Made by a program: the position numbers and the translations under genes. A DNA stretch of 24,000 nucleotides, taken from positions 1-24,000 of the forward strand of contig CAVPOO010000009.1 in the NCBI GenBank assembly GCA_963707015.1, in the 5' to 3' direction. The notes beneath the pieces were generated by a model, which was given only the letters and a program-made list of their open reading frames with translations, ran no database searches and had not been told where the DNA came from. The stretch is from an uncultured Gammaproteobacteria bacterium. Lineage in GTDB: Bacteria; Pseudomonadota; Gammaproteobacteria; Thiohalobacterales; Thiohalobacteraceae. This document shows, in pieces, positions 1 through 24,000 of the stretch (position 1 is the first letter of the stretch; the number at the start of each line of letters is the position of its first letter).

Positions 1-12
1 GGCTGTCTCTCA

Positions 13-3000
13 GTGAAAAACCAAAGAGTAATCCAGGTCTTCGTCGGCTCACCGGGTGACGTGGCTGAGGAACGCAGGCGCGCTTTCGAAGTTATCGAAC
101 GCATCAACCGCGACGCGCTGCTGCCGCCGGGCTGGCGCTTCGAGGGGGTGGGTTGGGATCAGACGCATTACCCCAAGCTCGCCTGGCTTTCGCCGCAGGA
201 AGCGATCAATGAGGGCATCTCGCGGCCGGGCGATTGCGACATTGCCGTGTTCATATTCTGGAAACGCGTGGGTACGCCCTTGCCGCCGGGGAGGTTTACC
301 GAAAACGGCGCTGGACCGGAGGCTACCGGCAGCCTGTGGGAGTTTTACGATGCGATGGAGTCGGCCAAGAAGCCCTGGGTCTCGGTCTATCGCTGTGAGC
401 GCACGCCCGAGATGACTGAAAAAGATTTCGAAGATCCCGTCGGGTTTGGTACACAGGTTAAGGCCGTTAAGGACTTATTCCTGGGTTTTCAGGATGGCGA
501 GGGCCGGTACCGCGCCGGCTACCAGGGTTACGCCGATGCGAATGATTTCGCCCAGCACCTCGAACAGGATCTGAAGTCATTCATCAAGCGCCAGACATCG
601 CCTGAAGCCAAAGCCGCGGACACCCGCAAAGCGAAGGCCCCGCAGACGGAGCGCGTGCCTGCCGCCTATCTGCAGCGCCTCAAAGAGAGCGTTGCGCGCG
701 TCGAGCTGCTGGGCCTGGATCTCAAGGAAAGTATCACCAACGGTTTACCGCAGGTCTATGTGCCCGCAGTGACGACCAGTGCGACGGAGAAACCCGAGGC
801 TGACCAGCCGTTCGAGCGCGATCGGCGCGAGCTTATCCTGCACCGCCTGGGTGAAAGCTCGCTCTATCTGCCAGGCGATCCGGGGAGCGGTAAGTCCACC
901 TTCAGCCAGTGGGTGGCCTATGTGGTCGCTCACGGTGCCGTCCCACCGCATGAAATTCCACCGCCCGAGGAGCTGCAGGAACGGCTGCCGGACAGCCTGC
1001 TGGGCCGGCTGCCTGTCCTGATCCGGTTGCGCGATTTCTGGGGGCATATGGGTTGCGAGCCTGAGCAGGGTGACTGGCGTCAACGCGAGCTGGAGACGGC
1101 GATCGTCCATTGGCTGGACAAGACGCAACCCTTTGGTCTGACCGCAAGCAGTTTCGAACGCAATCTGGGCGAGGGCAAGCTGTTGCTGCTGCTGGACGGC
1201 GTGGACGAAGTGCCTGAGGAACACAACATCGGTGGCCGCACAGTCTATCCCCGCCATGCGCTGCTCACCGGGCTGGCCGACGCCTTGCCGCAATGGCAGC
1301 AACAAGGCAACCGCATCCTGGTTACCAGTCGGCCCTATGGCCTGCGGGCCGCCGAACGTAATCGGCTCAAGCTGCCGGAAGCCGGTTTGCTGCCGCTGGA
1401 CGAGGATCTGCAGCGCTTGTTCACGGCACGCTGGTACGCGGCTGCCGACCACGCCAATTGGGAGCGCCATGCGAACGGCCTGGCCGAGGAGTTGCGCAAT
1501 AGAGAGGAGCTCTACGAGCTCCGGCGCAATCCGCTACTGCTGACCGCGCTGTGCGTCAAGTACAAGGAGGGCAAGCGCCTGCCGCAGGATATCTACCACC
1601 TCTACGACAGCGTGGTGAATCAGGTCCTGTTCAATCGCTTCCGCGGCAGCGACCGGGAGCGTACCCGGGTACGCTGGCGGCTGGAGGCCGTGGCGCTTGG
1701 GATGCATTATGGTATTGATGACGAATCCGTGCGTCCTGCGCCGCTGGCTTCCGTCGATCTGGACGAACTGGATCGCATCCTCGCCCGCTACGCCGAACAG
1801 AACCCCGGCACCGAGGGCGGGGCCGCCCTGGTGTTGGAACGGCGCGATGAGTTGCTGGAGAGGTCCGGACTGTTACTTGCCCCGGGGCGAAAAGAAGGCC
1901 GAGTTCTATCACCAGGACTTTCGCGACTACCTGGCGGCCGAGCGCTGGGCGCGCGAGCAGCGCTCGCTGGAATCCGCGTTACAGGGCTACGGGGCGAATC
2001 GGGACTGGCGGCGTATGCTCGGTTTTCTGTTCGCCAAGGTGATCGAATCGTCGGGTGGGGTCGACCGACCGTTGCGGGCGCTGGCAGGGCTCAAGGAAAA
2101 GACGTCACGAGACGCGCTGGCAAGTGAGGCGGCCGCGGCCGTGCTGCTGGCGGATTGTCTGGAGATCGCGGCGGGGAAGGCGCGCGAAGGTGGTCTCGCT
2201 GGTGACTGGGTCGACCGCTTTCGGCGGATTTGCACAGACAGTCTGGACGTTGTGCCTGCTGCGGTCGACCGCAACGCCCTGTTTCTGGCCCTCGGCCGGC
2301 TCGGTTGGGACAACCGCCGGGTGTCGGGCTGGACGCGCAGGGCAGGCCCGGTATCGTCTGGCTACCGGTGCCGAACGAGGAGGCCCCGGGTTCTACATTG
2401 CCCAGTATCCGGTCACCCAGGCACAGTTTCAGGCCTTTATCGATGCTGAGGATGGCTATGCGGACCCGCGCTGGTGGAAAGACTTCGACGAGCGCAAGGG
2501 GAATCCATGGAAACCCACCTGGCCGGAACCGAACGCGCCGCGTACCGATGTCGACTGGTTCGAGGCGGTCGCTTTCTGTCGCTGGCTGACTCATTGCGGG
2601 CACGCCCCCACCGCTGGCTGGCAGATCCTGCTGCCCACCGACGAACAGTGGCGACAGGCCTATGTCGGTGAGGGGAAGAGCGAATTTCCCTGGACGGGGG
2701 AGCCTGACCCGAATCGACACGCCAATTATCGGGATACGGGCCTGAAACGCACCAGTGCCGTGGGGGTGTTCCCTGACGGCGTGGCCAGCTCAGGCGCTCT
2801 GGACATGGCCGGTAACGTCTGGGAGTGGTGTCTTGAAAAGTACGACTTGGACACAGGTAGGGTTGGACCTGCCATGATCGATGCGGCGAATGATCGGCGC
2901 GTGTTGCGCGGCGGGTCCTGGTCCAACGCTCCAGGCGACCTGCGTTCCGCCCCTCGCTTCGGGCGCGACCCCGTCGACCGCCGCTACTACCTCGGTTTTC

Positions 3001-3038
3001 GGTTGGTTTGCCGCCCCCCGTCTTCCACTGATCACTGA
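13..3038 (+). pseudogene. DGR target 1: NLR-like STAND protein (N-terminal TIR-like/DUF4062-like domain, NACHT P-loop NTPase, C-terminal FGE-sulfatase/C-type-lectin-fold domain carrying VR1), broken by three frameshifts
   Basis: The N-terminus VIQVFVGSPGDVAEER...DIAVFIFWKRVGTP resembles Rossmann/TIR-like domains fused to STAND NTPases (assignment from memory). Walker A is GDPGSGKST (nt 874-900) and Walker B is LLLLLDGVDEV. The NACHT-typical EFYHQDFRDYLAA motif appears only in frame 2 after ~1885. GVGLDAQGRPGIVWLPVP appears only in frame 1, and the FGE domain (FYIAQYPVTQAQF...MAGNVWEW...RGGSW...GFRLVCRP) only in frame 3, ending at the stop at 3036-3038. The GTG start at 13 is uncertain because the frame is open to the window edge. 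Confidence 0.8.
2904..3019 (+). repeat. DGR variable repeat VR1 (3' end of target 1)
   Basis: Colinear with the reverse complement of 8452-8568. By hand alignment, 21 of 29 TR adenines in the central tract are substituted and no C/G/T positions in that tract are changed. The A-free 3' segment TCGGTTTTCGGTTGGTTTGCCGCCC is identical to TR. Confidence 0.9.
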
Positions 3039-3061
3039 ATCCTGAGTGCTGTTCACTGATC
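3030..3061. other. Imperfect hairpin just downstream of VR1 (GATCACTGAA / 12-nt loop / TTCACTGATC, one C-C mismatch), conserved downstream of VR2 at 8720-8751
   Basis: The arm sequences are identical at both VR flanks and the loops differ at 3 positions. The hairpin overlaps the target 1 stop and the RT stop codon. Confidence 0.35.
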
Positions 3062-3508
3062 GGCCGCGCGCTTGTTGCGTGCGGCCAGGCGCTGGAAAAC
3101 GGTCTTTCGCAGTCCCCAGGTGTCCGCAAACCGGACGTGGTTTACCCAGCCGCTCACTGACGCATCAAGTTCTGCAAAGGTAATTTGCCCCTCGTGCCAG
3201 GCGTCGTAGCGTTGCGCCAGATGGCGGGTCGCATACCGTGCCTTGCGCGCCTTGAGTTTGCGGTGGTCGGGATAGACCACAAAGCCCAACCAGGGCGTCC
3301 CGCAGCCGGTTGGCGCGACCTGGCAGGCGGACTGATGAATGCTCAGTCGATAGCGTGCGAGGCGATCGATGAGGGCTTCTTTCCAGTACCATAGCTGCGT
3401 CTTATCGTCACTGAAAAGCGCGAAGTCATCGACGTAACGCAGGTATGCGCTACAGCCCAGCTCGCGTTTCACGAAGTGATCGAACGGGTCGAGATAGCAG
3501 TTCGACCA
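3053..3508 (-). pseudogene. DGR reverse transcriptase, C-terminal fragment (palm YxDD motif plus thumb)
   Basis: Translation is WSNCYLDPFDHFVKRELGCSAYLRYVDDFALFSDD... through to the stop at 3053-3055. It joins in frame to the N-terminal fragment at 7275-7898 once 3772 nt are removed. Confidence 0.88.
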
Positions 3509-3528
3509 ATATGGCGTGCACTTCATAT

Positions 3529-3564
3529 TGGTCGGTATGTTGGGTTTATGAATATGTGGCGTAC
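3529..3564. repeat. Left terminal inverted repeat of the RIT-like element
   Basis: TGGTCGGTATGTTGGGTTTATGAATATGTGGCGTAC is the reverse complement of 7245-7280 with one mismatch. Confidence 0.9.
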
Positions 3565-3680
3565 GCTACCCATAGACGGCAGCATGCCTTGGGAGATCAA
3601 GTCGTTTTACTTGTGAAGCCGATTGGTTGACTCGACATATTGCTGCCACCTTTTGAACGGTGAACGCGAAGGAGGGCAGT

Positions 3681-4925
3681 ATGCCAAAGACTTACTTCAA
3701 GTCCGCCCCTACAGGGCCACACTCTGACACTGAAGCTGCCGGCCATTATCTGGCGGCTTTCCGACAGTGGCTTGAGCAGAGTGGTTACCGGCCGGAAACG
3801 ATACGCGGCCGCTTGCGCGGAGCAGCTCAGTTTGTCACCTGGGCCGAGGGGAGCGGCGAGGCGCTCGCGCAGTTTGACGAGGTGCTCCTTAGCGCCTTCG
3901 GACGATACTTGGCCCACCGCGGCCAGTTGCAGTACCCAAACGGTATCCGCACGGTTCGATTCCTGGGGGCTCGGCTCTTTGTCACGTTCTTAGCCGCGCA
4001 GGGGATCACGCCACCGTCGAGCAAGGTTTCGGCCACCCCCTCAATGCCTGGACTACTTGTCAAATTTTGCCACTGGATGCGGACGCAGCGCGGTGTGAGT
4101 GAGCCGACGCTTAGCAACTACACCCCCATCCTGCGGGACTTGCTGGAGACCCTCGGTGACCAAGCCGAGCTGTTCACGGCAAAGCGACTGCGCGAGTTTG
4201 TCCTAAATCACGTACATCGCCATGGCAAAGGCCGAGCGAAGGCGGTAGTCACAGCGGTGCGCATGTTTGCTCGCTTTCTAGGCGTCATCGGCTGGTGCGA
4301 GCCAGGATTGGAGCACGCGATTCCCACCATTGCGGAATGGCGCCTGCGGTCATTGCCGCGTTATCTGCCCACGGCGACGGTCGAGCACATCATTGCCGCT
4401 TGTGACGACACAACGCCTCAGGGTGTCCGCGACAAGGCGATGATCCTGCTGATGGCAAGGCTTGGTTTGAGGGCAGGTGATGTGGCGGGGCTGCGCTTTA
4501 CTGATCTGGACTGGCAAGACGGCACGCTGATGGTCATGGGTAAGAATCGCCGTCAGACACGACTGCCACTGCCGCAAGAGGTCGGCGATGCCCTGCTGCA
4601 CTATCTGGAATCGGCACGGCCAACAACGCCGTGCAAGCACGTGTTTATCACTGCCCGAGCCCCGCTGAAGCCTGTCACCAGACAGGCTGTCGGTCGCACG
4701 GCTGCCCGGGCGATCCAACGCGCTGGCATCGATGCGCCGTCGCTTGGCTCCCATGTCTTGCGCCACTCGGCGGCTACCACCATGCTCCGCCAAGGCGTTT
4801 CCCTGCAAGCAATTGGTGAAGTGTTGCGCCATGCCTCGCCAGAGACCACTGCCCACTACGCTAAAGTCGACCAAGCGCTGCTCAGGCAAGTGGTTGTACC
4901 CTGGCCGGAGGTGACGTCATGTTAA
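3681..4925 (+). CDS. Tyrosine recombinase/integrase, first gene of the trio (RitA position)
   Basis: An AAGGAGGG RBS sits before ATG 3681. Motifs are RLGLRAGDVAGLRFTDLDW and SHVLRHSAATTMLRQG...LRHASPETTAHYAKVD (R..HxxR..Y catalytic signature). Confidence 0.85.
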   Translation: MPKTYFKSAPTGPHSDTEAAGHYLAAFRQWLEQSGYRPETIRGRLRGAAQFVTWAEGSGEALAQFDEVLLSAFGRYLAHRGQLQYPNGIRTVRFLGARLFVTFLAAQGITPPSSKVSATPSMPGLLVKFCHWMRTQRGVSEPTLSNYTPILRDLLETLGDQAELFTAKRLREFVLNHVHRHGKGRAKAVVTAVRMFARFLGVIGWCEPGLEHAIPTIAEWRLRSLPRYLPTATVEHIIAACDDTTPQGVRDKAMILLMARLGLRAGDVAGLRFTDLDWQDGTLMVMGKNRRQTRLPLPQEVGDALLHYLESARPTTPCKHVFITARAPLKPVTRQAVGRTAARAIQRAGIDAPSLGSHVLRHSAATTMLRQGVSLQAIGEVLRHASPETTAHYAKVDQALLRQVVVPWPEVTSC

Positions 4926-5830
4926 TGCAAGCGGTTGAGACCTATCTGGCGGTGCGCCGTGCCGCTGACTTCGAACTCGAGGCGGCGGAGCGGTACTTGC
5001 GGGACTTTGCCCGCTTTGCCGGCGTCCACGGGGACCGCCACGTTTCCGCGAAAACGGCGATCGCGTGGGCCGGACTGGGCTCCTCGGAGATGCAGCGCGG
5101 CAACCGCTTACAGATAGTGATTCGCTTTGCGCGTTTTGCCCACTCCGATGACCCTCGCCACGAAATTCCGCCAGCACGCGTGTTCTGTCGGCGCTACTGT
5201 CGGCCGACGCCCTATATCTTCAGCCGATCAGAAATCGAGACGCTGCTAATCCAGGCCACGCGCTTGGGTTCACCCGGATCTTTTCGCTCGCACATGTACA
5301 CGATCCTTTTCAGTCTGCTGGTTGTTACCGGATTGCGGATCTCCGAGGCCTTGGCTTTGCGCTTCCAAGATGTGACCGAGGATGGTTTGGTGATTCGGCA
5401 GACCAAATTCCGTAAGAGCCGACTCGTGCCGGTGCATGAGACCACCGCTGCCGCGCTTCAGCGCTACTTGGTCAAACGAAACGAGGTGGCGCTTGATGAC
5501 GACCACCTGTTCGTCTCTCGGCAGCGCCACCCATTGAGTCACCACACCGTCCGAAAGACTTTCTATCAACTGTTAGCGGCTGCTGCCATTCCCCGCCGGC
5601 CAGGGGGTCCGCACCCACGGCTAATGGACTTTCGTCATACGTTTGCGACAAACGCGCTAATGACTTGTCCCGATGACCGGGACGCCATTCGCTCCCACAT
5701 GCTGGCGCTAAGCACTTACATGGGGCATGCCCGTGTCAAAAACACCTTCTGGTATCTGCAGAGTACGCCGCAGCTGCTGGGCGATATTGCCAGCGCTTGC
5801 GAGGACCGCCTCGGGAGGACCGACTCATGA
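4919..5830 (+). CDS. Tyrosine recombinase/integrase, second gene of the trio (RitB position)
   Basis: Motifs are VTGLRISEALALRFQDV, DFRHTFATNAL and YMGHARVKNTFWYL. The start codon overlaps the upstream stop. Confidence 0.85.
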   Translation: MLMQAVETYLAVRRAADFELEAAERYLRDFARFAGVHGDRHVSAKTAIAWAGLGSSEMQRGNRLQIVIRFARFAHSDDPRHEIPPARVFCRRYCRPTPYIFSRSEIETLLIQATRLGSPGSFRSHMYTILFSLLVVTGLRISEALALRFQDVTEDGLVIRQTKFRKSRLVPVHETTAAALQRYLVKRNEVALDDDHLFVSRQRHPLSHHTVRKTFYQLLAAAAIPRRPGGPHPRLMDFRHTFATNALMTCPDDRDAIRSHMLALSTYMGHARVKNTFWYLQSTPQLLGDIASACEDRLGRTDS

Positions 5831-7200
5831 CATCGATCGCACCGCACATTTCCGCATTTCTACGCGAGCACCTCCCTGTGCAACAGGGGGCAAGCGCACA
5901 CACTTGTGATAGCTACGCCTATGCGTTTCAGCTGCTGTTTGAATACACCAGCCAGCGCTATCAGGTCACGCCCTCAGCGTTGTACCTGGAGCAAATCGAC
6001 GCCCCGTTGGTGATGGATTTTCTGCACTACCTCGAAACCGAGCGACACAACAGCCCCCAGACCCGAAATGCGCGCTTGGTAGCGATCAAATCCTTCATGC
6101 GCTTTATCGAGCATCGGGTGCCCGCACTGCTAGAACACAGCCGGCGTGTGCTTGCCATTCCTATGAAGCGGACCGATACACGCTTGGTGAATTACTTGTC
6201 GGCGGGGGAAATGCAGGCGATTCTGAACGCGCCCGATCTCCAGAGGCGGGACGGCATCCGCGATCGCGCCATGCTCCATCTCTGCTTTGCCGCCGCTCTG
6301 CGTGTGTCAGAGTTGGTCAGTTTGCAGCTGCCCGCTGTAGAGCTCCATCCAACACCGCTTGTCCGGGTGCAGGGGAAAGGCCGCAGAGAGCGCGCACTTC
6401 CGCTATGGAAACAAACGGCCGTTGATCTGAGCGCCTGGCTGGCGGTGCGCGGCGATGCACCGACACCCGAGCTTTTTCTCAACGCACGTGGTTTGCCGAT
6501 AACCCGCTTCGGCTTCGAGTACATCCTGCGTAAACACGTCCGGGCGGCAGCAATGGGTTGCCCCTCGCTCAACAACAAGCGTATCTCTCCCCACGTGTTG
6601 AGACACTATGTGGCCTCCCGGACTATGTGGGGTAAAGTCTTCACATTCGACGGCAATTCGCAGAATTTCAGTGGATTACCTCTGCAAGCGATGCGTGTGT
6701 AGACGACATAAATTGGTGCGTTTCTCGAGCGCTTCTTCGACACTTGCCCACCGCCCGGAAAGAAGTGAGGTCCAATAGATACGAGATTCATAGGGTTCTG
6801 GACCATCGGCCCTTGTCATCTCGGTGCAACCCTCGGCTTTGTGTCTTCCGAAACAGCGCCGGACTATGTCGCTGCCGCCGAGCGCATTCAGCGGAAAAAC
6901 AGGGTCTGAAACGAAGTACGCTACATAGTCCGGGAGGCCACATAGTGTCTCCTATGTAGCCGGCTACATAGGCGCCACTCAAGCGCCATGCTGGTGCTGC
7001 AGGCCACAGGAGATCTCCGCAAGGTTTCGCTCTGGTTGGGACATGCCAGTATGCAAACTACGGAGATCTACTTGCGTGCAGATCCCACAGAGAAACTTAA
7101 CGCCATTGAAGCGGTACTACCACCGACGCTCAGACGAGGTAAATTCCGGCCACCGGATAAGCTGATCGCCAGCCTAAGGGGGGACACCGAAATATGTTGA
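5827..7200 (+). pseudogene. Tyrosine recombinase, third gene of the trio (RitC position), interrupted by a 372-bp insertion
   Basis: The N-terminal part ends ...ISPHVL at 6600. The C-terminal part resumes at 6973 in the same frame (RHSSAMLVLQATGDLRKVSLWLGHASMQTTEIYLRAD). The intervening 6601-6972 contains stop codons. Removing it gives a 333-aa protein. Confidence 0.85.
6601..6972. mobile_element. MITE-like non-autonomous insertion with 28-bp perfect terminal inverted repeats plus an adjacent 22-bp perfect palindrome
   Basis: AGACACTATGTGGCCTCCCGGACTATGT (6601-6628) is the exact reverse complement of 6923-6950. CCTATGTAGCCGGCTACATAGG (6951-6972) is self-complementary. No convincing ORF lies inside, and the element splits the recombinase HVLRH box. 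Confidence 0.7.
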
Positions 7201-7244
7201 GTCATCGGAGCCGAAATCCCACTGAAACCGGCTCGAACAACAAT

Positions 7245-7280
7245 GTACACCACATATTCATAAACCCAACATACCGACCA
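7245..7280. repeat. Right terminal inverted repeat of the RIT-like element
   Basis: GTACACCACATATTCATAAACCCAACATACCGACCA is the reverse complement of 3529-3564. Confidence 0.9.
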
Positions 7281-7898
7281 GAACTGAGAGGTGAGGTTTC
7301 CGATCGGCAGGCCGCGCGGTCGACACGCGGCCAACAGGTCATCGCCCGGGAACCACCGCATTCGATACTCCTGCTCCAATACACCCTGACCGGATGCGAC
7401 GATTTTTTCAATCAGTGGCGCGACGGAAGCGTCCGGCAGCCTGCGGGTCAGCGTTCGCAGCAGGATCTCGTGGTCGATCGCGGCGAAGTGCTGAACGACG
7501 TCGGCGCGCAGCACATAGGGATAGCGCTGCGCGAAGCGCTGAAATCGATCGATTGCGCGGTGCGTTCCTTTACCGCACCGGTTGGCGAAGCTGTCGTCAA
7601 TGAAGCCGCGTTCGAACAAGGGTTCGATCACGTTACACAGCGCGTGGTGCACCACCCGATCGCGAAACGGTGCGGCGCTGATCTTGCGCCGTTTCGGCTC
7701 CTGAATATGGAAGTGCTTATACCCGCCGGGTAGATAAGTACCGGTTTCCAGTTCAGCCTGCAGGACAAGCAGCTCATCGGCGAGCCTCGCCTCCAGCCGT
7801 GCGGTGCTCGATTTGCCGCGTTTCCCCTTTGCGGCCTTGCGAAAAGCCAGCAGCAGGTTGTCCCATTGAATGACTTGATGCAACAGGGAGTCTGTCAT
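7275..7898 (-). pseudogene. DGR reverse transcriptase, N-terminal fragment (RT motifs 1-4)
   Basis: Translation is MTDSLLHQVIQWDNLLLAFRKA...KRRKISAAPFRDRVVHHAL...LRADVVQHFAAIDH...RGLPIGNLTSQFWS. The (I/L)GxxxSQ motif is the DGR-clade hallmark. The ORF then reads into the RIT inverted repeat. Confidence 0.9.
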
Positions 7899-8259
7899 GG
7901 CCGAGCCACTCGTAATTCAAAGCCGAATGTTCGATCTGTTGGTGTGGTTGTTACCCAAAGCGGAGCAATTCCCCAAGGCCTACCGATTCACGCTGACCCA
8001 CAGACTAATGAATGCCGCCCTGGATCTTCAGGATGCCCTGGCCGAGGCGGAGACCAGCCGTGGCCAAGTCAGGCGTCGGGCGCTGTCAGCCGCGGACCGG
8101 CATCTTGCCCGATTACGGATCTACTTGCGGCTGGCACACCATTGGCAGTGGCTGAGCAGTGGTCAGTATGAACACGTCAGCCGTATGGTGCTGGAAATCG
8201 GGCGCTTGCTCGGCGGCTGGCTGAGAGCCGAGCAGCGGGGGATGGGCGGCTCCGGGTAA
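7897..8259 (+). CDS. avd: Avd-like accessory variability determinant (four-helix-bundle, 23S rRNA IVS protein family)
   Basis: The 120-aa product has ...LLPKAEQFPKAYRFTLTHRL...ADRHLARLRIYLRLAH...LEIGRLLGGWLR, which resembles the bAvd pattern. Its ATG overlaps the RT ATG head-to-head (CATG at 7896-7899). Confidence 0.8.
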   Translation: MAEPLVIQSRMFDLLVWLLPKAEQFPKAYRFTLTHRLMNAALDLQDALAEAETSRGQVRRRALSAADRHLARLRIYLRLAHHWQWLSSGQYEHVSRMVLEIGRLLGGWLRAEQRGMGGSG

Positions 8260-8451
8260 ACAGGACCGAGGGAGCCGCCCGCTTTGCTATGCGCCCGAGG
8301 CAGAACCTGCGGACGGGACACGCCTGCGCCATCTTTCATGATGCCTGCCTCGGCCCGCAACCCGTGAGCGGCGGACATTACCGGAAGCTGTACAGGCTCG
8401 TAAGTCCGTACAGCCCGCCCTGCGATAGGCTGCAGGGCCAGGTGGCGATAG

Positions 8452-8568
8452 ATGTGGGCGGCAAACCAACCGAAAACCGATGTTGTTGTTGCGGTTGTCG
8501 GGGTTGTTCCTGTTGCGATTGGCGGAACGCAGGTTGTCTGGATTGTTGTTCCAGGACCCGCCGCGCAA
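8452..8568 (-). repeat. DGR template repeat (TR)
   Basis: The minus strand reads ...[37 protein letters not shown] with 29 adenines, mostly in AAC codons, in the central tract. It is colinear with VR1 and VR2, and all tract differences fall at these adenines. Confidence 0.9.
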
Positions 8569-8663
8569 AACGCGTCGTGCCAAAAACCAGGCGGCCCCAC
8601 GGTAGGCCCCATCAATGAGGCTTTCCGCGCCATGATGTTGCCGTAGTTTGGCTGATGAGTAAA

Positions 8664-8699
8664 CCAAAAAAATCGCGAGCGGGGCGCTGCGCGCCCCGC
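8664..8699 (-). terminator. Rho-independent-type terminator between target 2/VR2 and TR
   Basis: The GC hairpin GCGGGGCGC-(GCA)-GCGCCCCGC is followed on the minus strand by TCGCGATTTTTTT. Confidence 0.6.
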
Positions 8700-8742
8700 C
8701 ACACGCCGCTGCCGCGGCGTATCAGTGAACAGCAACCAGGGT

Positions 8743-11501
8743 TCAGTGATCAATGGAAGAATGGGGGCGGCAAACCAACCGAAAACCGATGAAGCTGCCG
8801 CGGACGCCGGGGTAGTCCCCGCCGCGAGCGGCGGAACGCAGGAGGTCTGGATCGCCTTCCAGGACCCGCCGCGCCAAACGCGTCGGTCGCAATCGCCGCT
8901 GTCTTCCTCCAGCCAGGCGCGCCCATCCTCGGGTGCATCGGTATAGCTTTCGTGCCAGCAGTCCTCGACCCATTCCCAGACATTGCCCGCCATGTCGTGG
9001 AGGCCGAAGTCATTGGGCGGTGTTTTTCCCACCGGCCAAGTGCGACCTCCACTGTTGTCTGAAAACCACGCGTAATTCTCGGCGGCCGCTTCATCGTTGC
9101 CCCAGTACCAAGGTGTCTCGCTTCTGGCACGCGCGGCGTACTCCCATTCGGCCTCGCTCGGCAGACCGCAGGTGAGCCCGTCGGTTGGGTCTGACAGCGC
9201 TTGTGCATAGGCGCGTGCCTCATCCCAACTCACATTGATGACAGGGCGGTCGCCGCGACCCCAGTTCTCGTCCTCTGGCAGGCGTTCACCTTTGCTGAGC
9301 GCATAGGCATCATATTGGGCGAAGGTGACCTCGTGTTTTGAGATGTAGAATTCCTGCAGGCAGACCTCGTGCGGTGGCTCTTCATCCGGGGCACCGCTAC
9401 CTTTCGGCGAGCCCATTTGGAAGCAGTCGGAAGCTTTGTCAGGGGGAAGCTTGACGAGCGTCGGCCTATCCGGCCAATCGACCAAAAGGCGCCAGTGGAC
9501 GATCACTGTGGACCAATCCGCCTCAGCCGTCGTTGCGTCCCCCTGACGGCGTTTCAGCCACAACGCCCCTTCGGCAAGGAACCCGCCCACCAGCAGCACC
9601 AGCGCCAGCAAGAAGACAGTCAAGCGCAGGTTGCGTTTCTTTTGCGACACGCTGGCATCGAGATAGGCCAGGGTCTCGCTATCAGCTCCGGGACGGTGCG
9701 CCGCGAACTTGCGCAGTTCGCGGCCACGGGCCAGCGGGACGGTGTCCGGGTCCTTATGCCAGGCGCTGGCCTGTTGCTCCAGGCGGGTGCGGGTTGCCAG
9801 GAAATCTGTGTGCTCGATCCGCTTCCAGAGCGTCGGCCAGTAGGGTTCGCCTTTGGGATTGGTACGCAAAAGGGTTTCATGGATCAGGTCCACCTGGTCG
9901 TCGTCCCGGTTCTCGGACTCCGCGGGCGAGATCAGCACCAGGCGCACCGGAGCGCTTTCCTGCGCGCTCTCCTCCGGACCCGGGTGCCCGGAAAGTCGTT
10001 CCAGTATGGCCTCGCCGGGCTCACCGCCACCGGCGCTGGCTACCGCCTGGCGCCGGCTGATGCTGCGGCGGGCGTTGACGGTGTTGATGCCCGGCTCCAC
10101 CAGGGCTAGCAGCAGCCGCAGCGCTGGTTCCTTGCTTTGGTCACCGAGCCGTACCAGCAGACTGTCGGCGCTGCTGGCGAGTGCGCCACCCAGGCCGCCG
10201 ACCGTCTTGTAACGGGCGCGCTGCAGCACGCCGTCCGTGCCGGCGTCGTCGCACAGCAGGCGTAACAGGTTACTGACCAGCGGCAGTGCACCCGGCTCGT
10301 TACGGGCTTCGTCGATGATGTCCTCGGACAGTTGATCATCGCTGTACCGCAGGCCGGCCAGTTCCACGCTGCGCAGCACGATATCGCGCAGGCCGGCCTC
10401 GGTCACGGGCAGCAACTCATAATGGGCAGCGTTGTTGCGCCGTGCGTTCAAGCCGGGTGCGGTCTCGAACTGGCCGAGGAAATCGCTGCGCAGGGTGGTG
10501 ACGAGGTACAGGGGAAGATCATGGTTGTCGATCGCCTCGGCCAGGAGCTGATCGAAGCGTTGCCGCTCGGCTACCTTGTCACGGGTCAGGGTGAAAAGCT
10601 CCTCCAGCTGGTCCACGACCAGCAGCGGGAGCTGTTTCCGGCCTGCCGGCACGCATTCGGCGAACAGATGGGCGAGGCGAAAGTCCGTGTCACGCAGGCG
10701 CTGTTCGATACGCTCCGTCGGTTGCTTGCAGGCTCTGGCCAGGACCGCTGCCAGAGCGAAGAGGGGCGAGCGGCCGGGACGCATGACGCCCAACACCCGC
10801 AGACTTACATCAGTCGCCCCGAGATCGAGCCAGCCATTTTCGAGCGCCGGGATCAAACCGGCCCGGAGCAGGGATGACTTGCCCACACCGCTGTTGCCCT
10901 CGATGCGCAGCCAGCGAATCCGCCCGCCGTCGGCCTGCCGCTGGCTGAACTTGTCCAGCGCCGCGAGCAGATCGGTATGGCGACCGAAGAAAAAGGCCTG
11001 GTGCTCGCGCTCGAACGGTGCAAGACCGGGGAACGGACAGCGCCCCAGCTCGGGTGGCAGTTGCGGCTTACGGTATTCGCGGAACAGATCGGTGCGCAGC
11101 GCCGTGGCCAGCGAGGCGATCTGTGCGGCGTCTCGCGCGTCCTCGAGGCGATGGAACTGGAACAGGCTCAGGAAGGGCGGAACCCGATCATCGGGCGTAT
11201 CGTCCAGCAACACCGGGACGATCGGCAGGCGTGCCCTGGCGCTGCGGCTGAAGTGCCGCGACAAGGCTACACCGACTTCCGCCTGTATCCAGCCCGACAC
11301 GCCCTGCTGGCCGATCAGGACCAGGAAGGCCGCGCAATCTTTCAACTTGGCCTGCAGGACATCCTGCCACTGCGGCCCCAGCGGGATGTCGGCATCCCAC
11401 CACACGGTAAGGCCCGCGCCCTGCAGCGACTCGACAATGGCAGCCGTTGTGCCCTTATCGGCGTGGGCGTAGCTGACGAAGATGCTCGGTGGGGCCGACA
11501 T
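8743..11501 (-). CDS. DGR target 2: TIR domain + P-loop STAND NTPase + single transmembrane helix + FGE-sulfatase/C-type-lectin-fold domain carrying VR2 (frameshifted within VR2)
   Basis: The TIR domain reads IFVSYAHADK...WWDADIPLG...AAFLVLIG. Walker A is EGNSGVGKSS (nt 10875-10898) and Walker B is LLVVDQLEE. The TM helix LRLTVFLLALVLLVGGFLAEGALWL lies at nt 9555-9629. The FGE domain reads FQMGSP...HEVTFAQYDAY...MAGNVWEWVED...RGGSW. After the 1-nt deletion the proper C-terminus [32 protein letters not shown] lies in another frame and ends at 8743. Confidence 0.85.
8761..8876 (-). repeat. DGR variable repeat VR2 (3' end of target 2), with a 1-nt deletion relative to TR
   Basis: By hand alignment, 20 of 29 TR adenines are substituted. 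One base, the C of the first AAC codon, is missing between 8856 and 8857. The IMH-like A-free segment is identical to TR. Confidence 0.9.
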
Positions 11502-12124
11502 GACTGTCCCTGGTGCGAGTTCCTGGTGAATCGGCTTCCCACAGCTTAGCAGGAAAGAAACGATCGCTCATGCATGCATGGAGACGTGGTCTGTATAATT
11601 GTGCGTGGCCGCGAACAGGCTTGCTCACCGGCGCGAGCAAACCCGATCGCTCGCAAGACCAGCGCGTCTGCCCGGCGACTGATCGCGGGCATCACCGGCT
11701 GTCGGGAGCTGGAGTAAACAGGGAAAAAGGGAGACACCCATTAGCCGTCTCCGGTCAAGTAGCCAAACGAGCCCCTGATGCAGGACATCATTTGATGAAT
11801 ATGACAGTCACCTGATGACGCACCTGGGTTTTCAGTCGTTGTGCTGCCTTCCAGTTGAAGCGCACCAGTCACCCATCAGGATCTAGGCATGGCGATGTTC
11901 TGCCTGCCCCAAGCGGCCAAGCCGCTCCAGAAAAACCACAGTGCCCACGCATGGCCAAGACGTTTGTTCAGAGCCAGGGCTACCCTTAACGGGGTGCCAA
12001 CCTCAATCAGGCTCATGCGTCGGGCGCTTCAGATAAACTGTCAAATGTGTGCCGTGACGGCAACAATCAGAGAAGCCAGGATTTTCACCATTCCCCTATT
12101 CCGTTGTCCGTCACGGCAAACCCG

Positions 12125-13138
12125 TTAGCCGAAGGCGCGTGTCACGTCGAACGCCTCCTGTCGCTTGAGCATGTGGTAGCAGGCCCGAGCCAGCTTGTTG
12201 GCGACCGCCTTCTTGGCAACCAGAATGTGGCTTTTTGCCTGCTTACGCTGGTAGTAACGTTTGATCTGTGGACTCCAGATGGCGCCATAATGCGCAGCCT
12301 CCATAAAGGCCCAGGCCAGGTATTTGTTGCCGTTCTTCTTGTTGCCCTGGCCCTTGTACTTGCCGTTGCTAAGTTTCTCGGATTTCACACAACGGGCATA
12401 GGAGGTATAGTGGCCGGGACTGGCAAAGCGTTGGATCGTGCCGGTCTCCAGGGCGATGGTGGATCCCAGGGCGGGGCCCACGCCCGGGATGCTTTGCAGC
12501 AAGCGGTAGCCCTCGCGTGGCGTGAGCTGTTTCTGGAGTTCACGCTCAATCTGGGTAATCGCCTCATCCAGCCAACGCCGGGCCTGGTGCGTAATCTGGC
12601 CACCCAGCAAAATAGGCGCTTCCAGGTAAGTCGCCAGCTGATCGCTCTCGAGCTTTTTGAGCGCATTGGCGCTCAGTCGCACGCCGCTATGGCGCGCAAT
12701 CAAACTTTGCAGGCTCATGTGATGCAGGGTCTTCTGCCTCACCAGCAGCAAACGTCGACGCAGCAAGTCACGCAGTGCACGTTCTTCCTTTGGATAGATA
12801 TACCCGGTCGGCAGAATGCCCAGTCGCAACAGATGGGCTAACTGCCGTGCATCCGAGAAGTCGTTGCTATACTTCAGTCCCGCATACTGGGGCATCGCGC
12901 CCGTATGCGCTAAGTGCACCTGGAAACCGGCGTCCATCAGCCCATCCACCAGCCAATACCAGTTATACGTGGACTCCACCACACACCCCGCCAACTCCGC
13001 CTGATACGTTCGCAACACGCCAATAATTATCGCCAGATCATTGGGTAACCGCTTCTCGTAGATCGTATTATCGTTCTCATCCAATATCGCAACCACGCTA
13101 TTATTGGAATGTAAGTCGATTCCGCAATACAGTGTCAT
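12125..13138 (-). CDS. IS110-family transposase (DEDD recombinase)
   Basis: The product runs from MTLYCGIDLHSNN at the N-terminus to ...LQSIPGVGPALGSTIALETG...RFASPGHYTSYARC...GNKYLAWAF..., the typical IS110/IS1111 family layout. The ORF is an intact 337 aa with an AAGGAG RBS. Confidence 0.9.
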   Translation of the reverse strand: MTLYCGIDLHSNNSVVAILDENDNTIYEKRLPNDLAIIIGVLRTYQAELAGCVVESTYNWYWLVDGLMDAGFQVHLAHTGAMPQYAGLKYSNDFSDARQLAHLLRLGILPTGYIYPKEERALRDLLRRRLLLVRQKTLHHMSLQSLIARHSGVRLSANALKKLESDQLATYLEAPILLGGQITHQARRWLDEAITQIERELQKQLTPREGYRLLQSIPGVGPALGSTIALETGTIQRFASPGHYTSYARCVKSEKLSNGKYKGQGNKKNGNKYLAWAFMEAAHYGAIWSPQIKRYYQRKQAKSHILVAKKAVANKLARACYHMLKRQEAFDVTRAFG

Positions 13139-13141
13139 TGT

Positions 13142-13206
13142 CGTCTCCTTTATCGGTGGTTCGTTTTGGTTTGCACTTCAACGAATACCACCTGATCTAG
13201 GAGACG
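13142..13206 (-). promoter_or_regulatory. Structured leader upstream of the IS110 transposase that pairs with the RBS
   Basis: CGTCTCCT (13142-13149) pairs with AGGAGACG (13199-13206), and GGTGGT (13155-13160) pairs with ACCACC (13187-13192). On the minus strand the AAGGAG RBS lies inside the outer stem. Confidence 0.35.
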
Positions 13207-13259
13207 GCTAGAGGATTATCAGAGGGGAATGGCCTTACTTGGGCGGCTCCCTAATCAAT

Positions 13260-13388
13260 GTAGGGTGGGTTAGGCACGCCGTTTGTGCCGTAACCCACCG
13301 GATGTGCCGGCAGGCACTCATTAAAAAATGCGTTGTGTTGCTCTGCAACGCCTGGTGGGTTACGCAAAAAGCGCCAACTCGCCCTTAC
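13260..13388. repeat. REP/MITE-like ~129-bp element, copy a
   Basis: The sequence is GTAGGGTGGGTTAGGCACGCC...GCCGTAACCCACCGG...CGCCTGGTGGGTTACGCAAAAAGCGCCAACTCGCCCTTAC. It is near-identical to 18971-19099 and its ends are inverted (GTAGGGTGGGTTAG / CTAACCCACCCTAC-like). Confidence 0.8.
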
Positions 13389-13490
13389 ACTTCGACTGAA
13401 GTGAGAAAATAAAAATGGATACCAGCGAGTAGTTCTGTTGCCCGATGGAGAAACCATCCAGAACCCCTTCTCTGGTAGACGGTTCAAACG

Positions 13491-13823
13491 ATGAAGGTGA
13501 AGTACTTCGAAGACACCGATACGCCGTACATTGAGCTCCGTGATCGTGACATTGCCGAATCGAAGGATGAGGAGCCGCTTGAGATGTTTCGGGACCTGAA
13601 GCAGAAGTACGGCGAATGGGTTCTCGACGTGCTCGAATATGACTGGGCGGACAATCTGCTGAAGGTGTTGGACGAGGCAGTCGTCAGGCGTGCTCTTGAG
13701 CAGGGTCAAGAGCGTCTGCTCAGGAAGGCTGAGGGGATACGGAAACGCTGCAGATCGATGCCGCATAGCGGCGAGGCCTCGTTCCTGTCATTAGCATGCG
13801 CGTCCTGGCAATGTACGGAATGA
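13491..13823 (+). CDS. Small hypothetical protein with a DUF2283-like N-terminus (possibly a remnant)
   Basis: MKVKYFEDTDTPYIELRDRDIAESKDEE resembles the DUF2283 start MK..YD.E.D.LYI.L. The remainder is unrecognisable and no clear RBS is present. Confidence 0.3.
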   Translation: MKVKYFEDTDTPYIELRDRDIAESKDEEPLEMFRDLKQKYGEWVLDVLEYDWADNLLKVLDEAVVRRALEQGQERLLRKAEGIRKRCRSMPHSGEASFLSLACASWQCTE

Positions 13824-14337
13824 CTTCGGTCTTCGCTGTTGGCAGCCGAGAATGCACGAGTGTGGGATGGCAAGGCCGTGTTTGCAGTCAGCGAGGCAAG
13901 CGGAAAGGTGTGGAAGCGTCGGTGGCTGGAGCGGCAGGTCGGTGCTCGTGTGCGGGCTGGTCAGTCGAGGCATGGCCGCATGATTAGCTAAGTAATTGCC
14001 CGTATAGATTTTCAGACAAACGTGGTCTAAATATTTCGGACTAATCACAGTCATTTTAGACCAGAACAAATAAGGAGTTGTTGTCCTGAGAGGGAGCTCA
14101 GAATGGTCAACCTGACACCTGTCTCCCGAGTAATACGGTACAGCTTCTTCCGTGCAAGCGATCAGCGGTCTCACAGTGGCATCGGGACTGTATCCGATGT
14201 CTGAGACGGCTGGTGCATGGCCCTGCGGTTAGCGGTTTCTTGTTCGACCTTACCGGAAGTTCGCTTTTAGATTGTCCTTTGCAAACTGCCACCCATGCGA
14301 CGCGACGAGACTGGTATGGGCCTGAACAGTCTGAAAG

Positions 14338-14544
14338 TGCGGCCTGTTTTTGCGGAAGATCGTTGGCTGGGCGCTGGAAAGTCATATGCCGGAGAGTCTG
14401 ATTCTGGAGGCGCTCGGCATGGCCGTTTCACGCTGGGAGATAAAGCGCGGCACCTTGATCCATTCAGACAGAGGCGCACAGTATCGTGGTAACGAGTTGC
14501 GAGATAGATACGAACTATGTGGGGTCTATTCATTTGCCCTCTAA
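14338..14544 (+). pseudogene. IS3-family transposase (OrfB integrase core) remnant
   Basis: FLRKIVGWALESHMPESLILEALGMAVSRWEIKRGTLIHSDRGAQY matches the IS3 OrfB region around the second catalytic D. It is truncated on both sides. Confidence 0.6.
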
Positions 14545-14871
14545 CCTTGGCCGCTGTGCACCCGCAGCCTGCGTCGCAACAGCTGTACGAAACGAGGTGT
14601 GTGTATCTTATCGGGGGAGGATCACTTGGGGGGTGAACCATGCCAAGTAGCAAAGGCAGAGCGGATGCCAACCCGCGGACGGCCGCCACGCCAGGCAAGG
14701 CGGCGGGCGACCCGCCGGTACTGTACGTCCACGGCACAGGCGACCAGCCGCCACGCGATGTTCGGAAGACCGTAGTCACGCGGTATAGCGCAACCGCGGG
14801 GACAAGCCGTTGGCGGTGCCAGCCCAGACTGGATTTTATGATGAAGTCAACTCAATCAAAGGAGAGATTAC

Positions 14872-16329
14872 ATGGCTAACAATCATCACGGCATGCTTCC
14901 CTTCAAGGGACTCGGACACTTATGCACAGTGAGTCCGTTTCGCGCGGGTCGTTTTGCCCGTCTGTTTCCAGACTTACCCCCGTTGTATATCGATCCACTG
15001 ATCCTGCATGAGCTCGGTAAGGCGGGCGGTAAAATGGAGGACAAAGGCGCGCCCAATCTCACCAACAACACGCCCACGGGTATGGTCTTCTTTGGGCAAT
15101 TCATCGACCATGACATTACGCTCGACGATAGTTCATCGCTAACAGCCTCCAATGATCCGGCGAGCACAGAAAATGTGCGCACACCGACCCTCGACCTTGA
15201 TTGTGTATATGGCGATGGTCCGGGGGCGCATCCCTACCTTTATGATGGCGCTGGAAAGCTGTTAACCGGCAACGACTACCCGGCGTCACTTATTCCGAAC
15301 TGGCAAAATCAGGATGACCTGCCGAGAACGCCAAAAGGTACAGCGATCATAGGTGACCCGCGCAACGACGAAAACCGCGTTATCTCGCAGCTGCAACTCG
15401 GGGTCTTGCGGTTTCACAATACAGTCGTGGACTTGCTATCTGCAAAGCCAAACCCTCCCTCCGGCTCACAGCTCTTCGAGGAAGCCCGTCAGATCGTAAC
15501 CTGGCATTATCAATGGATTGTGGTAAACGATTTTCTGCGGACGATGTGCGGAAACTGGGTTGTTGACGATATCTTCGCGAATGGCAGAAAGGTATACCGA
15601 CCCGAGTGCATGGGAATCAACGAACCCTTTATTCCCATCGAGTTTGCCACAGCGGTCTATCGCTTCGGCCATACGATGGTTCCTCAGAAATTCAGCGTGA
15701 AGCCAGGCCAGCCAAAACATGACGTATTCGGCTCGACGCTGGGAATCGGATTCAAGCCCGTAACCAGCAGTGACGAGGTTGTGGACTGGGCGGCGCTGCT
15801 GGATAGCGGTAATGGCCAATACGAGCGGGCCGGCAGAATGGACGTGAAACTGGCCAAGCTGCTTCTCGATCTGCCTTTCATGCCCCCGACGGTCCCGGCA
15901 TTTGAACGGTCTCTCGCAGTACGCAACCTGCTCAGGGCACAAAGCTTCCTGATTCCTTCCGGCGAGCAGATTGCGTCCGCCATGATGGCTGCTGGTGCGG
16001 ACGAGATTACTTCGGAGATGATCTCAACAGTTCGTGACGCCGGTGCAAAACTGGGCCTGCCCAAGGCAACCCCGCTATGGCTTTATATCCTTGCTGAAGG
16101 CAAAGCCGTTGGACGCATGGATGAAACCGCACAAGGTCAAAAGAAATTTGCCAAAGGCGAAGGGTTGGGACCGGTCGGCGCGCGTTTTGTAGCAGAGGTC
16201 ATCATCGGGCTTCTCGAACTTGATACGCGCTCTTTCATGGGTTCCAATCGCAATTGGTCGCCGGCCGATGAAGCGGATCTGTTCGGAGGAACCAGCGTAA
16301 CCACGCTCTATCAGCTTCTGACGGCATAA
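14872..16329 (+). CDS. Heme peroxidase (animal-type peroxidase/cyclooxygenase superfamily)
   Basis: Motifs are FFGQFIDHDIT, GDPRNDENRVISQLQL..FHN and AVYRFGHTMV. An AAGGAGAG RBS is present. Confidence 0.85.
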   Translation: MANNHHGMLPFKGLGHLCTVSPFRAGRFARLFPDLPPLYIDPLILHELGKAGGKMEDKGAPNLTNNTPTGMVFFGQFIDHDITLDDSSSLTASNDPASTENVRTPTLDLDCVYGDGPGAHPYLYDGAGKLLTGNDYPASLIPNWQNQDDLPRTPKGTAIIGDPRNDENRVISQLQLGVLRFHNTVVDLLSAKPNPPSGSQLFEEARQIVTWHYQWIVVNDFLRTMCGNWVVDDIFANGRKVYRPECMGINEPFIPIEFATAVYRFGHTMVPQKFSVKPGQPKHDVFGSTLGIGFKPVTSSDEVVDWAALLDSGNGQYERAGRMDVKLAKLLLDLPFMPPTVPAFERSLAVRNLLRAQSFLIPSGEQIASAMMAAGADEITSEMISTVRDAGAKLGLPKATPLWLYILAEGKAVGRMDETAQGQKKFAKGEGLGPVGARFVAEVIIGLLELDTRSFMGSNRNWSPADEADLFGGTSVTTLYQLLTA

Positions 16330-16358
16330 CGCGGCTAACCGCCCAACCAGGCGCTCAA

Positions 16359-16389
16359 CCGGACCTGCGTAAAAGCGGCGCAGGTCCGG
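16359..16389 (+). terminator. 11-bp perfect stem-loop downstream of the peroxidase gene (no U tract)
   Basis: The hairpin is CCGGACCTGCG-(9 nt)-CGCAGGTCCGG. Confidence 0.35.
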
Positions 16390-16513
16390 TCAGCGCCAAG
16401 TTGCGCGGCGCCGAGCCGTACGTGCGCGCGCTATGCTGACAAGGAGGGACGACACGTTTTTTCTGCGGGGACCGGCAAAAGGGAGCGGAGGGAATAGCGA
16501 GGGAAATCAAGCC

Positions 16514-17299
16514 ATGGTTTACCAGACGCCCGGTGTATACATACAGGAGATTTCTGCTTCTCCAGCTTCGGTCGTAGAGGTCGAAACGGCGATTCCCGCC
16601 TTTATCGGTTATACCGAAAAGGCGGAGGAGAATGGGGAGGATCTGACTAACAAACCCAAACGTATCAAGACCCTGGTCGAGTTCGAACAGTTGTTCGGTG
16701 GCCCGGCCCGCCCGAAGACACTCAGGGTGCGGCTCGATGCCGCCAACAGGCCTGACAGGGTGACCGTCGAGCATCACTACGTCTGGAAGGCACCGGCAAA
16801 TATAAGCCTGAATTCGGTCATCTCCCCGACGGTACCCATCAGTGATGCGGACCAACAGAGCCTCAACGTGGATGTGAATGCGGGAAAGTCCATCAACGCG
16901 ATACGCACCATTCCTGGCCGCGGTACGCTCATCTGGGGTGCGCGGACCCTGGCGGGTAACGACAACGAGTGGCGTTATGTCGCGGTGAGGCGTTTCTTCA
17001 ACATGGTGGAAGCGTCTGTCAAGAAATCCACCGCCTGGGTGGTGTTTGAGCCCAACGCGGCACCGCTCTGGACCAAGGTCAAGCACATGATTGAGAACTA
17101 CCTGATCCAGAAATGGCGCGAGGGTGCTCTGATGGGTGCCAAGGCGGAGCATGCCTTCTTCGTGAACATCGGTCTGGGTCAGACCATGACCGCCCAGGAT
17201 ATTGCTGAGGGGCGGATGATAGTGGAGATCGGCATGGCCGCGGTGCGACCGGCCGAATTCATCATCCTGAAGCTCATACACAAGATGCAGAAGTCCTGA
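16514..17299 (+). CDS. Contractile tail sheath family protein, unusually short (261 aa), without neighbouring tail genes
   Basis: The N-terminus MVYQTPGVYIQEISASPASVVEVETAIPAFIGYTEKA and the C-terminus RGTLIWGARTLAGNDNEWRYVAVRRFFNMVEASV...RMIVEIGMAAVRPAEFIILKL are typical sheath N- and C-terminal motifs. Confidence 0.75.
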   Translation: MVYQTPGVYIQEISASPASVVEVETAIPAFIGYTEKAEENGEDLTNKPKRIKTLVEFEQLFGGPARPKTLRVRLDAANRPDRVTVEHHYVWKAPANISLNSVISPTVPISDADQQSLNVDVNAGKSINAIRTIPGRGTLIWGARTLAGNDNEWRYVAVRRFFNMVEASVKKSTAWVVFEPNAAPLWTKVKHMIENYLIQKWREGALMGAKAEHAFFVNIGLGQTMTAQDIAEGRMIVEIGMAAVRPAEFIILKLIHKMQKS

Positions 17300-17357
17300 C
17301 CGGCAGAGTACGAGGGGCAGTGGGAAGCCGCCTGCTGGCGAAGGGATCACAGGGCAC

Positions 17358-17388
17358 TTATGAATAACGTGAGAAGCATCGGGCATAA
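17358..17388 (+). repeat. 31-nt copy of the start of the psiE-like gene (direct repeat of 22517-22547)
   Basis: TTATGAATAACGTGAGAAGCATCGGGCATAA compares with TTATGAATAACGTGAGAAGCATCGGACATAA, a single mismatch. Confidence 0.8.
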
Positions 17389-17412
17389 TAGTCCCTCCGT
17401 CTCCTTTTCACG

Positions 17413-17460
17413 GCTTCGCACCGCCTGGTGGGTTACGCAAAAAACCCTAACTCACCCTAC
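17413..17460. repeat. REP/MITE-like element, partial copy b (right half only)
   Basis: GCTTCGCACCGCCTGGTGGGTTACGCAAAAAACCCTAACTCACCCTAC matches the right halves of copies a and c. Confidence 0.75.
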
Positions 17461-17543
17461 ATTTCGACTTAAGTCAGTGGCATTCGGGGCGGAGGGAATA
17501 AGTCATAAGCCTCTGTCCTTTTTTTAGTTCAAGGAGGTAGGCA

Positions 17544-18926
17544 ATGCGTAGCACAGGCAAATGGATCACTCTCGTTCTGGTCAGCGCTTTTGTATCTGCG
17601 GGCTGTACACCCCACAAGCTGTACCGGACGGACACCAAAATCTGCGTAAGCAGCCAGCCGGCGCAGGACTGCCAGGAACGGGCGCTGCAGGAGTTCAAGG
17701 ATCCCGCTCATCCGGATGCCGGCTACTTATTGGGGTTCATCGAGTTCGACGATCAGGGTCAGGTCTTCGAGCGGCAGCAGATGGACGCCGTGCTCACTGC
17801 GCTGCAGACGGAGGCGGCTTCCACGAACCTGTTGATGGTCGTTTTTGTGCATGGCTGGAAGCACAGTGCCGCGCCCGGTGACACCAACATCGAGACGTTT
17901 CGCAGGAGCCTGGAGCGTATCAGCGAGCTGGAATCCCGCATCAGTCGCGAAACCGGTGCCGAGGCGCGCAAGGTTGTCGGCATCTACCTGGGCTGGCGCG
18001 GTGGGTCGATCACATGGCCGGGTGTGAAGGAGCTGACATTCTGGGACCGCAAGAATACCGCGCACAAGGTCGGCCACGGCGGTGTTACGGAAGTGGTCAG
18101 CAGGCTCGAGCTTGTGCGCAAGACGAAGGACGCCATGGAGGGCGAGCAGGGCCGGAGCCGAACGCGCCTGGTGGTGATTGGTCACAGCTTTGGCGGTGCC
18201 GTGGTGTATTCCGCGCTGTCCCAGATTCTGGCGGCGGGATTCGTCGACACGGTGGGACCCGCGGGGACCATTACCGATGTGAAGGGGTTTGGCGATCTGG
18301 TCGTGTTGATCAATCCGGCTTTCGAGGCGACCCTCTTTACGTCGTTGAGCGACATGAGCAATGAACGCGCCAGCTATTTTCCGGCACAGCTGCCGGTTAT
18401 CGCCGTCCTGACCTCAGAGGCAGACGATGCAACCAAGCGGGCTTTCCCGATGGGCCGCTGGTTTTCGACCTTCTTCGAGAAACACCGAGAGGAAACCAGA
18501 AAAAACGGCGTGACCGGCGAGGCTGAAGTTATCGACCAGAAGCAGGCCAACATAACGACAGTCGGACATTTTGAGCCCTACCGGACGCATTATCTGCGGG
18601 CTGCCGTCGAACCTGGCGCGGAGTCGCCCGACCAGCCGTCGGTCGAAGCCTCCGTCGAGCGGTTCTTCGATGTCAGCAGTCGCTGGGAGAACGATGCGCC
18701 GGGGAGCGTGATCGAGTTCGAGGGCTCGGTGCTGGAACGCACGGCGAACTCGGCGGGGCGCAACCCCTACCTGGTGATTCGCGTCGACGAGCAGCTGATC
18801 CGGGACCATAACGACATCGATGACTGGCGGATCGCGAGCTTCGTCCGGCAGCTGATTCTCATCGCGGGGCAGAGTGAGGATCTTCAGGAACGGCAGTTGA
18901 TGCGCACGCGGGCGCTCCGGAAATGA
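17544..18926 (+). CDS. Lipoprotein alpha/beta hydrolase (esterase/lipase-like)
   Basis: The signal peptide has a lipobox (LVSAFVSAG-C). Other features are VVFVHGWKHS, the nucleophile elbow VIGHSFGG and an AAGGAGG RBS. Confidence 0.75.
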   Translation: MRSTGKWITLVLVSAFVSAGCTPHKLYRTDTKICVSSQPAQDCQERALQEFKDPAHPDAGYLLGFIEFDDQGQVFERQQMDAVLTALQTEAASTNLLMVVFVHGWKHSAAPGDTNIETFRRSLERISELESRISRETGAEARKVVGIYLGWRGGSITWPGVKELTFWDRKNTAHKVGHGGVTEVVSRLELVRKTKDAMEGEQGRSRTRLVVIGHSFGGAVVYSALSQILAAGFVDTVGPAGTITDVKGFGDLVVLINPAFEATLFTSLSDMSNERASYFPAQLPVIAVLTSEADDATKRAFPMGRWFSTFFEKHREETRKNGVTGEAEVIDQKQANITTVGHFEPYRTHYLRAAVEPGAESPDQPSVEASVERFFDVSSRWENDAPGSVIEFEGSVLERTANSAGRNPYLVIRVDEQLIRDHNDIDDWRIASFVRQLILIAGQSEDLQERQLMRTRALRK

Positions 18927-18970
18927 CATGCTGCGGCACGGCTTTTGTGCCGGTGTGAACCACGATCGAG

Positions 18971-19099
18971 GTAGGGTTGGTCAGGCACGCCGTGTGTGCC
19001 GTAACCCACCGGCTGTGCCGGCAGGCACTCCCTCAGGGAACGCGTTGTGTTGCTTCGCAACGCCTGGTGGGTTACGCAAAAAACGCTAACCCACCCTAC
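18971..19099. repeat. REP/MITE-like ~129-bp element, copy c
   Basis: Near-identical to 13260-13388. It lies immediately upstream of the permease start. Confidence 0.8.
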
Positions 19100-19126
19100 G
19101 TTAATTCACGATACCCTCGGAAGCCT

Positions 19127-20989
19127 ATGACGCCGGACCAGCTGTCCATCCTCCTTATCCTGTTCGCTACCATTGTGCTGTTCCTGTGGGGGCGCTGGCG
19201 TCATGACGCGGTGGCGCTGGCTGCGCTATTGGCCTGCGTATTCGCCGGGCTGGTACCCGCCGACGCGGCCTTCGCAGGGTTTGCGCATCCCGCCGTCATC
19301 ACCGTCGCCTGTGTGCTGGTCTTGAGCCGCGGATTGCTGACGACCAGCGCGGTGGATGCGATCGCGCACTATACGGTCCCCACTTCGGCGGGCCCCACCT
19401 GGACCATCACGGCGATCACCGCGGTGGGTGCGGTGCTGTCCGCGTTCATGAATAACGTCGGCGCGCTGGCCTTATTGTTGCCACTGGCTGTTCAGATCGC
19501 GGACAAGCAGAAACTGCCGCCGGGCAAGGTGCTCATGCCCTTGGCATTCGGAACGATCCTGGGTGGTATGACGACACTGATTGGCACGCCGCCCAATCTC
19601 ATCGTTTCGGGGTTTCGTGCCGTCAGCGGCGAGAGCAGTTTCGGCATGTTTGACTTCACGCCCGTGGGGCTCGCCGTGGCCAGTGTGGGTGTGCTCTTCG
19701 TGACCCTGATCGGCTGGCGCATCATTCCGTCGCGGGAACAAAAGGGTGCCGCGGGTTTCGATACCGGAACCTATCTGACCGAGGCTCGGGTGACCGAGGA
19801 CAGCCCGGCAGTCGCCAAAACCCTGCGCGAGGCGCAGCAGATCCTCGATGAAGCCGGTGCACAGATTATCGGTATGGTGCGGAATGATTTTCGCGTTTAC
19901 GCGCCAAATCCCCTGCGGCTTTTGCGCGCCGGCGACATCCTGGTTATCGAGGTGGAACCCGAAGCCATGAGCGCCGCCCTGTCCAGCCTGGGGCTGGAAT
20001 TCGCGGGCGCGGTTCCGCCCGAAGCAGAGACAGCGGAAGACCAGGGCAAAGGCCACAAACCCACGCCGTCGGAAAATAAGGGGGGGGATTCGGCAAAAGG
20101 CGAGACGACCAGAAAGAAGGAACGCGAAGCCGAAGAGGTGGTCTTGCAGGAGCTGGTCGCCATGCCGACGTCCAGCCTGGTCGGTCGTTCCGCCTGTGAT
20201 GTCGAGGTGTGCACACGTTACGGCCTCAATCTGCTCGCGATATCCCGCCAGGGACGACGTTCCATCAGTCGGGTTCGCTCGATGCAGGTCCAGGCGGGCG
20301 ATGTCCTCCTGATGCAGGGTGTGCCGGACGCCTTGTCCGGCTTTGCCGCCGAGGTCGGCTGCGTGCCGCTTGCCAAGCGTGCCATCCGTATCCCAGATAA
20401 GGGCCGCACAACACTCGCCATGCTCGTCATGGCCCTGGCGATTGGGGGTGCCGCCTTTGGTCTGCTGCCCGCAGCCATTTCCTTTGCCACGGGTGTGCTG
20501 ATGTTCACGGTGCTGCGGCTGGTGCCGGCCCGGGAGGTCTATGAGGCAATCGACTGGTCGGTCATTGTGCTGCTGGGCGCCATGATTACGGTGGCCGGTG
20601 CCATGGCCTCGACGGGCACTGCCGACCTGCTTGCCCGGATGCTGCTCGACAACCTTGCCCAGGGGCAGCCGATTATTGCGCTTACGCTCATGCTGATCCT
20701 GACGATGACCTTGTCAGATTTTATGAACAACGCGGCCACCGCCGCCGTGATGTGTCCGATTGCAATCAGCACGGCCAGCCAGCTCGGCGTGAATGCAGAC
20801 CCCTTTCTCATGGCGATTGCGATCGGTGCAGCCTGTGCCTTCCTGACGCCCGTCGGACACCAGAACAACACCTTGATCCTTGGTCGGGGTGGTTTTCGCT
20901 TCGGCGACTATTGGCAGTTGGGCTTACCCCTGGAAATCCTGGTGGTGGTCATCAGCATACCGATGCTGCTTCTGGTATGGCCGCTTTAA
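19127..20989 (+). CDS. SLC13/DASS-family permease with two central TrkA-C (RCK_C) domains
   Basis: The hydrophobic N- and C-terminal halves carry FMNNVGA / FMNNAATAA motifs. Two TrkA-C-like segments are present (...RAGDILVIEVEPEA... and ...QAGDVLLMQGVPDA...). ATG 19127 was chosen because the upstream part of the ORF is the REP-like repeat. Confidence 0.8.
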   Translation: MTPDQLSILLILFATIVLFLWGRWRHDAVALAALLACVFAGLVPADAAFAGFAHPAVITVACVLVLSRGLLTTSAVDAIAHYTVPTSAGPTWTITAITAVGAVLSAFMNNVGALALLLPLAVQIADKQKLPPGKVLMPLAFGTILGGMTTLIGTPPNLIVSGFRAVSGESSFGMFDFTPVGLAVASVGVLFVTLIGWRIIPSREQKGAAGFDTGTYLTEARVTEDSPAVAKTLREAQQILDEAGAQIIGMVRNDFRVYAPNPLRLLRAGDILVIEVEPEAMSAALSSLGLEFAGAVPPEAETAEDQGKGHKPTPSENKGGDSAKGETTRKKEREAEEVVLQELVAMPTSSLVGRSACDVEVCTRYGLNLLAISRQGRRSISRVRSMQVQAGDVLLMQGVPDALSGFAAEVGCVPLAKRAIRIPDKGRTTLAMLVMALAIGGAAFGLLPAAISFATGVLMFTVLRLVPAREVYEAIDWSVIVLLGAMITVAGAMASTGTADLLARMLLDNLAQGQPIIALTLMLILTMTLSDFMNNAATAAVMCPIAISTASQLGVNADPFLMAIAIGAACAFLTPVGHQNNTLILGRGGFRFGDYWQLGLPLEILVVVISIPMLLLVWPL

Positions 20990-21083
20990 AGGTAACAGCT
21001 TCAACACGGGTCGCGAATACCATGGCAATAGCGAAACGCATGCGCTATACAGATGTGGCAGAGCGTTAGAAAGGAAAAGCAAT

Positions 21084-21317
21084 ATGCCCCATGTCATCGT
21101 AAAGCTTTACCCGGGAAGACCAGAGGAGCAGAAAAAGCGACTTGCCGATGAGATCGTAAAGGCCCTGGTTGCGACTGTGCGGTGCAAGGAGGAATCCGTC
21201 TCGGTGGCAATTGAAGAGATTGAACCGACTGACTGGCCCGAGAAGGTGTACAAGCCCGACATCCTGGATAAGCAGGACACGCTTTACAAGAAGCCGGGAT
21301 ACAATCCTTTCGAATGA
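21084..21317 (+). CDS. 4-oxalocrotonate tautomerase family protein
   Basis: MPHVIVKLYPGRPEEQKKRLADEIVKAL...ESVSVAIEEIEPTDW shows the Pro-1 tautomerase pattern. An AAAGGAAAAG RBS is present. Confidence 0.75.
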   Translation: MPHVIVKLYPGRPEEQKKRLADEIVKALVATVRCKEESVSVAIEEIEPTDWPEKVYKPDILDKQDTLYKKPGYNPFE

Positions 21318-21413
21318 CCGGCATCGTTCTAATCAATCTCAAGAGGCTTAGCGGTTGCGGCTGGGCTTAGCCGATGAGTTGCCCCGATACCTGTCTAAGG
21401 AGTGACTATTGCT

Positions 21414-21827
21414 ATGCATAAGCAAAATAAAACCAACGTCTTCGCGACAAGCCTCCTGGCCCTCATGGTGCTCAGCACAGCAGACGCCGGTGAGGTAAAG
21501 ATCCTTGCCGCGGATTTCGCAAGCAATGGCGACAACCGCTGGTCGGTGAACGTGACCCTGCAACATGATGATACCGGCTGGGACCATTACGCGGACAACT
21601 GGCGGGTAGTAGATAGCGCGGGCAAGACGCTGGGTGAGCGGGTGCTCCATCATCCGCATGTCGATGAACAGCCCTTTACCCGTGGCCTGGGCGGCGTGCT
21701 GGTGCCGGAGGGCACGACGATGGTTTACATCGAGGCTCACGACAACGTACATGGCTGGACGTCGAAGCGGCTGGAAGTGGATCTCGGCAAGGCCACCGTC
21801 GGACGTTTGAAGGTTGAAGCGGAGTAG
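21414..21827 (+). CDS. Secreted hypothetical protein
   Basis: The N-terminus is signal-peptide-like (KTNVFATSLLALMVLSTADA). A TAAGGAG RBS lies at 21396-21402. No family was recognised, and the start could be GTG 21402. Confidence 0.55.
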   Translation: MHKQNKTNVFATSLLALMVLSTADAGEVKILAADFASNGDNRWSVNVTLQHDDTGWDHYADNWRVVDSAGKTLGERVLHHPHVDEQPFTRGLGGVLVPEGTTMVYIEAHDNVHGWTSKRLEVDLGKATVGRLKVEAE

Positions 21828-22033
21828 GGTCTCGTGAGCTGACCCTATGCGCGAGGCGCTCGCGGCGCGCGGAGGATGAGTTGATGGACCTTGACTGCGG
21901 CTTGGCGGACGGCTATGGAGGAGTCATTAGGACTTGCGGACTGCGAACGGAAACGGGAGAAATCGAAGCTAAGGGGATTGTCGGCAGCCTGGAGGCGTCC
22001 GGTTGAACCGATCAAACGCAAGAGGAACGGTAA

Positions 22034-22429
22034 ATGAACAGAAGAATAGTGCTGGCGGTAATTGCGGTGTTTATCGCATGGTCGATTCTGGATTTCATTC
22101 TTCACGGCGTGCTGCTTCGGTCTACCTATGAGGCTACTGCGAATCTGTGGCGCCCCATGGAAGAAATGAAGATGTCTCTGATGTACCTCGTCACATTGTT
22201 GTTTACGGCGTCCTTCGTGGCCATTTACACATTCCTGGTTAAAGAGAAATCCCTGGGATCCGGTATCAAATTTGGCGCGCTCTTCGGTCTGGCTTCCGGT
22301 GTTTCGATGGGCTTCGGCTCTTACGCCTATATGCCAATTCCCTTGGTACTGGCCTGGAGCTGGTTTGTCGGCAGCCTCGTTCAGGCAATTGTCGCAGGGC
22401 TGATCGTGGGAGTGATAGTGAAATCCTGA
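22034..22429 (+). CDS. Small integral membrane protein (about 4 TM helices)
   Basis: Four hydrophobic segments and a GAGGAA RBS. The overlapping 209-aa minus-strand ORF has no membrane or domain logic. Confidence 0.6.
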   Translation: MNRRIVLAVIAVFIAWSILDFILHGVLLRSTYEATANLWRPMEEMKMSLMYLVTLLFTASFVAIYTFLVKEKSLGSGIKFGALFGLASGVSMGFGSYAYMPIPLVLAWSWFVGSLVQAIVAGLIVGVIVKS

Positions 22430-22518
22430 TCGATTACGTGTCAGCGTGATCAGAGGCCCAACGAGCCGGTTCACGGGACAGCGTGAAGCTTCAAGTTAAC
22501 AGCGGAGAAGAATCCTTT

Positions 22519-22914
22519 ATGAATAACGTGAGAAGCATCGGACATAAAGCGCTGACCTGGATTCAGGACCTTGGGCTGCTGGTCATTGCAGTTTGCACGG
22601 TAATCGCCGGCGGGATCGAGATTGCATTCATGGTTGAAGCAAAGACCGTCAGGCTGGCGGACCTTCTGCTGCTGTTTATCTATCTCGAAGTGCTCGCGAT
22701 GGTAGGCATCTATCTTGATTCAGGAAAGCTGCCTGTGCGCATGCCGCTCTACATCGCGATCGTGGCACTGGCACGGTATCTGATTCTGGATATGAAAAAC
22801 CTGGACACCTGGAGAATGGTCGGTATCTCTGGCGCAACTTTGCTCATTGCGGTCGCTATCCTGGTCATTCGCTTTGGCCACACGCGATTTCCTTACGGCA
22901 AGGAGGAGGGCTGA
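22519..22914 (+). CDS. psiE: PsiE-family (phosphate-starvation-inducible) membrane protein
   Basis: LFIYLEVLAMVGIYLDSGKLPVRMPLYIAIVALARYLILD parallels E. coli PsiE [41 protein letters not shown] (comparison from memory). A GGAGAAG RBS precedes ATG 22519. Confidence 0.65.
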   Translation: MNNVRSIGHKALTWIQDLGLLVIAVCTVIAGGIEIAFMVEAKTVRLADLLLLFIYLEVLAMVGIYLDSGKLPVRMPLYIAIVALARYLILDMKNLDTWRMVGISGATLLIAVAILVIRFGHTRFPYGKEEG

Positions 22915-23021
22915 CGGGGCGCTCCGCTGCAAGGCGGTTTCCTCCTCACAGGTTTGAAGTCTTCCGAAGCAGGGGGCGGAGTTGAATCTTTCGCGCGAAT
23001 TGACGATTCAAGGTCTGAGAC

Positions 23022-23573
23022 TTGAGTGTCGGCGATGGGGGCAGGAATACGGTGATTGAGACTACGGTGAAGTTTCGCGAGGTGCAGCGTTTTCGACAGA
23101 AGTGGCTTCAGCTCACCCTGGTAGCGGTCGCGCTGGGTTCCGTCATTACTTTCGGATACGGAATGGTTACCCAGCTTGTCCTGGGTCAGCCCTGGGGTAG
23201 CAGGCCGTTGTCTGATACGGCACTGACAATCGTCGGGCCGCTCATGATCCTGCTGGGGATAGGCCTGGCCTGGCTTTTCCATGCCATGATGCTGCTCACG
23301 GAGGTTCGCGATGATGGGGTCCATATCCACTTTGTTCCACTGGCGCGTCACACGGTACACTTCGGGAATATCGTCAGTTGCGAGGTTCGGACTTATCGTC
23401 CAATTCGAGAGTACGGGGGCTGGGGTGTGCGCTATGGGCGGGCCGGGAAAGCCTATAATGTCAGTGGCAACCGAGGTGTACAACTCAAGCTTTCGAACGG
23501 TAAGGGATTACTGATTGGGTCACAACGTCCGGAAGAACTTGCGCAGGCAATACACGCGGGGATGAAAGGCTAG
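23022..23573 (+). CDS. Hypothetical membrane protein (two TM helices plus a soluble C-terminal domain)
   Basis: The hydrophobic segments are WLQLTLVAVALGSVITFGYGMV and ALTIVGPLMILLGIGLAWLFHAMML. The start is uncertain (TTG 23022 or GTG 23052). Confidence 0.5.
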   Translation: MSVGDGGRNTVIETTVKFREVQRFRQKWLQLTLVAVALGSVITFGYGMVTQLVLGQPWGSRPLSDTALTIVGPLMILLGIGLAWLFHAMMLLTEVRDDGVHIHFVPLARHTVHFGNIVSCEVRTYRPIREYGGWGVRYGRAGKAYNVSGNRGVQLKLSNGKGLLIGSQRPEELAQAIHAGMKG

Positions 23574-23669
23574 AAGCGACTGAAGTCGCTACGACTCTTG
23601 CCACCGGCGGTTGCAGTCGTGTTCGCCTTGGACGCCTTGCGAACTTTGACCCGTTCTCAAAAACGCCTG

Positions 23670-23699
23670 AAAAAAAAGCGGAGGTCCGAAGACCTCCGC
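23670..23699 (-). terminator. Rho-independent terminator of the minus-strand gene ending at 23735
   Basis: GCGGAGGTC-CGAA-GACCTCCGC is followed on the minus strand by T8. Confidence 0.75.
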
Positions 23700-23734
23700 C
23701 GATTTGCTGCCGATCTGCTGTTGGTTCTGCCGAC

Positions 23735-24000
23735 TTAGGCCCCGGCCAGAAGGTTGCCAAGCTGATCGATGTACTGAGCCTGGTTGTTGGACTGGTTGAC
23801 CACGCCGAAGTTGAAGGAGCCAACGGAGTTGGACTGGATCCCGACATTCTCGGCGCCGTTGTACACCGGGAAGCTGGTCGCGACCGAGGTGTAGCCCAGT
23901 ACCAGCGCGGCGAGTTCGCTACCCATACCACCGGCCACAGTCGCCATCGCCTTGCCGTCGAGTTCCTTGCTTGCCGTCAGATCTTTGATTGTCAGAGTTG
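23735..24000 (-). CDS. 3' part of a gene extending beyond the window; Gly/Asn/Gln/Ser-rich C-terminus, unknown function
   Basis: The frame is open to the window edge (...TLTIKDLTASKELDGKAMATVAGGMG...NSVGSFNFGVVNQSNNQAQYIDQLGNLLAGA*) and a strong terminator follows. Confidence 0.5.
   Translation of the reverse strand, partial: TLTIKDLTASKELDGKAMATVAGGMGSELAALVLGYTSVATSFPVYNGAENVGIQSNSVGSFNFGVVNQSNNQAQYIDQLGNLLAGA

Follow-up and report, generated by a model that had tools for sequence, protein, structure and literature searches.

A chromosomal diversity-generating retroelement with a reverse transcriptase gene split by a recombinase-in-trio element

Diversity-generating retroelements (DGRs) acting on paired STAND-lectin targets, with transposon-interrupted reverse transcriptases (RTs), have already been published for Thiohalocapsa PB-PSB1, whose DGR loci are shaped by MITE-like sequences and transposons and where diversity of the variable repeat (VR) was seen in DGR 3 despite the interruption of its RT (Dore et al. 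2024, PMC10907252). In the DGR of Bordetella phage BPP-1 (mtd-avd-TR-brt) the transfer from template repeat (TR) to VR is adenine-specific and the VR ends a lectin-fold gene. The DGR target TvpA of Treponema denticola (PDB 2y3c) has an FGE-type C-type-lectin fold with variable residues at its extreme C-terminus. Recombinase-in-trio (RIT) elements were first described in Cupriavidus metallidurans CH34, copies are known from Paraburkholderia plasmids, and insertion within other genes, namely a transposase gene and radC, has precedent (PMC3414803).

The window, that is, the whole analysed stretch of 24,000 nucleotides from an uncultured gammaproteobacterium of the Thiohalobacteraceae, contains a locus that combines traits of these systems (table 1). 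With a probability of about 0.85 we read it as a cellular-type chromosomal DGR that diversifies the lectin domains of a NACHT protein (VR1) and a TIR-nSTAND1-transmembrane protein (VR2), and whose RT cannot retrohome as it stands. As in DGR 3 and DGR 6 of PB-PSB1 (clade 5D, multicellular or aggregate-forming bacteria; PMC10907252), a target with an uncharacterised N-terminal extension is paired with one that has a TIR effector, and as in the PB-PSB1 DGRs the lectin domain of one target lies beyond a transmembrane helix; judging from this target architecture, the RT would belong to clade 5D. The organism is different, however, with zero matches among GTDB species representatives, and the interrupter is a tyrosine-recombinase RIT trio, where the published account says only 'transposon'. 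With BPP-1 the locus shares adenine-specific transfer, the RT motif [I/L/V]GxxxSQ, an Avd matching 4dwl and 8ub7 chain B, a lectin-fold gene that ends in the VR, a 3' block of TR and VR that lacks A, and a VR followed by a hairpin-prone flank. In contrast to BPP-1 it is chromosomal rather than phage-borne, two inverted targets flank the cassette, the lectin domain is FGE-type, the cassette runs VR2-TR-spacer-(avd reversed)-RT, avd and RT being divergent, and past GCCGCCC the TR and VR are fully diverged, a few-mismatch IMH/IMH* pair being absent.

Table 1. Coordinates of the features of the locus within the window
Feature	Position	Strand	Description
Target gene 1	13..3038	+	Pfam NACHT and FGE-sulfatase matches; three-frame reading
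VR1	2888..3019	+	In frame, without stop codons; 21 mismatches to TR, all at TR adenines
Conserved flank 3' of VR1	3020..3068	+	Target 1 stop codon, predicted imperfect hairpin, then GC-rich hairpin
RT, C-terminal part	3053..3508	-	WSNCYLDPFDHF...YVDDF...thumb
RIT element	3509..7280	+	3.77 kb, inserted in RT
RIT imperfect palindrome	3509-3528		20 nt
RIT left inverted repeat	3529-3564
ritA	3681-4925		Phage_integrase
ritB	4919-5830		Phage_integrase; 51% identical to Paraburkholderia plasmid trio recombinase
ritC	5827-6606 plus 6979-7200		Phage_integrase; 62% identical to Paraburkholderia plasmid trio recombinase
Nested non-coding insertion in ritC	6607..6978	.	MITE-like, 372 nt; inverted repeat I4
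RIT right inverted repeat	7245-7280
RT, N-terminal part	7281..7898	-	Ends ...LPIGNLTSQF
avd (accessory variability determinant)	7897..8259	+	Divergent from RT; start codons of both overlap
Conserved spacer directly 3' of TR	8262..8451	-	Probably structured
TR	8452..8584	-	29 A in mutagenised tract
Terminator-like hairpin and T-run	8678..8700	-	Between target 2 stop codon and TR
Conserved flank 3' of VR2	8713..8760	-	Contains target 2 stop codon (8750-8752)
Target gene 2	8750..11501	-	Pfam, hydropathy, frame analysis; frameshift inside VR2
VR2	8761..8892	-	20 TR-adenine mismatches and 1-nt deletion

The repeats were compared by computed alignment of the minus-strand TR over a segment bounded by the anchors GCGGCGGGTCCTGG and TTTGCCGCCC, which comprises 109 nt with 29 A. 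All 21 substitutions in VR1 and all 20 in VR2 fall on TR adenines (A>G/C/T), with hypergeometric chances of 2.8e-16 and 2.8e-15, respectively. The first-pass annotation had given the same counts (29 A; 21 and 20 differences), and the alignment reproduces them; non-A substitutions, which it had proposed to weigh against those at A, number zero in the tract. It was also right that the adenine-free 3' end is identical in TR, VR1 and VR2, as the block GGTTTTCGGTTGGTTTGCCGCCC has three exact copies in the window (0 expected); by analogy with phage BPP-1, this block may act as the IMH. The repeats, described there as copies of about 116 nt, are present, but their homology reaches further 5', approximately to the bounds in table 1, and the added 5' stretch contains a single T>G mismatch per VR, facing TR 8569 in VR1 and TR 8567 in VR2. 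The claim of strictly adenine-specific divergence holds for every substitution in the tract, but VR2 has lost one TR cytosine between 8856 and 8857 (TR GGAACAACAATCC, VR2 GGAA-GGCGATCC) and is 1 nt shorter, so that divergence is not strictly adenine-only and the reading frame of target 2 is broken. The TR translates into 35 amino acids on the minus strand, and its 29 adenines occupy first (14), second (14) and third (1, in CCA) codon positions; no A substitution can reach a stop codon, and the number of possible peptide variants is about 2.5e16.

Joining 7898-7281 to 3508-3053 rebuilds an RT of 357 amino acids with an RVT_1 domain, colinear with intact 357-aa homologues (84-90% identity) in which IGNLTSQFWSNCYLDPFD is uninterrupted; in the relative L023 the DNA is continuous across the insertion site. 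The split lies between IGNLTSQF and WSNCYLDPF, i.e. between motif 4 (IGNLTSQF) and motif 5 (YVDD). An RT with the IGNLTSQ motif had thus been recognised correctly between the repeats, but its interruption by the 3.77-kb element had been missed. The best solved relative of the rebuilt RT is that of the Bordetella phage bRT-Avd complex (8ub7, E 5.6e-45), ahead of group II intron (2.8e-18) and retron (4e-12) RTs; the split RT is nearest to a phage DGR RT and falls with neither retron nor group II RTs, a grouping that had been named earlier as a point to check. NCBIfam matches to group II RT (117 bits, cut-off 300) and retron RT (32 bits, cut-off 235) are below threshold. Avd matches Pfam bAvd (E 3.5e-20) and NCBIfam NF033474 (DivGenRetAVD; 88.1 bits, curated cut-off 80), which bears out the Avd homologue reported between the repeats. 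The avd gene is on the strand opposite to RT and TR. The divergent avd/RT arrangement recurs in five other loci (L001, L002, L020, L021 and L027). The whole succession of VR2, TR, reversed avd, RT and reversed target 1 is kept in L001, L020, L021 and L027. Conservation of the spacer extends over six loci whose RT identity goes as low as 65%, and the block GATGGCGCAGGCnnGTCCCGTCCGC within it is invariant. In the RNAalifold prediction 17 of the 55 pairs show compensatory changes, and the spacer is likely the non-coding part of the DGR RNA. In all its defining sequence features, the locus is a real DGR.

Like known RITs (PMC3414803), the inserted element has adjacent ritA, ritB and ritC genes overlapping by 7 and 4 nt, terminal inverted repeats (36 nt each, 97% complementary), a palindrome at one end, and a length of about 3.4 kb minus the nested insertion. 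Unlike the compared plasmid RITs, to which it is only 50-62% identical, it sits in a DGR RT gene and has a disrupted ritC. Both junctions (3503-3508 and 7275-7280) carry the hexamer cgacca, which reads TGGTCG on the RT strand. The nested insertion has 35-nt inverted repeats (6600-6634 and 6917-6951), gave zero Rfam matches and has zero other copies within the window; when it is left out, RitC aligns without gaps to a Paraburkholderia RitC across the junction of SPHVLRH and SSAMLVLQ. The 372-nt interruption is present both in the window and in L017, a contig from another sample.

Both VRs form the 3' end of FGE-sulfatase/C-type-lectin domains (Pfam), and from their domain matches both targets are NLR-like STAND NTPases ending in a lectin-fold (FGE-like) domain. 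Target 1 consists of an uncharacterised N-terminal region, a NACHT STAND NTPase and the lectin domain; target 2, according to Pfam and hydropathy, of TIR, nSTAND1/NACHT NTPase, one transmembrane helix (aa 625-647) and the lectin domain. The lectin domain matches TvpA in sequence (E 4.9e-11) up to the TvpA C-terminus, whereas TvpA is a lipoprotein without NTPase or effector domains. The target 1 frame has three breaks in the source assembly (indels at about 1876, 2319 and 2389), while L017 reads through this region in a single frame, without C at 1876 and with an extra C at 2319 and 2389; these frameshifts, confined to the source assembly and located in C/G runs, may be assembly errors. Positions 1806-2489 of target 1 form a 10%-divergent recombination tract with mostly synonymous changes. 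Target 2 is publicly annotated as a 1112-aa ORF with an out-of-frame continuation to 8163 (P0125 is the identical 1112-aa product). The frameshifted VR2 reading is also present in an independent assembly (P0248), so the deletion is seen in two assemblies, whose VR2 copies otherwise differ by a single change, located at a non-A position in the LRSA block. The similarity of VR1 and VR2 extends beyond the VRs (inverted repeat I1), and the same 3' flank follows every VR in the relatives L020-L023 and L027. The flank hairpins 3' of VR1 have DNA fold z-scores of -3.9 and -3.5 and could play the role known from phage BPP-1. In the terminator-like hairpin, 9 of the 10 bp of the stem are GC pairs, and CGCGATTTTT comes directly after it.

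In normal operation, the TR and the structured spacer would be transcribed from the minus strand, the RT-Avd complex would copy TR RNA into cDNA with misincorporation opposite template adenines, and the cDNA would replace VR1 or VR2, guided by the shared A-free 3' block and the conserved flank 3' of each VR; retrohoming itself is assumed here by analogy with phage BPP-1. The signature of mutagenic retrohoming claimed in the first-pass annotation is present as a footprint, but the cassette is not intact. As sequenced it is degenerate, with an RT cut by a RIT element with broken ritC, a frameshift in VR2 and, in this assembly, frameshifts in target 1. Since the RT encoded here cannot retrohome as it stands, the adenine-only pattern records earlier activity.

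Comparison between assemblies adds a further aspect. The RT::RIT junction is common to the window and two other assemblies, with only 2-4 SNPs across RIT copies and junction. One contig, L025 (about 3x coverage), shares the RT C-fragment and the junction and, outside VR1, shows 2 SNPs over 3.3 kb, but its VR1 differs from that of the window at 18 sites, 18/18 of them TR adenines (P 1.8e-13), and matches the window TR at non-A sites; VR1 position 2897, a TR-A site, also varies between samples. On this evidence VR1 has been rewritten between near-identical RT::RIT haplotypes, from this TR or an identical copy, and VR2 has not.

What rewrote VR1? Ordinary diverged paralogous gene ends without any retroelement, or an RT of retron or group II intron type, would appeal to the general similarity of bacterial RTs and the weak sub-threshold NCBIfam matches; this reading is refuted by the mismatch spectrum (41/41 substitutions on the 29 A, and likewise all between-sample differences), Avd adjoins a DGR-type RT, and we give it virtually no credence. 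Tentatively, the degenerate locus may be serviced in trans by an intact paralogous DGR RT of the same genome that uses the TR-spacer RNA and Avd and rewrites VR1, with VR2 no longer rewritten or selected. On the one hand, VR1 differs between RT::RIT haplotypes at 18 TR-A sites and agrees with this TR at non-A sites, TR, spacer and avd are intact (the one avd change between two assemblies is synonymous), machinery is used in trans among DGR loci of one class in PB-PSB1 (PMC10907252), and the recombination tract in target 1 suggests that the population harbours a diverged homologue. On the other hand, a search for a second DGR or second RT from the organism found none, the nearest RTs (90%) being from unrelated samples; ongoing VR2 retrohoming would mend the deletion, yet it persists in two assemblies; and a foreign RT would have to use this exact TR, since the 2-4 non-A differences of the relatives' TRs are absent from VR1 of L025.

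It is also possible, if rather doubtful, that the insertion is polymorphic, so that cells with intact RT coexist with RT::RIT cells and diversify in cis, and RIT-linked VR1 variants arise by recombination or chimeric metagenome assembly. Long reads have shown the same situation for PB-PSB1 DGR 3 (PMC10907252), coverage of the contigs concerned is only 3-5x, recombination near VR1 is in evidence, and VR1 and the RIT junction of L025, about 490 nt apart, could originate in different strains; yet among 5.8 billion clustered proteins no intact RT allele of >90% identity is present, even though three assemblies have the split C-fragment. We regard as unlikely a pure fossil in which every VR1 variant is older than the insertion, the RIT entered the TGGTCG site independently or spread by recombination, and diversification has ceased. 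The split RT, the broken ritC, a VR2 frameshifted and unchanged between assemblies, and the identical VR1 of L017 and the window are in line with it, and TGGTCG, which stands at both junctions and also starts both inverted repeats, suggests a preferred integration site; one insertion followed by VR1 rewriting is nevertheless more economical, given the few SNPs at RIT and junction against 18 VR1 sites. Far less probable is a reversible switch, in which precise recombinase excision between the TGGTCG repeats restores RT, so that hypermutation starts in some cells. The 6-bp direct repeat, the exact frame of the homologues that excision of the intervening segment restores, and VR1 turnover in the RT::RIT background would fit, but excision would need RitC in trans because ritC is interrupted in the window and L017, RIT mobility lacks experimental demonstration (PMC3414803), and a search for an empty-site allele found none.

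The rewriting of VR1 among RT::RIT haplotypes indicates RT activity at VR1 around or after the RIT insertion, and the contrast between 2 SNPs in 3.3 kb and 18 VR1 differences implies that a different RT from the one encoded here in its present state was at work. Candidates are a paralogous RT that acts in trans and an intact allele carried by other cells of the population.

The template repeat (TR) and the two variable repeats (VR1 and VR2, which end target genes 1 and 2) were re-aligned computationally in coding sense over the span from GCGGCGGGTCCTGG to TTTGCCGCCC. The TR, on the minus strand, spans 109 nt between these anchors, of which 29 are adenines. VR1 (plus strand) differs from it at 21 positions, 21/21 being substitutions at TR adenines (A>G 8, A>C 7, A>T 6), and in VR2 (minus strand) the same is true of 20/20 substitutions (A>G 13, A>T 5, A>C 2). 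By the hypergeometric distribution, adenine-only substitution has a chance probability of 2.8e-16 in VR1 and of 2.8e-15 in VR2. The computed alignment thus reproduces the 29 adenines and the 21 and 20 differences that the first-pass annotation had counted by hand, and there is no non-adenine substitution in the tract, let alone as many as at adenines. That annotation's claim of strictly adenine-specific divergence stands for all substitutions in the tract, but not for the whole repeats: VR2 is 1 nt short of the TR, a TR cytosine being missing at 8856/8857, and a single T>G mismatch falls in the 5' edge of each VR. This edge belongs to ~15 nt of further 5' homology by which the three repeats, present as described, exceed the extents first assigned to them. 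Their adenine-free 3' block of 25 nt is indeed identical across TR, VR1 and VR2, and the window contains exactly three copies of it where none would be expected.

The TR is translated into 35 amino acids, and 28 of its 29 adenines occupy codon positions 1 and 2. No stop codon can be reached by adenine substitution, and ~2.5e16 peptides are attainable. VR1 is in-frame, and its lectin-type domain matches the FGE-sulfatase family with E 1e-37. A conserved flank of ~50 nt containing a stop codon, for which an imperfect hairpin is predicted, follows every VR in this locus and its relatives; by analogy, the adenine-free block could act as an IMH-type (3') recognition element and the hairpin as the structure downstream of the VR.

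Joining 7898-7281 to 3508-3053 gives a reverse transcriptase (RT) of 357 aa that reads IGNLTSQF/WSNCYLDPFDHF...YVDDF across the join (slash) and contains both the IGNLTSQ motif (motif 4, [I/L/V]GxxxSQ type) and YVDD. The nearest database RTs are uninterrupted, likewise 357 aa long, and 84-90% identical at 100% query coverage; the nearest named relatives come from gammaproteobacterial MAGs (Sedimenticola, Parahaliea, tubeworm and lucinid symbionts) and Chloroflexota. Among GTDB species representatives, only relatives of at most 73% identity were found. The best PDB matches are the bRT structures 8ub7-8ube (E 5.6e-45), compared with 2.8e-18 for a group II RT and 4e-12 for a retron RT, and the scores for the group II, retron and Drt models of NCBIfam lie far under their cut-offs (TIGR04416, group II, 117 bits against 300; retron St85, 32 against 235). 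Judged by these comparisons, the RT appears to belong to the DGR lineage and to be nearer to it than to the RTs of group II introns or retrons. A group II intron or a retron was rejected because the family models stay below cut-off and no Rfam family reaches its gathering threshold in the window; the grouping with such RTs that was to count against a DGR was therefore not observed. Avd (accessory variability determinant) scores 88.1 bits with NCBIfam NF033474 DivGenRetAVD (cut-off 80) and E 3.5e-20 with Pfam bAvd, and it matches the second chain, named Avd, of 8ub7-8ube as well as Bbp7 (4dwl). With an adenine-only TR/VR spectrum, a DGR-type RT and Avd, the locus had been correctly recognised as a DGR. 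RT and Avd do lie between the repeats, as claimed, but the RT is split by an insertion and Avd is encoded on the opposite strand.

Features of the DGR locus and of the element inserted in its RT gene
Feature	Coordinates	Strand	Remarks
Target 2	11501-8750	minus	VR2 at 8892-8761
Terminator-like hairpin	8700-8678	minus	strong
TR	8584-8452	minus	TR-borne sequence GGTTTTCGGTTGGTTTGCCGCCC
Spacer	8451-8262	minus	190 nt
avd	7897-8259	plus	opposite to TR and RT
RT N-part	7898-7281	minus
Insertion	7280-3509		between RT parts
ritC	5827-6606 + 6979-7200	plus	tyrosine recombinase, Phage_integrase
Nested insertion	6607-6978		372 nt, non-coding, MITE-like; in ritC at ...AGACAC/...CAC/TCAAGC
ritB	4919-5830	plus	tyrosine recombinase, Phage_integrase
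ritA	3681-4925	plus	tyrosine recombinase, Phage_integrase
RT C-part	3508-3053	minus
Target 1	13-3038	plus	VR1 2888-3019; convergent with RT
RT empty site (RIT absent)			...CTCACCTCTCAGTTCTGGTCGAACTGCTAT...
Circular or excised RIT junction (expected)			CCGACCA-ATATGAAGTGCACGCCATAT-TGGTCGG

The RT is cut between F206 and W207 by 3772 nt (3509-7280), at a point where intact homologues are continuous and where the DNA of intact relatives reads ...TSQFWSNCYLDPFD... without a break. With RT motif 4 on one side of the split and motif 5 on the other, neither fragment has a complete active site, and an intact expressible RT gene is absent from the window DGR. Sites free of the insertion are found in five relative loci (L020-L023 and L001). 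One of them, L023, was the only relative recovered by a metagenome scan with the VR 3' flank (86-87% DNA identity); it serves as the empty site, being colinear at the DNA level from window position 3496 directly to 7278.

A recombinase-in-trio (RIT) element is defined by three adjacent tyrosine-recombinase genes, RitA/B/C, with overlaps of 4-8 bp (PMC3414803). In the insertion, ritA and ritB overlap by 7 nt (4919-4925) and ritB and ritC by 4 nt (5827-5830), and the trio recombinases of Paraburkholderia plasmids share 51% identity with RitB and 62% with RitC. The insertion is bounded by 36-nt inverted repeats (97% complementary) and measures 3400 nt when the nested 372-nt piece is subtracted, near the ~3.5 kb expected of a RIT unit. 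Gene trio, inverted repeats and empty site together identify it as a RIT element. The hexamer TGGTCG (RT strand; cgacca on the plus strand) is present at both junctions, 3503-3508 and 7275-7280, and also forms the outer 6-nt end of each inverted repeat; intact relatives have it as part of the RT gene's own sequence (TTC TGG TCG AAC). The left inverted repeat is set off from the RT by a 20-nt imperfect palindrome, ATATGGCGTGCACTTCATAT (3509-3528), which gives the ORF of the RT C-fragment an in-frame ATG (3526). The nested insertion has 35-nt inverted repeats (6600-6634 and 6917-6951) reaching 7 nt into ritC, and a 20-nt perfect palindrome, CTATGTAGCCGGCTACATAG, near its right end; RitC rebuilt without the 372 nt aligns without gaps across the junction. 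The nested piece has no Rfam match at E<=1, and in the window and all loci compared other copies were found only at the same locus, L017, a contig from another sample, also having it. Our search of the literature gave no published case of a RIT or tyrosine-recombinase element within a DGR RT.

The order of TR, opposite-strand avd and RT recurs in relative loci whose RTs are 84% (L020), 90% (L021), 89% (L027), 73% (L001) and 65% (L002) identical to that of the window, and where the contigs extend far enough there is a convergent NACHT/FGE target beyond the RT and a second VR upstream of the TR. In the window the start codons of avd and RT overlap on opposite strands (CATG, 7896-7899), and therefore each promoter must lie within the opposite gene, while a transcript from TR to RT would cross avd in antisense. 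Over 2800-9000, no sigma-70-like promoter was detected. The start codons overlap in L021 as well (888-889; 90% RT identity), so the reversed avd is ancestral to the subclade and not made by the RIT; in other relatives the gap is ~13 nt, or ~120 nt in L001. A local inversion of avd by the recombinases was rejected on the same ground, the layout with its overlapping starts being found in RIT-free relatives. The spacer 3' of the TR is kept in 6/6 loci with an invariant 23-nt block, and RNAalifold predicts 55 pairs for the six sequences, 17 of them with compensatory changes, which supports but does not prove a structured non-coding RNA.

Target 2 consists of TIR, nSTAND1/NACHT, one transmembrane helix (aa 625-647) and an FGE-sulfatase domain; target 1 has an uncharacterised N-terminal region (weak PADLOC PDC-S60 match), NACHT and an FGE-sulfatase domain. 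For the lectin domain, similarity to TvpA, a DGR target of Treponema, extends up to the C-terminus. The deletion in VR2 shifts the frame, leaving the true C-terminus of target 2 out of frame with the upstream 880 aa. The public gene call is instead an ORF of 1112 aa (8163-11501, minus; P0125 and P0248) that reads out of frame through VR2 and on across the terminator, the TR and antisense avd, and this annotation is an artefact of the VR2 frameshift. Exact-product look-ups with Avd, the ORF of the RT N-fragment and the 1112-aa ORF gave no match; the 1112-aa product is nonetheless in the protein collection as P0125, identical to the window ORF. The 1112-aa ORF recurs in P0248, on a 5.7-kb contig of an independent assembly, so the VR2 deletion is real and shared. 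The sole VR2 difference of P0248 is V889L (8835-8837), a non-adenine position in the invariant LRSA block, and VR2 shows no variation at TR adenines between the two assemblies. At the level of sequence, VR2 looks frozen and decaying. Two 366-aa proteins from JGI contigs, P0245 and P0247, are target 2 relatives of the same 90% cluster; after ~340 aa they jump to an out-of-frame transmembrane region, ...WSWCSWLAGSLPKGCGG, which suggests a large internal deletion and a decay of target 2 in other populations too.

In target 1 of this assembly there are indels at ~1876, ~2319 and ~2389, in C/G runs, in a region that L017 reads in one frame; these three indels may be genuine or assembly errors. Compared with window 1806-2489, L017 (56-740) diverges by ~10%, with 70 substitutions, 48 of them synonymous and 50 at third codon positions, and this block holds all three indels. 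Identical sequence lies on both sides of the block, and over 2490-6341, VR1 included, L017 and the window are the same. Sequencing noise was rejected as the source of the divergent block in view of the 50/70 substitutions at third codon positions; the pattern indicates that 1806-2489 is probably a recombination tract from a diverged homologue.

Elsewhere in the window, repeats of ~60-130 nt in 2-3 copies with 73-91% identity (13254-13385, 17400-17458, 18965-19097) contain CGCCTGGTGGGTTACGCAAAAA and the hairpin-prone GGTTAGGCACGCC...GCCGTAACC, one copy adjoining an IS110-family transposase gene (12125-13138), and a separate 31-nt repeat (97% identity) is found at 17358-17388 and 22517-22547. 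They are possibly REP-like or transposon-end sequences. An ORF at 14872-16329 is animal-haem-peroxidase-like (Pfam E 9e-26). A plus-strand ORF of 288 aa (16433-17299), matching a phage tail-sheath C-terminal domain, lies wholly within a minus-strand ORF of 343 aa (16355-17386), and either strand could be the coding one.

An identical RT C-fragment lies beside the RIT in three assemblies (the source contig, L017/L024 and L025, the latter contigs being from other samples), and VR1 varies between individuals at TR adenine sites in a comparison of only three haplotypes. The VR1 of L025 differs from that of the window at 18 positions, 18/18 of them at TR adenines (P 1.8e-13), with the frame kept; outside VR1 there are 2 differences in 3.3 kb, and 2 further non-adenine differences (2892-2893) lie at the contig end of L025. 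At non-adenine sites the VR1 of L025 matches the window TR, from which the TRs of relatives with 84-90% identity have 2-4 non-adenine differences. The sequence copied into VR1 therefore came from the window TR or from an identical copy of it. VR1 was thus rewritten in a lineage that now carries the interrupted allele, RT::RIT, by retrohoming steps that are proposed by analogy with Bordetella phage BPP-1.

Which RT could have acted on VR1? The reading that we place first, with a probability of about 0.35, is a paralogous RT working in trans; use of the machinery in trans between loci has been described (PMC10907252), and the two RTs of 89-90% identity, P0001 and P0005, come from other samples and give no support for a paralogue in the same genome. 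It is also possible, if rather unlikely, that the activity comes from intact alleles coexisting in the population, through recombination or chimeric assembly. For the published DGR 3, the reference genome has a transposon inside the RT, and intact variants coexist with it (PMC10907252); against such a source here, the protein collection contains no intact RT allele of >90% identity. The VR1 variants could instead be older than the insertion, if the insertion is site-specific or was spread by recombination; we consider this unlikely.

Two further sources would involve the interrupted gene itself. Excision in silico of the segment between the hexamers restores the RT frame exactly, and RIT transposition is not known to have been demonstrated experimentally (PMC3414803); reversible RIT excision as the origin of the activity is rated very improbable by us. 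A functional split RT is given next to no credence. The more far-reaching proposal, in which the RIT would be a reversible, recombinase-run on/off switch of hypermutation and precise TGGTCG excision would restore the RT in a subpopulation, is highly doubtful; if true, it would explain continued VR1 change where the reference allele is RT::RIT. In a weaker variant, which returns to a distant RT in trans, the TR, spacer RNA and Avd of the disrupted DGR may be held under selection and serviced by that RT.

It is common for clade 5D DGRs to have a pair of targets in which a STAND NTPase (NACHT or nSTAND1) is combined with one lectin domain at the C-terminus (Dore et al. 2024, PMC10907252). Such targets can carry TIR effectors or N-terminal extensions that are uncharacterised, and loci that are degenerate, or whose two targets are diversified unequally, are also described (PMC10907252). 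The window, compared with these DGRs by its features, reproduces each of those listed (PMC10907252), its two targets being NACHT+FGE and TIR+nSTAND1+FGE as in clade 5D. Its organism differs from Thiohalocapsa sp. PB-PSB1 (the scan of GTDB representatives gave no match), and its interrupter is a RIT trio, that of DGR 3 being described as a transposon. As a disruption of the RT gene, the RIT does not make this a new kind of system; the locus is a genuine DGR that is degenerate in this genome.

The locus illustrates the decay of a cassette through nested mobile-element insertions and frameshifts, and the comparison of filled and empty sites provides base-exact RIT boundaries, with a 6-bp repeat, 36-nt inverted repeats and a 20-nt palindrome. 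The occurrence of this same RT-disrupted locus in several public metagenomes, with differing A-patterned VR1 alleles, makes it a test case for trans-complementation versus population polymorphism. As a well-resolved case, it joins the recently described class of DGRs that direct hypermutation to the sensor tips of NLR-like (STAND) immune proteins in bacteria.

Follow-up and report, generated by a model that had tools for sequence, protein, structure and literature searches.

The diversity-generating retroelement (DGR) of Bordetella phage BPP-1 (Mtd/bRT/bAvd) combines a reverse transcriptase (RT), the accessory protein Avd, and a template repeat (TR) with adenine-specific mutagenesis of a variable repeat (VR) at the 3' end of the gene for a C-type-lectin-fold protein, and all of these elements recur at the locus analyzed here. 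Also like our locus, the NTPase-FGS systems of Kaur, Iyer, Burroughs, and Aravind (2021, eLife; PMC8195603) join an N-terminal effector or adaptor (TIR, DRHyd, or EADs) to a NACHT or nSTAND1 NTPase and an FGE-sulfatase-fold sensor, with an RT and a four-helix accessory protein as neighbors. These authors reported several copies per organism with distinct NTPase/effector types and proposed the systems to be analogues of hypermutating immune receptors (PMC8195603). The loci described in Thiohalocapsa PB-PSB1 (clade 5D DGR 3 and DGR 6) and other multicellular bacteria by Doré et al. (2024, PNAS; PMC10907252) resemble ours in pairing each TR with two targets that combine a STAND NTPase (NACHT or nSTAND1) and a single C-type-lectin (CLec) fold, in the TIR N termini of some targets, in the prediction of one target as cytoplasmic and the other as periplasmic, and in containing transposon-interrupted RTs, MITE-like inserts, and loci termed "degenerate". 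In 2026 preprints, the DUF4062 domains of PsAvs2, Swarozyc, Vulcan, Vesta, and TEP1 are described as NADase effectors that depend on a Glu (bioRxiv 10.64898/2026.05.01.722283, 10.64898/2026.09.04.749371). An earlier note on this DNA had mentioned DGR-STAND associations, correctly in light of Kaur et al. (PMC8195603) and Doré et al. (PMC10907252), and its proposed logic of effector, NTPase switch, and diversified sensor agrees with both studies.

Our analysis of the window (the whole 24-kb stretch of DNA) supports, with a probability of roughly 0.7, a DGR cassette that diversified two tripartite STAND receptors and is now decayed, in which sensing by the lectin tip would lead to NAD+ hydrolysis. 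The genes are ordered Target 1, RT, avd, TR, and Target 2, with the following features:

13-3038, plus strand: Target 1 gene (ORFs in three frames; repaired product of 1008 aa)
2895-3018, plus strand: VR1, 3'-terminal variable repeat of Target 1 (forms an inverted-repeat pair with the TR)
3053-3505, minus strand: C-terminal part of the DGR RT, from SNCYLD onward and including YVDD (RVT_1 profile positions 123-193)
7278-7898, minus strand: N-terminal part of the DGR RT, up to NLTSQFW (RVT_1 profile positions 8-106)
7897-8259, plus strand: avd, DGR accessory protein of 120 aa (NCBIfam, Pfam)
8454-8577, minus strand: TR, rich in Asn codons (repeat comparison)
8678-8700, minus strand: terminator-like hairpin (10-bp stem with 9 G-C pairs, then a T-run)
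8743-11501, minus strand: Target 2 gene (Pfam; repaired product of 919 aa)
8757-8877, minus strand: VR2, variable repeat of Target 2 (match to the TR)
12125-13138, minus strand: IS110-family transposase, context outside the system (Pfam DEDD_Tnp_IS110 and Transposase_20)

The single TR matches the 3' ends of both target genes. TR adenines are the sites of 23 of the 24 mismatches in the VR1 core (binomial P = 2.6e-13), and VR2 differs from the TR by 23 substitutions at A sites and one deleted base. These findings show that one TR supplied the terminal ~120 nt of two genes through copying that introduced errors specifically at adenines. VR1 lies inside the FGE-sulfatase fold of Target 1 (~2379-3020). 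The avd gene is intact (DivGenRetAVD, 88.1 bits against an NCBIfam cutoff of 80; Pfam bAvd, E 3.5e-20) and diverges from the RT gene, with overlapping start codons. The hairpin sits between the true Target 2 stop and the TR, and the IS110-family transposase gene, ~620 bp upstream of the Target 2 start, is also present in contig L012, a separate assembly from another sample.

Both targets were shown to be tripartite STAND proteins with an NADase-type N-domain carrying the family Glu, an NTPase, and a VR-bearing FGE-sulfatase/CLec fold, with domains as follows:

25-612, plus strand: Target 1 N-terminal DUF4062-type (TIR-like, "NIR") domain, residues ~5-200 (profile relatives)
850-1437, plus strand: Target 1 NACHT NTPase core (Pfam NACHT)
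11483-11118, minus strand: Target 2 TIR_2 (Pfam, E 9e-19)
11036-9750, minus strand: Target 2 nSTAND1, Walker A K208 (Pfam, E 7e-72)
9629-9561, minus strand: Target 2 predicted TM helix, residues 625-647 (one hydrophobic helix)
9422-~8771, minus strand: Target 2 FGE-sulfatase/CLec fold (Pfam, E 1.8e-43)

The earlier note had read Target 2 as TIR, P-loop STAND, TM, and C-type-lectin fold, and TIR_2, nSTAND1, and FGE-sulfatase all pass Pfam thresholds, with one helix predicted; E75 aligns to the WxxxE Glu of AbTIR chains. Target 1 had likewise been read as a TIR-like/DUF4062-like domain, NACHT, and C-type-lectin fold, of which NACHT (33.7 bits; cutoff, 26.7) and FGE-sulfatase (E 3.7e-37) pass Pfam thresholds. 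The NACHT motifs read from the sequence are Walker A (GDPGSGKST, residues 288-296, with K294) and Walker B (LLLLDGVDE, from residue 391).

The N-domain of Target 1 falls below threshold against Pfam DUF4062 directly (E 0.24). A profile of this domain retrieved 10,698 representative proteins, and the 41 sampled relatives contained DUF4062 in 17 cases (best E 2.7e-22), nSTAND1 in 29, NACHT in 11, and FGE-sulfatase in 23. The domain also matches the N terminus of PADLOC PDC-S60 (E 4e-11), and PADLOC Avs and bNACHT models matched neither Target 1 nor Target 2. The candidate catalytic Glu, E110 (TGSLWEF), is invariant in our alignments and occupies the position named as catalytic in the DUF4062 family papers. 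An AF2 model of the domain (pLDDT 87) has an alternating beta/alpha fold, for which Foldseek against the PDB returned weak Rossmann-like matches (best E 1.2e-3), including nucleoside 2'-deoxyribosyltransferase at E 3.6e-3, with no TIR chain among the 50 matches listed. The assignment of this N-domain as DUF4062-like holds at the level of transitive profile evidence and the invariant Glu.

By analogy with characterized Avs, TIR, and DUF4062 systems, the diversified lectin-fold tip would bind a ligand and thereby free the NTPase to oligomerize, oligomerization would cluster the N-domains and switch on NAD+ hydrolysis, and NAD+ hydrolysis would stop growth of the invaded cell. NADase activity, oligomerization, and ligand sensing are predicted for both targets from other families. 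Sensing by Target 1 would be cytoplasmic, whereas the single TM helix between the NTPase and the lectin fold of Target 2 would place its sensor in the periplasm. This predicted periplasm-facing sensor would suit cell-cell or environmental ligands, and the targets may instead be signaling or kin-recognition receptors that tune regulatory pathways or mediate allorecognition among aggregating bacteria, in which case NAD+ cleavage would produce a signal and not kill the cell. Regulatory tuning by cyanobacterial DGR targets was argued for by Vallota-Eastman et al. (2020; PMC7517822), and kin recognition modeled on fungal HET NLRs was discussed by Doré et al. (PMC10907252). However, tested bacterial members of the N-domain families act in abortive-infection defense, the N-domain of Target 1 matches a PADLOC defense candidate, and the window contains no gene for a downstream signaling partner. 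We consider a signaling role unlikely and favor decayed anti-invader receptors.

Evidence for decay came from the RT and from both targets. The RT gene is split by an element that carries an insert of its own:

3529-7280, plus strand: mobile element of 3.75 kb splitting the RT (36-nt terminal inverted repeats, three recombinases)
6600-6951, no strand: MITE-like insert lying within the third recombinase gene (35-nt terminal inverted repeats)

The inverted repeats of the larger element (3529-3564 and 7245-7280) are 97% complementary. Its three tandem tyrosine recombinase genes (3660-4925, 4919-5830, and 5797-~6609 resuming at ~6970-7200), all with ORFs matching Pfam Phage_integrase and the third with a C terminus recovered by translation, indicate a RIT-like element. 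The MITE-like insert has repeats that are 94% complementary and a 25-mer that occurs exactly twice, with 0 expected. Rejoined, the RT halves encode 357 aa sharing 66% identity over the full length with the intact RT found in L011, one of the homologous loci with an intact RT that the earlier note had suggested seeking. Target 2 is listed as a 1112-aa ORF that reads through to 8163 because of the 1-nt deletion in VR2 (~8858); the true protein has ~919 aa, with its end near 8743. Four frame segments are needed to read Target 1, which therefore contains three 1-nt indels (+1 near 1873-1888, -1 at ~2317, and -1 at ~2391), and JGI relatives with 83% nucleotide identity stay in frame at all three sites. 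The stitched product is colinear with the intact 998-aa protein P0021 (54% identity over 1011 columns). A protein collection contained the Target 2 read-through ORF and lacked the Target 1 product.

Some of these disruptions may be artifacts. Of the three frameshifts in Target 1, two fall in CCCCGGG heptamers, the only two in the window; no other assembly covering Target 1 was found, and the frameshifts of this gene could be assembly errors. A rival reading is that the cassette is fully functional with an active DGR, the disruptions being sequencing or assembly artifacts or confined to minority strains beside coexisting intact copies, as PB-PSB1 DGR 3 strains with an intact RT occur beside transposon-interrupted ones (PMC10907252). 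Against this, contig L012 repeats the VR2 deletion identically while differing from our contig by 28 substitutions and no gaps (99.5% identity), and the only VR2 difference between these assemblies is at a non-A site, with none at A sites. Furthermore, the RIT-like element is bounded by clean 36-nt inverted repeats and carries a further insert, and many G/C runs in other long ORFs of the window are free of frameshifts. A fully functional cassette is therefore improbable. In its assembled state, the locus has lost the capacity to diversify, and both targets are disrupted. Diversification has ceased, and signaling has probably ceased as well, unless the genome holds an intact RT together with intact paralogues at other sites. 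An intact RT elsewhere could serve the TR and VRs in trans, as Doré et al. proposed for degenerate loci (PMC10907252). The interpretation given in the earlier note is supported, but the note overstated both novelty and functional state and pointed to the frameshifts and the split RT only through the word "repaired".

It is very doubtful that the N-domains are instead noncatalytic adaptor or oligomerization modules, like many TIRs, that recruit an effector encoded elsewhere, since the Glu required for catalysis is conserved in both (E110 and E75) and the window contains no partner gene with a matching domain, although human NWD1, NWD2, and NPHP3 lack NADase activity, with TEP1 alone active (Swarozyc preprint), and many NTPase-FGS systems have adaptor (EAD) domains (PMC8195603).

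The intact design of our decayed two-receptor cassette is seen in related loci, one of which repeats the DUF4062 and TIR pairing. In L011, the intact RT adjoins Avd, a TR, and two STAND-FGE targets; in L016, a DUF4062+nSTAND1+FGE gene adjoins a TIR_2+nSTAND1+FGE gene and an RT. TIR_2+nSTAND1+FGE proteins of ~900 aa are common.

A STAND NTPase with a lectin-fold sensor diversified by a DGR has already been published, as have TIR-type effectors and the presence of several chassis in one organism (PMC8195603, PMC10907252). Two chassis on one TR, which the earlier note had singled out, also appear in both papers, as do effectors that differ between copies, and the pairing recurs in L016 and L011. 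The study of Kaur et al. (PMC8195603) is a comparative-genomics survey, whereas ours is one specific degenerate instance. The nine TRs of PB-PSB1 (PMC10907252) include no match to ours, indicating that this cassette comes from a different organism, and its RT is interrupted by a three-recombinase element rather than by an IS as in the loci of Doré et al. Relative to BPP-1, our cassette is cellular instead of phage borne, it targets STAND receptors inside the cell or in the membrane instead of a tail fiber, avd is divergent from the RT, and two targets lie on opposite strands. The sole increment is assignment of the "uncharacterised" N-terminal extension of Target 1 to DUF4062, an NADase effector according to the 2026 preprints. 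Kaur et al. (PMC8195603) used neither the DUF4062 name nor its NADase chemistry, and the text and supplements of Doré et al. (PMC10907252) do not mention DUF4062 and leave DGR 3-type N-terminal extensions unassigned. Conversely, the main text of both preprints (10.64898/2026.05.01.722283, 10.64898/2026.09.04.749371) does not mention DGR, FGE, or lectin. Like Target 1, PsAvs2 fuses an N-terminal DUF4062 domain with the conserved catalytic Glu to a STAND NTPase and a C-terminal sensor. In contrast to DUF4062/"NIR" defense proteins, which carry fixed TPR, HEAT, or auxiliary sensors for phage terminase or portal, the sensor here is a DGR-rewritable lectin fold.

One DGR cassette fills the window from its start to about 11.5 kb. 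It contains two diversified genes (Target 1 and Target 2), each with a variable repeat (VR1 and VR2, respectively), together with one template repeat (TR), a gene for the accessory protein Avd, and an RT gene in two parts. The features are as follows.

13-3038, forward strand: Target 1
3505-3053, reverse strand: C-terminal part of the RT gene (RVT_1 positions 123-193)
3529-7280: 3.75-kb insertion in the RT gene
7898-7278, reverse strand: N-terminal part of the RT gene (RVT_1 positions 8-106)
7897-8259, forward strand: avd (NF033474 DivGenRetAVD, 88.1 bits with a cutoff of 80; Pfam bAvd, E 3.5e-20)
8577-8454, reverse strand: TR
8700-8678, reverse strand: strong, terminator-like hairpin
11501-8743, reverse strand: Target 2
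14872-16329: animal-haem-peroxidase-like protein
17544-18926: alpha/beta hydrolase of the DUF900 type
18977-20989: CitMHS transporter with TrkA_C domains

Repeat analysis grouped 8452-8577 with 8761-8854 and, in inverted orientation, with 2895-3068. Of the 24 core positions at which VR1 and the TR disagree, 23 are adenines in the TR, a base that accounts for 31 of 124 aligned positions (binomial P 2.6e-13). VR2 has 23 A-site changes relative to the TR in its core. Because VR1 and VR2 are unlike at most A sites, both have been diversified in the past. The TR translation is rich in Asn codons, as is typical of DGR design, and the VRs cover the last ~40 codons of each target, within the FGE-sulfatase/C-type-lectin fold. 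The adenine bias between TR and VRs, a DGR-type RT adjoining the TR, Avd, and a 3' VR in lectin-fold targets together identify the cassette as a DGR.

The layout is unusual for a DGR in that avd (forward strand) and the RT gene (reverse strand) are divergent, with start codons overlapping by two bases (7896-7899). Approximately 50 nt are common to the 3' flanks of both VRs (3019-3068 and 8713-8755), are not found in the TR, and contain an imperfect stem, TGATCACTGAA...TTCACTGAT. We considered this shared stem as a homing signal; it folds with no better energy than shuffled controls, and we make no claim for it. Searches of the window for Rfam families and tRNA genes returned no matches.

Target 2 has the domain order TIR_2, nSTAND1, transmembrane (TM) segment, and FGE-sulfatase. 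The TIR_2 match (E 9e-19; 68.6-69.3 bits with a cutoff of 28) is followed by an nSTAND1 match (E 7e-72; 243.5 bits) with a Walker A motif, GNSGVGKSS (K208), and a Walker B motif, LLVVDQLEE. A single, strong hydrophobic segment at residues 625-647 lies between the NTPase and the lectin fold, which matches FGE-sulfatase at E 1.8e-43 (E 1.4e-51 in the repaired protein, i.e., after correction of indels). Target 2 lacks a signal peptide, and its only TM helix follows the NTPase, so that the lectin fold would lie in the periplasm. The TIR domain aligns with bacterial TIR structures, placing E75 on the WxxxE Glu of the AbTIR chains 7uwg and 8g83, which we take to be the catalytic residue of AbTIR. 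With a TIR fold profile and a Glu in the WxxxE position, the Target 2 TIR domain is a candidate NADase.

Target 1 has the order DUF4062-like domain, NACHT, and FGE-sulfatase. Its NACHT domain (33.7 bits with a cutoff of 26.7) has a Walker A motif, GDPGSGKST (K294), and a Walker B motif, LLLLDGVDE, and its FGE-sulfatase match has an E value of 3.7e-37. The TIR, NACHT, STAND, and lectin-fold assignments made in the earlier note were thus borne out by Pfam matches to TIR_2, NACHT, nSTAND1, and FGE-sulfatase. The same note had called the Target 1 N-terminus (approximately the first 200 residues) DUF4062-like, for which the direct Pfam comparison stayed below the cutoff (PF13271 over residues 8-89; 12.1 bits with a cutoff of 24.7; E 0.24) and which gained its support from profile transitivity and an invariant Glu.

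A profile built from the 15 closest relatives of the Target 1 N-domain and searched at E values up to 1e-3 matched 10,698 cluster representatives. Among 41 sampled top matches, DUF4062 was found in 17 (best E 2.7e-22), nSTAND1 in 29, NACHT in 11, and FGE-sulfatase in 23, with WD40, HEAT, GAF, or histidine-kinase C-termini in the remaining proteins. Two related proteins, P0050 (26.5 bits) and P0052 (29.2 bits), exceed the PF13271 cutoff over the equivalent region and match the N-domain profile with E values below 1e-55. The DUF4062 model in these two proteins spans the first ~108 residues and ends at SGTEWE[YF], where TGSLWEF of Target 1 aligns; E110 within this motif was invariant in all N-domain alignments that we made. 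Furthermore, the N-terminus of the PADLOC defense candidate PDC-S60 matches the Target 1 N-domain (E 4e-11).

Two 2026 preprints describe DUF4062 as a TIR-like NADase effector, which one of them renames NIR (10.64898/2026.05.01.722283; 10.64898/2026.09.04.749371). In these studies, NADase activity of the STAND protein PsAvs2 and of Swarozyc, Vulcan, and Vesta required a Glu at position 97-108, with E97 of KpSwz, E108 of PsAvs2, and E98 of Vulcan as the catalytic residues. From its position and motif, we infer that E110 of Target 1 is the counterpart of this Glu.

A confident AlphaFold2 model of the N-domain (pLDDT 87) has an alternating beta/alpha fold, and Foldseek returned only weak Rossmann-like matches in the PDB, including a nucleoside 2'-deoxyribosyltransferase (E 3.6e-3), with no TIR chain among the 50 matches listed. 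Our placement of the N-domain in the DUF4062 family, which we consider probable, comes from profile transitivity and the conserved Glu and not from structure comparison. Direct profile-sequence comparison of this domain with the Target 2 TIR domain gave no detectable similarity, indicating that the two are different families at the sequence level. As Target 1 has no TM segment, it would act in the cytoplasm.

Both targets have the order of effector, STAND NTPase switch, and sensor, in agreement with the tripartite logic proposed in the earlier note, and both N-terminal effectors are predicted from their families to be of the NAD+-cleaving kind. The DGR parts, domain orders, Walker motifs, and Glu conservation in this locus, considered together with characterized Avs, TIR, and DUF4062 systems, suggest how such receptors might work. 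Ligand would be bound by the diversified tip of the lectin fold, the STAND NTPase would oligomerize upon ligand binding, as in the Avs/NLR literature cited in Doré et al. (PMC10907252), and the clustered N-terminal domains would hydrolyze NAD+, leading to cell arrest. No PADLOC Avs1-5 or bNACHT model matched either target, and the PADLOC matches were confined to PDC-S60 for the Target 1 N-domain and weak TIR-type models for Target 2 (E up to 0.1). On this basis, we describe the targets as resembling Avs/NLR proteins in their predicted mode of action but do not assign them to those families.

Three defects mark the cassette as degenerate: a split RT gene, frameshifts in Target 1, and a deletion in VR2. 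The RT halves rejoin at ...NLTSQFW/SNCYLD... to give 357 amino acids, and the rejoined protein is 66% identical over 332 amino acids, end to end, to the intact 334-amino-acid RT of a related locus, L011. Because the RT gene is interrupted, RT protein cannot come from this copy. The insertion (3529-7280) is bounded by 36-nt terminal inverted repeats (97% complementary) and contains three adjacent tyrosine recombinase genes in the same orientation with overlapping ends, all matching Phage_integrase. By its gene layout and inverted repeats, it is a recombinase-in-trio (RIT)-like element (family concept as outlined in PMC3414803). The element interrupts the RT coding sequence exactly, with ...QFW encoded on one side and SNCYL... 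on the other, and its left junction lies within an imperfect palindrome (3503-3534). A 352-bp MITE-like insert (6600-6951) with 35-nt inverted repeats is nested in the third recombinase gene, whose catalytic C-terminus picks up again beyond the insert.

Target 1 lies in four frame segments separated by three indels (+1 near 1873-1888, -1 at ~2317, and -1 at ~2391). The stitched protein (1008 amino acids) is colinear with an intact related protein, P0021 (998 amino acids; 54% identity), and three JGI metagenome relatives (83% nucleotide identity) keep the reading frame at each of the indel sites. The heptamer CCCCGGG occurs only twice in the 24-kb window (1880 and 2384), both times at a Target 1 frameshift site, a coincidence that could point to systematic error in sequencing or to a hotspot of slippage. 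Since two of the three frameshifts fall at these sole heptamers, they may be of technical origin. We sought a second assembly of Target 1 by which to judge the frameshifts and found none, the JGI matches being 83%-identical relatives. The Target 1 product was absent from the protein collection searched, which would fit annotation as a pseudogene.

VR2 is one base short relative to the TR, with GGAAGGC in place of GGAACAAC. As a result of this loss, the listed 1112-amino-acid open reading frame (ORF) continues in the wrong frame through the terminator and TR as far as 8163; after repair, Target 2 (919 amino acids) has a C-terminal end that parallels that of Target 1. A separately assembled 5.7-kb contig from another sample (L012; ERZ28668914) is 99.5% identical to the window, with 28 substitutions and no gaps. 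Because this contig encodes the same 1112-amino-acid read-through, the VR2 deletion is real. Within VR2, the sole difference between the window and L012 is at a non-adenine site and all A sites are identical, indicating that VR2 is not being rewritten. Of the 28 substitutions, 15 lie in the 363 bp of avd (5018-5350 in L012), compared with a single one across the 3.3 kb of the Target 2 gene; recombination with a paralogous avd might explain this cluster, as might relaxed or diversifying selection. Given the split RT gene and the A-site-identical VR2, we find no current mutagenic homing at this locus, and the cassette as assembled cannot operate in this genome, barring an intact RT or paralogues elsewhere.

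A homologous locus with an intact RT, which the earlier note had suggested seeking, was found in L011, where the design is intact: a Target 1 orthologue is followed by a TR, Avd, and an unbroken RT, the opposite strand encodes a second NACHT-FGE target, and the VRs of both targets match one TR. L011 has two RT genes (648-1850 and 6721-8402), which share 45% and 66% identity with the window RT. Another TR-like repeat follows the first of these genes, giving two DGRs within 11 kb. In another related locus, L016, a DUF4062+nSTAND1+FGE gene (DUF4062 E 3.5e-11) adjoins a TIR_2+nSTAND1+FGE gene (56% identity to Target 2), after which comes an RT gene. This gene pair indicates that the pairing of DUF4062 with TIR recurs. 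At 9397-9699 and 13046-13180 in L016, a 113-nt stretch behind the first target recurs with 88% identity behind the second, where it overlaps the start of the RT ORF; this arrangement suggests that a target was duplicated in tandem together with the 3' end of the RT gene. Many TIR_2+nSTAND1+FGE proteins of ~900 amino acids are also present in metagenomes.

Decay of such loci appears to be common, with relatives of both targets damaged in other metagenomes. Locus L015 (1167-5235) carries a frameshift of its own and retains no more than a remnant of the RT, two Target 2 relatives (P0284 and P0286) are truncated at approximately residue 345, and an internal deletion in a Target 1 relative (P0001; L009 10001-10966) fuses the FGE fold to the region around Walker A. 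For distant DUF4062-nSTAND1-FGE genes on Anaerolineae and Planctomycetota contigs, no TR/VR-type repeat was found in flanks of up to 10 kb, so that these contigs give no local evidence of a DGR. In the window itself, an intact IS110-family transposase gene (12125-13138) lies ~620 bp upstream of Target 2 and is also present in L012. The genes at 14872-20989 appear unrelated to the cassette, and several ORFs within 13251-23483 had no Pfam match.

A broader reading of the locus is that one DGR template programs matched NAD+-depleting receptors, a cytoplasmic DUF4062-NACHT protein and a periplasm-facing TIR-nSTAND1-TM protein, so that one evolving repertoire would survey two compartments. The repeated, independent inactivation of this locus and its relatives by RT insertions and frameshifts, one of them in a VR, would then reflect selection against autoimmune specificities or damage from error-prone homing. 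We regard this reading as speculative and give it a probability of roughly one in five.

Among bacterial systems, the best candidates for a receptor repertoire built on an innate-immunity scaffold through targeted hypermutation are STAND receptors diversified by DGRs, and we know of none for which a ligand or phenotype has been established. The DUF4062 assignment gives a concrete, assayable output for reconstitution, the predicted depletion of NAD+. Furthermore, the locus adds another case of frequent silencing by mobile elements and indels, which bears on whether such loci are costly to maintain.

Our results support interpretation of the locus as a new, degenerate member of a published system type. 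With the design principle already in the literature and this copy nonfunctional as assembled, the discovery is incremental. The STAND-FGS proteins of Kaur et al. have N-terminal TIR, DRHyd, or adaptor domains and NACHT or nSTAND1 cores, with a DGR RT and accessory genes nearby and multiple copies with distinct NTPases and effectors, and the analogy to hypermutating immune receptors is explicit in that 2021 work (PMC8195603). In the loci of Doré et al. (PMC10907252), two STAND targets share a TR, targets are cytoplasmic and periplasmic, and some N-termini are TIR domains; transposon-interrupted RTs, MITE-like inserts, and “degenerate” loci are also described. Thus, two chassis on one TR, which had been singled out as notable, are an already known pattern (PMC8195603, PMC10907252). 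Identity of the window with a Thiohalocapsa PB-PSB1 locus was ruled out, as none of the nine published TRs matches and RT peptide strings were absent from the supplements; because the TRs differ, the window is not among the nine loci of Doré et al. (PMC10907252). DUF4062 is not mentioned in the text or supplements of that study, and DGR, FGE, and lectin are unmentioned in the main texts of the 2026 DUF4062 preprints. Relative to Kaur et al., Doré et al., and the two DUF4062 preprints, the new point is the probable assignment to DUF4062 of what had been an “uncharacterised N-terminal extension” on the NACHT chassis.

Follow-up and report, generated by a model that had tools for sequence, protein, structure and literature searches.

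The 24,000-nt stretch of DNA analyzed here (the window) contains a DGR whose reverse transcriptase (RT) gene lies in two pieces, 3772 nt apart. What separates the two pieces, how could it have come to lie there, and what does it mean for the DGR?

A DGR with a divided reverse transcriptase gene

The components of the DGR are as follows.

2895–3016, plus strand: variable repeat 1 (VR1), at the 3' end of an FGE-sulfatase-fold target gene (2055–3038)
3053–3508, minus strand: C-terminal part of the RT (WSNCYLDPF...YVDD...stop), including the left target hexamer
7281–7898, minus strand: N-terminal part of the RT (M...GLPIGNLTSQF), preceding the insert in the RT reading direction
7897–8259, plus strand: accessory protein Avd (Pfam match to bAvd, E = 3.5e-20)
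8456–8577, minus strand: template repeat (TR)
8761–8885, minus strand: variable repeat 2 (VR2), in a TIR-nSTAND1-FGE target gene

The hallmarks of a DGR are present: an RVT_1 RT with the motif GLPIGNLTSQ, Avd, and adenine-specific differences between TR and VRs. VR1 and TR differ by 23 mismatches, 22 of them at TR adenines. VR2 has 22 substitutions, 21 at TR adenines, as well as a 1-nt deletion, and contains a frameshift. This DGR is genuine and was formerly active.

The RT gene occupies the minus strand, and the ORF called for its N-terminal part (7068–7898) runs on into the inserted DNA. Excising positions 3509–7280 (3772 nt) in silico yields a 357-aa RT in frame, with one Pfam RVT_1 match (residues 69–272) that crosses the junction at residue 206/207. 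The first-pass annotation of this DNA had described an RT precisely split by a recombinase-in-trio (RIT) element, and the rejoined protein bears this out. It had also considered that RT homologues might naturally lack the rejoined sequence. They do not: GNLTSQFW[S/A]N is uninterrupted in 102 of 120 homologues, so intact relatives exist and the rejoined RT sequence is the natural one. Of 120 close RT homologues, a single one has the insertion signature. Both RT/RIT junctions recur in other, independent metagenome assemblies at 98–100% identity, the left one in L004 and L005 and the right one in L045 (L-numbers denote the related contigs compared). The exact rejoined RT was not found in a 15-billion-protein collection, and a search for an empty site of the window element returned none. 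With its RT gene split, the DGR is now very probably disabled, as the annotation had presumed.

Anatomy of the inserted element

The segment at 3509–7280 is a RIT transposable element inserted in the RT gene of this formerly active DGR. This copy, hereafter the window RIT, and its flanking hexamers comprise the following features.

3503–3508: left (outer) target hexamer CGACCA, antisense to the Trp-Ser codons (TGG TCG) of the RT
3509–3528: 20-bp mini-palindrome ATATG-GCGTGCACTT-CATAT, at the ritA-proximal end
3529–3534: inner hexamer TGGTCG, part of the element
3535–3564: left inverted repeat (IR) proper, with boxes GTATGTTGGG at 3535 and ATATGTGGCG at 3552, 17 nt apart
3681–4925, plus strand: ritA, tyrosine recombinase, 414 aa
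4919–5830, plus strand: ritB, tyrosine recombinase, 303 aa, with a 7-nt overlap with ritA
5827–6606, plus strand: 5' part of ritC, to ...SPHVLRH, with a 4-nt overlap with ritB
6607–6978: nested 366-bp noncoding RIT-type miniature element with its second hexamer, interrupting ritC
6979–7200, plus strand: 3' part of ritC (SSAMLVLQ...TTEIY...)
7245–7274: right IR proper
7275–7280: right target hexamer CGACCA

The insertion thus reads target hexamer, 20-bp mini-palindrome, inner hexamer, 30-bp IR, ritA-ritB-ritC, 30-bp IR, target hexamer. The mini-palindrome consists of two inverted half sites resembling recombinase boxes. When the hexamers are counted, the inverted repeat (3529–3564 and 7245–7280) measures 36 nt with one mismatch. 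The annotation correctly placed CGACCA at both junctions, but it treated the hexamer as part of the inverted repeat, and only the inner copy, TGGTCG, belongs to the element. If the ends are joined, the right end plus 3509–3513 is complementary to 3524–3564 at 40 of 41 positions across the spacer GCGTGCACTT, which reproduces the 41-bp arm with a single mismatch reported earlier. This near-perfect palindrome of the joined ends is particular to the window RIT; L001, L026, and L037 each have an inner hexamer that does not complement the flanking one.

All three rit products carry a Phage_integrase domain (Pfam; RitC with the nested insert removed), and the matches cover the catalytic domain. Their best NCBIfam matches are XerC/XerD models, which score below the cut-off. 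Inspection of the translations by eye points to the putative catalytic motifs HVLRH and TTAHY in RitA, FRHT and TFWY in RitB, and HVLRH and TTEIY in rejoined RitC, whose gene is physically interrupted. Joining the two ritC parts gives a 333-aa protein with 96% identity to the intact RitC of L037. The window RIT encodes no transposase other than tyrosine recombinases. At E ≤ 1e-30, 4235 homologues of RitA were identified. Wherever a retrieved contig extends past ritA, more integrase genes follow directly downstream, and sufficiently long contigs show the full trio. Plasmid relatives, including the pHG1 trios and genes annotated as y4rB/y4rC, show 40–48% identity. Evidence of mobility comes from close relatives in three RT genes and from the P0017 RitA, which is found on 16 contigs with differing flanks.

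RIT elements were reportedly first described in Cupriavidus metallidurans CH34, in work attributed to Van Houdt (2009/2012) and Ricker (2013). They comprise overlapping ritA/B/C genes in about 3.5 kb, bounded by an IR of about 30 bp and a palindrome that overlaps it, and insert inside other genes, transposase genes included (PMC3414803); RitA and RitC carry extra structural features (PMC8138268). The window RIT shares with the CH34 type its gene trio, size, IR with palindrome, and insertion within a gene. Its long RitA comes first, followed by RitB and RitC, with short overlaps (the criterion being 4–8 bp), an IR above the minimum of about 30 bp, and a length that comes to 3400 nt once the nested 372 nt are subtracted. 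It is a further RIT element, of a known kind and mechanistically informative. RIT ends have been reported as variable and their binding sites as unconvincing, with target specificity, movement, and empty-site formation listed as untested (PMC3414803, PMC10214605). Here, by comparison, a hexamer, a mini-palindrome, a second hexamer, and the IR can be told apart at the ends, 6-bp target repeats are present, and one lineage is specialized on DGR RT genes, although priority on both points is uncertain.

The interruption of ritC, absent from the first-pass annotation, is itself a small RIT-like structure. Its IRs lie at 6607–6634 and 6917–6944, followed by an inner hexamer GTGTCT (6945–6950) and a 22-bp palindrome (6951–6972), so that it shares the two-box geometry and terminal palindrome of RITs. 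Its termini match over 35 nt with 2 mismatches (the 28-nt IR, the flanking hexamer, and one further base), and its flanking hexamers, AGACAC (6601–6606) and CGCCAC (6973–6978), are identical at 4 of 6 positions. Searches for protein similarity and for matches in plasmids or Rfam returned nothing for the nested element, which may be a MITE-like nonautonomous derivative. With ritC broken, the window RIT is probably unable to move without help, and the excision ability implied in the annotation is doubtful. The element is thus probably immobile by itself, with the DGR staying off.

Flanking hexamers and the route of movement

RIT elements are widespread and their mode of movement is poorly understood; the window RIT and its relatives offer testable clues in the form of natural before-and-after data, which point to a 6-bp crossover unit and a definable target consensus. 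Most of the relatives come from metagenome assemblies, in which inverted repeats may mislead assemblers. Perfect 6-bp direct repeats flank all six simple insertions in which both junctions are readable, and all six hexamers differ (CGACCA, GCTCCA, TGGGCC, CGTATC, CGCTAC, and CAGATC). The first three belong to the window RIT, L001, and L037, respectively. The L001 and L037 elements also lie in RT genes, between ...NLTSQFW[S/A] and NCYL..., at the same codon as the window RIT. In each of these three, the hexamer at both junctions corresponds to that RT's own Trp-Ser/Ala codons; the hexamer is therefore derived from the target and is neither a fixed core nor part of the IR.

The inner hexamer behaves differently. 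In both the window RIT and L001 it is the window RIT's target hexamer in reverse complement, in L037 (read in the window orientation) it is the L001 target hexamer in reverse complement, and L032 and L026 show the same reciprocity. The internal hexamer thus seems to preserve the previous insertion site, and TGGTCG in the window RIT can be read as the fossil of an earlier Trp-Ser target. The mini-palindrome is on the ritA side in the window RIT, L001, L029, and L035, on the ritC side in L026, L031, L033, and L037, and at both ends, with inverted outer flanks, in the P0017 family, L029, and L031. Flanking repeats are imperfect in four cases (L019 with 5/6, pTiS4 and the nested element with 4/6 each, and L039 with 3/6), each of which has an inner hexamer exactly complementary to the one at the end that carries only an IR. 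Exchange from a palindromic joined end, proceeding without full homology, would be expected to leave such a trace.

These comparisons suggest, with a probability of roughly 0.7, that RITs move by tyrosine-recombinase exchange over a 6-bp overlap via an end-joined form, the window copy now being defective. The Rit recombinases would join both ends so that a single hexamer separates the right IR from the mini-palindrome, and the joined end would hold six box-like sites and two candidate crossover hexamers around the mini-palindrome. Strand exchange with the target over the 6-bp overlap would then place the hexamer on both sides of the insert. Because the joined ends are nearly palindromic, the hexamer on either side of the mini-palindrome might be used. 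Use of the far one would turn the previous site's hexamer internal and flip the gene block relative to the mini-palindrome, which would account for both the inner fossil hexamer and the two gene orientations. Strict 6-bp homology alone cannot explain how a lineage gains a new hexamer, and lack of homology alone cannot explain perfect repeats in six of six insertions, so that the scheme has to invoke mismatch repair or a two-step history. A further assumption is needed for the forms with two palindromes, either insertion beside a solo mini-palindrome site or recombination within one.

The proposed architecture resembles Xer/dif and Cre/loxP in having inverted boxes around a 6–8-bp crossover region, although the RIT joined end would hold six boxes and two candidate crossover hexamers, and the RIT target half-sites are only weakly box-like. 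In Tn916/CTnDOT, exchange likewise spans about 6–7 bp, homology is dispensable, and donor bases remain at a junction; these, however, are large, conjugative, and equipped with a single integrase and Xis, and the coupling sequence at one end normally differs from that at the other. Tn554, SE (strand-biased circularizing integrative elements), and GInt also combine several tyrosine recombinases with a target preference, and their 6-bp junction unit may come from the previous site (PMC10214605), much as in the RITs with imperfect hexamers. They use two catalytic recombinases with accessory proteins rather than three recombinases, have different hexamers at the two junctions where RITs have identical ones in all six simple insertions, and lack the mini-palindrome and internal fossil hexamer. 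Carry-over of the Tn554/SE type was rejected for the window RIT, whose hexamers are identical, as they are in the five other simple insertions; a carry-over-like pattern occurs only in L019, L039, pTiS4, and the nested element.

The annotation had favored tyrosine-recombinase integration through a circle. The comparative data indirectly favor a joined-ends route; the circle itself is inferred, and a search for the excised-circle junction of the window RIT found none. A mobilome study likewise found RIT coverage but no circle junction; the RIT DNA was exonuclease-protected, and hairpins were suggested (PMC5737581). A single-strand route is thus conceivable, in which a strand folds on its long IRs into a hairpin looped by the mini-palindrome, with inner and end hexamers paired, and recombination proceeds as in an integron attC or a strand-biased circularizing element, with replication completing the event. 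The ends do form a 41-bp stem, the inner hexamer exactly complements the IR-side hexamer in 8 of 12 readable copies (including the symmetric L029 and L031), and SE elements use strand-biased copy-out (PMC10214605). Yet L001, L026, and L037 have noncomplementary inner hexamers and perfect flanking repeats nonetheless, and the comparative data do not distinguish strands; we regard this route as rather unlikely. Also unlikely is a true target-site duplication, with a 6-bp staggered cut, end joining, and gap filling but no hexamer-carrying joined intermediate. It would produce the perfect, target-identical repeats of the six simple insertions, but only tyrosine recombinases are encoded, and it leaves unexplained both an inner hexamer equal to another insertion's target hexamer and the 5/6, 4/6, and 4/6 repeats with exactly complementary inner hexamers. 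A phage-style attachment core, in which CGACCA is constant and insertion occurs only at an identical chromosomal core, is highly improbable. In the window RIT the hexamer stands at both junctions and its complement at the left IR's inner edge, making the joined site palindromic, and this suggested such a core to the first-pass annotation, but L001 and L037 have other hexamers at both junctions while keeping different inner ones, and six insertions with six hexamers leave no room for a shared CGACCA. What survives of the proposed attP-type site is the 6-bp region, which behaves as a crossover or duplication region.

Repeated use of one site in DGR reverse transcriptase genes

The target flanks share RTAnnnRTT, and the target can be described as 5'-RTAnnnRTT followed by 6 bp, a short and asymmetric site. 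In DGR RT genes it is the antisense of the Asn-Cys-Tyr codons and the preceding Trp-Ser/Ala, directly after GNLTSQF. In genes for Mu/IS21-type transposases, related RIT lineages use this pattern at Asn-x-Tyr codons, and the flanks there map to profile position 25 of Pfam Mu-transpos_C_2.

It is very doubtful that the RT-targeting lineage is a dedicated parasite or co-opted switch of DGR RT genes, moving between them at one codon and keeping its previous hosts in the inner hexamer, with copies whose recombinases are intact toggling hypermutation by precise excision. A domesticated reversible switch, in which precise excision turns DGR mutagenesis on and reinsertion turns it off, seems less probable still. 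Precise excision would restore the RT frame, and the lineage reuses one site, its fossil hexamers all being Trp-Ser codons. However, ritC is broken, VR2 is frameshifted, the signature is rare among close RT homologues, and no empty allele was found. The sister lineages that insert in transposase genes at the same DNA pattern point to a sequence preference and not to function. The sigK skin and nifD elements also lie inside a coding gene that precise excision restores, but programmed excision is not evidenced for the window RIT, whose recombinase set is defective.

The locus of the window RIT shares synteny with that of L001 over the target gene, RT, and Avd. Over conserved four-fold codons, third-position identity of the rit genes to those of the window RIT is 70–73% for L001 and about 90% for L037, whereas for the RT and Avd genes it is 39–42% (L001) and 52% (L037). 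A single ancient insertion inherited vertically with the DGR, as synteny and the shared codon might suggest, is barely credible, because it would require several-fold slower synonymous evolution in the rit genes than in their neighbors, the flanking hexamers differ in parallel at both junctions, and the L037 gene block has the opposite orientation. Because the RT genes are far more diverged than the RITs, the three insertions are independent. These three, the only RT insertions known, document a route to the shutdown of DGR hypermutation by repeated site-specific insertion of mobile elements in the RT gene.

A reverse transcriptase split by a RIT element

The first-pass annotation had described a diversity-generating retroelement (DGR) whose reverse transcriptase (RT) gene is precisely split by a recombinase-in-trio (RIT) element and can be rejoined in frame, and this description holds. 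Removal of positions 3509-7280 (3772 nt) yields a 357-aa ORF, the join of the two halves lies within a single Pfam RVT_1 match, and both junctions were found again in independent metagenome assemblies at 98-100% identity (the left in contigs L004 and L005, the right in L045). The annotation had also proposed looking for intact RT alleles. Among the 120 best homologues of the C-terminal part, 102 carry GNLTSQFW[S/A]N uninterrupted; therefore, the rejoined RT represents the natural sequence. The insert belongs to the RIT family. Its genes overlap by 7 and 4 nt, and overlapping rit genes are a published trait of RIT elements (PMC3414803).

Features of the split RT gene, the RIT element and the DGR repeats
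2895-3016: variable repeat VR1, 3' end of the FGE-sulfatase-fold gene
3053-3508, minus strand: RT C-terminal part, starting WSNCYLDPF...
3503-3508 and 7275-7280: hexamer CGACCA, at both junctions
3681-4925: ritA, tyrosine recombinase
4919-5830: ritB, tyrosine recombinase
5827-6606 and 6979-7200: ritC, tyrosine recombinase, interrupted
6607-6978: nested miniature element (366 bp, non-coding, with RIT-style ends), within ritC, at Arg-His of HxLRH
7281-7898, minus strand: RT N-terminal part, ending ...GLPIGNLTSQF
8456-8577: template repeat (TR), matching two variable repeats
8761-8885: variable repeat VR2, within the TIR-nSTAND1-FGE gene

The inverted repeats (IRs) of the element (3529-3564 and 7245-7280) are 36 nt long with one mismatch. 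When the right end plus ATATG is compared with 3524-3564, 40 of 41 positions are complementary across the spacer GCGTGCACTT; the near-palindromic joined ends and the CGACCA copies thus stand as first annotated. Looking up the exact sequences of the rejoined RT and RitC led to a related locus, L037, and returned no empty-site allele; no circle junction was found. The mini-palindrome, an ATATG-N10-CATAT module at one RIT end, supplies the RT C-terminal part with an in-frame ATG (3509-3526, minus strand; MKCTPYWSNCYL...), for which we saw no clear ribosome-binding site. L037 and a second relative, L001, have the identical geometry and hence this ATG as well.

Separate insertions at one RT codon

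A genome scan with RitA returned only one close relative. L001, from a gammaproteobacterial MAG (82% RitA identity), carries a RIT at the same RT codon as the window copy, with GCTCCA at both junctions. In L037, whose Rit proteins are 93-96% identical, the RIT also occupies this codon (...SQFWA|NCYL...) and both junctions carry TGGGCC; the gene block is inverted, and the mini-palindrome still lies on the Asn-Cys-Tyr side. Divergence was measured as identity at third positions of conserved four-fold codons. Between the window and L001 it is 70-73% for the rit genes and 39-42% for RT and the accessory protein Avd; between the window and L037 it is about 90% for the rit genes and 52% for RT (N-terminal part only). 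The RIT elements are thus much younger than their host RT genes, and the three copies are separate insertions.

In all three, the flanking hexamer consists of the Trp-Ser or Trp-Ala codons of the interrupted RT gene itself, showing that the 6-bp repeats derive from the target. CGACCA had been read as a shared core, with a comparison of the flanks of other copies as the check. It is not a fixed core, as the hexamers differ at one and the same RT codon and each matches the codons of its own RT. Since a fixed core was looked for and not found, the window copy is not a phage-type fixed-core integrating element. Neither the IR nor the RT-RIT junction was matched in scans of viral contigs, and read-through-tail searches for further RIT-split RTs returned only proteins of near-query length (<=275 aa and <=85 aa), with no new cases.

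Three other kinds of RT locus were rejected as RIT insertions. L020 holds an unrelated small element with CTAG repeats beside a deleted RT. In L021, an RT C-terminal remnant (5790-5830) begins within the RIT target hexamer (CTG TCG AAC TGC) and the N-terminal part is missing, which could be a RIT-associated rearrangement. In L022 (5509-6552) and L023 (1149-2192), the closest RT homologue (80% identity), unrelated DNA with a GIY-YIG gene replaces the N-terminal half, and the RIT target site is intact.

End anatomy and a proposed route of insertion

A metagenome scan for the mini-palindrome pattern recovered 12 further RITs, which, taken with additional contigs, show a common plan: outer hexamer, 20-bp mini-palindrome, inner hexamer, IR, genes, IR, hexamer. 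The mini-palindrome lies at either end of the gene block, depending on the copy. A perfect 6-bp direct repeat flanks all six simple insertions with both junctions readable, and all six repeats are different. The flank adjoining the mini-palindrome fits RTAnnnRTT, which in the window copy, L001 and L037 is the antisense of Asn-Cys-Tyr. In eight other elements, this flank corresponds to Asn-Arg/Asp-Tyr of the Mu-transposase C-terminal domain (profile position 25), in agreement with earlier reports of RITs inserted in Tn6049-type transposase genes (PMC3414803).

When the ends of distant plasmid RITs were parsed, they were clear only in pTiS4; pNK6c was ambiguous, the RH AL1 plasmid RIT yielded only a 55-bp IR, and the pHG1 and pBN3 copies showed no flanking IR pair. 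The pTiS4 RIT has a hexamer/mini-palindrome/hexamer module at one end and perfect 748-bp terminal IRs that include a DUF736 gene (L043, 3167-3914 and 7173-7920). Some RITs (L010-L016, L029, L031) carry mini-palindromes at both ends in direct orientation, with inverted hexamers and an inverted outer flank of about 20 bp; this outer flank resembles the usual target arm. These forms fit no tested model cleanly and are only loosely explained.

Flanking and inner hexamers of the three RT insertions, in window orientation with the mini-palindrome on the left (the L037 hexamers TGGGCC, flanking, and GCTCCA, inner, become GGCCCA and TGGAGC)
Window copy: flanking CGACCA; inner TGGTCG, reverse complement of its own target hexamer
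L001: flanking GCTCCA; inner TGGTCG, reverse complement of the window copy's target hexamer
L037: flanking GGCCCA; inner TGGAGC, reverse complement of L001's target hexamer

The inner hexamer looks like a fossil of an earlier site. The surrounding IRs are identical between the window copy and L037 around different inner hexamers, so the hexamer was swapped as a unit rather than point-mutated. Similarly, for two sister elements in transposase genes, the inner GATACG of L032 is the reverse complement of the L026 target CGTATC, and the L026 inner GAAGCC matches the reverse complement of the L032 target at 5/6 positions. Imperfect flanking hexamers occur in L019 (5/6), the nested element (4/6), pTiS4 (4/6) and L039 (3/6), and in all four the inner hexamer exactly complements the IR-side hexamer. 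Inversion in place, from the inner site to the right end, was rejected as the source of the complementary inner hexamer: on paper it would leave unequal flanks, and those of simple insertions are equal.

We propose instead that the Rit proteins exchange strands across 6 bp, using an end-joined, probably circular intermediate in which one donor hexamer would sit next to the mini-palindrome. Two usable crossover positions on the joined ends may be used alternately. Such an intermediate would explain the 6-bp repeat, the fossil hexamer and both gene-block orientations, and imperfect flanks with a complementary inner hexamer are the product expected when a palindromic joined end recombines with a target that is not fully homologous. 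The predicted joined-end sequence is ...CCCAACATAC-NNNNNN-ATATG..., and the predicted empty site is ...GCAGTTCGACCAGAACTGAG....

The kind of element is already known; the literature consulted describes variable ends for RITs and treats the way they move as untested (PMC3414803, PMC10214605, PMC5737581). The window copy resembles Tn554/SE elements in the 6-bp unit but differs from them in its recombinase set and in its equal hexamers (PMC10214605). The present case is of value for its hints at the mechanism and for a RIT lineage with repeated insertions in DGR RT genes.

The nested element and the surrounding DGR

The ritC gene of the window copy is itself broken, by 372 nt (6607-6978) that follow ...SPHVLRH. 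Without them, RitC is 333 aa long and 96% and 89% identical to the intact L037 RitC and to L001 RitC, respectively. Each 28-nt IR of the nested element contains a pair of CTATGTGG boxes; their 17-nt spacing is also that of the boxes in the large RIT. Its inner hexamer is GTGTCT and it has a perfect 22-bp palindrome; its flanks, AGACAC and CGCCAC, differ at 2/6 positions and both encode Arg-His. Rfam and plasmid searches with this element were negative. In L009 (7400-7440), a RIT of another family lies inside ritC of a P0017-type RIT, directly after ...SPHVLRH, at the same codon position.

The DGR at this locus is genuine. Pfam bAvd matches Avd (7897-8259; E=3.5e-20), and the mismatches of the variable repeats are concentrated on TR adenines (22/23 in VR1 and 21/23 in VR2), indicating that the DGR worked in the past. 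VR2 has a frame-shifting 1-nt deletion relative to TR, so the DGR looks to be decaying; the TIR-nSTAND1-FGE target gene is frameshifted because of it. We infer, as the first-pass annotation presumed, that the insertion silenced the DGR. The Avd (+) and RT (-) start codons stand back to back, overlapping at 7896-7899, an unusual, divergent arrangement for a DGR. TR lies downstream of Avd in the opposite sense, and the minus-strand ORF at 8163-11501 with the TIR-nSTAND1-FGE target gene continues through TR. A NACHT ORF (13-2127) and the FGE-sulfatase/VR1 ORF (2055-3038, plus strand) overlap in different frames and may be one frameshifted STAND-type target gene. Downstream of the DGR lie an IS110-family transposase gene (12125-13138, minus strand) and dispersed 50-130-bp repeats of 85-92% identity (13254-13385 with 18965-19097, and 17413-17463 with 19052-19102).

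What the first reader, a model, noticed from the sequence alone, without database searches (positions are those of the whole stretch)
9555..9629. Target 2 has a single TM helix separating the cytoplasmic TIR-NTPase from the variable lectin domain
The only strongly hydrophobic segment of the ~920-aa protein (LRLTVFLLALVLLVGGFLAEGALWL, preceded by KKRN) lies exactly between the STAND module and the FGE/CLec domain. The predicted topology puts TIR and the ATPase inside and the hypervariable domain outside. That would be an outside-in sensor coupling an extracytoplasmic, diversifiable binding site to an NADase-type effector. Target 1 has no such helix and should be fully cytosolic. One DGR would then diversify one surface-exposed and one intracellular receptor.
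Basis: inference. Interest (0 to 1): 0.7.

Follow-up and report, generated by a model that had tools for sequence, protein, structure and literature searches.

The report
Membrane-spanning TIR–STAND receptor, periplasmic variable lectin
The hydrophobic stretch is real and very likely a membrane anchor that puts an NLR-like TIR–ATPase module inside the cell and its retroelement-diversified lectin domain in the periplasm, a layout shared by most close relatives, although this copy and its diversifying machinery are broken.

Summary
Window 9555..9629 (minus strand) encodes aa 625-649, LRLTVFLLALVLLVGGFLAEGALWL, of a 919-aa (repaired) TIR_2–nSTAND1–FGE/CLec protein. It is the only segment with Kyte-Doolittle 19-residue hydropathy above 1.6 (value 2.43).

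The segment sits between the Pfam nSTAND1 match (aa 156-584) and the FGE match (from aa 694). AlphaFold2 models one continuous helix at aa 608-653, followed by a disordered linker.

- **Family conservation:** 58 of 71 nSTAND1–FGE homologs, and 96 of 119 evaluable nSTAND1 cluster representatives, carry a hydrophobic segment at the same position. Its sequence varies, but Arg residues precede it and a conserved Trp ends it.
- **Topology:** N-flank K+R exceeds C-flank K+R in 50 of 57 homologs. This predicts TIR and ATPase inside and the lectin domain outside.
- **Independent support:** a covarying Cys pair is shared with PvdO, which I know as a periplasmic protein, and is absent from all 94 Target-1-type domains.
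- **Target 1:** neither it nor its family has such a helix.

Caveats. "Outside" most likely means periplasmic, not surface-exposed. Target 2 has a 1-nt deletion in its variable repeat (VR), Target 1 has at least 2 frameshifts, and the reverse transcriptase (RT) is split by a 3.8-kb insertion. Doré et al. 2024 already noted cytoplasmic and periplasmic targets within one diversity-generating retroelement (DGR). I rate this a new variant of a known kind, of moderate interest.

The parts
8743..11501 (-). Target 2 coding sequence as repaired (919 aa). As it stands in the window, the ORF reads through to 8163 (1112 aa) because of a 1-nt deletion.
   Evidence: ORF list and translation. Repair and stop position. 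The identical 1112-aa product is in public collections as P0001.
11121..11483 (-). TIR_2 domain (aa 7-127). Glu75 lies in SGWIQAE and aligns with the Glu of AbTIR WTNYEL.
   Evidence: Pfam TIR_2, 68.6 bits against a cut-off of 28. A family profile hits AbTIR NAD+ hydrolase 8g83 and other TIRs. W71 and E75 are invariant in alignment A4.
9750..11036 (-). nSTAND1 NTPase module (aa 156-584). Walker A is GNSGVGKSS; Walker B is VVDQLEE.
   Evidence: Pfam PF20703, E 7.3e-72. G205, G207, K208, S209, S210 and D297, Q298, E300, E301 are invariant in A3. Foldseek matches plant TIR-NLR RPP1 and ORC/Cdc6.
9624..9641 (-). Basic cluster KKRNLR (aa 621-626) on the cytoplasmic side of the helix.
   Evidence: Translation. 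Arg is the commonest residue at alignment columns 618-620 and 622 and common through 624. N-flank K+R exceeds C-flank K+R in 50 of 57 homologs.
9555..9629 (-). The hydrophobic segment of the finding (aa 625-649). The most likely membrane span is aa 627-649, LTVFLLALVLLVGGFLAEGALWL (9555..9623), ending in the conserved W648.
   Evidence: KD19 of 2.43 and Hessa sum of -1.17. Columns are hydrophobic but high in entropy, and W648 is present in 42 of 52 sequences. The position is conserved across homologs.
9543..9680 (-). A single continuous helix (aa 608-653) in the AlphaFold2 model. It runs from the last STAND helix straight through the membrane span and is followed by a low-confidence linker (aa 654-662).
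   Evidence: Model m1ba03b47b0bb: mean pLDDT 88.9, DSSP helix H608-653, pLDDT below 50 at aa 656-659.
8743..9464 (-). FGE-sulfatase / C-type-lectin-fold domain (about aa 680-919 of the repaired protein), predicted to be periplasmic.
   Evidence: Pfam PF03781, 149.5 bits. Foldseek top hits are PvdO 5hha (36% identity), FGEs and Treponema TvpA. phmmer against PDB gives PvdO at 6e-35 and TvpA at 4e-27.
8889..8960 (-). Cys848 (8958..8960) and Cys871 (8889..8891): a covarying cysteine pair and candidate disulfide.
   Evidence: Both Cys are present in 37 of 58 TM-class relatives, none in 17 and only one in 4. They are absent in 93 of 94 Target-1-type domains. Both are aligned in PvdO.
8764..8884 (-). 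Variable repeat VR2, with the 1-nt deletion between 8856 and 8857.
   Evidence: Repeat families D1 and I1. Alignment A1. 21 of 22 mismatches lie at TR adenines, plus 1 gap.
8456..8577 (-). Template repeat (TR). The adenine-bearing sense strand is the minus strand.
7897..8259 (+). bAvd accessory gene, inverted relative to the TR, RT and Target 2.
   Evidence: Pfam bAvd, E 3.5e-20 on the plus-strand translation. In relatives L003 and L035, avd and RT are co-oriented.
7278..7898 (-). DGR reverse transcriptase, N-terminal part (ends ...LTSQFW).
   Evidence: Pfam RVT_1. Junction mapping.
3053..3505 (-). DGR reverse transcriptase, C-terminal part (starts SNCYLD...).
   Evidence: Pfam RVT_1. Junction mapping.
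3506..7277 (+). 3.77-kb insertion that splits the RT. It carries three tyrosine recombinase genes.
   Evidence: Pfam Phage_integrase on all three genes. Junctions.
13..3038 (+). Target 1 (DUF4062-like N-terminus, NACHT, FGE/CLec). It lies in three reading frames, has no hydrophobic helix, and carries VR1 at 2895..3016.
   Evidence: Pfam NACHT and FGE. tblastn with the intact homolog P0125. Hydropathy. VR1 has 23 of 24 mismatches at TR adenines.

Best explanation
Target 2 encodes, or encoded until recently, a single-pass type II inner-membrane receptor.

**Shown by computation.**
- The order of parts is TIR_2 (aa 7-127, with the Glu75 position that aligns with AbTIR's Glu), nSTAND1 NTPase (aa 156-584, with intact Walker A and B), one 23-25-residue hydrophobic helix (aa 625/627-649), an approximately 30-40-residue linker, and an FGE/CLec-fold domain.
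- The last ~40 codons of that domain are a DGR variable repeat.
- The hydrophobic helix is a positionally conserved hallmark of this nSTAND1 subfamily, whatever the C-terminal sensor is (FGE, WD40, TPR).

**Inferred.**
- The helix acts as an internal signal-anchor, so the TIR-ATPase stays in the cytoplasm and the lectin domain is exported to the periplasm.
- The membrane separates sensor and NTPase. The sensor therefore cannot autoinhibit the NOD module by direct contact, as it does in soluble NLR/Avs proteins.
- The most likely mechanism is that ligand binding in the periplasm clusters or reorients the receptors. This signal passes through the rigid STAND-to-TM helix.
- That would license ATP-dependent STAND oligomerisation and TIR-TIR assembly. 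The outcome would be NAD+ cleavage, by depletion or signal production, and growth arrest or death of the invaded cell.
- The DGR supplied an anticipatory repertoire of periplasmic binding sites for Target 2. From the same TR it supplied cytosolic binding sites for the helix-less NACHT-FGE Target 1.

**State in this genome.** The system appears decayed. VR2 has a 1-nt deletion, Target 1 has at least 2 frameshifts, and the RT is split by a recombinase-bearing insertion.
For: - **Hydropathy and position:**
- **Conservation of the feature but not the sequence:** 58 of 71 nSTAND1-FGE and 29 of 42 other nSTAND1 homologs. 96 of 119 evaluable 50%-identity representatives have it a median of 30 residues after the position equivalent to query aa 600 (IQR 26-37). 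Aligned columns 627-649 are hydrophobic with entropy of 2.2-3.4 bits. The boundary Trp is present in 42 of 52 sequences.
- **Orientation:** N-flank K+R averages 4.04 against 1.88 on the C side, with N>C in 50 of 57 FGE-class and 27 of 29 other homologs. The protein starts directly with the TIR strand IFVSYAH, with no signal peptide.
- **Structure:** AF2 pLDDT is 88.9, with one helix at aa 608-653 followed by a disordered linker.
- **Extracytoplasmic character of the sensor:** the closest solved relative is PvdO (36% identity, E 6e-35), whose periplasmic location I take from my own knowledge. It shares both Cys848 and Cys871. The pair covaries (37 both, 17 none, 4 single) in TM-bearing relatives and is absent from all 94 Target-1-type domains, which lack a TM.
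- **Effector and switch look competent:**
- **DGR signature for both VRs:**
- **Literature:** STAND-FGS/CLec proteins with TIR and other effectors are proposed DGR-diversified invader sensors (PMC8195603; PMC10907252). TM-bearing bacterial NACHT proteins have been suggested to sense intramembrane or periplasmic signals (bioRxiv 10.1101/2022.07.19.500537).
Against: - No dedicated topology predictor and no experiment was available. Everything rests on hydropathy scales, flank charges and comparative patterns.
- In this protein the C-side flank is itself basic (KRR). The charge bias is therefore only 4 versus 3, although net charge is +3 versus 0.
- The Cys-pair contrast is between two clades and is not phylogenetically independent. 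Spatial proximity of the two Cys could not be measured, because no model coordinates were available.
- How a STAND NTPase would be activated across a membrane has no experimentally characterised precedent that I could find.
- Kaur et al. 2021 treat STAND-FGS sensors as intracellular.
- About 19% of relatives lack a segment above threshold, though several are borderline at the same site with KD 1.3-1.56.
- The copy in this window carries a frameshift that replaces the last 38 residues of the lectin fold. Its function here is therefore doubtful. The same read-through ORF occurs in a second assembly (P0124).
Confidence: 0.72

Rival explanations
1. The protein is a soluble cytosolic sensor, as STAND-FGS proteins were originally described. 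The hydrophobic helix is a latent effector or anchor that inserts into the membrane only after activation, for example by forming a pore when STAND oligomerisation brings many helices together. The lectin domain would then sense ligands inside the cell.
For: - Kaur et al. 2021 call FGS an intracellular invader-sensing lectin.
- From my own knowledge, membrane-disrupting TM effectors are common in abortive-infection systems.
- The helix is retained with many different N-terminal effectors and C-terminal sensors.
Against: - A uniformly hydrophobic 23-residue helix (KD 2.43) in mid-protein would be captured co-translationally by SRP/Sec. It has no amphipathic face to hide it.
- The positive-inside bias (50 of 57) and the conserved interfacial Trp are signatures of a constitutive span.
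- The Cys pair shared with PvdO argues for an oxidising compartment.
- TIR is already the effector.
Confidence: 0.1
2. The hydrophobic helix is not in a membrane at all. It is a buried structural or coiled-coil element of the STAND oligomer, or a chance hydrophobic run in a Leu/Ala/Val-rich protein.
For: - 0.8% of composition-matched shuffles reach the same hydropathy.
- AF2 models it as a direct continuation of the last STAND helix.
Against: - Positional conservation in about 81% of relatives, together with high sequence entropy, is the opposite of what a packed core helix shows.
- It is flanked by Arg clusters and an aromatic boundary residue.
- Confidence decays along the helix, and it is followed by a disordered linker rather than by packing partners.
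Confidence: 0.05
3. The segment is an internal signal peptide inherited from a secreted FGE protein, and it is cleaved. The lectin domain would be released into the periplasm, and the TIR-STAND part would act independently of it.
For: KKRN followed by a hydrophobic core and a small-residue stretch (AEGA) looks like the n-, h- and c-regions of a Sec signal.
Against: - No AxA-type motif is conserved at the C-terminal end of the segment across the family. Columns 643-647 are variable.
- The fusion in one ORF is conserved in dozens of ~900-aa proteins, which argues for physical coupling.
- From my own knowledge, the hydrophobic core is long (19-23 residues) for a cleaved signal.
Confidence: 0.05
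4. In this genome the feature is a relic. Target 2, Target 1 and the DGR are pseudogenised, so no receptor is made here, whatever the ancestral topology was.
For: - There is a 1-nt deletion in VR2, and a second assembly has the same read-through.
- Target 1 lies in three reading frames.
- The RT is split by a 3.77-kb insertion, and avd is inverted.
- The related locus L081 is also fragmented.
- Transposon-mediated degradation of such DGR loci, coexisting with intact variants, is documented in PB-PSB1 (PMC10907252).
Against: - The first 881 codons of Target 2 are free of stops and highly similar to intact relatives, so any inactivation is recent.
- Frameshifts could be assembly errors or minority variants.
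- This rival concerns present function and does not contradict the topology.
Confidence: 0.6

Closest known systems
STAND NTPase-FGS/CLec conflict systems coupled to DGRs (Kaur et al. 2021, eLife, PMC8195603; DGR clade 5D of Doré et al. 2024, PNAS, PMC10907252)
   Same: - An N-terminal effector (TIR), a central STAND NTPase (nSTAND1 or NACHT) and a C-terminal FGE/CLec domain carrying the VR.
- Two differently built targets per DGR.
- RT and a four-helix Avd nearby.
- Transposon damage to the locus.
   Different: - Those descriptions treat the lectin as an intracellular sensor (Kaur).
- Doré et al. report mixed predicted localisations without describing a span between NTPase and lectin. For PB-PSB1 DGR 3, both NACHT and CLec were predicted to be periplasmic in one target.
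- Here the span lies between the NTPase and the sensor, and it is shown to be a family-wide feature.
Soluble antiviral STAND/NLR-like proteins (Avs, bNACHT) and plant TIR-NLRs such as RPP1
   Same: Tripartite effector, NTPase and sensor logic. The TIR-plus-NOD part of the model matches RPP1 by Foldseek.
   Different: In those proteins the sensor is in the same compartment as the NTPase, and from my own knowledge it regulates the NTPase by direct contact. Here a membrane would separate them. No defence phenotype was tested.
Toll-like receptors (ectodomain, single TM helix, cytoplasmic TIR)
   Same: An extracytoplasmic ligand-binding domain is coupled through one helix to a cytoplasmic TIR domain. 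Activation by ligand-induced clustering is the natural model.
   Different: - The orientation is opposite (type II here, type I in TLRs).
- A STAND ATPase is interposed.
- The TIR is predicted to be an enzyme rather than a scaffold.
- The ectodomain is a hypermutable lectin fold, not LRRs.
- The resemblance is analogy, not homology of the whole architecture.
PvdO and other extracytoplasmic FGE-fold proteins (PorK/GldK lipoproteins, Treponema TvpA)
   Same: These are the closest solved folds and sequences: PvdO at 36% identity (E 6e-35), TvpA at E 4e-27, PorK at about E 4e-18. The Cys pair is shared with PvdO. By inspection and from memory of the motif, there are no Cys at the positions after RGGSW where FGE has its catalytic cysteines.
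   Different: From my own knowledge, those proteins are secreted or lipid-anchored stand-alone proteins without a cytoplasmic signalling module.
Classical cellular DGR targets (Legionella LdtA, Treponema TvpA; membrane-bound target clusters of Roux et al. 2021, PMC8144416)
   Same: A C-terminal CLec-fold VR is displayed outside the cytoplasm. Adenine-specific TR-to-VR differences are present.
   Different: Those targets use an N-terminal signal peptide, lipobox or TM segment and have no cytoplasmic effector. Here the anchor is internal and follows a 620-residue cytoplasmic TIR-ATPase.

Membership tests
DGR variable (target) protein | VR at the 3' end of the gene matching a TR, with differences almost only at TR adenines | tested here: met
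   VR2 versus TR: 21 of 22 mismatches at adenines over 121 nt. VR1: 23 of 24. Repeats located.
DGR variable (target) protein | A cognate DGR reverse transcriptase and accessory Avd in the locus | tested here: inconclusive
   Both are present (Pfam RVT_1 and bAvd). However, the RT is split by a 3.77-kb insertion and avd is inverted relative to TR and RT. Present activity is doubtful.
DGR variable (target) protein | The VR lies in a C-type-lectin/FGE fold | tested here: met
   Pfam FGE-sulfatase, 149.5 bits. Foldseek and phmmer hits to PvdO, FGE and TvpA.
nSTAND1 (PF20703) STAND NTPase | Match to the family model above the curated cut-off, with P-loop and Walker B | tested here: met
   243.5 bits against a cut-off of 27.1. 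GxxGxGKSS and DQxEE are invariant in 52 sequences.
nSTAND1 (PF20703) STAND NTPase | NTP-dependent oligomerisation switch | not testable with these tools
   This needs biochemistry. Only motif conservation was seen.
TIR-domain NADase effector | TIR fold with a conserved Glu at the putative catalytic position | tested here: met
   Pfam TIR_2, 68.6 bits. The family profile hits AbTIR NAD+ hydrolase (E 4e-9), with the query's WxxxE aligned to AbTIR WTNYE. E75 is invariant. That this Glu is the catalytic one is my own recollection.
TIR-domain NADase effector | NAD+ cleavage activity | not testable with these tools
   An enzyme assay is required.
Single-pass (type II, N-in/C-out) membrane protein | One hydrophobic segment of at least 19 residues above TM thresholds, and no other | tested here: met
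   KD19 is 2.43 against a threshold of 1.6, and the next best is 1.27. The Hessa sum is -1.17. AF2 models a helix at aa 608-653.
Single-pass (type II, N-in/C-out) membrane protein | Positive-inside charge bias consistent with N-in | tested here: met
   The family shows 4.04 versus 1.88 K+R, with N>C in 50 of 57. The bias is weak in this protein alone (4 versus 3).
Single-pass (type II, N-in/C-out) membrane protein | Experimentally, or by a dedicated predictor, established topology | not testable with these tools
   DeepTMHMM, Phobius and reporter fusions were not available.
Formylglycine-generating enzyme (catalytic FGE) | The two catalytic cysteines after the RGGS motif | tested here: not met
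The motif positions come from my own knowledge of FGE. The domain is a binding scaffold, not the enzyme.

The most novel reading that the evidence does not exclude
A large branch of the bacterial NLR-like nSTAND1 family consists of transmembrane receptors rather than cytosolic ones. About 80% of the nearest 119 cluster representatives have the span, and the family has more than 20,000 representatives at E<=1e-10. The sensor domain (FGE/CLec, WD40 or TPR) would sit in the periplasm, and the STAND-effector module in the cytoplasm. In the DGR-linked members, the cell would hypermutate a periplasmic antigen-binding site that is wired through one helix to an NAD+-cleaving TIR death effector. That would be a bacterial counterpart of a Toll-like/B-cell-receptor hybrid, able to detect invaders before or while they cross the envelope. 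It would be paired with a cytosolic receptor diversified from the same template.
Probability: 0.4. Interest if true: 0.78.

Novelty: new variant of a known kind. Interest (0 to 1): 0.55.

Why it matters
STAND/NLR-type immune receptors are treated as the archetype of intracellular sensing, and STAND-lectin DGR targets were introduced as intracellular lectins. If the sensor domain of this subfamily is really periplasmic, two consequences follow.

- **Where bacteria look for invaders.** The envelope would be surveyed by anticipatory, hypermutated receptors.
- **How a STAND switch is triggered.** Activation would have to cross a membrane without sensor-NOD contact.

It also makes a concrete experiment possible. 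One could take an intact homolog, map its topology, force periplasmic clustering and read out NAD+ loss. Pairing a membrane-spanning target and a cytosolic target on one template repeat suggests that a single DGR supplies two compartments. This extends the localisation remark made for Thiohalocapsa PB-PSB1.

For this particular window the importance is limited, because the copy is frameshifted and its retroelement is disrupted.

Tried and rejected
1. **Structure prediction of the repaired 919-aa protein.** I modelled aa 1-881 instead, so the last strands of the lectin fold are missing from the model.
2. **Model coordinates.** None are exposed. I could not measure solvent exposure of the helix or the Cys848-Cys871 distance.
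3. **Source organism.**
   - An exact look-up of the 1112-aa product found no gene record.
   - Cluster look-ups gave no names.
   - The genome-collection scan returned only distant relatives, with a best of 34% identity in a Burkholderiales MAG.
   - Contigs carrying the neighbouring peroxidase gene were unnamed metagenome assemblies.
   - The diderm assumption therefore rests on named relatives: Chromatiales, Competibacteraceae, Zoogloea, Nitrospirales, Parabeggiatoa.
4. **phmmer of the TIR domain alone against PDB.** This found nothing. A 12-sequence profile was needed.
5. **Literature search for a PvdO disulfide.** Nothing usable came back.
6. **Searches for prior description.** I looked for a TM segment between nSTAND1 and its sensor and found none. 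The library lacks most subscription journals, so absence is not proof.
7. **Neighbourhoods of intact relatives**. I looked for a complete DGR with one TM-bearing and one TM-less target. The loci found were fragmented, cut by contig ends or lacked an RT within reach, so conservation of the pairing remains untested.
8. **Helical hairpin (re-entrant) reading, considered and rejected.** At 23-25 residues the segment is too short.
9. **N-out orientation, considered and rejected.** It would require exporting a 620-residue TIR-ATPase without a signal peptide and placing an ATPase outside the cytoplasm.


Full report
**1. What is at the coordinates**

The minus-strand ORF 8163..11501 is 1112 codons long. 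Window 9555..9629 on that strand translates to LRLTVFLLALVLLVGGFLAEGALWL, which is residues 625-649. It is preceded by SQKKRN and followed by KRRQGD.

Pfam places three domains on this protein:

| Domain | Residues | Score |
|---|---|---|
| TIR_2 | 7-127 | 68.6 bits |
| nSTAND1 | 156-584 | E 7e-72 |
| FGE-sulfatase | from 694 | E 2e-43 |

The protein reads as 1112 aa rather than about 920. The cause is that the variable repeat lacks one base relative to the template repeat (TCCTGGAA-GGCG against TCCTGGAACAACA), between window 8856 and 8857. Adding one base restores a 919-aa protein. It ends [43 protein letters not shown], with its stop at 8743.

**2. Is the segment more than chance**

- The 19-residue Kyte-Doolittle maximum is 2.43. 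No other window of the real protein exceeds 1.27.
- With the Hessa central-position scale, the best 19-mer sums to -1.17 kcal/mol. The next best segment gives +7.4.
- The protein is rich in Leu, Ala and Val. Even so, only 152 of 20,000 composition-preserving shuffles reach 2.43 anywhere.

The stronger argument is comparative. A search of 5.8 billion proteins returned dozens of ~900-aa TIR_2-nSTAND1-FGE proteins at 30-55% identity. It also returned nSTAND1 proteins with WD40, TPR or kinase modules.

I located the nSTAND1 and FGE matches in each hit and scanned the region between them. 58 of 71 nSTAND1-FGE proteins have a segment with KD19 at or above 1.6. Several of the remaining 13 are borderline (1.3-1.56) at the same site. 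Among nSTAND1 proteins with other C-terminal modules, 29 of 42 also have the segment.

An independent, filter-free HMMER search with the nSTAND1 region alone (aa 151-600) found 20,878 cluster representatives at E<=1e-10. Of the best 150, 119 were long enough to evaluate. In 96 of those, a hydrophobic segment starts a median of 30 residues after the position equivalent to query aa 600 (IQR 26-37).

In the 52-sequence alignment A3, columns 627-649 are hydrophobic on average but highly variable in sequence (2.2-3.4 bits of entropy). They are preceded by Arg-rich columns and end in a Trp present in 42 of 52 sequences. Conserved hydrophobicity with variable sequence, a basic N-flank and an aromatic boundary residue is the classic signature of a membrane span. 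It is not the signature of a packed core helix.

**3. Structure**

AlphaFold2 was run on residues 1-881 with the 52-sequence alignment. It gave mean pLDDT 88.9 and pTM 0.68.

- One uninterrupted helix runs from aa 608 to aa 653. The last STAND helix therefore continues straight into the hydrophobic segment.
- Confidence falls along the helix from 97 to about 70.
- A linker follows with pLDDT below 50 at aa 656-659, then a short helix (aa 663-673), then the lectin domain.

Foldseek against the PDB matched the C-terminal domain to PvdO (36% identity), to formylglycine-generating enzymes and to the Treponema DGR protein TvpA. It matched the N-terminal two-thirds to the plant TIR-NLR RPP1 and to ORC/Cdc6 ATPases.

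**4. Topology**

Several lines point to N-in/C-out.

- **Flank charges.** Across TM-bearing FGE-class homologs, the 15 residues before the span carry a mean of 4.04 K+R, against 1.88 after it. N>C holds in 50 of 57, C>N in 4 and there are 3 ties. The other nSTAND1 architectures behave the same way (27 of 29). In the window's own protein the bias is weak: 4 versus 3 K/R, or net charge +3 versus 0.
- **No signal peptide.** The protein begins directly with the first TIR strand. A 620-residue TIR-ATPase has no evident route across the membrane and no use for ATP or NAD+ outside the cytoplasm.
- **The lectin domain looks extracytoplasmic.** Its closest solved relative by sequence is PvdO (E 6e-35), which I know as a periplasmic protein. 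Next come TvpA and the PorK/GldK lipoproteins.
- **A cysteine pair.** Cys848 and Cys871 are both aligned with cysteines in PvdO.
  - In TM-bearing relatives the two cysteines covary: both in 37, neither in 17, only one in 4.
  - In the 94 FGE domains of the Target-1 family, which has no TM, the pair never occurs.

A covarying cysteine pair restricted to the TM-bearing clade fits a disulfide formed in the periplasm. This contrast is between clades and is not corrected for phylogeny. I also could not measure the Cys-Cys distance, because model coordinates are not exposed.

**5. Target 1**

Target 1 (13..3038, plus strand) matches NACHT and FGE-sulfatase. No frame of 1..3060 reaches KD19 of 1.6. 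The best is 1.55, in an amphipathic ALASEAAAAVLLADCLEIA.

In 120 homologs, the few windows at or above 1.6 lie inside globular domains at scattered positions and contain charged residues. None lies between NACHT and FGE, and the median maximum is 1.33.

**6. The retroelement and the state of the locus**

The TR (8456..8577, sense on the minus strand) matches VR2 (8764..8884, minus) and VR1 (2895..3016, plus). Mismatches fall at TR adenines in 21 of 22 and 23 of 24 cases respectively. One template did diversify both targets.

The locus nevertheless looks inactivated.

- VR2 has the 1-nt deletion. The same 1112-aa read-through product, differing at two residues, occurs in a second assembly (P0124). 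This argues against a simple assembly error.
- Target 1 lies in three frames relative to its intact 82%-identical homolog P0125.
- The reverse transcriptase is split between ...TSQFW and SNCYL... by a 3.77-kb insertion (3506..7277) that encodes three tyrosine recombinases.
- The bAvd gene is on the opposite strand to TR and RT, unlike in relatives L003 and L035.

Doré et al. describe the same kind of transposon damage, coexisting with intact variants, at DGR loci of Thiohalocapsa PB-PSB1 (PMC10907252).

**7. Mechanism**

*Shown by computation:*

- the domain order;
- an intact P-loop (GNSGVGKSS) and Walker B (DQLEE), invariant in 52 sequences;
- a TIR domain whose family profile aligns its invariant WxxxE with WTNYE of the NAD+ hydrolase AbTIR;

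*Inferred:*

- The helix acts as an internal signal-anchor.
- The lectin domain binds a periplasmic ligand through its DGR-varied surface.
- The membrane prevents the sensor from contacting the NOD module. Activation therefore most likely works by ligand-driven clustering or reorientation, passed on through the rigid STAND-to-TM helix.
- That would permit STAND oligomerisation and TIR assembly, with NAD+ cleavage as the output.

In relatives that are proteobacteria or Nitrospirae, the exported domain would be periplasmic rather than exposed on the cell surface.

**8. Rivals**

- A latent membrane-inserting effector helix on an otherwise cytosolic sensor.
- A buried, non-membrane helix.
- A cleaved internal signal peptide.

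All three are disfavoured by the flank-charge bias, the boundary Trp, the sequence variability, the absence of a conserved cleavage motif and the conserved single-ORF fusion.

A fourth reading is that the gene is a relic in this genome. This is likely, but it concerns present function and not architecture.

**9. Relation to what is known**

- The architecture belongs to the STAND-FGS/CLec conflict systems of Kaur et al. 2021. They defined nSTAND1, listed TIR among the N-terminal effectors, noted the DGR linkage and called the lectin an intracellular sensor.
- It also belongs to the two-target STAND DGRs of clade 5D in Doré et al. 2024.
- Doré et al. predicted different localisations for DGR targets. 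[quoted passage not shown]
- The preprint on bacterial NLR-related (NACHT) proteins (bioRxiv 10.1101/2022.07.19.500537) noted NACHT proteins with TM regions that may sense intramembrane or periplasmic signals.
- Roux et al. found most cellular DGR targets to be membrane-bound through N-terminal anchors.

What I did not find in the searchable literature is a description of a single span placed between the NTPase and the sensor as a conserved hallmark of the nSTAND1 branch, with the NTPase inside and the sensor outside.

**10. Verdict**

It comes with corrections:

- the exported domain is most likely periplasmic, not on the cell surface;
- the locus is decayed;
- part of the idea has prior art.

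I rate it a new variant of a known kind, with interest 0.55. The family-level generalisation is the more interesting result, and it is directly testable with reporter fusions on an intact homolog.

Noticed in passing
window 3506..7277 (RT parts at 3053..3505 and 7278..7898, minus strand): The DGR reverse transcriptase is split precisely between ...LTSQFW and SNCYLD... by a 3.77-kb insertion. The insertion carries three consecutive, overlapping tyrosine-recombinase genes (3660-4925, 4919-5830, 5797-6702) and ends in short inverted repeats (TCGGTAT / ATACCGA).
   Followed up: partly
window 7896..8259: The bAvd gene is on the plus strand, so it is inverted relative to the TR, RT and Target 2. Its ATG and the RT's ATG overlap in a CATG palindrome, leaving no intergenic space. 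In related loci L003 and L035, avd and RT are co-oriented. This may be a local inversion.
   Followed up: partly
window 13..3038: Target 1 (NACHT-FGE) lies in three reading frames relative to its intact homolog P0125. The frame switches are near 1880 and between 2350 and 2379. It is a pseudogene or a stretch of assembly errors.
   Followed up: yes
window 8856/8857: There is a one-nucleotide deletion inside VR2, at a run of TR adenines (AACAAC becomes AA-GGC). The same read-through product, with 2 substitutions, occurs in a second assembly (P0124). It may be an error of retrohoming rather than of sequencing.
   Followed up: partly
window 8244..8280: A perfect 10-bp inverted repeat (GGGCGGCTCC ... 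GGAGCCGCCC, 17-nt loop) sits at the 3' end of avd, between avd and the TR.
   Followed up: no
alignment A3 columns for aa 644-648; window 9558..9572: The outer end of the span carries a recurrent acidic or small residue followed by Trp (E-x-x-x-W, often ...ES/GxWW) in many relatives. W648 is present in 42 of 52 sequences. This may be an interfacial or signalling motif.
   Followed up: partly
nSTAND1 homologs P0063, P0066, P0075, P0084, P0086, P0089 and others: nSTAND1 proteins whose C-terminal modules are WD40 propellers, TPR arrays or which carry kinase domains have the same Arg-flanked hydrophobic segment right after the NTPase. If it is a membrane span, those WD40/TPR sensors would also be extracytoplasmic.
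   Followed up: partly
window 12125..13138 (minus): An intact IS110-family transposase gene lies about 600 bp beyond the start of Target 2. It adds to the mobile-element load around the DGR.
   Followed up: no
window 14872..18926: Three genes lie here: an animal-haem-peroxidase-like gene (485 aa), a short tail-sheath C-terminal-domain ORF (16433..17299) and a DUF900-type alpha/beta hydrolase (17544..18926). A DUF900 hydrolase also sits next to TIR genes and a Target-2 homolog in locus L084.
   Followed up: no
proteins P0121 and P0123 (JGI variants of Target 2); locus L081: Close variants of Target 2 in other samples break off after TTLRSD (about aa 340) into unrelated sequence. The 70%-identical locus L081 has the gene in three pieces. 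This gene seems to be disrupted repeatedly.
   Followed up: no
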